A stretch of DNA of 32,268 nt from Candidatus Limnocylindrales bacterium (lineage in GTDB: Bacteria > Chloroflexota > Limnocylindria > Limnocylindrales > CSP1-4). The notes beneath the pieces are model-generated. The model had not been told where the DNA came from. It made no database searches and saw only the letters and a program-made list of their open reading frames with translations. This document shows, one piece after another, positions 1 to 32,268 of the stretch (position 1 is its first letter; each line of letters begins with the position of its first letter). Both the position numbers and the translations under genes were made by a program. The DNA is taken from the NCBI GenBank assembly GCA_035759195.1, contig DASTVH010000216.1, positions 1 to 32,268 of the forward strand. The letters run 5' to 3'.

Positions 1-155
1 CGACCGGCCGGCTCGTCGGCGGCCTCGGCCTCGCCAGGGTCGTCGTCGGCGCCGGCGCCGGCGGCCCCGAGAGCATCGAGCACGGGTGCCGCCTCCTCGG
101 CGGTGAGGCGTCCCTCGGCCACGAGCCGGAGGACCTCCTCGACGGGATCAGACAT
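1..155 (-). CDS. SHOCT-like helical protein, N-terminal fragment (continues beyond window start)
   Basis: The ATG at 155 overlaps the stop of the upstream gene by 8 nt (ATGTCTGA). Translation is MSDPVEEVLRLVAEGRLTAEEAAPVLDALGAAGAGADDDPGEAEAADEPAG.... The 'L..L.EG.L...EA' helix is the same motif as at the C-terminus of the preceding protein. GC3 is high in this frame. Confidence 0.55.
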   Translation of the reverse strand, partial: MSDPVEEVLRLVAEGRLTAEEAAPVLDALGAAGAGADDDPGEAEAADEPAG

Positions 156-1206
156 CGCCCGCCTCGTCGAGCCGGGCGAGGCGGTCGGTCGCCTCGGCGA
201 TGTCGATCTCGCCCCGCTCCAGCTCGCGGAGGATGGCGAGGCGGGCGGTCTCCGGGTCGTCGAGCGTGTCCGGATGGAGTGTGTCCGGGCTCGCGGCGTC
301 TCTCGAGCGTGGCGCGGGCGGCTCCGGCGCCTCCGGGCGCTCGGGCGGCTCGGGCGGCTCGGGCGGCTCGGGCGCCTCGGGCGGCTCAACCGGCTCGGGC
401 GGCTCGATCATCGTGGAGCGCGCTCCGCCGCCGACGACCCGCAGATCGCCCGAGACCGACTTGAACTGGACCTCGATCGTGCCGTCGCCGATGACGATCG
501 AGCGACGACCCGGCCGGCCCTCGGAGCTGTGCGGGAGATCACTCCTGATATCGCCGGAGATCGTCTGCGCCGTGACCCTGACGCCGCGATCGGCGCTGAG
601 GAGCGCATCGCCGCTGAGCGTCTGGATCGCGTGTGGGCCCGGCCCCAGTTCGCTCGACACGCGCAGGTCGCCGCTCGTCGTCGTCAGGCGAAGGCGGTCG
701 ACGATTCCGCCTTCCACGGTGACGTCGCCGGACACCGACCGCCCGGTCAGCCGCAGCGACCCCTCGATGCCGACCGCGATGTCGCCCGAGACGGTCTCGA
801 CGGCGAGATCGCCGGCGGTCCCGTGGACGGCAACGTCGCCCGACGCCGTCCTGATGTGCTGGTCGGCCCGCAGCCCGCTCGAGGCGATGTCGCCGCTGGC
901 CGAGCTGGCGTCGATCTGGGCGCCGCGCGGTACCTCGATCGCGAGGCGGACGTCGCGCGGGCCACCGATGACGATCTCGACACCCAGGCCGCGGAGGCTG
1001 CTCGGCTGGGCGATCCGGAAGCTGCCGTCTCCCCGCTCGACCTCGATGTCCGAGGGCAGCGGGCCGCCGGCGGCATCTCGGACGCGGACTTCATCGCCGT
1101 CGACGCCGATCAGCTCGACGTCCCAGGACGCCACCTGGACGATGAATCGGCCGGTCGCTCCGACCGTGTGGATGATCGGCCGGGCCTCGGTCTCGTTCGT
1201 GGTCAT
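148..1206 (-). CDS. DUF4097 ('toast-rack'/putative adhesin) beta-repeat protein with Pro-Glu-rich linker and C-terminal SHOCT-like helix
   Basis: Shows a ladder of SGD(I/V/L) beta-strand repeats (SGDIASSG, SGDVAVHG, SGDIAVGI, SGDVTVEG, SGDLRVSS, SGDALLSA, SGDIRSDL, SGDLRVVG). These are followed by a (PEP/PEA)n linker and then LRELERGEIDIAEATDRL. The ATG at 1206 forms an ATGA overlap with the upstream stop. Confidence 0.85.
   Translation of the reverse strand: MTTNETEARPIIHTVGATGRFIVQVASWDVELIGVDGDEVRVRDAAGGPLPSDIEVERGDGSFRIAQPSSLRGLGVEIVIGGPRDVRLAIEVPRGAQIDASSASGDIASSGLRADQHIRTASGDVAVHGTAGDLAVETVSGDIAVGIEGSLRLTGRSVSGDVTVEGGIVDRLRLTTTSGDLRVSSELGPGPHAIQTLSGDALLSADRGVRVTAQTISGDIRSDLPHSSEGRPGRRSIVIGDGTIEVQFKSVSGDLRVVGGGARSTMIEPPEPVEPPEAPEPPEPPEPPERPEAPEPPAPRSRDAASPDTLHPDTLDDPETARLAILRELERGEIDIAEATDRLARLDEAGDV
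316..406 (-). repeat. In-frame 9-nt tandem repeat (GGCGGCTCG-like) encoding the (PEP/PEA)n linker
   Basis: The plus strand reads ...gcggctccggcgcctccgggcgctcgggcggctcgggcggctcgggcggctcgggcgcctcgggcggctcaaccggctcgggcggctc.... It translates on the minus strand as EPPEPVEPPEAPEPPEPPEPPERPEAPEPP. Confidence 0.8.
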
Positions 1207-1622
1207 CGGTTCCTCCCGAGTGCGCGGATGGCGGCAGCGGCCTGGTCGGCGCTGATCTCGTGTCGGGCGAGCCGCTCGAGGATCTCGCGGCGGGTCGTGC
1301 CGGCCGGGGGTTCGTCGGCCGGCGCCGCGGCGTCGCCGGTGTCCTCATCGCCGCGGGCCCCGAAGCCCAGCGCCCGGACCAGCGCCTCGACGCGAGAGCG
1401 GACCGTGGGATAGGAGATGCCGAGCTCGCGCTCCATGTCGCGGAGATTCCCGCGTGACCGCAGGAAGCTCTCGAGGAGGGCCAGCTGGTCGCGTGAGAGG
1501 CGGCCGAAGCGGCCGACGCTGAAGTCGCCCTCGAGCGTCGTGCCGCAGCTCCGGCAGTGGAGCCGAGTCACGGCCAGCTCGTTCGAGCAGACGGGACAGG
1601 TGGAGATCACGTCGTGCGGCAT
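1203..1622 (-). CDS. DUF2089-type zinc-ribbon + HTH protein
   Basis: MPHDVISTCPVCSNELAVTRLHCRSCGTTLEGDF (CxxC...CxxC ribbon) is followed by LSRDQLALLESFLRSRGNLRDMERELGISYPTVRSRV (HTH). A GAGGA RBS lies 5 nt upstream of the ATG at 1622, so I prefer this start over the ORF-track start at 1652. It is first in the operon with the DUF4097 gene. Confidence 0.85.
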   Translation of the reverse strand: MPHDVISTCPVCSNELAVTRLHCRSCGTTLEGDFSVGRFGRLSRDQLALLESFLRSRGNLRDMERELGISYPTVRSRVEALVRALGFGARGDEDTGDAAAPADEPPAGTTRREILERLARHEISADQAAAAIRALGRNR

Positions 1623-1650
1623 GGAATCCTCATTGGTGTGCTTGGCGCAC

Positions 1651-1680
1651 AATATCGCCGATGACTATGACAAATGTCAA
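1651..1680 (-). promoter_or_regulatory. Candidate sigma-70-type promoter (TTGACA-N18-GATATT) for the DUF2089 operon, overlapped by palindrome TGACA-NN-TGTCA (1668-1679)
   Basis: The minus strand reads gtcgaccTTGACAtttgtcatagtcatcggcGATATTgtgcgcc...GAGGAttccATG. It lies in the only AT-richer patch of the divergent intergenic region (1623-1720). The 12-bp perfect palindrome overlaps the -35 element. Confidence 0.4.
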
Positions 1681-1858
1681 GGTCGACTTTCTATTTCGTG
1701 AAGTCTCGTGCCAAAGGATGGCGAAGTCGGACAGAGATCCGGTCACGCCGGGGGCGACCCTCGCAGCCCACTGCGGCGGGGCCGTCACGAGCCGCCGGTC
1801 GCTCGCCCGGGACGCCCGGGCCGGGGGGCGGCTACGATGAGCCGGCACGAGGGGACCG

Positions 1859-4800
1859 ATGACCGCCGATTCCGATCGAACCGGGGACTCGCCGGGCGAC
1901 GGCGCCCCGCCCGGCGCCGAGGCGACTGTCGGCGGGCGCGCGCAGGAGCGTTCTCCCCGCCCCGCCGCCGGCGGGCGCGGCCGGCCGGCCAAGCTTCTGC
2001 CACCGGCCGACCCGTTCGGCACCCTGTCGCGGCCCGCCCTGGAAGCCCGCCTCGCCGAAGGCGCCAGCCGGCGGCTCACGATCCTCGTCGGCGGCGCCGG
2101 CTTCGGGAAGTCGACGCTGGCCGCCCGGATCGCCGACTCCCGCCCGACCGCCTGGTACACGCTGGACGCCGCCGATCGCCACATCGGCGCGCTCGCCGCG
2201 GGCATCGTTGCCGCGCTGCGGGTCCGGCTCCCGGACCTGTCGGAAGACCTCGCCGACCCGGTGGCGAGCTCGATCGAGGCGAGCGACGACGCGGCGATCC
2301 TCGCCCAGTCCAACGCTGCCGCGGCGCTCGTCACCGACGCCGTCGCGGGCACGGTCGCCGAGCCGCTCGTGCTCGTCCTCGACGATCTGCACGTGCTCGA
2401 CGGCGCACCCGGAGCGTGGCGCTTCGTCGAGGCGCTCGTCCGCCTCGCGCCGCCCGACCTGCACCTGCTCGTGACCTCGCGGACCGAGCCGCCGTTCGGC
2501 ATCGAGCGGCTCCGCGGCCAGGGCCAGGTCCTCGACCTCGGCGGAACGTCTCTCGCCTTCAGCGTGGACGAGATCGCGGCGCTCCTCGACGTCCTCGTCG
2601 GCGCCGGGGCCCTGGACGCGGACGCCCGGAATGCAGCGGCGGGGCGGATCCATGCCTCCACCGGCGGCTGGCCTGCGGCCGTTCGGCTCGCGGTCGAGGC
2701 GTACCGGACGGCACCGGCCGGCGCGCGCGACCTCGTGCTCGACCGCCTCCAACACCCGGAGGGACCGATCTTCTCGTACCTGGCCGAGGAGGTCGTGGGC
2801 CGGGCCAGCGAGACGACCCGCGTGCTCGTCCGTCACGCCGTCCATTTCGAACGGTTCTCGGCACCACTCCTCGCGGCCGTCGGCGTTCCTCGTCCGGAGC
2901 CGACCCTCGAGGAGCTGGCCCGCAGGGCGCTGTTCCTCCAGCCGCTCCCGGGCGAACCGGGCTGGTACGCCCTCCACGGGCTCATCCGCGAGTACGCCCT
3001 CGCCCGCCTGCCGCTTCCACCGGACGAGGTGCGCGTCCTTCGCCGGAAGGCCGCCGACTGGTTCGAACGCGAGGGCCTCGTCGACGCGGCTCTCGATTCC
3101 ATCCTCGAGGCCGGCGACCCGGCCGCCCTCGCCCGGTTCCTCTCGGCCCACGGCGGGGGGCTCGTCCTTGCCGGGTCGACGCGCCAGGTCGTCGAGGCCG
3201 CCCGGCTCTTGCCGGCCGCGCTTCGCGACGCGCCGATCGAGCGGGCGCTCGGCGAGGCGTGCCTCGCCCGGGGCGAGTGGCGCGAGGCGATCGCCGCGTT
3301 CGAGCGGGCCGCCGGTCGGAGCGGCCGCCTCGACGCGGCCGCGGCCTGGCGGATCGGCGTCGTCCACGGCGTCCGGGGGGCCTACGACGCGGCGCTCGCG
3401 GTCTACGAGCGGGCGGAGGTCGACGGCAGCCAGCCTGCCGACGAAGCCCTCCTCGACGCCTGGATCGCGTCGGCCCACGCCCATCGGGGCGACGTCGAGG
3501 CGAGCCGGGTCGCCGCGGAGCGAGCCGTCCAGCGGGCCACGGCCTGCGACGATCCGCGAGCCCTCGCCGCGGCCCACACCGCCAGGGGCATGAGCCACGA
3601 GCTGGCGAACGACCCGGTCGGTGCGGCCGCCGAGTATGCCGCGGCCCTCGCCGCGGCGGAGCGGGCCGGCGACGCGCTCCAGATCGCCCGGATCCGCAAT
3701 GCCCGCGGCGCGCTCGAGCTCGACAGCGGCAACTTCGAGGCCGCCCTCGAGATCCTCGACGCGGCCGTCCGCCACGCCGACACCATCGGCTTCGCGGCCT
3801 TCCATGCCCGGGCCCTCGTGAACCGCGGGCGGGCCAAGCAGGGCGTGGGCCGGTTCGAGGAGGCGATGGCCGACTTCACCGCGGCGCGGGCGATCTACGA
3901 GCGGATCGGTTCTCCGTCGGTCGCGCTCGCGTTGACCCGCGAGGGCTCGCTCCACGCCCTCCGCGGCGATGCGTTCCTCGCCCGTTCAGCGTTCGAGGCA
4001 GCCGTCCGGGCCGCCCGCGACGCCGCCGACAGCCAGGCGCTCGCGCCGGCCCTCGTCGGGCTCGCCCAGTCGGTCGCGGCCGACGACCCGACGCAGGCCC
4101 GGGAGCTCACCGAGCAGGCGATGGCCCTCGGGCGCGACGTGGCACCCATCACGATCCTGCTCGGGGCGAGCCGCGTCGCGCTCGCGGTCGGCGACCGCGC
4201 GACGGCCGAGCAGCATGCGGCGGAGGCGATCGCCGTCGCGCGGAGCCGGCGGGACGACCCCGGCATGGCCGCCGCCCTCGAGCTGGCGGCCCTCACGTCG
4301 ATCGATCACGACCGGGCGCTGGACCTCCTCGGCGAAGCCGTCGAGATCTGGCGACGATCGCCGGCGCCCTACGGCTACGCCCGGAACCGGCTCATCTTCG
4401 CCCGGATCGCCGGCGGCGAAGCGGGCCGCGACGCCGCCCTGGAGGCCGAGCGGATCTTCCGCTCGATCGGGGCCCGCGGGCCGGCCGCGGACGCCGCCGA
4501 GATCGTCGAGGCCATCTCCCGCGCGGCCCGGCCCGTCCTCCGGATTCAGGCGCTCGGACGATTCCGGCTCGTCCGCGACGGCGAGGTCGTGCCGACGACG
4601 GCCTGGCAGTCGAAGAAGGCACGCGACCTGCTCAAGATCCTCGTCGCCCGCCGCGGCCGGCCGACGACCCGCGACACGTTCTTCGAGCTGCTCTGGCCCG
4701 ACGAGGACCCCGAGCCCCTCGGCAACCGCCTGTCGGTGGCGCTCGCCACGGTTCGCTCGGTCCTCGATCCGGACAAGGCCTACCCGGCCGAGTATTTCGT

Positions 4801-5326
4801 GCCGGCCGACAAGAGCGCGATCTCGCTGGACCTCGAACACATCGACCTCGACGTCGAGACGTTCCTTGCCGAGGCGGCTGCGGCCGCCCGGCTCGCCCGC
4901 TCGGGCGACCGGGCCGGCGCCCGGACCCACCTCGAGATCGCCGAGGCGCTCTACGGCGGGGACTTCCTCGAGGAGGATCCCTACGAGGACTGGGCGGTCG
5001 GGCTGCGGGAGGAGGCGCAGGCGACCTACATCGCGATCGCCCGCTCGCTGGCCGAGGCCGCAGCGGCCGACGGCGACGCCGACGGAGCGACGCGCTACTA
5101 CCTCCGGATCCTCGAGCGCGATCCGTACGACGAGGGCGCCCACCTCGGCCTCGTCGCCGCGCTCGTCGCGGCGGGCCGGCACGGCGAGGCACGGCGGCGC
5201 TACGGCTTCTACGCCGGGAAGATGGAGGAGATCGCGGTCGAGGCCGCGCCGTTCCCGGCGTCGCCGGGCCGCCCGACGGGCAAGGTCGCGTCGCGACCCT
5301 CGAGCCTTGCGGTGGCCCCCGGCTGA
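1859..5326 (+). CDS. MalT-type STAND P-loop NTPase - TPR - C-terminal SARP (OmpR-type wHTH + BTAD) transcriptional regulator
   Basis: Walker A is LTILVGGAGFGKSTLA and Walker B is LVLVLDDLHVL. The MalT-like arm reads LHLLVTSRTEPPFGIERLRGQGQVLDLGGTSLAFSVDEIAALL. A long Ala/Arg-rich TPR-like helical repeat region follows. The C-terminus reads LRIQALGRFRLVRDGEVV...WQSKKARDLLKILV...LWPDEDPEPLGNRLSVALATVRSVL (SARP wHTH) plus ALYGGDFLEEDPYEDWAVGLREEAQATYIAI...YYLRILERDPYDEGAHLGLVAAL (BTAD). Confidence 0.85.
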   Translation: MTADSDRTGDSPGDGAPPGAEATVGGRAQERSPRPAAGGRGRPAKLLPPADPFGTLSRPALEARLAEGASRRLTILVGGAGFGKSTLAARIADSRPTAWYTLDAADRHIGALAAGIVAALRVRLPDLSEDLADPVASSIEASDDAAILAQSNAAAALVTDAVAGTVAEPLVLVLDDLHVLDGAPGAWRFVEALVRLAPPDLHLLVTSRTEPPFGIERLRGQGQVLDLGGTSLAFSVDEIAALLDVLVGAGALDADARNAAAGRIHASTGGWPAAVRLAVEAYRTAPAGARDLVLDRLQHPEGPIFSYLAEEVVGRASETTRVLVRHAVHFERFSAPLLAAVGVPRPEPTLEELARRALFLQPLPGEPGWYALHGLIREYALARLPLPPDEVRVLRRKAADWFEREGLVDAALDSILEAGDPAALARFLSAHGGGLVLAGSTRQVVEAARLLPAALRDAPIERALGEACLARGEWREAIAAFERAAGRSGRLDAAAAWRIGVVHGVRGAYDAALAVYERAEVDGSQPADEALLDAWIASAHAHRGDVEASRVAAERAVQRATACDDPRALAAAHTARGMSHELANDPVGAAAEYAAALAAAERAGDALQIARIRNARGALELDSGNFEAALEILDAAVRHADTIGFAAFHARALVNRGRAKQGVGRFEEAMADFTAARAIYERIGSPSVALALTREGSLHALRGDAFLARSAFEAAVRAARDAADSQALAPALVGLAQSVAADDPTQARELTEQAMALGRDVAPITILLGASRVALAVGDRATAEQHAAEAIAVARSRRDDPGMAAALELAALTSIDHDRALDLLGEAVEIWRRSPAPYGYARNRLIFARIAGGEAGRDAALEAERIFRSIGARGPAADAAEIVEAISRAARPVLRIQALGRFRLVRDGEVVPTTAWQSKKARDLLKILVARRGRPTTRDTFFELLWPDEDPEPLGNRLSVALATVRSVLDPDKAYPAEYFVPADKSAISLDLEHIDLDVETFLAEAAAAARLARSGDRAGARTHLEIAEALYGGDFLEEDPYEDWAVGLREEAQATYIAIARSLAEAAAADGDADGATRYYLRILERDPYDEGAHLGLVAALVAAGRHGEARRRYGFYAGKMEEIAVEAAPFPASPGRPTGKVASRPSSLAVAPG

Positions 5327-5505
5327 CCCGTCGATCGTCGCCGCCCGGCCGACGACCCGACCGTCATTCGTCCATCCGGGCAAGGGTCGTTCGTGGCGGA
5401 CCCGATGGCGACGCCTGCCCGCTGGTCCGGGCATGGCTCCACCGTAGTCTCGTGGCATCGGCGGCCGGCGTGGCTGCCGGCACACGGACTGAAAGGAGGC
5501 GCGAG

Positions 5506-5625
5506 ATGTCCGCGCAGTCGCAGTACTTCGAGGTCGACGGACTCGGCGTGTTCCCGGCGTTCGCGCTCCTGCTGGTCCTCGTTCTCACGTTCCTCGGCGT
5601 GATCGCCCACGCGGCGTTCATCTGA
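5506..5625 (+). CDS. 39-aa single-TM micro-protein
   Basis: A strong SD (GAAAGGAGG at 5491-5499) lies 6 nt upstream of the ATG at 5506. Translation is MSAQSQYFEVDGLGVFPAFALLLVLVLTFLGVIAHAAFI, with one clear hydrophobic helix. No homology can be assessed here. Confidence 0.5.
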   Translation: MSAQSQYFEVDGLGVFPAFALLLVLVLTFLGVIAHAAFI

Positions 5626-5838
5626 GAGACGCCCGGCGGGCGTGCCGGGTCGCAGGGCGCGAACCCAGGCACGTCCGACCTTCATGGCCCCGGCCGATCC
5701 GCGATGCGGCGGATCGCGACCGGGGCCTCCGTTCGTCCGGCGTACGTCGGATGTCGGACGACCGCTACTCCGAACGTCGCGGCGGTCCGTCCACCCGGGT
5801 CGGTGGGCTCGCCGGGAGCGCCGCGCGAGGATGCAGGC

Positions 5839-6021
5839 ATGGACGACATCAAACTCCCGGCCCGCGAGGACCCGGCGTTCCGGACGTTCCGCATCTGCCT
5901 CGAGCGGCCCCCGGCAAGGACGATCCACGGGATCGTCCGCCAGGTGGCCGCCGAGCGGGCGGCGCCCGGACGCGTTGCCCGGTCGACCCAGCTGCAGCGC
6001 CGCGCCGGCCTCTTCGCCTGA
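5839..6021 (+). CDS. Hypothetical 60-aa protein (weak call)
   Basis: GAGGA (5827-5831) lies 7 nt upstream of the ATG at 5839, and GC3 is high in this frame. Translation is MDDIKLPAREDPAFRTFRICLERPPARTIHGIVRQVAAERAAPGRVARSTQLQRRAGLFA. The C-terminus is Arg-rich and only 10 nt separate it from the convergent gene, so it could be spurious. Confidence 0.3.
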   Translation: MDDIKLPAREDPAFRTFRICLERPPARTIHGIVRQVAAERAAPGRVARSTQLQRRAGLFA

Positions 6022-6031
6022 TCGCCGGCCG

Positions 6032-6895
6032 CTAGCGCGAGACGATCACCGATCCGGTGACGTCCCGCCACTGGGTCGCGGTCATCTCGAGGTCGCCGAT
6101 CACCGAGCGGTAGTAGCGGCTGGCCCCGAGCGGGTCCATGATCGCCGCCTTGCCGGGCGTCCGTGACGAGGAGAACGTGAAGTCGTAGCGCCCGTCGGCG
6201 GCGGGGTCGCTCCAGAAGATCTGGCGCATCGTGCGGCTGGTCCGGAAGAGCCCGTGCAGGACGTACGAGACGCTGTCGATCCCCTCGGCGAAGACGGCCC
6301 GGGCGTTCGCCCGCAGGAAGCCCGCGCCGTAGTTGTCGACCCGCTGGATCGCGGTCGACTTCGAGGGATAGCCGGCGCCCCACTCGCTGTTGCCGGACGC
6401 GTAGCAGAGCCGGTTGAGGATCACCACCGCGTTCGGGGCGAACTGGATCTGGGTGTCGACGTAGTACTCGCCGTAGTAGACGTGCTTCGTACTGCCGGCG
6501 GTCGAGTTCACGCCGACGCCATTCTTGGTGTACTTGCTGAACGAGCCGTACGGGCTCGGATAGCCGTTGCCGTGGCCGAGGTAGATGAAGACGTTCGCGC
6601 CCTGGGCGGCACTCTTGACCTTCGACCAGGTGGCGTATGGGCTGTAGACCTCGGTGACGGTGGCGCCGTAGCCGCGGGCCTGGCTGGCGAGCTTCTTCGC
6701 GTTGTAGATGTAGTTCGCGGTGCTCGAGCCGGCAGGACCGACGACGATGACGACCTTCATCCCGGCGGCGACGGCCGGGGCGGGGCGGGCAGCCAGCCCG
6801 GCGCCGGCCACGAGGGCGACGACCAGGGCGACGGCGAGCCGGATGAACCGATGGCCAGACGCCCGCTGGGCGCCGCTTGTGGGAACCGGCAACAA
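6032..6895 (-). CDS. Secreted protein with clan-CD (gingipain/caspase-fold)-like His-Gly and Cys motifs
   Basis: TTG starts at 6895/6892 lie 4-7 nt downstream of GGAGG (6900-6904). The Sec signal is RASGHRFIRLAVALVVALVAGAGLAARPAPAVAA|G. The mature part reads MKVVIVVGP...ANVFIYLGHGNGYPSPYG...NAVVILNRLCYASGNSEW.... The ORF-track N-terminal extension to 7192 is Arg/Pro-rich and was rejected. Confidence 0.8.
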   Translation of the reverse strand: MLPVPTSGAQRASGHRFIRLAVALVVALVAGAGLAARPAPAVAAGMKVVIVVGPAGSSTANYIYNAKKLASQARGYGATVTEVYSPYATWSKVKSAAQGANVFIYLGHGNGYPSPYGSFSKYTKNGVGVNSTAGSTKHVYYGEYYVDTQIQFAPNAVVILNRLCYASGNSEWGAGYPSKSTAIQRVDNYGAGFLRANARAVFAEGIDSVSYVLHGLFRTSRTMRQIFWSDPAADGRYDFTFSSSRTPGKAAIMDPLGASRYYRSVIGDLEMTATQWRDVTGSVIVSR

Positions 6896-7350
6896 GGTGC
6901 CTCCTCTCTCCCGGAACACCGCGCGGAGGCACGGTGACGGTGGGATGCCGCCGACGACAGGGAAGCGGCGGCCGCACGGTGGCGCGGCACGGAAGGAGCG
7001 CGGCCCCGACCGGGCACGGTCGAGCCGAACGGGGAGGACCGGGTGAGCCGATCCGACGAAGTGCCCGCGGGCTGGGGGACGCGCGGGCGGCGACAGGGTT
7101 CTGCCGTGGGGGCGGCGGTTTTCAGTTGTCCTGTCTGGCTGTGATGCCTGGGGACTGCAGAGTATGCCAGTCCGCGGCCCCTCGCGCCTCATCCGTTTTC
7201 ATGACGCGAGGCGACCGATGCCGGCGGCCGGCCGGACGACCGGCCGATCGTGGACGAACGTCGCAGCCGGCGAACGGGCAAGCGGCGATGGTCGGTCGGG
7301 GCCGCCGCGACGACGATGCGGACGGCGCCACGAGCGGCGCCGCGAACGCC

Positions 7351-7387
7351 GCACACCTCGCATGACCTCGCACGACCTCGCACGACC
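7351..7387 (+). repeat. 10-bp tandem repeat CTCGCA(Y)GAC, three full copies plus a partial copy
   Basis: Sequence is gcacac CTCGCATGAC CTCGCACGAC CTCGCACGAC c. It sits immediately upstream of the AGGAG (7388-7392) and ATG (7404) of the small ORF. Confidence 0.7.
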
Positions 7388-7403
7388 AGGAGAGCCCCCA
7401 CCC

Positions 7404-7595
7404 ATGACGACCCCGAACATGCCGAGCCGGCTGATCGCCTCGATCCGCCTCAGCCCCCTCGACATCGTGATCGCCCGCCACGCTCACGCCCACGGCCACG
7501 GCGAACACGTCGCACCGACCCTCGGCTGCTACCTCTGCCTCCACGGCGTCCGGACCGAAGGCGCGGCAGTCCGCGAGCTGCGGCTCGCCGCATAG
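7404..7595 (+). CDS. Hypothetical 63-aa His-rich small protein
   Basis: AGGAG lies 11 nt upstream of the ATG at 7404; alternative in-frame ATGs are at 7362 and 7419. Translation is MTTPNMPSRLIASIRLSPLDIVIARHAHAHGHGEHVAPTLGCYLCLHGVRTEGAAVRELRLAA. GC3 is high in this frame. I recognise no family. Confidence 0.4.
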   Translation: MTTPNMPSRLIASIRLSPLDIVIARHAHAHGHGEHVAPTLGCYLCLHGVRTEGAAVRELRLAA

Positions 7596-7640
7596 GCCGC
7601 TTCCGCCTCCCTCGCGTTTCCCGGCGGCCCGTCAGCGCCG

Positions 7641-8153
7641 TCAGCGCGGCCGGGCGATCGAGGCGACCGTCGCGATCGTGAGGCGAACCAGATCCGACGG
7701 CGCGAGCTCGACCTGGAGCCCGCGCCGTCCGGCGCTGACGAACATCGTCTGTTGGCCCATCGCCGCGACGTCGAGGACCACCGGCAGCGTCCGGCGACCG
7801 CCCAGCGGGCTGATCCCGCCGACGACGTACCCGGTGGCCCGTTCGGCCTCGCTCGGATCGGCCATGATCGCCCGGCGGCCGCCAAGCGCGTCGGCGAGCC
7901 GCTTGAGATCGAGCTCTGCAGCGACGGCGACGATGGCCAGGACCAGCCGGCCGTCGACCGACGCCACGAGCGTCTTGAAGATCCTGCCCGGCTCGACGCC
8001 GAGGGCGGCCGCCGCCTCGTCGCCGTAGGCCGCACGACCCCCGCCCCTGTCGCGGCCGGCGCTGCCCGCCGGGCCCGCCTCGTACTCGCGCACGGCATGC
8101 GCCACGCCGGCCCGTCTCAGGACGTCGATCGCCCGCGTGCCCCTCGCGCTCAT
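7641..8153 (-). CDS. ybaK: YbaK/EbsC-family Cys-tRNA(Pro) deacylase
   Basis: Translation is MSARGTRAIDVLRRAGVAHAVREYE...IFKTLVASVDGRLVLAIV...GYVVGGISPLGGRR...MFVSAGRRGLQVEL. The KTL and GGISPLG motifs are typical of the YbaK trans-editing domain. I chose the ATG at 8153; the upstream ORF-track extension is Arg/Gly-rich. Confidence 0.85.
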   Translation of the reverse strand: MSARGTRAIDVLRRAGVAHAVREYEAGPAGSAGRDRGGGRAAYGDEAAAALGVEPGRIFKTLVASVDGRLVLAIVAVAAELDLKRLADALGGRRAIMADPSEAERATGYVVGGISPLGGRRTLPVVLDVAAMGQQTMFVSAGRRGLQVELAPSDLVRLTIATVASIARPR

Positions 8154-8272
8154 GCCCGCATCGTACGGCGGGCCGGCCCGACCGCGATCGGGAGCAGCCG
8201 CCGCGCCATCGCCGGGCCGCCCGACATGGGCTATGCTCCGGGGGACGAGTGAACGGCGCGCCGGCGGCGCGC

Positions 8273-9601
8273 ATGACCGCCCAGCACCAGGGCCCCGCGC
8301 GCCCACTCCGCGGCCGGCCCGCAGGAGACCAGTTGACCTTCGACTCGCTCGGCCTGTCGGCCGACCTGCTCACGACCGTGGCCGAAGAGGGCTACACCGA
8401 ACCGACTCCCGTCCAGGAACAGGCGATCCCGATCGTCCTGGCCGGCCGCGACATCCTCGCTGCCGCCCAGACCGGGACCGGCAAGACCGCGGCCTTCACG
8501 CTGCCGATCCTCGACCGGCTCCGCCACCACGCGAACACCTCGTTCTCGCCGGCACGCCACCCGACGCGGGTGCTGATCCTCGTCCCGACGCGCGAGCTCG
8601 CGATGCAGGTCGACGAGAGCGTCCGGACCTACGGCCGGACGGTCCCCCTGCGCTCGACGGTCGTCTACGGCGGCGTCCCGATGGAGCCCCAGATCAAGGC
8701 CCTCCGCGACGGCGTCGAGATCCTCGTCGCCACGCCCGGGCGCCTCCTGGACCTCATCGGCCAGCGGGTCGCGAACCTCGGCCAGGTCGAGGTCCTCGTG
8801 CTCGACGAGGCCGACCGGATGCTCGACATGGGCTTCCTGCCCGACATCCAGCGGATCATCGCGCTCCTGCCGGGCCGCCGCCAGAACCTGATGTTCTCGG
8901 CCACCTTCTCCGACGAGATCCGGCGCCTGTCCCGGACGATCCTGCGGGATCCCGCCGAGGTCCAGGTCGCGCCCCGCAACGCGACGGTCGAAGGCATCCG
9001 CCAGCTCGTCTACCCGGTCGATCGCGACCGCAAGGAGGCACTCCTCGCCCACCTGATCCGGACCCAGGACCTGCGCCAGGTGCTCGTGTTCACCCGGACG
9101 AAGCTGGCCGCCTCGCGACTCGCGTCGTGGCTCGATCGAGCCGGCATCGATGCGGTGGCGATCCACAGCGACCGTTCCCAGCCGGAGCGGACGCGCGCGC
9201 TGGAGGAGTTCAAGTCGGGCGAGATCCGGGTCCTGGTGGCAACCGATGTCGCCGCCCGCGGCCTCGACATCGAGGATCTGCCGCACGTCGTCAACTTCGA
9301 GCTGCCGTGGAACCCCCAGGACTACATCCACCGCATCGGCCGGACGGGGCGGGCCGGCGCGACCGGCGACGCGATCAGCCTCGTCTGCATCGACGAAACC
9401 GATCTGCTCCGGGGCGTCCAGCGGCTGCTGCGCAAGGCGATCCCCTGGACGGTCGAGGAGGGATTCGTACCCGATCGGAGCACCGAGCCGCGGCCGCTCC
9501 GGGGCGGGCCCGACACCGGTCGCGGCCGGGGCACCGGACGGGGCATCCACCATCCCCACCGCAAGGTGCCGCGGCGATCGGCGGGCGCGGCGCGCGGCTG
9601 A
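8273..9601 (+). CDS. rhlE: DEAD-box ATP-dependent RNA helicase (RhlE-like) with RG-rich C-terminal tail
   Basis: All helicase motifs are present: Q (TPVQEQAIP), I (AQTGTGKT), Ia (PTRELA), II (VLDEADRMLDMGF), III (SAT), V (ARGLDI) and VI (HRIGRTGRAG). The start is ambiguous between GTG 8249 and ATG 8273. Confidence 0.9.
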   Translation: MTAQHQGPARPLRGRPAGDQLTFDSLGLSADLLTTVAEEGYTEPTPVQEQAIPIVLAGRDILAAAQTGTGKTAAFTLPILDRLRHHANTSFSPARHPTRVLILVPTRELAMQVDESVRTYGRTVPLRSTVVYGGVPMEPQIKALRDGVEILVATPGRLLDLIGQRVANLGQVEVLVLDEADRMLDMGFLPDIQRIIALLPGRRQNLMFSATFSDEIRRLSRTILRDPAEVQVAPRNATVEGIRQLVYPVDRDRKEALLAHLIRTQDLRQVLVFTRTKLAASRLASWLDRAGIDAVAIHSDRSQPERTRALEEFKSGEIRVLVATDVAARGLDIEDLPHVVNFELPWNPQDYIHRIGRTGRAGATGDAISLVCIDETDLLRGVQRLLRKAIPWTVEEGFVPDRSTEPRPLRGGPDTGRGRGTGRGIHHPHRKVPRRSAGAARG

Positions 9602-9644
9602 CCTGGGCGGGCGGCGAAACGGGGCGGCGGGGATCCCCGCAGAC

Positions 9645-10223
9645 CTACCCGGGCGGCGGCCCGGGCGCGTCCCCGGTGACCGGCGGCGAAGCGGTCGCCA
9701 TCGCCGTCGCGGCCGGGCCCGTGACCGCCATCGCGGCGCCCGGGAAGAAGAACCCGAGCATCAGGTCGGCTTCGACGCGGTCGACCGTGTAGCGGTTCAC
9801 GAGGAGCTCCGCGGCAGTGGCCTCGCCGGTGTCGTCGCGATCGAGGAGCCGGATCCGCGCGTCGCGCAGGAGCACGAATTCACCCGTCGGGCGGGCGAGG
9901 GCCCGGCCCGGGTCGAAGCCGGGCATCGTCGGCATCTCGCCGTTGACCCGGTACGGACCGGCGTCGATCTCGACCGAGTGCCACTGGGCATGGACCGGCG
10001 CGTTGCCGGGTGCTTCGGGGACGACCAGGACCAGGTCGTCGACCGCGATCTCGACCCGGCCGGACGAGCGTTCGGGCGAGCCGTCGAGCGGCAGCCAGCG
10101 GGACGCCTCGACGGTGATCGCCGGCGACGCCTCGAGGGCGTCGCGGATCGACCCGGCACGGGCGAGAAGGCCAGTCAGTATTCCCCCGGCGGTGTACGCC
10201 TCGACCCGGATCGGCATCGTCAT
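9645..10223 (-). CDS. Hypothetical protein, no recognisable family
   Basis: Translation is MTMPIRVEAYTAGGILTGLLARAGSIRDALEASPAITVEASRWLPLDG...GEFVLLRDARIRLLDRDD...LVNRYTVDRVEADLMLGFFFPG. The composition is coding-like and GC3 is high. The start may be 10253, 10223 or 10217. Confidence 0.6.
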   Translation of the reverse strand: MTMPIRVEAYTAGGILTGLLARAGSIRDALEASPAITVEASRWLPLDGSPERSSGRVEIAVDDLVLVVPEAPGNAPVHAQWHSVEIDAGPYRVNGEMPTMPGFDPGRALARPTGEFVLLRDARIRLLDRDDTGEATAAELLVNRYTVDRVEADLMLGFFFPGAAMAVTGPAATAMATASPPVTGDAPGPPPG

Positions 10224-10349
10224 GCCCTCGAGCGTGCCTCGAGTCTCACCCATTCGCTGGAGAAGGCAACGGGCTCATCGGTACCGCGATACCGGAACGA
10301 TCGTCCTGGCGGCCGCTCGAGTCCGGCCACGCTCAAGGCCGGGCCGTGG

Positions 10350-11156
10350 TCAGGTGACGGATCGAGCGCCCGGCAGGTGGTCGACCCGGACGCCGATCGA
10401 GCGCACCGTCGGGACGCGGGTCGGCCGGAGCCCCGCGCCCGCCACGAGCCCGGCGAACCGGGCGGCATCGCGCGGCGCGCAGCCGCGCGGGTCGTTGTTG
10501 AAGTACACGTAGCAGTCCTCCTCGGCCGACCACCCGGCGGCGAGCCGGCCGGCCCACGTCGCGAGCGCCGTCCGCCCGTAGCAGGGCCGCGGCTGGGCAC
10601 GACCCTCGTGGAACCGCAGGTAGGTCCACGGCGCCGTCCGCCAGACCGGTGTGAGCGGCCGGCGCCGGTCGGCGAGACAGAGGGCCACGGAGCGATCGTC
10701 CAGCAGCCGTCGAACCTCGTCGCTGAACCAGCTCGGGTGGCGGAACTCGACCGCGACGCGGACGTCGCTCGGGAAGCGGTCGAGCGTCGCGGCCAGGCGG
10801 CCGACGTCGGCCCGCAGCTGCGGCGGCAGCTGGAGGAGGACCGGGCCCAGTTTCGGACCGAGCCCCGCGACGCGATCGAGGAACCGGGCGACCGGCTCCT
10901 CGGGATCGGCCAGCCGCTTGATGTGGGTCAGGAAGCGGCTGACCTTGACGGCCATGACGAAGTCGTCGGGCGTCCGCTCGGCCCACGCCTCGAACGTCCG
11001 GCGTTCGGGCAGTCGGTAGAAGGCGTTGTTCGACTCGACCGTCGCGAAGCGTCCCGCGTAACTCTCCAGCCACGACCGAACCGGCAGCTCCGGCGGGTAG
11101 ACCGGTCCGCGCCAATGGCGGTACTGCCAGCCCGAAGTCCCGATCCAGACCGGCAT
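10350..11156 (-). CDS. DUF72 (YecE-like) family protein
   Basis: MPVWIGTSGWQYRHWRGPVYPPELP...LESYAGRFATVESNNAFYRLP...FVMAVKVSRFLTH...GPVLLQLPP...VAVEFRH.SW matches the characteristic DUF72 signature (GTSGW.Y..W, E.N.TFY, QLPP, E.RH). Confidence 0.9.
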   Translation of the reverse strand: MPVWIGTSGWQYRHWRGPVYPPELPVRSWLESYAGRFATVESNNAFYRLPERRTFEAWAERTPDDFVMAVKVSRFLTHIKRLADPEEPVARFLDRVAGLGPKLGPVLLQLPPQLRADVGRLAATLDRFPSDVRVAVEFRHPSWFSDEVRRLLDDRSVALCLADRRRPLTPVWRTAPWTYLRFHEGRAQPRPCYGRTALATWAGRLAAGWSAEEDCYVYFNNDPRGCAPRDAARFAGLVAGAGLRPTRVPTVRSIGVRVDHLPGARSVT

Positions 11157-11174
11157 TCGACAGGTCGCGGCCGG

Positions 11175-11513
11175 TCAGCGGCGGTCGCGCTGCTGGACCG
11201 CCCGGAGCAGCTGCGCCTTCGACATCTTCGAGCGGCCTTCGATGCCCATCTCGCGCGCCTCGTGGTAGAGCTGGTCGCGCGTCCGGCCGCGAGAACCCGT
11301 GTGGGACCGGAGGCCGCCGCGCCGGCTCGACGAGAGATCCTCGAGCGACGTCCGGCTGGCGGTCGCCGCCTCGCCGGCCCGGGCTCGTTCCTTGTTGACC
11401 GTCCGCGCGGCGATCTCCTCGGCCTTGTCCTCGCTCGTCCCGCGCTCGAGCAGGCCGTCGCGGATGTGTTCGTACTGGCGTTCGCGTTTCGGCGACCAGG
11501 CTGACTGCGGCAT
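11175..11513 (-). CDS. Small basic protein with C-terminal Rho_N/SAP-like domain ('plasmid stabilization protein'-type annotation family)
   Basis: GGAGG lies 6 nt upstream of the ATG at 11513. Translation is MPQSAWSPKRERQYEHIRDGLLERGTSEDKAEEIAARTVNKERARAGE...TRDQLYHEAREMGIEGRSKMSKAQLLRAV, where the last segment is the Rho termination factor N-terminal-type helix-extended-helix. Confidence 0.8.
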   Translation of the reverse strand: MPQSAWSPKRERQYEHIRDGLLERGTSEDKAEEIAARTVNKERARAGEAATASRTSLEDLSSSRRGGLRSHTGSRGRTRDQLYHEAREMGIEGRSKMSKAQLLRAVQQRDRR

Positions 11514-11609
11514 CGGCTGCCTCCTTCGCTCGTGGCCCGCAGCATCGCCGCCCGAGCGGAGCCGTGGCGCCACCAGGGCGGCGGCCGGCCTATCAAGCGC
11601 GTGGCGCCC

Positions 11610-12098
11610 TCAGAGCTCCTTCACGACGATCTCGCCGGCCGGCCGGTAGCCGAGGCGGTCGCGGTAGAAGCGCCGCGCGTCGACGTTTCGGGCGTTGTAG
11701 TCGAGAACGGCGTACGTGCAGCCGTTCGCCCGCGACCAGTCCTCGGCGGCTCGCAGGAGCGCCGCACCGACGCCCCGGCGGCGGGTCGCCTCGGCGACGG
11801 CCAGCTCGGCGACGTAGCCGTAGCGGAGCGGGCGATGGGCACCGGCGGGCCGGGCGATCCGGACGTCGACAACGCCGACGACGCGGCCGTCGAGCTCGGC
11901 CACCAGCGTGGCGGCCTCGCCGGGCGGCGTGCCGGCCGGATGCTGGCGGCCGTGCCGGTAGTCCTCCGCGACGACCGCCGGGTCGAGGACCTCGTAGCGA
12001 TCCGGTTCCAGCGCGACGTGGTGGCGCGAGCTGTCGACGATGGCGACGGCGACCGCCGCCGCGTCCCGGGCGGGGTCCATCGGCCGAACCTCGATCAC
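11610..12098 (-). CDS. GNAT-family N-acetyltransferase
   Basis: Contains the acetyl-CoA binding motif A, ELAVAEATRRRGVGAALLRAAEDWSRANG, followed by YAVLDYNARNVDARRFYRDRLGYRP. The start is GTG 12098 or ATG 12080 (GAGG 8 nt upstream). It lies 4 nt downstream of the preceding gene. Confidence 0.85.
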   Translation of the reverse strand: MIEVRPMDPARDAAAVAVAIVDSSRHHVALEPDRYEVLDPAVVAEDYRHGRQHPAGTPPGEAATLVAELDGRVVGVVDVRIARPAGAHRPLRYGYVAELAVAEATRRRGVGAALLRAAEDWSRANGCTYAVLDYNARNVDARRFYRDRLGYRPAGEIVVKEL

Positions 12099-12102
12099 CC
12101 CG

Positions 12103-13482
12103 TCACCCTGCGCGCTGGCAGGCGTGGCACGGTCGGTCGGCCCGGAAGAGGATCTCGAGCAGGTCGTCGACGATCAGGGCCGGGTCCGCCCGGCTCTGGT
12201 TCGTCAGGACCGCGACGGTCAGCGATTCGCCCGGGAAGTGGCGGACGACCGAGCGGAACCCGAGGAGGCGCCCGCTGTGGCCGAACGTGAGGCGGCCGTC
12301 GATCGAGAACGCCTGCACGCCGAGTCCGTACGGCACCCGCGGCCGGTAGCCCGCCGTCGCGAGCACGCCGCCGAGCATCCGTGCGGTCATCTCCGGCCCG
12401 AGGACCTCGCCGGTGTAGAGCAGGCGGGCCCAGCGGGCCACGTCGGACGACGTGGCGGCAATCGAGCCGGCCCCCGCCGCCGCGGTGACGACCGAGGTGA
12501 ACGGGGCCACGCCGGTCCCGTCCGAGAGGTCGATCGGGGCGGCGCCGCGCGCGGCGCTCGCGAACCGGTAGCCGTGGGCGAGCGGCCGGCGCGGCTCCTC
12601 GACCGCCTGGTACCACGTGCCGTCGAACCCGTGGGGCGCCAGGATCCGGTCGCGGAGCGCCGTGGCGAGCGTCACCCCGCTCACCCGCTCGGCGATGAGC
12701 CCGAGGTACAGGTAGTTCGTGTTCGAGTACTTCCAGCCGGTGCCCGGCGCGAAGTACGGCTTGCCGACGTAGCGGAGCGTCCGCCGGACCGACCAGAAGG
12801 CGGCCGGCTCCGCCTGGAGCGCCCGATCGATCGGGGGATGGAGGAAGTAATCGTCCAGCCCGCTCGTGTGGTCGAGGAGCTGGCGGACGGTGATCCGCGC
12901 ATCGATCGCGGCGTCGGGCAGGTACCGCTTCGCTGACGCGTCGAGGTCGATGGCACCGTCGGCGGCGAGGGCCAGGATGAGCGCCGCGGTGTAGGTCTTG
13001 CTGACGCTGGCGATCGCGAAGGCGGTGTCGGTCTCGACCGGAACGCTCCCCGCGACGTCGGCGAGGCCGCTCACCCCGGTCCACGTCGTGCCGTCGCGGT
13101 AGACGATCGAGACCGAGAGCCCGGGGATCCCGAGCCGCTCCCGCGACTCGTCCAGCTGGCGCTGGAGGATGCCCTGGAGGGCGAGCGCGCGGAGCTCGGC
13201 GAGCGATGGGCCGGCGGGCGTCGGGGCGGGCGTCGGGGCGGGCGTCGGGGCGAGGCTCCCCGATGGCAGCGAGGCATCCGGCGGGCCGGATGCCGGCCCG
13301 ACCGACGCGCCGTCCGGGGCGGCCGAGCTGCCGGCGTCGACGATTGCCCCGACCGGGGGCGGCACGCTCGCGATGGTCGAGAGGCCGATCGCGCAGGCGA
13401 GCACACCGACGAGGGCGGTCGCCGCCGCGGCGACGCGGCGACCTCCCCGACGGCCGGGGCGCGGATCGGTGTGACCGGCCAT
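12103..13482 (-). CDS. Secreted/membrane-anchored serine hydrolase, beta-lactamase (class C / DD-peptidase) family
   Basis: The ATG at 13482 gives MAGHTDPRPGRRGGRRVAAAATALVGVLACAIGL (signal/anchor), then a PTPAPTPAPTPA linker. The SxxK active-site motif is in FAIASVSKTYTAALILAL. Later motifs are YSNTNYLYLG (Y.N) and FGHSG. Confidence 0.85.
   Translation of the reverse strand: MAGHTDPRPGRRGGRRVAAAATALVGVLACAIGLSTIASVPPPVGAIVDAGSSAAPDGASVGPASGPPDASLPSGSLAPTPAPTPAPTPAGPSLAELRALALQGILQRQLDESRERLGIPGLSVSIVYRDGTTWTGVSGLADVAGSVPVETDTAFAIASVSKTYTAALILALAADGAIDLDASAKRYLPDAAIDARITVRQLLDHTSGLDDYFLHPPIDRALQAEPAAFWSVRRTLRYVGKPYFAPGTGWKYSNTNYLYLGLIAERVSGVTLATALRDRILAPHGFDGTWYQAVEEPRRPLAHGYRFASAARGAAPIDLSDGTGVAPFTSVVTAAAGAGSIAATSSDVARWARLLYTGEVLGPEMTARMLGGVLATAGYRPRVPYGLGVQAFSIDGRLTFGHSGRLLGFRSVVRHFPGESLTVAVLTNQSRADPALIVDDLLEILFRADRPCHACQRAG
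13216..13251 (-). repeat. 12-nt x3 perfect tandem repeat (GGGCGTCGGGGC) encoding (PTPA)3 linker
   Basis: Read directly from the sequence: gggcgtcggggc gggcgtcggggc gggcgtcggggc. It is in frame within the serine hydrolase linker. Confidence 0.75.
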
Positions 13483-13591
13483 GATGGGGGGACGATAACG
13501 CGCCCGGCCGCCGACCCGGTGGCGAGCGCCCGGTCGGTCGGCGTCCGGAGCGCGGATCTCCGCGTCCGCCCGGGCCAGGTTGGAGGTGTCG

Positions 13592-13957
13592 ATGCTTCGG
13601 TCGATGGGGTTCCTCGGGGTTCGCACCGACGCGTACGAGGCGACGGTCGCGCTCTACCGCGACGTCCTCGGCCTCGAGCCGATCCTCGAGCGGCCCGGCG
13701 CGACCTGGTTCCGGGCGTCGGACGGCGCCCAGGTCCACGTCTACGGCCCGACCGACGAAGACCACGAGTTCTTCGGTCGCGGCCCGGTCGTGGGGCTCGT
13801 CGTCGACGACTTCGACGCGGCGCGGGCCGCGATGGTCGCGGCCGGGATCGAGTTCATCGGCGAGCCCCAGCGTGACGGCGAGTCGGCCTGGAACCACTAC
13901 CGCGGCCCCGACGGCAACGTCTACGAGATCATCGGGCCCGACCGGGACGCCCGGTGA
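13592..13957 (+). CDS. VOC/glyoxalase-bleomycin resistance-family protein
   Basis: GGAGG (13582-13586) lies 5 nt upstream of the ATG at 13592. Translation is MLRSMGFLGVRTDAYEATVALYRDVLGLEP...VHVYGP...VVGLVVDDFDAARAAMVAAGIEFIGEPQ...WNHYRGPDGNVYEI, the typical beta-alpha-beta-beta-beta VOC pattern. Confidence 0.8.
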   Translation: MLRSMGFLGVRTDAYEATVALYRDVLGLEPILERPGATWFRASDGAQVHVYGPTDEDHEFFGRGPVVGLVVDDFDAARAAMVAAGIEFIGEPQRDGESAWNHYRGPDGNVYEIIGPDRDAR

Positions 13958-15204
13958 CGGTGCTCGACGCGCCCGGCCTGCTGCGGGCGGTCGGCCTCCT
14001 GGCCGACGGACCCGTCGTCTGGGGCCGCCCGGTGCGGGCCCCACGGCCCGGCGTCTTCGTCGTCGAGCTGGCGCCGCCGGCCGCGACGGCGCCGATCGAG
14101 CTGACCCGCATCGGCAAGTGGGTCGAGCGCTTCCCGGGCATGCGGATCGACGGACGCCCGGCGACCTCCCGGGCCGTGGCCGCCCGACTCGCCGCCTTCT
14201 GGATCCCCTCGACTTCGGTCCTGTACGTCGGAGCGAGCACCGGCTCGGTGGCCGCACGGGTCGCGTCGATCGACCGGACGGTCCTCGGCGATCGGCGTCC
14301 ACACGCCGGCGGCCACTGGCTCAAGACGATCGCCGGGCTGGAGCGGGCGCGCATCTGGTGGGCCGCCACGGACGCGGTCGAGGAGTACGAGGACGCCCTG
14401 TTCGGCGCGTTCGCCATGGCAGTCCCGGCGGTCGATCGCGAACGCCTCCACGACCCGTCTTCTTTGATGCCGTGGGCGAACCTGAGGACAACCGCCGGCG
14501 AGCGCAAGGCCCACGGTCTCAGCGGGTACCTCGCCGTGGAGGACGCGGCCGCCGCCGCGCCGACGCCACGGATCGTGGACCTCGCGCCGGGTGTGGCGGA
14601 CGGGGCATCCGGGCTGCCGCCGACCCGCGCCGCCGGCGGCACGACCCGGCGAGCTCCCCGACCGACGAGCGGCGCGACGCCGACGCCCCGAACCCGGCCG
14701 GGCCGGGCGGCGAGGCCCACCCCGCCCCGGCCGGAGCCGATCTACCTCTCGGCCGAGGGGATCGAACGCCTGCGGGCCGAACACCGCGAGCTGACCGAGG
14801 TCCGCCGGCCGGAGGTGATCGGGCGGATCAAGGCCGCGAAGGAGCTCGGCGACCTCAAGGAGAACGCCGATTACACCGCCGCCCGCGAGGAGCAGTCGTT
14901 TCTCGAGGGAAGGATCGGGACGATCGAAACCCTCCTCCGGGACGCCACCCTGATCGAGGCGCCGGGCGCCGCGGCGGACGGCAGGATCGACCTCGGGTCG
15001 CGCATCTCGGTCGAGGAGGCGTCGGCGCCCGGCGAGGTGACGGTCTACGAGCTGGTCGGAACGGCCGAGGCGGATCCGGGCGCCGGCCGGATCTCGAACG
15101 CGTCGCCGGTGGGCCGGGCGCTCGTCGGACGACGGGTCGGCGAGACGGTCACGGTCCGGACGCCCCGCGGCGAGGTCGAGTACCGGATCGTCGCGGTCGA
15201 GTGA
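13954..15204 (+). CDS. greA: GreA-family transcript-cleavage/elongation factor fused to a ~260-aa N-terminal extension (GIY-YIG-like motifs + Pro/Arg/Thr-rich linker)
   Basis: The C-terminal ~155 aa form a complete GreA: IYLSAEGIERLRAEHRELTEVRRPEVIGRIKAAKELGDLKENADYTAAREEQSFLEGRIGTIETLL...ISNASPVGRALVGRRVGETVTVRTPRGEVEYRIVAVE. No in-frame ATG, GTG, TTG or CTG occurs in the 24 codons (SGATPTPRTRPGRAARPTPPRPEP) immediately upstream of the GreA domain. The GTG at 13954 overlaps the upstream stop (GTGA). Confidence 0.8.
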   Translation: MTVLDAPGLLRAVGLLADGPVVWGRPVRAPRPGVFVVELAPPAATAPIELTRIGKWVERFPGMRIDGRPATSRAVAARLAAFWIPSTSVLYVGASTGSVAARVASIDRTVLGDRRPHAGGHWLKTIAGLERARIWWAATDAVEEYEDALFGAFAMAVPAVDRERLHDPSSLMPWANLRTTAGERKAHGLSGYLAVEDAAAAAPTPRIVDLAPGVADGASGLPPTRAAGGTTRRAPRPTSGATPTPRTRPGRAARPTPPRPEPIYLSAEGIERLRAEHRELTEVRRPEVIGRIKAAKELGDLKENADYTAAREEQSFLEGRIGTIETLLRDATLIEAPGAAADGRIDLGSRISVEEASAPGEVTVYELVGTAEADPGAGRISNASPVGRALVGRRVGETVTVRTPRGEVEYRIVAVE

Positions 15205-15252
15205 TGGCCCCGGGTGCATCGGGGCCCGGGAGGCCGTGGGGCTCCGGCGACG

Positions 15253-15831
15253 TCAGGCCCGGCGGCCCTTGAGCAGGCTCCAGGCGAGGACCACGACGCC
15301 GATACCGATGAGGACGACCGGCAGAACGTCCGAGCCCACGAGGAACGGCTCCCCGGTGAGACCGATGAGGCCTTCGAAGAAGAGCCCGAAACCCACGAAG
15401 AGCGCGAGCCCGATCCCGAGCATCCGGAGACCGTTCGAGAGGTCCTCGGGCCGGTTGCGGAGCAGCCCGTAGAGCGTCAGCCCGAGGCCGCTGCCGCCCG
15501 GTCCTACGAGCGCCCAGGCGTAGGCCCAGGTCGCCCACAGGTCGGTCGCGTTCTGGACGGCGAGAACGAGGCCGACGGTCGTGACGATGCCGCCGGCGAC
15601 GGCAAGCCCGGAACCCTCACGGCCGCCGGCCGACAGGCCCGCGGCAAAGAGGACGAGCCCCGGGACGATGACGAAGAGCGGCCACCCGAACCGGGCGAGA
15701 TCGAGATCGAGTGCGCGCTCGAGGAGGAAGATCGCTCCGAGACCGATCAGGACGATCCCGATGACGATGCTCGTGCGTCGGGCGTCGCCCGATTCGCCCG
15801 GTGCCGCCGTCTGATCGGGCCCGGAGCTCAC
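15253..15831 (-). CDS. Polytopic membrane protein, LiaF-TM/DUF5668-like
   Basis: The GTG at 15831 lies 4 nt after the stop of the response-regulator gene. There are about six hydrophobic helices, for example SIVIGIVLIGLGAIFLLERAL, WPLFVIVPGLVLFAAGL and LPVVLIGIGVVVLAWSLL. It is the last gene of the kinase operon. Confidence 0.75.
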   Translation of the reverse strand: MSSGPDQTAAPGESGDARRTSIVIGIVLIGLGAIFLLERALDLDLARFGWPLFVIVPGLVLFAAGLSAGGREGSGLAVAGGIVTTVGLVLAVQNATDLWATWAYAWALVGPGGSGLGLTLYGLLRNRPEDLSNGLRMLGIGLALFVGFGLFFEGLIGLTGEPFLVGSDVLPVVLIGIGVVVLAWSLLKGRRA

Positions 15832-15835
15832 GGCG

Positions 15836-16501
15836 TCAGTCCCGGACAGGCTCGGCGAGCTTGTGCTCGACGGCCCAGAGGGCGGCCTGGGTCCGCGAGG
15901 CGAGTCCGAGCTTGCCGAGAATGTTCGAGACGTAGGTCCGGGCGGTCCGCTCGGTGATGAACAGCGCGGAGCCGATCTCCTTGTTGCTCATTCCCTGGCC
16001 GAGCAGCCGCAGGACGTCCTTCTCGCGATCGGTCAGCGGCTCGACCGGCTCGTCCTCGCCGGCCTTGCGGGCCCGCATGCGCTGGGCGAGGAGGCGGGCG
16101 ACCGCCGGGTCGAGGTGGACCTCGCCGGCGAAGGCGGCCCGGACCGCGGTCGCGACCTCCTCGGCCTCCGCGTCCTTGAGGACGTAGCCCGACGCACCGG
16201 CCTCGAGGGCGGCGGTGACCTTCTCCTCCTCGATGAAGCTCGTCATCGTGACGATCTCGGTCTCGGGCCGTTCGGCCTTGATCCGGCCGATCGCCGTCAC
16301 GCCGTCCATGTTCGGCATGAGCAGATCCATCAGGACGACGTCCGGCTGGAGCCGGCGAGCCATCGCGACGCCCTCGCTGCCGTCGGCCGCCTCGCCGACG
16401 ACCTCGATGTCGTCCTGGAGATCGAAGAAGACCCGTAGTCCCATGCGGACGACGGAGTGGTCATCGACGATCAGGACCCGGATCCGGGCGCTGTCGTCCA
16501 C
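15836..16501 (-). CDS. NarL/FixJ (LuxR-type HTH) response regulator
   Basis: AGGAGG lies 4 nt upstream of the GTG at 16501. The REC domain reads IRVLIVDDHSVVRMGL...DVVLMDLLMPNMDG...GASGYVLKD. The HTH reads LTDREKDVLRLLGQGMSNKEIGSALFITERTARTYVSNILGKLG. Confidence 0.9.
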   Translation of the reverse strand: MDDSARIRVLIVDDHSVVRMGLRVFFDLQDDIEVVGEAADGSEGVAMARRLQPDVVLMDLLMPNMDGVTAIGRIKAERPETEIVTMTSFIEEEKVTAALEAGASGYVLKDAEAEEVATAVRAAFAGEVHLDPAVARLLAQRMRARKAGEDEPVEPLTDREKDVLRLLGQGMSNKEIGSALFITERTARTYVSNILGKLGLASRTQAALWAVEHKLAEPVRD

Positions 16502-16604
16502 GTTGCCTCCTGACAGGGTGACCGGCCGGGCCGGCGTGGAACGGTCGCGGGGAGCTATGGTCGAGTCTAGCAAGGTGCGGTCCCTCCAGGGATTCGGTCG
16601 CGAT

Positions 16605-17006
16605 TCAGGCGACTGACGGTCGGGCAGCGGCGACGACCGCATCGATCAGCTCGTGCGGTCGGAAGGTCTTGCGGATGTAGGCATCGGCGCCGTCCAGGGC
16701 GGGAGTCGGCCGGTCGGCAGCGGTCCAGTTGAGGACGACGATGCGCGACGCCGGCGCGACCTCGCGAAGGCGGTCGACGAGGCTCCCGCCGAGGCCGTCC
16801 TCGGGCAGGCGGCAGTCGAGGATGATGACGTCGGGTGCGATCTCCGTGGCGAGCTCGACGGCGCGTTCGGGCTCTCCCGCGCTGCCGACGACGATGCAGC
16901 GACCCCCGATCGGCAGGAGCCGGGCCAGGCTCTCGCGGATTCGGTCGTCCGGATCGACGACCAGGACCCTGAGCGGGGCCGGTGCTGCGTGGCTGGGGTC
17001 GGTCAT
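16605..17006 (-). CDS. Stand-alone receiver (CheY-like) domain protein
   Basis: Translation is LRVLVVDPDDRIRESLARLL...DVIILDCRLPEDG...ADAYIRKTF. The acidic pocket, phospho-acceptor Asp and conserved Lys are in their expected positions, and there is no output domain. Confidence 0.8.
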   Translation of the reverse strand: MTDPSHAAPAPLRVLVVDPDDRIRESLARLLPIGGRCIVVGSAGEPERAVELATEIAPDVIILDCRLPEDGLGGSLVDRLREVAPASRIVVLNWTAADRPTPALDGADAYIRKTFRPHELIDAVVAAARPSVA

Positions 17007-17092
17007 GCCTGGAGTGTCAATCCGCCGACACCGCGCCGACCACCGCCCGTCGGCCGGATTCGTCTATGCCGAAGGGCGGACGGCGGCGTACG

Positions 17093-20000
17093 TCATTCGG
17101 CCGATGACACGGGCGGGATCGCCGGTTGGGCGGTTCGCGCCCGCTCGATCGCGGCGTCCGGCACGGCGACCTCGATGGTCGTCCCGGCACCCGGCTTCGA
17201 GGTCACCGTGAACGTCGCGCCGACCTTCTCGGCGCGGGCCCGCATTCCGGCCAGGCCGAGATGTCCGTCCGGGACCGCGGTCGCGTCGAAGCCCTTGCCA
17301 TCGTCGACGATCCGCAGGCGGAGGCCCGTCCCCTCGAGGCGCTCGATCGCGAGCGTCACCTGGCGCGCCGCGGCGTGTTTCACGATGTTGTGGAGCGCCT
17401 CCTGGCTGATCCGGTAGAGGACCTCCTCGAGGGCGATCGGCAGCCGTTCGGCCAGGTTGCTCGTCACGACGATCGGCAGGCCGATCCGGCCCTGGAGGGC
17501 CGCCGTGTGGGTCTTGAGGGCGGGCAGCAGGCCGTCCTGCTCGATGTTGCCGGGCCGGAGCTCGAAGATGAGCGCTCGCATCTCCGCGAGCGCCTCGCGC
17601 TGCAGGTCGCGGAGCGAGCCGAGCTTCTCCTTGGCGGCCGCCGGGTCGCGGTCGACGAGCAGCTCGGTCGTCCGGGTCACGAGGGTCATGCTGAAGAGCG
17701 CCTGCGTCACCGAGTCGTGCAGCTCGCGAGCGAGATGGGCCCGCTCCTGGCTCGAGGCCAGCTCGGCGGCCTGGCGGCGCAGGTCGCGCTCATAGCCCTC
17801 GCGCTCGCGCATGTCGCGGATCGAGCCGTGGGCCCCGCCGAACTCGCCGTCGCGGAGCATTCCGGTGAGCCAGACCTCGACCGGCACCGGGTCCCCGGTC
17901 CGCCGGCGGAGGTGGACCTGCAGCGGATGGACGCCGGTCGGGTCGCGGCGGACCGCCTCCCAGGCTGCCTGGGACGCCGCCTCGGCCGAAGGGTCGGTCA
18001 GCAGGCTGAAGTGCTTGCCGATGATCTCGTCGGGGGCGAAGCCGGTGAGCGGCTCGAGCCGGTCGCTGATGAACGTGAAGAGGCCCTTCTCGTCGACCGC
18101 CCAGACGACGTCGGGGGAGGCCTTGACGAGATACCGGTAACGCTCCTCGCTGGCCCGCAGCTGGCGCTCGAGGCGCTCCCGCTCGCGGATGTCGCGGGCC
18201 GAGCCGTGGATTCCGGCGAAGGACCCGTCGACGTTCGTCATGCCGATCGCGTTGACCTCGACCGGGACCCGTTCGTCGGCCCGGTTCCGGAGCATGAACC
18301 GGTGGACCTGCATCCGGGCCGGGTGGTCGACGAACCGCTGCCAGGCGTCGCCGGCCTCGGGGAACGAGTCGAGGTCGATGATCGAGGCGAACTGGGTCCC
18401 GAGCAGGTCGGCCGGCCGGGAGCCGGTGAGGTTCTCGACGGTCTCGGAAAGGTACGTGTAGCGGCCCTCGGCGTCGGTCGAGAACACGACGTCCGGCGAG
18501 TTCTCGACGAGGAATCGGTAGCGCTCCTCCGATTCGCGGAGCTCGCGCTCGAGGCGCTCCCGTTCGCTGATCTCGCGCGAGACGCCCTGGACGCCCATGA
18601 ACCGGCCGTCCTGCTCCACGCCGATCATGCTCACCTCGAACGGGAGCGCGGTGCCCGACGCGGTCGTCAGGCGGATCCGGATCGTCCGGGCGACCGCGGG
18701 CTCGGCGTGGAGGTCGTCCCACGTCCGGGCCGCGAGCTCGCTGTCCTCGGGCGCGACGAAGTCGATGAACGGATGGCCGATGCTCTCCTCGGGCGACCGA
18801 CCGGTGACGAGCTCCGACGACTCGCTGATATAGGACAGGCGGCCGAGACGGTCGATCGAGAAGAGGATGTCCGGCGAGTTCTCGACGAGGAAGCGGTAGC
18901 GCTCCTCCGACTCGCGCAGCTCGCGTTCGAGGCGTTCGCGCTCGCTCACGTCGCGAGCCGAGCCGTGGATCCCCGCGAACACACCGTCGACGACGACGCC
19001 CCGGGAGCTGGCCTCGAACGGGATGTGCCGGCCGTCCTTGTGGATCAGCAGGAGGCGGTTCGTCAGCTCGAGGCTGGGATCGGCCCGGATCCGGTTCCAG
19101 GCAACTCCGGCGGTCGTCGGGTCCTCGTAGAAGATGATGTCGCGGAACGGCCGGCCGACGAGGTCGTCCGGCCGGTAGCCGAGGGCCCGGTCGACGCTCT
19201 CCGACACGTAGACGAACGTGCCGCCCGGATCGATCGAGAAGATGATGTCGGGGGCGTTCTCGACGAGGAAGCGGTAGCGCTCCTCCGACTCGCGCAGCTC
19301 GCGCTCGAGGCGATCGCGCTCGCTCATGTCGCGGACGGAGCCGTTCGCGCCGGCGAAGCGGCCCCCGGCGTCGAGGGTGCCGTAGGCGCTGAACTCGGCG
19401 GGAATCGCGTGACCGTCGCGGTGGAGCAGGTTCAGGCGGCCGCGCAGCTCCTGGAACTCCTCGGTCATGCCCTCGGTCCAGTCGAGCTCGGCGACGTCGC
19501 GCGACGACTCGTGGACGAGCGCCCCGAAGTGCTTGCCGAGCAGGTCCTCCGGGCGCCAGCCGGTCAGGCGCTCGCAGGTGTCGGACACGAACGTGAAGCG
19601 GGCGTCCGCGTCGATCGACCAGATCAGGTCCGGAGAGTTCTGGACGAGGTGGCGGTAGCGGGCCTCCGACTCACCGAGGAGCTCGTAGAGATTCGAGTTC
19701 GTCAGGGCGATCGCCGCCTGGTCGGCGAGGCCCTGGAGCAGGTCGAGCTCGTCGGGCAGGATCTCGCGCGGCTCGCGGTAGCTGATCGCGAGCGTCCCGA
19801 TCACCTCGCCGGCCGGGGCCCGGAGCGGCGCCGCGGCCATCGCCCGCAGCCCCAGCCGCTCGGCGACGAGCTCGTCGTCCTGCTCGTGGGGGATCCGCGG
19901 GTCGGTCCGGTAGTCGGCCGTCCAGACCGGCTGGACCTCCTCGGCAGCCAGGCCGTTGATTCCGCCCCCGAGGGGGAACTGCATCTGCTTCAGCCAGGCC

Positions 20001-23000
20001 TCAGTGCCCTCGTCCATCCCGCCCGCGACGATGACCGGGACGAGATACGTGCCGTCCTCGGCCATTCGGGTCAGGTGGGCGCCGTCCGAGCCGAGCAGGC
20101 GGCGCGACTCCTCGACGACCCGGGCGAGGATCTCGCCGGGGTCGCGAAGCGACGTGATCCGGGCCGTGATGTCGCGCAGCGAGCGCTCGGTCTCGGCGCG
20201 GTACGCGAGCGCGGTCTGGGACCGCTCCAGGGCCTCGATCAGGCGGGCATTCGTGATCGCGATCGCCGCCTGGGTGGCGAGCGAGCGGATCCGGGCGGCG
20301 TCCTCGTCGTCGAACGCGTCGGGCCGCACCGAGTACACCTCGAGGGCGCCGAGCGGACCGGATTCGCCGGTGACCGGGGCGATGATCATCGATCGGAAGC
20401 CGGTCACCTCGAAGAACCGGTCGTTGATCGCCGAGTCCGGGAAGTGCCCGGCGAGGTCGTCGCGGGCGATGACGACGCGGTCCTCGGCGACCGCGAGGCC
20501 GGTCGCACCCACGCCGATCGGGATCGTCAGCTGGGCGATCTCCTCGTCGGTGAACCCCTCGCGCACGCCTGAGTCGTAGGCCCAGCGGACCTGGTGACCG
20601 CTCGCGTCGACGAGGTCGAGGATCGAGCCGTCCGCGTCGACGAGGCGCCGCGCGGCGTCCACGACCTGCTGGAGGAGCGGCCCAGGCTCACGGATCGCCG
20701 TGATCCGCGCGGCGATCTCACGGAGCGACTGCTCGGCCTCGGCCCGGCGGGCCAGCTCCGAGCTCGAGCGGTCGAGCTCCTCGATCAGCCGCGCGTTCGT
20801 GATCGCGATCGCCGCCTGGATCGCGATCGCCTCGATGAGCCGGGCGTCGTCACGGCCCCAGGCGTTCGCCCGTTTGGTATAGATCGTCAGGGCTCCGAAC
20901 GGCCGGCCGCCCTCGCCGAGGAGCGGGGCCGACATCACCGACTGGATGCCGACCTCGCGGACGAAGCCGTCAGGCCCGCTCGAGTGGATGAAGCTGTCGT
21001 CGTTGAGGTAGTCGCCGGTGAAGGCCACCCGGCGCTCCATGACGGCCCGGCCCGAGACGCCCTGGTCGAGGGATTCGTCCGGGGCATCGGGCCAGTCCCA
21101 CGTGCCGGTCGGGGTCGTCGTCGCCGAGTGATAGGCCCAGCGCAACAGGCCCGACTCGGCGTCGATCAGGTCGATCCGGGCCTCCTCCGCGTCGAGCAGC
21201 CTGGCGGCCTCGTCGACGGTCCGCTGGAGGACGTCGCGGGCGCCCTTCGTCGCCGAGATCCGAGCCGCGATCTCACGGAGCGCCTGCTCCTCCTCGGCGC
21301 GGCGGCGGAGCTCGGTCCGCGAGCGGTTCAGCTCGGTGATGAGGCGCGCGTTCTGGATCGTGATCGCGGCCTGGTCGGCGAGCGCCTGGAGCAGATCGGC
21401 CTGAGCGTCGTCGTAGGCGTGCGGGCGGGCGCTGCTCACCGAGATCGCCCCGAGTGAGCCGTGTTCGCCGCGCATCGGCGCCGACAGCACCGAGCGGTAG
21501 CCGGTGGTCGCGACGAGGTCGTCGGAGCGGGGCACATGGTGGAACCGATCGTCGGCGAGGTAGTCGTCGGTCAGGAACCACTCGCCGCGCTCGACGGCAA
21601 GGCCGGCGATCCCCTCGCCGATCTTGAACTGGAGGTCGCGCCCCTCGGCTCGCGTCCGGATCGACATCTCCCCCGAGGCATAGGCCCACGAGAGCGTGTC
21701 GCCCTCGAGGAGGTCGATCCGCGCGGCGTCGGAGTCAAGGAGGCGGCGGGCCTCGTCGACGGTCTGCTGGAGCACGGCGTCGGGATCCCGAATCGCCGAG
21801 ATGTTCGCCGCGATCTCGCGCAGCGAACGCTCGGCGTCGGCCCGCCGGCCGATCTCCTCCCGGGACCGGCCGAGCTCGTCGATGAGCCGGGCGTTCTGGA
21901 TCGCCACGACCGCCTGGTCGGCGAACGCCTCGATGAGCGCGGCGTCCTCGTCGTCGTACGCGTCGCGGCGGACCGTCGCGACCTTGAGCACGCCGAGCAG
22001 CCCCTCGCCGCTGATGAGCGGCGTCGCGACCGTCGAGTGGAGGCCGGTCTGGCGGACGAACTCGTCGGATGCCTCGACGTGGATGAAGCGATCGTCGGTC
22101 AGGTAGTCACCGGTGACGATCGCCCGGCGCCCGGCGATCGCCGGCCCGTTGATGCCCCGGTCGCCGGGCAGGCCGGTGGCTGCCTGCGGGCCGGCCGCCC
22201 CGAGGTCGCCCTCGCCGGCGACGTAGGCGCGCCGGATCAGGCCGGTCTCGGGATCGACGAGGTCGAGCTGGGCGCGCTCGGCGTCGAGCAGGCCGCGCGC
22301 CGCCTCGACGACCTGCTGGAGGAGGTCGGCCGGGTCGCGGATCGCGGTGATCCGGGCGGCGATCTCGCGAAGTGCCTGCTCGGCCCGGGCCCGCCGCCGA
22401 ATCTCCTCGCGAGAGCCGGCGAGCGCCTCGATGAGCCGGGCGTTCTGGATCGCGATCGCGGCCTGGTGGGCGAGTGCCTCGACGAGGGCGACCTCCTCGG
22501 GTTCGAAGGCGCCGGCCTCGGGCCAGCCGACCTGGAGGACGCCGAGGAGGCCCTCCTCCCCGGTCATCGGCGTCACGATCAGCGACCGGATGCCGTCCTG
22601 GCGGACCGCCTCGTCGAGGCTCGGGTCGTGCTCGAAGCCGGTGTCGGCCATGTAGTCCGTGCTCACGACGGTCCGCCCGCTCGCGATCGCCTTGCCCGAG
22701 GCGCCGTAGCGGAACGGCCGGCCCTCGTCGTCGACCGCCGCCCCGCCGATGACATCGCCGGCGCCCGGGACGTAGGTGAAGCCGACCCGACCGGCGGCCG
22801 GCACGACGAGGTCGATCCGGGCCCGGGCCGCGCCGAGGAGGCGGGCCGCTTCGTCGACGACGTGCTGGAGCAGGTCGGCCGGGTCGCGGATCGCGGTGAT
22901 CCGGGCGGCGATCTCGCGGAGCGCCCGCTCCGCGTCGGCCTGGCGGCTGGCGGCGGCCCGCGACCGGTCGAGCTCCTCGATGAGTCGGGCGTTCGTCATC

Positions 23001-24166
23001 GCGATCGCCGCCTGACCGGCCAGCGCCTGGATGAGGTTCGCGTCGTCCTCGCCGAACGCCTCGACCTCGGACGTATAGACGGTCAGCGTGCCGAGCGGTC
23101 CCCGATCGCCGATGAGCGGCACCGCGACGACGGAGCGGATCGCGTGCTTGCGGACGTGTTCGTCGGGCGCCTCGGCGTGTTCGAAGCGGTCGTCGTTGAG
23201 GTAGTCGCCGGTGAAGACCGGACGCCCCTCGCGGACCGCCCGGCCTGAGATGCCCTCTCCGGCCTTCGCCTCGCCGCTGCCGGCGATCGGCCCGAGGCCC
23301 GGCTTGCGGCCGGTCGTGGCGTCGAAGGCCCAGTAGAGCCCGCCCGACGCCTCGTCGAGGATGTCGATCCGGGCGCCGTCGGCCCCGAGCAGCCGGGCCG
23401 CCTCGTCGACGGTCCGCTGGAGGACCTCGTCGGAGTCGTGGAGGGCGATGATCCGTCCGCCGATCTCCCGGAGCGCCCGCTCCACGTCGGCCCGACGCTC
23501 GACGTCGGCCCGCGAGCGGTTCAGCTCCTCGATGAGATCGGCGTTGGCCATCGCCGCCGCGGCGTGGTCGGCCAGCGCGCGGACGAGCGCCACCTCGGCG
23601 TCGCCGAAGGCGTCGGGTCGGCTCGTGAACGTGCCCATCGCACCGAACGTCCGGCTCCCGCTGACGAGCGGAGCGACGACGAACGAGTGGATGTCGAGGT
23701 CGCGGACGAGCCGATCGGCGTCCGGGAAGTGGACGAACGAGGGGTCGTTCGGGTAATCGCCGGTCGAGACCACCTCACCGGTCGCCACGGCCCGCCCGAA
23801 CATCCCCACGCCGACGTCGAGCTGGAGCGAGCGGACCCACGCACGGCGGCGGTCGTCGGTGATGCCGGCATCGTGGGCGAAGCGGAGGACGCCCTCGTCG
23901 TCGAGCAGGTAGGCCATCGCCCCGTCGGAGCGAAGGAGGCGGGCGGCCTCGGCGACCGCCCGGCGGAGGATCGCGTTCACGCCGGAGGCGGCCGGCGCGG
24001 CGGCGAGCGTCTCGGTCGCCCCGGGCGCGTCCGTCGCGGACGAGCCGTCGACCAGGGAGCCGTCGTCGGACGGGCGCTTCCGACCGGGGGCGCGCGCTGC
24101 GGGCTTCTGGCCATCGTCCGGCTCGGGGGGAAGCCCGGCCGGACGCGACGGTCGGGTGGTTGCCAC
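17093..24166 (-). CDS. Soluble giant sensor histidine kinase: 8 x GAF, 5 x PAS, HisKA_3, HATPase_c (2357 aa)
   Basis: No TM segment is present. Eight ~185-aa GAF-like modules are each closed by an NARLIEEL.RSR.E..RRA.AE.ALREIAARI.AIRDP..LLQ.VVDEARRLL linker. Five ~125-aa PAS-like modules are each closed by ERERLERELRESEERYRFLVENSPD. The H-box is LARELHDSVTQALFSM (HisKA_3), the N-box is EALHNIVKHA, G1 is DDGKGFD and G2 is GLAGMRARA. The start (GTG 24166) is uncertain because no RBS is seen. Confidence 0.9.
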   Translation of the reverse strand: MATTRPSRPAGLPPEPDDGQKPAARAPGRKRPSDDGSLVDGSSATDAPGATETLAAAPAASGVNAILRRAVAEAARLLRSDGAMAYLLDDEGVLRFAHDAGITDDRRRAWVRSLQLDVGVGMFGRAVATGEVVSTGDYPNDPSFVHFPDADRLVRDLDIHSFVVAPLVSGSRTFGAMGTFTSRPDAFGDAEVALVRALADHAAAAMANADLIEELNRSRADVERRADVERALREIGGRIIALHDSDEVLQRTVDEAARLLGADGARIDILDEASGGLYWAFDATTGRKPGLGPIAGSGEAKAGEGISGRAVREGRPVFTGDYLNDDRFEHAEAPDEHVRKHAIRSVVAVPLIGDRGPLGTLTVYTSEVEAFGEDDANLIQALAGQAAIAMTNARLIEELDRSRAAASRQADAERALREIAARITAIRDPADLLQHVVDEAARLLGAARARIDLVVPAAGRVGFTYVPGAGDVIGGAAVDDEGRPFRYGASGKAIASGRTVVSTDYMADTGFEHDPSLDEAVRQDGIRSLIVTPMTGEEGLLGVLQVGWPEAGAFEPEEVALVEALAHQAAIAIQNARLIEALAGSREEIRRRARAEQALREIAARITAIRDPADLLQQVVEAARGLLDAERAQLDLVDPETGLIRRAYVAGEGDLGAAGPQAATGLPGDRGINGPAIAGRRAIVTGDYLTDDRFIHVEASDEFVRQTGLHSTVATPLISGEGLLGVLKVATVRRDAYDDEDAALIEAFADQAVVAIQNARLIDELGRSREEIGRRADAERSLREIAANISAIRDPDAVLQQTVDEARRLLDSDAARIDLLEGDTLSWAYASGEMSIRTRAEGRDLQFKIGEGIAGLAVERGEWFLTDDYLADDRFHHVPRSDDLVATTGYRSVLSAPMRGEHGSLGAISVSSARPHAYDDAQADLLQALADQAAITIQNARLITELNRSRTELRRRAEEEQALREIAARISATKGARDVLQRTVDEAARLLDAEEARIDLIDAESGLLRWAYHSATTTPTGTWDWPDAPDESLDQGVSGRAVMERRVAFTGDYLNDDSFIHSSGPDGFVREVGIQSVMSAPLLGEGGRPFGALTIYTKRANAWGRDDARLIEAIAIQAAIAITNARLIEELDRSSSELARRAEAEQSLREIAARITAIREPGPLLQQVVDAARRLVDADGSILDLVDASGHQVRWAYDSGVREGFTDEEIAQLTIPIGVGATGLAVAEDRVVIARDDLAGHFPDSAINDRFFEVTGFRSMIIAPVTGESGPLGALEVYSVRPDAFDDEDAARIRSLATQAAIAITNARLIEALERSQTALAYRAETERSLRDITARITSLRDPGEILARVVEESRRLLGSDGAHLTRMAEDGTYLVPVIVAGGMDEGTEAWLKQMQFPLGGGINGLAAEEVQPVWTADYRTDPRIPHEQDDELVAERLGLRAMAAAPLRAPAGEVIGTLAISYREPREILPDELDLLQGLADQAAIALTNSNLYELLGESEARYRHLVQNSPDLIWSIDADARFTFVSDTCERLTGWRPEDLLGKHFGALVHESSRDVAELDWTEGMTEEFQELRGRLNLLHRDGHAIPAEFSAYGTLDAGGRFAGANGSVRDMSERDRLERELRESEERYRFLVENAPDIIFSIDPGGTFVYVSESVDRALGYRPDDLVGRPFRDIIFYEDPTTAGVAWNRIRADPSLELTNRLLLIHKDGRHIPFEASSRGVVVDGVFAGIHGSARDVSERERLERELRESEERYRFLVENSPDILFSIDRLGRLSYISESSELVTGRSPEESIGHPFIDFVAPEDSELAARTWDDLHAEPAVARTIRIRLTTASGTALPFEVSMIGVEQDGRFMGVQGVSREISERERLERELRESEERYRFLVENSPDVVFSTDAEGRYTYLSETVENLTGSRPADLLGTQFASIIDLDSFPEAGDAWQRFVDHPARMQVHRFMLRNRADERVPVEVNAIGMTNVDGSFAGIHGSARDIRERERLERQLRASEERYRYLVKASPDVVWAVDEKGLFTFISDRLEPLTGFAPDEIIGKHFSLLTDPSAEAASQAAWEAVRRDPTGVHPLQVHLRRRTGDPVPVEVWLTGMLRDGEFGGAHGSIRDMREREGYERDLRRQAAELASSQERAHLARELHDSVTQALFSMTLVTRTTELLVDRDPAAAKEKLGSLRDLQREALAEMRALIFELRPGNIEQDGLLPALKTHTAALQGRIGLPIVVTSNLAERLPIALEEVLYRISQEALHNIVKHAAARQVTLAIERLEGTGLRLRIVDDGKGFDATAVPDGHLGLAGMRARAEKVGATFTVTSKPGAGTTIEVAVPDAAIERARTAQPAIPPVSSAE
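17800..19690 (-). repeat. Intragenic tandem array of 5 PAS modules, period ~375-380 nt (approximate bounds)
   Basis: A conserved ~90-nt linker block recurs near 18130, 18480, 18860, 19240 and 19650. There is a 48-nt perfect direct repeat at 18878-18925 and 19256-19303. Confidence 0.8.
19690..23990 (-). repeat. Intragenic tandem array of 8 GAF modules, period ~543-555 nt (approximate bounds)
   Basis: A conserved linker block (GTGATCCGGGCGGCGATCTCGCG-like, plus strand) recurs at about 20154, 20700, 21255, 21798, 22347, 22896 and 23447. There is a 47-nt perfect direct repeat at 22323-22369 and 22872-22918. Confidence 0.8.
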
Positions 24167-24215
24167 GACCGGAGGATAGCCCCCGTCGCGTGAGGGCGGG
24201 ATTGGCGCGCGTCGG

Positions 24216-24229
24216 TGACGTCTACGTCA
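24216..24229. promoter_or_regulatory. Perfect palindrome TGACGT-CT-ACGTCA in the kinase / 4-TM gene divergent intergenic region
   Basis: Read directly from ggTGACGTctACGTCAtc. It lies 50 nt upstream of the annotated kinase start and about 190 nt upstream of the ATG at 24416. Confidence 0.3.
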
Positions 24230-24415
24230 TCCGTCGCATGGGACCACCGACGAACGCGCCGAATCGGCACCGGCCAACGTCGGCCCGCCGAACTCGACCC
24301 GTGCCCACCGTCGCCCCGGGAGCCGCCCCCCGACCATGCCCCCAGACGCCGAGCGGACGCCCGGCGAAGCCCGACACCGCGCTCCCACAGCCGTGCACTT
24401 GAGGTACTCGACCGA

Positions 24416-24850
24416 ATGACTGCCCGCACCGCCGACCGCGCACTTGGTCCCGTCGACGTCGCCCTGCGCATCGCGATCGTCGGCCTGACGCTGGCCACCG
24501 GATACATCCACTCGACCCTCGGTGGCCTCCTGTTCACGCTGAACGCCGTCGGTTATCTCGTCGCCGCCGTTGCGATGGTCGTCCCGCTCGGGATCGCCGT
24601 CCGGTTCCGCTGGGTCGTCCGCCTCGGCCTGATCGGCTACGCCGCCACGACGATCATCGGCTGGGCGATCCAGGGCCCGTTCTACTCGACGGCCTACATC
24701 GCCAAGGGGATCGAGGTCGCGCTCATCGTCCTGCTCGCGATCGACTTCGCGCGCATGGACGGCAACCCGATCACGGTGATCAGGAACGAGCTCGGTCAGC
24801 TCTCGGCCCGTCTCGGCCGCCGGGCGGCCTCCGGCTCGGCCCGCGCCTGA
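24416..24850 (+). CDS. Four-TM membrane protein of unknown function
   Basis: Translation from the ATG at 24416 is MTARTADRALGPVDVALRIAIVGLTLATGYIHSTLGGLLFTLNAVGYLVAAVAMVVPL...VVRLGLIGYAATTIIGWAI...GIEVALIVLLAIDFA. The upstream part of the ORF-track ORF is Arg/Pro-rich and was rejected. Confidence 0.65.
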   Translation: MTARTADRALGPVDVALRIAIVGLTLATGYIHSTLGGLLFTLNAVGYLVAAVAMVVPLGIAVRFRWVVRLGLIGYAATTIIGWAIQGPFYSTAYIAKGIEVALIVLLAIDFARMDGNPITVIRNELGQLSARLGRRAASGSARA

Positions 24851-24898
24851 TCCGCGTCGACCCACACCCCACCCGTCGCATCACGGAGAGCACCTGAC

Positions 24899-25282
24899 AT
24901 GAAGCGCCTGCTCACGACCCTCGGCCTGGCGGTCTTCGCCGCCGTCCTCGTCGCCTGTTCGTCCGGTGCGGCCGCCCAGCCGCCGTCGGCCGGCCCGGTC
25001 GACCCGGACGCGCCGGTGATCGTCGCCCAGAACAACGCGTTCAGCCCCTCGACCGTCAAGGTTGTCGCCGGCAAGGCGTTCACGCTGACGCTCGACAACA
25101 AGGACGCGGCGCCGCACAACGTCGCGATCTTCACGGACTCCAGCGCGTCCGAGTCGGTCTCGATCGGCGAGATCGTCAGCTCGAAGCAGGTCAGCCAGCA
25201 GGTGCCGGCCCTCGAGAAGGGTGAGTACTTCTTCCGCTGCGACGTCCACAGGGAGATGACGGGCACGATCGTCGCCGAATAG
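24899..25282 (+). CDS. Cupredoxin (amicyanin/plastocyanin-like type-1 copper) lipoprotein
   Basis: The lipobox is LGLAVFAAVLVAC|SSG. The type-1 Cu ligand pattern is His (APHNVAIF) ... Cys-x2-His-x2-Met (FRCDVHREMTG). GGAG lies 10 nt upstream of the ATG. Confidence 0.85.
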   Translation: MKRLLTTLGLAVFAAVLVACSSGAAAQPPSAGPVDPDAPVIVAQNNAFSPSTVKVVAGKAFTLTLDNKDAAPHNVAIFTDSSASESVSIGEIVSSKQVSQQVPALEKGEYFFRCDVHREMTGTIVAE

Positions 25283-25305
25283 GGCCGATCCCACCCGCCG
25301 CTCAC

Positions 25306-25335
25306 GCGAAGCCCCCGGCACCCCGGGGGCTTCGC
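25306..25335 (+). terminator. Strong GC hairpin (13-bp perfect stem, 4-nt loop) downstream of the cupredoxin gene
   Basis: Sequence is GCGAAGCCCCCGG-cacc-CCGGGGGCTTCGC, 24 nt after the stop codon. No U-tract follows (cgattcggg), which is common in high-GC genomes. Confidence 0.6.
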
Positions 25336-25409
25336 CGATTCGGGAGGATCGGACCGGCGGGTCCGGCAGCCCGCATAATCGGTGGCGCCGCCAGGGGAGT
25401 CACGACCCG

Positions 25410-26300
25410 ATGCTCGAGATCATCGACCTGTCCAAACGATACGGCGCCGTCGTCGCGCTCGACGGCGCGTCGTTCACGGCCGCGCGGGGCCGCCTGGTCG
25501 GCTTCCTCGGCCCGAACGGGGCCGGCAAGACGACGACGATGCGCTGCATCTTCGGGCTCGCGACTCCCGATTCGGGCGCCACCCACTGGGAGGGCCGGCC
25601 GATCGACCGGGAGACCCGGCTCCGCTTCGGCTACATGCCGGAGCAGCGCGGCCTCTACCCTCGGATGCGGGTCGGCGAGCAGCTGAGCTACTTCGCCCAG
25701 CATCACGGCATGTCGGGCCGGGAGGCGGACGCGGCGGCAAAGCGCTGGCTCGAGCGGCTGGGCCTGGCCGACCGCGTCGACTCGAAGCTCGAGGACCTGA
25801 GCCACGGCAACCAGCAGCGCGTGCAGCTCGGCGCCGCGCTCGTCCACGATCCCGAGCTGCTCGTGCTCGACGAGCCGTTCTCCGGTCTCGACCCGATCGG
25901 GATCGCGACGATGTCGGAGATCCTCCACGAGCGCGCGGCGGCCGGCGTCGGGGTCGTGTTCTCGAGCCATCAGCTCGATCTTGTCGAGGACGTCTGCGAG
26001 GACGTCGTGATCATCAATCGCGGCCGGATCGTCGCGCAGGGGGCCATCGAGGAGCTGCGGACCGCGTCGGAACGACGTCACCTCGAGGTCGAGGTCGAGG
26101 GCAGCGGTGGGGATTGGCTCGACGGGCGCGACGACGTGTCGGTCGTCGAGCGCCGGGGCGACCTGCTCCGGCTCACCGTCGGCTCCAACGTCGATCTGGC
26201 CGGGCTGCTCGCCGCCGCCTCGGCGGCCGGCCCGGTCCGCCGTTTCGCCTTCCAGCCGCCCGCCCTCTCCGAGCTGTTCATGGAGGTCGTCCAGTCATGA
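25410..26300 (+). CDS. ABC transporter ATP-binding protein (ABC-2/NatA-like)
   Basis: Walker A is GFLGPNGAGKTT, the Q-loop is YMPEQRGLY, the signature is LSHGNQQRV and Walker B is LLVLDEPFSGLDP. The H-loop is in VVFSSHQL. There is a C-terminal DUF4162-like extension. Confidence 0.9.
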   Translation: MLEIIDLSKRYGAVVALDGASFTAARGRLVGFLGPNGAGKTTTMRCIFGLATPDSGATHWEGRPIDRETRLRFGYMPEQRGLYPRMRVGEQLSYFAQHHGMSGREADAAAKRWLERLGLADRVDSKLEDLSHGNQQRVQLGAALVHDPELLVLDEPFSGLDPIGIATMSEILHERAAAGVGVVFSSHQLDLVEDVCEDVVIINRGRIVAQGAIEELRTASERRHLEVEVEGSGGDWLDGRDDVSVVERRGDLLRLTVGSNVDLAGLLAAASAAGPVRRFAFQPPALSELFMEVVQS

Positions 26301-27490
26301 GCCGCTGGCGCGCGATCTGGCTGGTGGCCCGCCGCGAGATCATCGAGCGCGGCCGCAGCCGGGCATTCCTCATCTCGCTCGGGCTGACCGTCGTCTTCAT
26401 CCTCGCCGGCCTCTTCCTGCCGACGTTCCTCGGCGGCGGCGACCGGGCCGAGCGCCTGGGCGTCGCCGGCACGCCGCCGGCCGGTTTCGAGCAGGCCGTC
26501 GCGCTCGCCGGCGGTACGGCCGACCTGGAGGTCGCGGTCGAGACGGTGCCCGACGCCGCGGCCGGCGAGACGCGTCTCCGCGACGGGACGCTGGACGCGC
26601 TCCTGATCGTGCCCGACGACGGCTCGGCGCCGACATACGTCGTCCGCCAGCGGGACAACGAGCTGCTCGGCCAGCTCGTCGCGGCCTCGCTTGGCGCGGT
26701 CCGGGTCCAGGAGCTGCTCGGCGAGTCCGGCATCGACCCGACCGACTACGCCGCGGCCCAGACGCCGCCCGAGGTCCGCGAACTCGAGCCGTCCGACCCG
26801 AACCGGGACACCGCATTCATCTTTGCCAACGTGGGGGTCATCCTGCTCTTCATCTCGATCTTCACGTTCGGGACCTGGGTCCTGACCGGCGTCGTCGAGG
26901 AGAAGCAGAGCCGGGTCGTCGAGGTCGTCCTCTCGACGGTCGAGGCGCGCGACCTGCTGATCGGCAAGGTCCTCGGGATCGGGCTCCTCGGGCTCGTCCA
27001 GCTCGTCATCATGGTCGGCGTCGGACTCGGGGTCGGCACGGCGACGAACCGGTTCAGCCTGCCGCCGACGACGGGGGCCGCGGTCGTCCAGCTGTTCGTG
27101 TGGTTCGGGCTCGGCTACGCCTTCTACTCGACGGGCCTCGGCGTCCTCGGGGCGCTCGCCTCGCGGATGGAGGAGGCCTCGAACGCGTCGAGCCCGGTCA
27201 GCCTCCTCGCCACCGCCGCCTACCTCTTCTCGCTCCTCGTCGTGATCGACGACCCGGCCGGCACGGCGGCCCGGATCGGCACGTTCATCCCGCCGGTCTC
27301 GCCGATGGTCGTCCCGCTCCGCTCGGCGCTCGGGGCGATCGAGCCCTGGGAGATCGTCCTCTCGATCGTCCTGATGCTTGCCGCCATCTGGCTGCTCTTC
27401 GTCGTCGGCGGGCGAGTCTATTCGGGGGCCGTCCTGCGAACGGCCGGCCGGGTTCCCTTCCGCGAGGCGCTCCGCTTCGTGCGCCGCTGA
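26297..27490 (+). CDS. ABC-2 type permease (NatB-like)
   Basis: An ATGA overlap couples it to the ATPase gene. Translation starts MSRWRAIWLVARREIIERGRSRAFLISLGLTVVFILAGLF. There is a large extracytoplasmic loop after TM1, then five more TM helices. Confidence 0.85.
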   Translation: MSRWRAIWLVARREIIERGRSRAFLISLGLTVVFILAGLFLPTFLGGGDRAERLGVAGTPPAGFEQAVALAGGTADLEVAVETVPDAAAGETRLRDGTLDALLIVPDDGSAPTYVVRQRDNELLGQLVAASLGAVRVQELLGESGIDPTDYAAAQTPPEVRELEPSDPNRDTAFIFANVGVILLFISIFTFGTWVLTGVVEEKQSRVVEVVLSTVEARDLLIGKVLGIGLLGLVQLVIMVGVGLGVGTATNRFSLPPTTGAAVVQLFVWFGLGYAFYSTGLGVLGALASRMEEASNASSPVSLLATAAYLFSLLVVIDDPAGTAARIGTFIPPVSPMVVPLRSALGAIEPWEIVLSIVLMLAAIWLLFVVGGRVYSGAVLRTAGRVPFREALRFVRR

Positions 27491-27510
27491 GCGGCGGCAT
27501 CGTCCGCCGC
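27491..27510. terminator. Short hairpin between convergent genes (7-bp stem GCGGCGG/CCGCCGC, 6-nt loop)
   Basis: Read directly from the sequence. It occupies most of the 28-nt gap between the convergent stops at 27490 and 27519. There is no U-tract. Confidence 0.3.
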
Positions 27511-27518
27511 AGGGTGCG

Positions 27519-28538
27519 TCAGCCGGGCGGCAGGGCCTCGAAGAGCGCCGGCGTGCCGCCGGCGTGCCAGAAGACGATCCGGCCGCCGAGGCGACCGTCA
27601 CGCACGCCGGCGACCAGCGAGGCCAACGCCTTCGCCGTGTAGATCGGGTCGGCGAGGATGCCCTCGGTCCGGGCGAGGAGCTCGGTCGCCTCGGTCGCCG
27701 CGGCGGTCGGGCTCCCGTAGCCCGGACCGAGCTGGTCGCCGTCGACCTCGATCCGCTCGTCGGGGGCCGCCCGAACGTCGATGAGGCGCTCGAGGCCGTC
27801 GAGGAGGGCCGCGACCGTCGTCCGCGCCTCGTCGGCCGGGCCGCCGACGGCGACGCCCAGGACCCGCGCGCCAGATCGGGCGAAATCGACTGCGGCGAGC
27901 AGGCCGGCGTGGGTCCCGCCCGTCGCGGTCGGGACGACGATGGCCGCGGGCTCCCAGCCGAGCTCGGCCGCCTGTCCGAGGAGCTCGAGCCCGGCGAGGA
28001 CCTGGCCGACGGCGCCGATCGGCGGCCCGTCGGCGAAGCCGCTGCCGCCGACGCCGATGTGGTACGGCCGCCGGCCGGCGGCCACGAGGTACCCGACGAC
28101 CGTCGCGACGAGCGCCTCGCGGTCCTCGCGCGCCTCGGTCGCCGCGACGTGGACGTGGGCCCCGAGCAGCGCGTCGAGGCGCTCGTTCGGGCCGGGGGTC
28201 GGCGCCGGCGGGCCGGTCAGCGCGAGGTGGACCTCGAGCCCGGCCCGCGCCCCCGCCGCGGCCGTCAGGCGACAGTGGTTCGACCAGCGACGGCCCGACG
28301 TCACGAGGACGTCGCAGCCGCGGGCAAGCGCGTCGCCGACGAGGAACTCGAGGTTCCGCAGCTTGTTGCCGCCGAAGGCGAGCGGCAGGAGATCCTCGCG
28401 CTTGACCCATATCTCGGCGCCGCCGCCGAGGGCCTCCGAGAAGCGCTCGAGCCGGGCGAGCGGCGACGGCCCGTCGATGAGCCGGAAGCGGGGCAGGGCG
28501 GCGACCGCCGGCGGTGGCTCGGGGGAGCGGAGGCTCAT
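27519..28538 (-). CDS. PLP-dependent D-cysteine desulfhydrase / ACC deaminase family protein
   Basis: Translation from the ATG at 28538 is MSLRSPEPPPAVAALPRFRLIDGPSPLARLERFSEALGGGAEIWVKREDLLPLAFGGNKLRNLEFLVGDA.... GGNK.R.LE carries the PLP Lys. TATGGTHAGL and the C-terminal IVFWHAGG also fit. The ORF-track extension to 29570 was rejected. Confidence 0.85.
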   Translation of the reverse strand: MSLRSPEPPPAVAALPRFRLIDGPSPLARLERFSEALGGGAEIWVKREDLLPLAFGGNKLRNLEFLVGDALARGCDVLVTSGRRWSNHCRLTAAAGARAGLEVHLALTGPPAPTPGPNERLDALLGAHVHVAATEAREDREALVATVVGYLVAAGRRPYHIGVGGSGFADGPPIGAVGQVLAGLELLGQAAELGWEPAAIVVPTATGGTHAGLLAAVDFARSGARVLGVAVGGPADEARTTVAALLDGLERLIDVRAAPDERIEVDGDQLGPGYGSPTAAATEATELLARTEGILADPIYTAKALASLVAGVRDGRLGGRIVFWHAGGTPALFEALPPG

Positions 28539-28547
28539 GGGCCGATC

Positions 28548-28562
28548 GTAGCCCGGTGCTAC
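28548..28562. promoter_or_regulatory. Inverted repeat GTAGC-N5-GCTAC centred in the 39-bp divergent spacer, flanked by TANNNT -10-like hexamers on both strands
   Basis: The spacer 28539-28577 reads gggccgATCGTAgcccggtgcTACGCTggccgggcagcc. On the minus strand, TACGAT lies 6 nt from the ATG at 28538. On the plus strand, TACGCT lies 12 nt from the ATG at 28578. Confidence 0.3.
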
Positions 28563-28577
28563 GCTGGCCGGGCAGCC

Positions 28578-30041
28578 ATGGACGCCGAACGACCCCGATC
28601 GATCCCGCCTTCCTCGCTGACGATGCCGCTGTCGCGGCGGGGCTTCCTCGCCTGGTCGGCGGCGATGACCCTCGCCGCATGCGCCGACCCGTCGCCGTCG
28701 CCGCGCCCGACTGGCTCCGCCGCGGCAAGCGCGGTTCCATCCCGGCCGCCGATCGCGGGACCGACCGCCGCTCCGTCGGCCGTCCCCTCGCCCTCGCCGC
28801 CGCCGTCCGCTTCGCCAGCCCCCTCCGCCGGCCCGCCCGGCCGGCGCATCCTGTTCCGCGACGCGGCCCTCGCCGAAGGCAAGGGCGACCGTCTTCAGCT
28901 CGGGCTCAGCCTGCTCGTCGAGGACGCCCGGATCGCCTGGATCCGACCTGTCGACGGCGAGGAGGACCCCGGGCCGCCCGAGGGCCTCGAAGTCGTCGAC
29001 GCGAGCGGGGCGACGATCGTCCCGGGGATGGTCGACGGCCACAGCCACGTGACGTTGCCCGGCGGAGCCCGCTGGATCGACCGGGCCTTCGACGATCCCG
29101 CGGATCTGCTCCGCGCCGCGGAGCGCAACGGCCGGCTGCTGACCAGGGCCGGCGTCCGCTGGGCGCGCGACGTCGGCGCGCCGGTCGGGGCGGACCCCAG
29201 CGACGGGCGCGAACGTGCGCTCAGTCTCGGCGTCCGGGATCGCTGGTCGGCGGCCGGCGGGGACCTGCCGTACATCCGCGCTGCGGGGACCTGGCTGACG
29301 CGGCGCGGGACGCTTCGGGCCGGCCTCGGCGTCGAGGCCCGCAACGCCGACGAGCTGCTCGCGGCGGCCAACCGCCAGCTCGACGACGGGGCGGATCTCG
29401 TGAAGCTCTATCTCGACGGGCCCGACGCCGGAACGTCGCCGTGGTCGGTCGCCGAGATCCGGCGGGTCGTCGAGGCCGTCCACGCCCGCGACGCCCGCGT
29501 CACCGCCCATTCGGGCCGGCTGGCCGGTGCCCGGGCCGGGGTCGCCGCCGGCGTCGACTCGCTCGAGCACGGGTTCGAGCTGGACGACGCCGTCGCGGGG
29601 GACATGGCCCGCCGGGGGACGATGCTCGTCTCGACGCTGGCGGTCATGCGCTCGTGGCAGACATTTGCCCGGACCACGACGATCCCGCGCTTCGCCGGGG
29701 CGGACGGGCGGCGGTCGACCGCGGCCCGGCTCGAGCGTGCCGAGGCCTCACTCCGGGCGGCCCGGGCGGCCGGCGTCGCGATCGCCGCCGGCACCGACTT
29801 CGGCGGCGGCTCGGGCCGGGCGAACCATCTCGCCTGGGAGGTCGAGGCGCTCGTCGCCGCCGGCATGGAGCCGTGGGAGGCGCTCGGGGCGGCGACGTGG
29901 CGGGGCGGCGACCTGCTCGGCGAGGCGGATGCCGGCCGGATCCGGGAGGGCGGCCCGGCCGATCTCGTCCTCGTCCACGGCGACCCGACGACCGACCCGA
30001 CCGCGCTGTGGCGCGTCTGGCGCGTCGTCTGGTCGGACTGA
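28578..30041 (+). CDS. Amidohydrolase-superfamily metallo-hydrolase with Tat-type lipoprotein signal
   Basis: LSRRGFLAWSAAMTLAAC|A combines a twin-Arg motif with a lipobox, followed by a Pro/Ser/Ala-rich linker. The metal-binding HxH is in IVPGMVDGHSHV. Later motifs are VTAHS, LEHG and AAGTDFGG. The alternative start is ATG 28623. Confidence 0.85.
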   Translation: MDAERPRSIPPSSLTMPLSRRGFLAWSAAMTLAACADPSPSPRPTGSAAASAVPSRPPIAGPTAAPSAVPSPSPPPSASPAPSAGPPGRRILFRDAALAEGKGDRLQLGLSLLVEDARIAWIRPVDGEEDPGPPEGLEVVDASGATIVPGMVDGHSHVTLPGGARWIDRAFDDPADLLRAAERNGRLLTRAGVRWARDVGAPVGADPSDGRERALSLGVRDRWSAAGGDLPYIRAAGTWLTRRGTLRAGLGVEARNADELLAAANRQLDDGADLVKLYLDGPDAGTSPWSVAEIRRVVEAVHARDARVTAHSGRLAGARAGVAAGVDSLEHGFELDDAVAGDMARRGTMLVSTLAVMRSWQTFARTTTIPRFAGADGRRSTAARLERAEASLRAARAAGVAIAAGTDFGGGSGRANHLAWEVEALVAAGMEPWEALGAATWRGGDLLGEADAGRIREGGPADLVLVHGDPTTDPTALWRVWRVVWSD

Positions 30042-30123
30042 CGGCCGACCTCGTACCATCCGATCGATGGCCCGCCGCGTCCGCCCCGAGGATCGCTCGA
30101 CCTCGGTCGGCCAGAACGACGAC

Positions 30124-30450
30124 ATGGAGCGCTCGATCGCCGTGTCGGACGAGACAGTCGGGTCGGTCGGGCTGTACTCGTCGGTCGTCACGACGGCGCC
30201 CGGCGGGAAGACCCGGATCCACCACCACGGCGAGTGCGAGACGAGCATCTTCGTCCTCTCGGGTCGGGCCCGCTACACCTGGGGACCGACGGGCCTCGAG
30301 CACGAGATGCACGCCGACCCGGGCGACTTCGTCTACATCCCGGCCGGCGAAATCCACGTCGAGGAGAACGCCTCGACGGCCGAGCCGCTCGTCGTCGTCC
30401 TCTCCCGGAACTGCCCGGGCTCGGTCGTCCACTACGTCGACGAGGCGTGA
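30124..30450 (+). CDS. Cupin-domain protein
   Basis: Translation is MERSIAVSDETVGSVGLYSSVVTTAPGGKTRIHHHGECETSIFVLSGRARYTWG...GDFVYIPAGEIHVEEN. The cupin motifs G(X)5H.H...E and G...P.G..H..N are present. The alternative start is ATG 30067. Confidence 0.75.
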   Translation: MERSIAVSDETVGSVGLYSSVVTTAPGGKTRIHHHGECETSIFVLSGRARYTWGPTGLEHEMHADPGDFVYIPAGEIHVEENASTAEPLVVVLSRNCPGSVVHYVDEA

Positions 30451-31465
30451 CCGGGGGCGGGATCTCGGACGGGACGGGGCTCGGGTCGCTGGCGGACCTG
30501 CTCGCCAGGCACGGCCTGGCCGGCGTGCCCGAGGAGCCGTTCCCGAACGACGGCTGGTCGGGGGCGTCGATGACGCTGCTCCGGCGGGGCGACGAGCGGT
30601 TCGTCCTCAAGCGAGATTCGCTGGCCCGCGACTGGATCGCCCGGTCGACCCGCGACGGGCCGATCCCGCGCGAGGCGTGGTTCGCCGTCCATGGGCCGCC
30701 GCTGCCTGCGCCGCTGCGGGCGCCGTACCTCGGGGCGGGCCTCGACGGCGACGACGTCGGCATCCTCATGCCGGACCTCAGCGCGACCCTCTTCGAGTGG
30801 GACGAACCGATCGCCTCTGACGCGCTGGATCGCGTGCTCGCGGCGCTCGCCGCGCTCCACGGCACGAACCGGAACGACCTCCTGCGCGACGGCCCCTGGT
30901 GCCCGCTGCCCGAACGCCTGACGCTCATCTGCCGGGCGTCCCTCGAGCGGCCGGGCCCCGCCCGGGACGCCGTCGGCGGGCGGATTCTGCCCGGCTGGGA
31001 CGCCTTCGACCAGCTCGCGCCGCCCCGGGTGCGGCAGCTCGTCGCGGACCTCGGAGACGAGCCGGCGCCGCTCGTCGCGGCCCTGCGCCGCCAGCCTTCG
31101 ACGCTGATCCACGGCGACATGAAGCTCGCGAACGTCGGCCTGGGCCCTGCCGGCTCGGTCGACCTGGTGGACTGGCAGATGGTTTCGATCGCGCCGGTCG
31201 CCGTGGAGCTCGGCTGGTTCCTCGTGGCCAACGTCGCCTCGCTGCCGCTGCCGGCGGATGCGGTGCTCGCCCGCTACGAATCGCATGCCGGATCGATCGG
31301 CCGCGACGGCGCCGACGCGGCGATCCTCGTCGGACTGCTGCTGCGGGGCTGGCGGAAGGCTACGACGCCGCGGCCGGCGTGCGGTTCCCGTCGGGCGTCA
31401 CGGCGCTCGACGACCTCGCCTGGTGGTGCGACCGAGCGCTCGCGGCGGCCGACCGGATCCTCTAG
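30447..31465 (+). pseudogene. APH/choline-kinase-like phosphotransferase with an apparent 1-nt frameshift near 31351-31360
   Basis: The GTG at 30447 overlaps the cupin stop (GTGA). This frame reads ...FVLKRDS...STLIHGDMKLANVGLGPAGSVDLVDWQM...AILVGLLLRGWRK, where HGD....N and D.D.W are the catalytic and Mg loops of the protein-kinase-like fold. It then degenerates to ATTPRPACGSRRASRR. The +2 frame carries a protein-like tail, EGYDAAAGVRFPSGVTALDDLAWWCDRALAAADRIL*, ending at 31465. Confidence 0.7.
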
Positions 31466-31502
31466 GCGGCGCGGGGCAGGGTCCTGCGGAACGTCCGGCG
31501 CA

Positions 31503-32268
31503 TCAGGCGGGCGCTGCCAGGTCGCGCCGTGGGAAGACCGCGAGCGCCCACGCGACGGCAGCGGCGCCGACCGCCCCGAGCAGGGCGAAGTCACGCGAGC
31601 TGTCGACGCCCTCGAGGACACCCTTCGCGTCGTAGTAGTTGAACAGCGAGTACGGCTGGAGGCCCTTCGCGTCCGGCCAGAACGTCCCGAGGACGTCGAG
31701 GAAGTACATGACGACGACGAGCCCGATGACGATCCCGAGGGCGGGCGTGAGCCGGTCGAACGAGACCGACGCCGCCAGGGCAATCGCGCCGATCGCCCCG
31801 AAGAGGAGGAATCCGTTCAGCCAGAGCAGGGGGAGCCGCGCGGCATCGAGCTCGTCGGCAACGCCGGCCAGCACCGAACCGGCGACCGCCCCGACGATCG
31901 TCGCGGCGATCGTCAGGCCGACGAAGCCGAGCGTCGCGATCAGCAGCGTGACGTAGAGCGTCCGGCGCGACAGGGGTCGGGCGAGGACGACCTCGAGGGT
32001 CCCCCGCTGGCGCTCACCGGCGACCGCTGCAGAGGCGAAGCCGACGGCGAAGACCGCGTTGAGGACGAGCGAGATCGGGTGGACGGCGCCGAGCGCGATC
32101 GAACCCGAGAGCGAGAAGATGTCGCCCCCGCCGAACTGGGTGAACTCGACCGGGATCAGGCCCGAGTTGATGATCGAGCGGAAGGTCTGGCCGAACGTGC
32201 CGTAGACGATCGGCATCAGCGAGCTCCAGATCACGATCGCGACGCCGACGATCGCCACCTTGAGGCGC
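31503..32268 (-). CDS. ABC-2 type transporter permease, partial (N-terminus beyond window end)
   Basis: The frame stays open to the window edge (RLKVAIVGVAIVIWSSLMPIVYG...). There are multiple TM helices, and ERQRGTLEVVLARPLSRRTLY is typical of ABC-2 permease subunits. Confidence 0.8.
   Translation of the reverse strand, partial: RLKVAIVGVAIVIWSSLMPIVYGTFGQTFRSIINSGLIPVEFTQFGGGDIFSLSGSIALGAVHPISLVLNAVFAVGFASAAVAGERQRGTLEVVLARPLSRRTLYVTLLIATLGFVGLTIAATIVGAVAGSVLAGVADELDAARLPLLWLNGFLLFGAIGAIALAASVSFDRLTPALGIVIGLVVVMYFLDVLGTFWPDAKGLQPYSLFNYYDAKGVLEGVDSSRDFALLGAVGAAAVAWALAVFPRRDLAAPA

Follow-up and report, generated by a model that had tools for sequence, protein, structure and literature searches.

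A conserved fusion of GreA to a putative GIY-YIG-superfamily domain in Limnocylindria

Why would a GreA protein carry a long N-terminal extension? Limnocylindria (Chloroflexota) are a class of soil and freshwater bacteria, and the locus that raises this question lies in a window of 32,268 nucleotides, the whole stretch of DNA that was analysed (Candidatus Limnocylindrales bacterium, assembly GCA_035759195.1, contig DASTVH010000216.1). The original prediction, made from the letters of the window, was that one gene joins GreA to an N-terminal domain with GIY-YIG-like motifs. Public databases name the same protein plain "GreA", and automated annotation thereby conceals the fusion architecture. 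The original prediction did not recognise it as a described form of GreA, and in the literature searched for the pair, we found no description of a GreA with a GIY-YIG domain.

The gene is a single open reading frame with a complete GreA at its C-terminal end, as Pfam and NCBIfam matches confirm (Table 1). Its 416-aa product consists of an N-terminal domain (ND) of ~196 aa, a tether of ~66 aa, and the GreA module, and all the motifs originally quoted are found in it. The GC content of the window is 73%, and the GC content by codon position (0.75/0.59/0.92) matches the frame of 13954..15204 and not the overlapping spurious ORFs. We found no tRNA, Rfam family, or promoter-like or terminator-like site around the gene, and no second greA within the window. 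Translational coupling to the VOC gene upstream had also been proposed. The overlap itself is present in the window, where the GTG start shares the letters GTGA with the TGA stop of the VOC gene, but coupling is limited to a subclade (15 of 80 related loci). The VOC gene lies outside the conserved unit and is a neighbor in that subclade only. A divergent beta-lactamase-like gene stands beside the fusion at 79 of the 80 loci and a GerE response regulator at 57.

Table 1. Features of the fusion locus in the window
Feature	Position	Strand	Description
VOC/glyoxalase-family gene, upstream neighbor	13580..13957	+	Pfam PF00903, 1.5e-10
ND-tether-GreA gene	13954..15204	+	416 aa + stop codon; GTG start overlapping the stop of the upstream gene
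ND, putative divergent UvrC/Cho-like GIY-YIG-superfamily domain	13954..14541	+	aa 1-196
ND insertion, ~46 aa	14071..14208	+	aa 40-85, between GIY strand and YIG strand
Tether	14542..14739	+	aa 197-262; low-complexity, basic, Ala/Pro/Arg/Gly/Thr-rich
GreA module	14740..15204	+	about aa 262/263-416 + stop; coiled coil with acidic tip D300/E303, C-terminal globular domain

Is the fusion real? Many database entries are truncated or frameshifted in the GC-rich tether, as they would be if two genes had been joined artificially by a frameshift or a chimera in sequencing or assembly. We regard this explanation as effectively refuted. Of 80 independent species-level Limnocylindria genomes, 72 carry the ND-tether-GreA ORF without a break. 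NCBI entry HEU4919854.1 is the exact 416-aa sequence of the window protein, and its 90% cluster holds seven further members from other assemblies, likewise of 416 aa. Incomplete copies are confined to MFD MAG contigs and contig ends, and the five interrupted copies all lie on long-read MFD MAG contigs. Short homologues (<350 aa) were considered as free-standing genes adjoining greA and rejected, as the DNA shows contig-end truncations or frameshifts of the fusion. The single reading frame that had been predicted is therefore real, given the intact genomes and the identical protein in independent assemblies. Across Limnocylindria, the fusion occupies one syntenic locus and has been passed on vertically, and purifying selection acts about equally strongly on its ND and GreA modules.

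The C-terminal 155 aa of the fusion correspond to full-length GreA, with a coiled coil, acidic tip, and globular domain. The module matches PF03449 (GreA_GreB_N; 1.3e-23, model positions 1-70 of 71) and PF01272 (GreA_GreB; 2.5e-22, positions 3-76 of 77), and it reaches 159 bits with NF001263, the GreA equivalog of NCBIfam, whose cutoff is 145 (positions 6-158 of 160). The acidic tip, GDLKENADY, spans residues 299-307 and contains D300 and E303, which we take to be equivalent to D41 and E44 of E. coli GreA. The pattern G-D-L-K/R-E-N-x-x-Y, including both acidic residues, is invariant in 73 of 73 fusions, by which we mean the window protein and 72 related intact fusions. The GreA module thus keeps the catalytic acidic tip and, by its sequence, is predicted to be functional. 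Compared with ordinary GreA and GreB, the fusion adds ~260 aa at the N-terminus, in which a folded domain of nuclease type precedes the tether, and its GreA module lacks a start of its own.

The tether is poorly conserved and variable in length (53-103 aa, median 70, in the 73 fusions). Its mean pairwise identity is 35%, against 64% for ND and 56-71% for GreA. It is basic (pI 12; ND, 9.95). Being long, low in complexity, and probably accessible to proteases, it could allow two proteins to exist in the cell, with GreA released by internal initiation or tether proteolysis and the fusion serving merely for co-expression. We consider this very improbable. Codons 215 to 287 of the window ORF include no ATG, GTG, or TTG, and therefore the GreA part has no start in the 48 codons before it, a longer start-less stretch than the 24 codons first claimed. 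No Met or Val is conserved at the GreA boundary in the 73 orthologues. Moreover, the frame is preserved in 72 of 80 genomes despite indels in the tether, a constraint that unlinked genes would not show.

What kind of domain is ND? The N-terminal GIY-YIG domain of UvrC and Cho (PF01541) is the 3' incision nuclease of nucleotide excision repair. By profile, these domains are the closest detectable relatives of ND, and the motif order PGVY...YIGKA-x-L-x-x-R...E...N is common to both. The ND profile gave 74-88% against UvrC across hhalign runs (87.7%, P 3e-6, against the UvrC profile), with controls at ≤4% (reversed) and ≤0.6% (shuffled). With the insertion at aa 40-85 taken out by hand, values against UvrC were 94-96% (P 1e-8 to 9e-8), with PGVY aligned to PGVY. 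The value against Cho was 86%. The relation is carried mainly by ~40 columns around GIY/YIG/Arg. Profile similarity to GIY-YIG domains, on which the original prediction depended, was thus found. The AF2 model of ND (pLDDT 95.3, pTM 0.91) has the predicted order strand, strand, Arg helix, strand, Glu helix, Asn, which fits that of GIY-YIG domains. Relative to UvrC and Cho, ND has the insertion, predicted as helix, small hairpin, helix and containing the invariant residues W56, R78, and W83. It also has one more strand-helix unit at its N-terminus, and its Glu and Asn are spaced farther apart. The UvrB-binding, RNase H-like, and HhH domains that come after the GIY-YIG domain in UvrC are absent behind ND.

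Could ND instead be a new fold, with its YIGKA-x-L-x-x-R-like motif arising by convergence? Several searches point that way. Foldseek with the ND model against the PDB gave no match with E<1, the best TM-score being 0.32 (R.Eco29kI). The Pfam and PHROG matches are all short and below threshold: four GIY-YIG clan Pfam families on the GIY-YIG motif (E 0.026-0.37) and PHROG 1111 "endonuclease" on the same motif. The best scores against PF01541, PF10544, PF19239, and PF20815 were 13-15.5 bits (cutoffs 20-22.6), from free-standing ND relatives only. The window ND itself has no match above threshold to any Pfam family, including these four, or to NCBIfam, and sequence searches of Pfam, NCBIfam, PADLOC, and PDB with the window ND or the ND profile A1 returned nothing meaningful. 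The hhalign values against Eco29kI-like and YhbQ sequences are also very low, so a relation to an Eco29kI-family protein (L089; ~1%) and one to E. coli YhbQ (0.6-4.4%) are both unsupported and were rejected. On the other side stand the hhalign values of 88-96% for UvrC and 86% for Cho with clean negative controls, and the predicted order of secondary structure. Further, the best weak fold matches are to GIY-YIG proteins or endonucleases (against BFVD, weak matches only, one to a "GIY-YIG domain-containing protein" with probability 0.69), and the ND family is fused elsewhere to a restriction-enzyme-type B3 domain in a restriction-modification (R-M) island. We therefore consider a new fold improbable. 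The profile relation is specific to the UvrC/Cho branch, and ND is, on these comparisons, best treated as a new family inside the GIY-YIG superfamily.

The assignment of PGVF, LYVG, Arg, and Glu in the original prediction matches the hhalign alignment to UvrC. In ND, the motif positions are G33-V-F35 (GIY), Y91-V-G93 (YIG), R102, E146 (within E143-E144-Y-E146-D147), and N176. The UvrC counterpart of PGVF is PGVY and that of LYVG is the YIG motif (VIYVGKA opposite Y91-V-G93); R102 is placed on the Arg-helix arginine and, at low confidence, E146 on the Glu-helix glutamate. With the undeleted profile, hhalign suggested "FWLP" before YIG as the GIY strand. We rejected it in favor of PGV(Y/F)VV because G33 is invariant and the wider ND family has the consensus PGVYVV, equal to the PGVY seen in both UvrC and Cho. 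In addition, the AF2 model places a strand at 33-38 but not at 82-85, and the score goes up without residues 40-85. The terminal Asn fared less well: N176 is conserved in 72 of 73 fusions within a PFANL motif, but no alignment places it. The "His cluster" that had been pointed out shows only partial conservation among the fusions. G33, R102, E144, E146, and D147 are 100% conserved in the 73 fusions, and in a diverse family alignment (A2), R102 is invariant and E146 and N176 are nearly so.

The two tyrosines are less constant. At the YIG position, 65 of the 73 fusions have Tyr and 8 have Phe (the YIG Gly is kept in 72), while the position of the GIY tyrosine is Phe in 61 (the window protein and 60 of its 72 relatives) and Tyr in 11. 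Thus, most GreA fusions differ from UvrC in having Phe for the GIY tyrosine. Tyr is found there in the deepest-branching fusions and in free-standing and B3-fused ND relatives; as judged from the alignments, the GIY tyrosine belongs to the wider ND family and is missing from the window protein. The GIY tyrosine has been proposed as the general base, and folding and/or activity reportedly depend on both tyrosines (PMC3045582). Given the Phe at GIY, catalysis by the window ND may therefore be weakened or lost.

It is accordingly a serious possibility, held at less than even confidence, that ND is a pseudo-nuclease, a domain derived from GIY-YIG that has lost catalysis and binds only nucleic acid or a protein partner. 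Such a domain might hold GreA close to DNA or nascent RNA, increase the concentration of GreA around transcription complexes, or bring in another factor. The change from Tyr to Phe at GIY, the five species with Phe at both positions, the reported need for both tyrosines, and the basic character of ND and tether all agree with this explanation. What it does not lead one to expect is that the Arg, the metal-ligand Glu, and the Asn, together with the acidic E144/E146/D147, would be held across 73 species by a domain that only binds; in addition, 68 of 73 fusions retain at least one of the two tyrosines. In our judgment, the Phe at GIY speaks for a degenerate domain that only binds, the alternative already named in the original prediction, to roughly the same degree as for an active nuclease.

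ND is also found outside GreA. The family is large (1192 clusters at 50% identity), uncharacterised, and unannotated. Whether ND occurs as a free-standing gene had been posed as a check, and it does, as proteins of ~200 aa, as well as in other fusions. Some relatives carry a fused DNA-binding pseudobarrel of the B3 type (Foldseek probability 1.00) that matches plant B3-DNA complexes and, more weakly, the recognition domains of UbaLAI and BfiI. One ND-B3 gene adjoins genes for an Eco29kI-type restriction enzyme, Vsr, a C5-methylase, and an Mrr-helicase, an R-M island. A further ND architecture ends in a ~80-aa C-terminal domain, CTD-X, which has no Pfam match and no hhalign relation to the B3 domain and which presumably resembles excisionase-type HTH domains. 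These arrangements suggest that ND is a modular effector in which a nuclease-type module is paired with a targeting module, the usual layout. In the window protein the targeting module is GreA, so the target would be RNA polymerase.

How does this architecture compare with known systems? BfiI, UbaLAI, and EcoRII are restriction endonucleases with the B3 domain that is also fused to ND relatives. Their catalytic domain is of the PLD or PD-(D/E)XK type, whereas in the B3-fused relatives it is ND; unlike these enzymes, the window protein itself has no B3 domain. Extended GreA proteins exist in Chlamydiae and spirochaetes, namely NF004969/PRK06330 ("transcript cleavage factor/unknown domain fusion protein", 718 aa) and NF011309/PRK14720 (906 aa), and both are precedents for a C-terminal Gre module in a larger protein. 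With these two models, the window protein reaches 42 and 77 bits, respectively (cutoffs 697 and 714); only the C-terminal ends, in the GreA part, match, and the N-terminal regions are unrelated to ND. We know of no report of a nuclease-type domain in these extended proteins. In the homing endonucleases I-TevI and I-BmoI, a flexible linker connects an N-terminal GIY-YIG nuclease to a targeting domain at the C-terminus (PMC3664794). Their modular logic and domain order are the same as in ND-tether-GreA. In contrast to these enzymes, the address module of the fusion is an RNA-polymerase-binding factor, and the gene is part of the chromosomal core, inherited vertically, and not a mobile element.

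What might such a protein do? We think it probable that the gene encodes one polypeptide in which GreA carries an RNA polymerase-tethered GIY-YIG module that engages nucleic acid, a judgment that does not extend to catalysis. The GreA module is assumed, from family membership, to dock in RNA polymerase's secondary channel like ordinary Gre factors, where it would reactivate backtracked complexes. The N-terminus of docked GreA would lie outside the channel, so the tether, basic and presumably disordered, would put ND in reach of nucleic acid at a paused or backtracked polymerase and keep it near DNA or extruded RNA. There, ND would engage the phosphodiester backbone via its putative Arg/Glu/Asn-metal site. 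Our preferred reading, which is tentative, is that ND nicks a strand beside the stalled polymerase, in transcription-coupled DNA incision or in conflict or R-loop processing. With Phe in place of the GIY tyrosine in most fusions, its activity may be reduced. With ND as a nickase, the fusion would be an RNA polymerase-addressed analogue of a GIY-YIG homing endonuclease, with GreA replacing the DNA-binding domain. As did the original prediction, we infer a role in transcription-coupled nucleic-acid processing.

To our knowledge, the secondary-channel factors (GreA/B, DksA, Gfh1, and TraR) act only on the polymerase active site, and we know of none that carries an enzyme directed at nucleic acid beyond the polymerase itself. 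The fusion bears on transcription-repair coupling and on conflicts of stalled polymerase with replication; GreA is reported to be implicated genetically in double-strand-break repair and replication-conflict phenotypes. The strongest version of our proposal, that the fusion is the sole Gre factor of Limnocylindria and that ND is an active nickase delivered to backtracked or lesion-stalled RNA polymerase, is unlikely. If true, it would mean a previously unknown, Mfd-independent coupling of incision, R-loop resolution, or transcription-replication conflict resolution to the state of the polymerase.

Beyond this class, the analysis defines a large GIY-YIG family that lacks annotation (about 1200 clusters at 50% identity), which may act as an effector that can be plugged into B3 and other targeting domains, in part within restriction or defense islands. 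Within Limnocylindria, the tethering of GreA to a UvrC/Cho-type domain has been kept throughout the history of the class, which implies a selected link between the backtracking or stalling of polymerase and some effect on the DNA or RNA around it.

The gene is a single uninterrupted frame that runs upstream of GreA, as the original prediction held, and joins an N-terminal domain of about 196 residues (ND) through a tether to GreA. Its GTG start shares GTGA with the TGA stop of the preceding VOC/glyoxalase gene. The prediction had also found no start codon directly upstream of GreA; none of ATG, GTG or TTG occurs in frame in codons 215-287, which leaves GreA without a start of its own. The protein scores 159 bits against the NCBIfam GreA equivalog NF001263 (cutoff 145), and its 90% cluster contains seven more proteins of 416 aa from other assemblies. 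GC content in the window is 73%, and long spurious ORFs are abundant on both strands. A 466-aa ORF (13872-15272, +) and a 432-aa ORF (13921-15219, -) overlap the fusion gene in other frames; they are ordinary by-products of this composition, and codon-position GC (0.75/0.59/0.92) picks the fusion frame as the real one. No second greA, tRNA or Rfam RNA was found within the window.

Features of the window, and the ND-B3 gene at a second locus (L089)
Feature	Position	Strand	Remarks
DUF4097 "toastrack" protein	148-1206	-	window neighbour
AAA_16-TPR-BTAD/Trans_reg_C regulator	1859-5326	+	1155 aa; window neighbour
DEAD-box helicase	8249-9601	+	window neighbour
ND-tether-GreA gene	13954-15204	+	416 aa, single ORF; identical to NCBI HEU4919854.1
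Tether	aa 197-262	+	Ala/Pro/Arg/Thr/Gly-rich, pI 12
GreA module, complete	aa 262-416	+	Pfam GreA_GreB_N 1.3e-23, GreA_GreB 2.5e-22
Response regulator, GerE-type	15836-16642	-	syntenic with fusion in 57/80
Sensor histidine kinase	17093-24166	-	2357 aa; eight GAF, five PAS, HisKA_3/HATPase_c; adjoins GerE-type regulator
ND-B3 gene P0195	L089:1787-2785		neighbours at L089:2840-8115

Is the fusion real? A protein search with ND (aa 1-199) returned 245 relatives, all from Limnocylindria/Chloroflexota MAGs, all shorter than 350 aa and all annotated "hypothetical". We rejected these short relatives as a free-standing gene: many stop at contig ends and others are frameshifted. Proteins P0005, P0009, P0012 and P0038 stop at contig ends in or just past the tether with the first GreA helix in frame, while P0002 and P0031 are frameshifted; the syntenic P0002 locus in a long-read assembly has a GreA fragment in another frame. 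Scanning one genome per GTDB species gave 277 genomes with a relative, and we inspected the best 80 at the DNA level. ND and GreA share one unbroken frame in 72 of these 80 (proteins of 397-448 aa) and are in frame but truncated by a contig end in one more; two loci stop before GreA, and five are frameshifted, each on a long-read MFD MAG contig. Across the resulting 73 fusions tether lengths range between 53 and 103 aa: the reading frame has survived many indels. The GreA boundary shows no conserved Met or Val. The very GC-rich tether is often the point of breakage or frameshift in public assemblies (frameshifts at loci L003, L014, L017, L034, L043 and L044; contig ends at L026 and L056). In consequence, protein databases contain many cut-off "hypothetical protein, partial" records as well as orphan pieces of GreA, and searches at the protein level miss the fusion.

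The surroundings of the gene are also conserved. Among the best 80 of the 277 genomes, 79 loci have a divergent beta-lactamase-like gene upstream and 57 a GerE-type response regulator downstream; only 15 have the VOC gene. Given the unbroken frames and the syntenic locus, the fusion is a vertically inherited core gene of Limnocylindria and not an artefact. Four loci (L051, L070, L078 and L037) carry the fusion under Patescibacteria, Verrucomicrobiia, Saccharimonadales and Thermomicrobiales MAG names. The full-length beta-lactamase-like neighbour is also present at L051, L070 and L078, and the response regulator at L070 and L078; at L037 only a 64-aa fragment of the former remains at the end of a 2.4-kb contig. 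These contigs are probably mis-binned. One MAG, SMAG_U1272 (DASSPG01), has two different ND-GreA loci, L041 and L049, both with Phe at both tyrosine positions and only one with the upstream VOC gene. Either paralogy or the binning of two strains into one MAG may explain the pair.

What is ND? The window's ND matched nothing in Pfam, NCBIfam, PADLOC or PDB sequences. An AlphaFold model from 44 sequences reached pLDDT 95.3 and pTM 0.91, and Foldseek found nothing for it in the PDB at E<1. The sole broad PDB alignment was to the GIY-YIG restriction enzyme R.Eco29kI (TM 0.32, not significant). The top BFVD matches were an uncharacterised phage protein (E 0.012), a "GIY-YIG domain-containing protein" (probability 0.69) and a phage "endonuclease", all of them suggestive and none significant. 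ND belongs to a large family: searched by profile, 1.84 billion representative proteins yielded 1192 clusters at E<=1e-3, of which 855 reach E<=1e-10. The original prediction had suggested looking for ND as a gene of its own, and this wider family does contain free-standing proteins of about 200 aa. They are closer to the canonical motif (PGVYVV ... ILYIGKA-x-SLRKRLGQYY) and gave sub-threshold matches to T5orf172 (0.026), PF01541 (0.029), PF19239 (0.064) and GIY_YIG_2 (0.086) in Pfam, and to PHROG 1111 "endonuclease" (0.002-0.003). All four GIY-YIG clan matches and the PHROG match fall on one motif.

Profile comparison pointed to UvrC. With a 98-sequence ND alignment, hhalign gave 74-81% against the single E. 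coli UvrC N-terminal sequence and 87.7% (P 3e-6) against a 58-sequence UvrC profile. The AF2 model has about 46 residues (helix, hairpin, helix) between strands GV(Y/F)VVE and VLY(V/I)G. Dropping these columns raised the UvrC match to 94-96% (P 8e-9 to 9e-8), with PGVY on PGVY, YIG on YIG, Arg on Arg and, at low confidence, the Glu helix of ND on that of UvrC. Controls gave 2-4% for the reversed UvrC profile and at most 0.6% for 20 column-shuffled profiles. Insertion-free ND also matched E. coli Cho (86%), but there was no match to YhbQ or to an Eco29kI-family protein. ND is thus very probably a divergent member of the GIY-YIG superfamily, and it appears nearest to the UvrC/Cho branch, with a large predicted insertion in the GIY-YIG hairpin. 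It has no family model and is best regarded as a new family.

The GIY-YIG motifs originally assigned to this region were the correct ones, and their residues are conserved across the fusions. G33, R102, E144, E146 and D147 are invariant in all 73, and N176 is found in 72. A diverse family alignment keeps G33 and R102 without exception and Y91, G93, E146 and N176 at 90% or more. The fusions share on average 64% pairwise identity in ND, 71% and 56% in the GreA N- and C-domains, and 35% in the tether, so ND is under constraint as strong as that on GreA itself. The GreA module looks fully functional, since its tip (G-D-L-K/R-E-N-x-x-Y) is invariant.

The first-motif tyrosine is conserved in GIY-YIG enzymes and was proposed as the general base from Hpy188I-DNA structures; by mutagenesis, the two tyrosines are each necessary for folding and/or activity (PMC3045582). 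The first position is F35 in the window, and Phe in 61 of the 73 fusions against Tyr in 11. Tyr occurs mainly in the most divergent fusion branch, and also in free-standing and B3-fused relatives. The YIG tyrosine is retained in 65 fusions, and five species have Phe at both positions. Because the GIY tyrosine is mostly Phe, canonical chemistry is probably altered in most GreA fusions. This substitution speaks for an ND that only binds about as strongly as for an active nuclease; the metal- and phosphate-binding residues stay invariant. As to what the altered module has become, an attenuated or remodelled nuclease and a metal-dependent binding module are about equally open.

ND also occurs in other architectures. 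Besides the free-standing and ND-GreA forms (about 400-480 aa) and a few longer ones, ND is joined to an ~80-aa C-terminal domain (CTD-X) or an ~90-aa one (CTD-Y). The AF2 model of CTD-Y (pLDDT 90.4) matched DNA-bound plant B3 domains (Foldseek probability 1.00, TM 0.55-0.66) and, more weakly, the B3 recognition domains of the restriction enzymes UbaLAI and BfiI. The neighbours of the ND-B3 gene at L089 encode RE_Eco29kI, Vsr, a C5 DNA methylase and an Mrr_cat-SNF2 helicase, an apparent restriction/defence island, and P0195 looks like an undescribed GIY-YIG plus B3 restriction-type enzyme. Free-standing P0209 (203 aa; L085-L088) recurs immediately downstream of two proteins, one of 1233 aa with a faint AAA_30 match and one of 508 aa lacking a Pfam match; these surroundings may be a defence or mobile-element cassette. 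A DUF6094/methyltransferase gene lies near free-standing ND in one locus. In P0048 (L001:6001-7041), P0113 and 41 others, a tether leads from ND to a conserved CTD-X (...AA.EL...G.L......P..LR.LL..G.I.G..Q....RW.I.C), which has no Pfam match and no relation to the B3 domain; it may resemble excisionase/HTH_17 DNA-binding domains. No greA was found near genes of this type. P0215 (559 aa) and P0247 (401 aa) have extra C-terminal regions of ~190-230 aa without Pfam matches. From its B3 partner and restriction-modification neighbours, ND thus appears to be deployed as nuclease modules are, with the effector at the N-terminus, then a linker, then the address domain at the C-terminus. This layout is shared by restriction enzymes and homing endonucleases; in Limnocylindria GreA takes the address position.

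The architecture, not recognised as described when first noticed, appears to be new: we found no paper combining GreA with GIY-YIG in the searchable library, and public annotation gives the fusions only the name GreA (for HEU4919854.1, "transcription elongation factor GreA"). Gre factors and GIY-YIG domains are known kinds; the appendage on a Gre factor and the GIY-YIG family are what is new here.

How might the two modules work together? The gene encodes a single protein in which the Gre module is intact, the GIY-YIG-type module is under constraint and the basic tether varies. Gre factors insert their coiled coil into the RNA polymerase secondary channel, and the acidic tip promotes the cleavage of backtracked RNA; the Gre N-terminus sits outside the channel. 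GreA proteins with N-terminal extensions exist in Chlamydiae and spirochaetes (NCBIfam NF004969, NF011309), and therefore such an appendage is sterically tolerated. A tether of 53-103 residues would let ND reach polymerase-flanking DNA or RNA extruded through the channel, and ND would engage the nucleic-acid backbone near the polymerase. Our tentative preference is that ND nicks the backbone there; an ND that only binds is slightly less probable. If nicking occurs, backtracking or stalling would be linked to DNA incision or to R-loop/conflict processing in Limnocylindria.

Follow-up and report, generated by a model that had tools for sequence, protein, structure and literature searches.

How tandem cytoplasmic sensor modules and coiled-coil linkers pass on and combine signals has long been an open question in two-component signalling, and one that is usually studied with engineered chimeras. 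The DosS/DosT-DosR (DevST-DevR) system of Mycobacterium tuberculosis shares an arrangement with the locus described here: tandem GAF domains stand at the N terminus of a soluble kinase, HisKA_3 and HATPase_c come next, and the kinase signals to a NarL-family regulator. However, DosS and DosT have two GAF domains, whereas the present kinase has eight GAF and five PAS domains, and no REC-only gene is adjacent in the Dos system, unlike here. The GAF and CA domains of DevS/DosT, as well as DevR, are among the solved-structure matches, with weak similarity (E 5e-5 to 1e-3). At the position of the proximal heme ligand, His147 in DosT and His149 in DosS, alignment to 2vzw finds no His in the eight GAF modules, G1 to G8 (R/R/R/R/A/R/E/A).

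The LiaFSR/VraTSR cell-envelope stress systems of Firmicutes are also built on a HisKA_3 kinase; VraR and VraS are the closest solved structures to the present regulator and CA domain, respectively, and the cluster includes a gene for a small membrane protein whose TM hairpin is LiaI-LiaF-like. Yet LiaS and VraS have TM helices, as intramembrane-sensing kinases do, and lack a GAF/PAS array, whereas the present kinase has the array and no TM segment. In addition, LiaF and VraT carry a C-terminal domain that is absent from the present membrane protein, the gene order differs, and the membrane gene is dispensable in divergent orthologues of the present locus.

Among multi-GAF cyanobacteriochromes, PtxD (NpF2164) of Nostoc punctiforme is a single signalling protein in which seven GAF domains stand in a long tandem row, every one of them sensing independently (PMC5812497). 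It sets a precedent for modules that each supply one input. Cyanobacteriochrome GAF domains, however, bind bilin via a conserved Cys and sense light. The present GAF domains have no conserved bilin-attachment Cys, since the sole Cys of the 2357-aa kinase, C1531, lies inside the first PAS module (P1), and the output and lineage also differ. NreB-type Fe-S PAS oxygen sensor kinases hold a four-Cys cluster in a PAS domain, whereas the present kinase has the single Cys. Tandem GAFs of CyaB2 and PDE2A/5A/6, in which two GAFs and a long connecting helix make up a dimer spine, are the best structural matches to a model of G2-G3. They have only two GAFs, however, act on a different effector, and bind cAMP or cGMP via the NKFDE motif (N[K/R/Q]-Xn-F-X3-DE), for which strict and relaxed regular expressions give no match in residues 1-1500 of the kinase.

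CheY-like single-domain response regulators serve as phosphate sinks or kinase modulators. The present REC-only gene is like them in that it lies beside a kinase, here one with a DxxxQ motif, and in that its product keeps the Asp, Thr/Ser, and Lys residues; it differs in having a D-x-D-D rather than a DD acidic pocket and in belonging to a cluster with no Hpt protein or second kinase. As a cytoplasmic multi-sensor HisKA_3/NarL system, the locus belongs with the ordinary two-component systems, among which it is a striking variant. All of its parts come from known domain families; it is not a new system type, and there is no new signalling principle here.

The locus and its conservation

The Limnocylindria are an abundant, uncultured soil lineage, for which no signalling literature was found. 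The window, the whole 32,268-nt stretch of DNA that was analysed, is a publicly available contig with generic annotation, part of a 'Candidatus Limnocylindrales' MAG (Chloroflexota). Its four minus-strand ORFs, with gaps of 86, 103, and 4 nt in transcription order, have exactly the positions and order given in the earlier note:

17093..24166, minus strand: sensor histidine kinase, 2357 aa, soluble; GTG start kept in orthologous loci as GTGGCnACnACCCG
16605..17006, minus strand: single-domain response regulator (REC only), 133 aa; matches Response_reg alone
15836..16501, minus strand: NarL/LuxR-type response regulator, 221 aa; Response_reg and GerE, with D13, D14, and D59
15253..15831, minus strand: polytopic membrane protein, 192 aa, with about 5-6 TM segments (hydrophobic segments); starts 4 nt after the NarL stop

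The NarL-type ORF extends to 16642 (15836..16642), and its real start is the GTG at 16501, which is preceded by a conserved CAGGAGG and agrees with the NCBI call. HK-REC-NarL synteny is present in all 14 related MAG loci extending far enough, with the membrane gene in 12; the cluster is thus no artefact of assembly and does not stand alone. The neighbourhood is therefore conserved in related genomes, and the partners proposed for the kinase in the earlier note, a NarL-type regulator and a REC-only protein that can be phosphorylated, are upheld, since both adjoin the kinase in every one of these loci.

In 12 of these loci the NarL-type regulator shows 95-98% identity; in the other two, L008 and L013, which diverge most, it shows 83-89%. 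Its dN/dS is 0.02-0.06 in the seven loci measured versus 0.16-0.52 for the neighbours, and its 90% cluster has 1012 members. Judged by identity and dN/dS, the regulator is under very strong constraint. The locus probably marks a core regulator of Limnocylindria. The best solved-structure match of the regulator is VraR (3e-56), and its NCBIfam equivalog scores are all below cut-off (NarL 195 vs 250, MadR 173 vs 300).

The REC-only protein scores 50.8 bits against PF00072 (cut-off 30.2), and its best family matches are NarL-type receivers. Residues D64, T95 (Thr/Ser), and K113 are kept in 15/15 sequences; the acidic pocket is atypical, with a conserved D18-x-D20-D21 in place of the acidic pair. 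Judged by sequence, it may be a sink, a relay, or an allosteric partner.

The membrane protein matches LiaI-LiaF-like_TM1 below threshold (24.5 bits vs the Pfam cut-off of 27), and its only other Pfam match is a weak one to DUF7525; Pfam finds no LiaF C-terminal (DUF2154/toastrack-like) domain. Among the matches listed, members of its family have 165-238 aa, and about 40% carry PF18917, the sole Pfam domain among them. The gene is absent from L008 and L013, the two most divergent orthologous loci, where HK, REC, and NarL persist. The description of this product as a LiaF-TM-like membrane protein thus stands as far as its polytopic nature goes, but a LiaF-like function does not, given the absent C-terminal domain, the sub-threshold match, and the loss of the gene in two divergent loci. 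Identity with LiaF itself is rejected on the first and last of these grounds. A co-expressed, LiaI-like output seems a better fit for the protein than the part of a sensor partner.

Upstream of three of the genes lie the following elements:

24222..24231, minus strand: box A (GATGACGTAG), 56-65 nt upstream of the kinase GTG; kept in orthologous loci
24173..24178, minus strand: TATCCT, a -10-like hexamer, 6 nt upstream of the kinase GTG
17088..17097, minus strand: second copy of box A (AATGACGTAC), overlapping the kinase stop codon, 82-91 nt upstream of the REC-only ATG
17013..17031, minus strand: conserved palindrome GTGTCGG-N4-CCGACAC (window form GTGTC-N8-GACAC), ending in GACACT 6 nt before the REC-only ATG
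16561..16573, minus strand: invariant TTGCTAGACTCGA, about 60 nt upstream of the NarL GTG, once per locus in 14/14 loci

No Shine-Dalgarno sequence precedes the kinase GTG, and the TATCCT hexamer would fit a leaderless start. In loci with longer gaps, the second box A is still 66-68 nt upstream of the REC-only ATG. The palindrome may serve as an operator, form a hairpin, or act as a -10-like element. TTGCTAGACTCGA reads as an extended -10 (TGn-TAGACT) and may serve the NarL and membrane genes as an internal promoter. We infer these promoter assignments from conservation and consensus resemblance; a σ70 scan found no promoter. Three conserved cis elements suggest three transcription units rather than one operon. 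Thus, of the 'four-gene operon' described in the earlier note, the co-directional order remains, but the single operon is doubtful, as conserved elements lie separately upstream of the kinase, REC-only, and NarL genes.

The kinase

Pfam assigns the kinase an architecture of 8 GAF, 5 PAS, HisKA_3, and HATPase_c, with eight stretches each for GAF_2 (1.5e-141), GAF, and GAF_3 and five each for PAS (1.4e-60), PAS_4, and PAS_9:

19697..23986, minus strand: GAF array G1-G8, period 181-185 aa
aa 61-208, 209-392, 393-575, 576-758: GAF modules G1-G4
aa 759-939, 940-1124, 1125-1306, 1307-1490: GAF modules G5-G8
17795..19687, minus strand: PAS array P1-P5, period 126-127 aa, linker RERLERELRESEERYRFLVENSPD
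aa 1494-1619, 1620-1745, 1746-1871, 1872-1998, 1999-2124: PAS modules P1-P5
17549..17746, minus strand: HisKA_3 DHp domain, aa 2141-2206 (PF07730, 1.5e-16, 61.1 bits vs cut-off 24)
17156..17425, minus strand: HATPase_c catalytic domain, aa 2248-2337 (PF02518, 2.7e-12, 47.5 bits vs cut-off 26.4)

TM segments are lacking (Kyte-Doolittle means over 19 residues peak at 1.56, and no window exceeds 1.6), and Pfam finds no HAMP domain. The domain counts and hydropathy thus bear out the cytoplasmic architecture first read from the translation. The frame runs uninterrupted for 7074 nt with a GC3 of 0.94, which indicates that it is coding.

The phospho-acceptor His2150 (codon 17717-19) is followed by a DxxxQ phosphatase motif (H-DSVTQ), the role of which has been described (PMC3510030). 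The HATPase_c domain contains an N box (EALHNIVKHA), a G1 box (DDGKGF), and a G2 box (GLAGM). With a NarL/LuxR regulator nearby, these are the features of the HisKA_3 class that includes NarX, DesK, and LiaS. The closest solved relatives of the CA domain are VraS (4e-16), DesK (7e-15), and DevS. By its motifs (His2150 with DxxxQ, and the N and G boxes), the kinase is catalytically intact.

Each GAF module closes with a 45-aa helical linker, QAAIAIxNARLIEEL..RSR....RRA.AE.ALREIAARITAIRDP. All seven GAF-GAF linkers are 45 aa, the distance from the last PAS to the His is 143-144 aa in orthologues, and the linkers show a heptad pattern. An AF2 model of G2-G3 as a monomer (pLDDT 79.5) contains two GAF folds with a 51-residue continuous helix between them, and the structures that resemble it most, CyaB2, PDE2A/5A/6, and phytochrome GAF-PHY, are helix-linked tandem GAF dimers. 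Dimerisation of the kinase and signalling through coiled coils are suggested by this model and by analogy with these dimers.

At the sequence level, the modules match solved GAF and PAS domains weakly, and no ligand, cofactor motif, or pocket was identified in any kinase module, although all thirteen may bind ligands. Every module type has its own ortholog-conserved segment, located where the G2-G3 model places the beta2-beta3 interval. For each module having an orthologue, dN/dS is 0.1-0.6, below 1, with values that are inflated or uncertain at a GC3 of 0.94. Judged by these comparisons, each module is under purifying selection and has its own conserved identity. The modules are thus not filler: all 13 have one-to-one orthologues, a dN/dS below 1, and a module-specific conserved segment.

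The kinase family comprises at least 517 proteins in Limnocylindria, one of which is larger (G9P5, 2522 aa), so the architecture cannot be regarded as unique. Across 121 homologues there are 77 architectures (a diversity that comes partly from short-read metagenome contigs, with frameshifts in some long-read loci) with a range of G4-G9 and P1-P5. They are collinear in 115, and orthologous kinases differ by whole modules. G1, G8, and P1 are near-universal (113, 119, and 118 of the 121 proteins, respectively), while internal modules are variable. Orthology in the PAS array is less secure because the P2-P5 types are present in few homologues.

Proposed working and competing explanations

The explanation we favour, and think somewhat better than an even bet, is a lineage-conserved two-component locus of Limnocylindria in which a multi-input GAF/PAS rod kinase signals to a NarL-type output and a REC-only receiver. 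The kinase would be a cytoplasmic HisKA_3 enzyme with a catalytic core of the Lia/Vra/Des type, presumably a homodimer and both kinase and phosphatase. Its sensor would be a rod, in which GAF and then PAS modules are arranged along one continuous helical coiled-coil spine. We infer that each module probably adds an input of its own, be it a small ligand or contact with a protein, which would travel via the spine to the DHp domain. Because all linkers are equal in length, whole modules could be inserted or deleted without a change in helical register, and such gain and loss would yield the collinear orthologues that range from G4P3 to G9P5, anchored by G1, G8-P1, and the catalytic core. Phosphate would pass to the highly constrained NarL/VraR-like transcription factor, the real output, and also to the NarL-type single-domain receiver, most likely a competitor (sink or buffer) or a source of feedback on the kinase. 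The membrane protein would be made together with the regulator, probably from an internal promoter; for this protein, the role of the sensor is less likely than that of an output or accessory.

Alternatively, the array might be mostly structural, a spacer, oligomerisation rod, or protein-docking scaffold, with sensing only by the universally retained G8-P1 beside the core. Such a role would suit the lack of a known ligand or cofactor signature in any module, the low model confidence for the loops of the module-specific segments, and the near-universality of G1, G8, and P1 while internal modules are gained and lost so freely that the system works with as few as 4 GAF modules. We consider it unlikely, however, since the internal modules are one-to-one orthologous with 60-96% identity and a dN/dS of 0.15-0.6, their strongly conserved type-specific segments are unexpected of a pure spacer, and the collinear order is kept, indicating that modules are not interchangeable. 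A Lia/Vra-type envelope-stress module, in which the membrane protein senses damage and controls the soluble kinase as LiaF does LiaS, the array merely modulating, seems to us distinctly improbable. The closeness of the regulator to VraR and of the CA domain to VraS, the presence of LiaS and MadS among sub-threshold NCBIfam matches, the LiaI-LiaF-like hairpin match together with PF18917 in listed family members, and a membrane gene beginning 4 nt past the regulator gene all point in this direction. Yet the kinase has neither TM segment nor HAMP domain, the Pfam match is sub-cut-off, and the equivalog scores are far under theirs. The LiaF C-terminal domain is absent, and the listed family members are too short for one. 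Moreover, the membrane gene is missing in the two most divergent loci where the other three genes remain, and a gene downstream of the regulator is more target-like (cf. LiaI) than sensor-like.

That the repeat number arose by mis-assembly, or that the ORF is a decaying pseudogene, is scarcely credible, even with a short-read metagenome source (k141-type contig names occur among relatives) and frameshifts in several related long-read loci. With 32-54% identity as protein, 60-82% as DNA, and no long exact repeats, the modules are duplicates of long standing, so their number is not an assembly artefact. The same G8P5 recurs in three independent homologues at 79-89% identity, and comparable arrays are present in long-read MAGs; the long uninterrupted frame with its high GC3 and the purifying selection on every module also argue against an artefact. 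The repeat number is thus real, as the first reading of the DNA had taken it to be.

A bolder extension of the favoured explanation, possible but doubtful as a whole, would make the kinase a 'plug-in' logic device and the locus the master switch of Limnocylindria. Up to 14 typed modules would each bind a different metabolite or partner, inputs would be re-wired by register-preserving insertion or deletion of whole modules while the output regulator stays frozen, and the regulator would drive an autoregulatory circuit made up of the three cis elements, with box A before both the kinase gene and the REC-only gene. The family constitutes a natural series at one conserved chromosomal position, with the same core and linker geometry and a near-invariant output regulator. 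Since orthologous kinases differ in which collinear modules (G4-G9, P1-P5) are present, function is directly testable module by module.

Modular architecture of the sensor kinase

The kinase gene (17093-24166, minus strand) heads a cluster of four minus-strand ORFs, which ORF calling in the window places exactly where the earlier note had them. Its partners encode, as claimed, a protein consisting of a receiver domain alone (REC-only, 16605-17006), a NarL-type regulator with Response_reg and GerE domains (15836-16501), and a membrane protein in which about 5-6 segments are hydrophobic (15253-15831). The gaps of 86, 103 and 4 nt between the genes are reproduced when the regulator starts at GTG 16501, a start that is preceded by a conserved CAGGAGG and agrees with the public annotation. 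The three partner proteins are letter-for-letter matches to NCBI records HEU4919855-57, annotated merely as 'response regulator transcription factor' and 'hypothetical protein'. NCBIfam returns only sub-threshold equivalog matches for the cluster proteins, and an Rfam search of the window gives no match. The GC content of the window is 73%, and GC3 of the kinase frame is 0.94. Since this GC3 signal backs the minus-strand frame only, antisense ORFs within the kinase gene (e.g. 17126-20572, plus strand, 1148 aa) are dismissed as ordinary high-GC shadow ORFs.

Pfam searches of the 2357-residue kinase recover the eight GAF stretches (GAF_2, 1.5e-141, plus GAF and GAF_3) and the five PAS stretches (PAS, 1.4e-60, plus PAS_4 and PAS_9) that had been read from the sequence, with HisKA_3 at 2141-2206 and HATPase_c at 2248-2337 forming the C-terminal core. 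No 19-residue window exceeds a hydrophobicity of 1.6; the protein thus lacks a transmembrane segment and is soluble, as had been proposed.

The earlier note allowed that the repeat number might be an assembly artefact or that many of the modules might be coiled-coil filler. The modules do recur regularly, with a period of 181-185 residues for GAF and 126-127 for PAS. The copies are just 32-54% identical as protein and 60-82% identical as DNA, without long exact repeats, making collapse or expansion during assembly implausible, and the same architecture of 8 GAF and 5 PAS modules (G8P5) is present in three independent homologues that are 79-89% identical. An assembly artefact is therefore rejected. 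Filler is likewise not found: all thirteen modules are genuine as judged by their orthology, by a dN/dS of 0.1-0.6 for every module having an orthologue (an overestimate, given the GC3 of 0.94), and by a segment, specific to each GAF type and conserved among its orthologues, that a structural model of modules G2-G3 places between beta2 and beta3.

The modules, numbered G1-G8 and P1-P5 from the N-terminus, were counted in homologues with HMMs made from the window kinase's own modules. Single-linkage clustering failed, the types becoming chained through shared linkers, and best-hit typing with a score margin was used instead. By this typing every module of the window kinase pairs one-to-one with an orthologue in relatives; G3 orthologues, for example, share 83-96% identity with G3 but no more than about 50% with the other modules. 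Architectures span G4P3 to G9P5. The window kinase is near the top of this range and is not the largest (P0001, a G9P5 homologue, has 2522 residues), and the size of the array by itself is not very surprising. A precedent for a long GAF array is PtxD, with seven bilin-binding GAF domains (PMC5812497).

Shorter orthologues miss whole modules: one retains G1-G2-G5-G8 (locus L011), another G1-G2-G3-G5-G8 (L009), and a third lacks G3 and G4 (P0010). Some proteins carry a ninth GAF type, located between G7 and G8. Among 121 proteins there are 77 architectures, and the order of modules is collinear in 115; G1 is present in 113, G8 in 119, and P1 in 118. Even where their modules are 80-94% identical to those of the window, close relatives already differ by whole modules.

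The geometry of the array is fixed. Measured between equivalent landmarks, each of the seven GAF-GAF linkers is exactly 45 residues long, and in the 25 orthologues examined 143-144 residues separate the start of the last PAS from the phospho-His. In the AlphaFold2 model of G2-G3 (mean pLDDT 79.5), one continuous 51-residue helix connects the two GAF folds; a short IRDP break separates it from the opening helix of the following GAF. The best structural matches of this model are CyaB2, PDE2A/5A/6, and phytochrome GAF-PHY, which are helix-linked tandem GAF dimers. An a/d heptad pattern runs through the linkers, its centre polar or rich in Ala, and strong hydrophobics occupy 49% of one register vs 24% overall, which fits a marginally stable signalling coiled coil. 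Because their length is constant, whole modules could come and go without upsetting the helical register. What is useful in the system is that modules have been gained and lost naturally in a collinear series, on a fixed geometry and coupled to a near-invariant regulator.

Kinase orthologues in several long-read ('MFD') MAGs (loci L007, L010, L014, and L015) are interrupted by frameshifts, which affect automatic protein calls for the family. These are probably sequencing indels, not pseudogenes.

Predicted phosphotransfer, outputs and tested ligand signatures

The kinase H-box is H2150-DSVTQ, with a DxxxQ phosphatase motif whose role is described in PMC3510030, and the protein also has the N, G1, and G2 boxes. 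It is expected to be a bifunctional kinase/phosphatase. Among solved structures, VraS and DesK are nearest to the CA domain, and VraR is nearest to the regulator (3e-56), followed by NarL and DevR. In the REC-only protein, the phospho-acceptor Asp64, Thr95, and Lys113 are kept in all orthologues, and the acidic pocket is a conserved D-x-D-D. Its best family matches are NarL-type receivers, which makes it a plausible second substrate of the kinase.

The regulator is 95-98% identical in 12 of 14 related loci and 83-89% identical in the most divergent two, L008 and L013. In the same genomes, identity (best tblastn segment) is 47-65% for the kinase in most loci; across loci, the figures are 61-81% for GreA and 74-84% for the ABC ATPase. 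The dN/dS of the regulator is 0.02-0.06, compared with 0.28-0.47 for the REC-only protein, 0.28-0.52 for the membrane protein, and 0.16-0.45 for GreA. The regulator's dS of 0.39-0.61 represents normal synonymous divergence, and so an overlapping gene does not account for its constraint. At 90% identity the regulator falls into a cluster of 1012 members. The system thus pairs a near-frozen output, the regulator, with a highly plastic input, the kinase array.

The membrane protein had been likened to LiaF. This likeness does not hold: the C-terminal domain that defines LiaF is missing, and its only Pfam similarity, to a LiaI-LiaF-like TM hairpin, is below the cut-off (24.5 vs 27 bits). Its family has 1480 matches, and the members listed are 165-238 aa long, labelled 'hypothetical' or 'DUF5668', and without a further Pfam domain. 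The gene begins 4 nt past the regulator gene and is probably on the regulator's promoter. It is dispensable in divergent orthologues, and its product resembles a co-regulated output or an accessory protein more than the sensor.

The GAF and PAS modules match solved GAF and PAS domains only weakly in sequence. A His at the DosT/DosS heme-ligand position occurs in none of the eight GAF modules, and the NKFDE motif of cNMP-binding domains is absent from the GAF array. Covalent bilin and Fe-S signatures were not found in the kinase, whose sole Cys sits in PAS1, arguing against both. The system is comparable in operation to the cytoplasmic GAF-HisKA_3/NarL pathway of DosS/DosT-DosR type, but has a Lia/Vra-like catalytic core and a single-domain receiver in addition. 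Since one defining feature of each was tested and is lacking, it belongs to none of the Dos, Lia, cyanobacteriochrome, NreB, or cNMP-GAF families. A sub-threshold NCBIfam match to MadS was rejected, as MadS is an Enterococcus membrane kinase. Literature searches found no description of Limnocylindria kinases or of an 8-9 GAF HisKA_3 architecture.

Cis elements and possible transcription units

Three conserved cis elements speak against the proposal that the four genes form a single, simple operon:

24222-24231, minus strand: box A (RATGACGTAS), copy 1, 56-65 nt upstream of the kinase GTG
17088-17097, minus strand: box A, copy 2, upstream of the REC-only ATG
17013-17031: conserved palindrome GTGTCGG-N4-CCGACAC, directly upstream of the REC-only ATG
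16561-16573, minus strand: TTGCTAGACTCGA, invariant, in the REC-NarL gap, about 60 nt upstream of the NarL-type regulator GTG and CAGGAGG

Box A occurs exactly twice in the window, vs 0.07 copies expected, and none of 100 shuffles reached two. In 11 of 14 orthologous loci it is found twice, at the same two positions; L013 carries a third, L007 keeps only the one on the REC side, and L008 lacks an exact match. In loci with a long kinase-REC gap (413-494 nt), the second box A remains 66-68 nt from the REC-only ATG, which ties it to the REC-only gene rather than to the kinase stop codon. Box A is thus a candidate for a shared regulatory or autoregulatory site.

A Shine-Dalgarno sequence is missing from both the kinase gene and the REC-only gene, and -10-like hexamers lie 6 nt before both starts (TATCCT-CCGGTC-GTG and GACACT-CCAGGC-ATG, respectively), which together suggest that the two transcripts may be leaderless. 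The palindrome, unique in the window, contains the REC-only hexamer GACACT and may serve as an operator or form an RNA hairpin. TTGCTAGACTCGA is present a single time in the window and likewise in each of the 14 related loci; readable as TGn-TAGACT, it is a possible extended -10 element of an internal promoter. Sigma-70 and terminator consensus scans of the gaps gave no match, and promoter assignments therefore stand on conservation.

Conserved neighbourhood

Close kinase homologues and syntenic loci all come from Chloroflexota/Limnocylindria soil MAGs, on which ground an actinobacterial origin, suggested at first by the 73% GC, is rejected. In the 14 related loci with sufficient flank, an ABC ATPase, a cupredoxin, and a small TM protein are encoded divergently from the kinase, REC-only, NarL-type, and membrane protein genes, beyond which lie a convergent greA and, further on, a gene for a beta-lactamase-fold protein. 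The partners' association with the kinase, which the earlier note left to be checked, stands for the core of kinase, REC-only, and NarL-type genes, kept in 14/14 loci, and fails in part for the membrane gene, kept in 12/14 and gone from L008 and L013. The surrounding features of the window are:

148-1652, minus strand: Toastrack (DUF4097) protein adjoining a DUF2089 zinc-ribbon/HTH regulator
1859-5326, plus strand: STAND-like regulator of 1155 aa with AAA_16 ATPase, TPR repeats, Trans_reg_C, and BTAD domains
13471-15204, plus strand: greA frame, open for 416 aa, with GreA domains in the last ~155 aa only
24416-24850, plus strand: small TM protein of 144 aa, hydrophobic, high GC3, between the kinase and cupredoxin genes
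24899-25282, plus strand: cupredoxin-like protein of the divergent unit
25410-26300, plus strand: DrrA-type ABC ATPase of the divergent unit
about 26297-27490, plus strand: ABC-2 permease with a large loop, divergent unit

Synteny of the divergent unit (24416-27490), from the small TM protein to the permease, is kept. The small TM protein is conserved at 70-83% in every related locus, with a tandem duplication in L007; its gene leaves 249 nt as the actual intergenic region between the divergent units. Toastrack-type domains are carried by LiaF-like proteins; the Toastrack/DUF2089 pair lies 14 kb away from the kinase cluster, without linkage to it. A small high-GC3 ORF upstream of greA (13499-13957), which has no Pfam match, is 51-59% conserved in several related loci.
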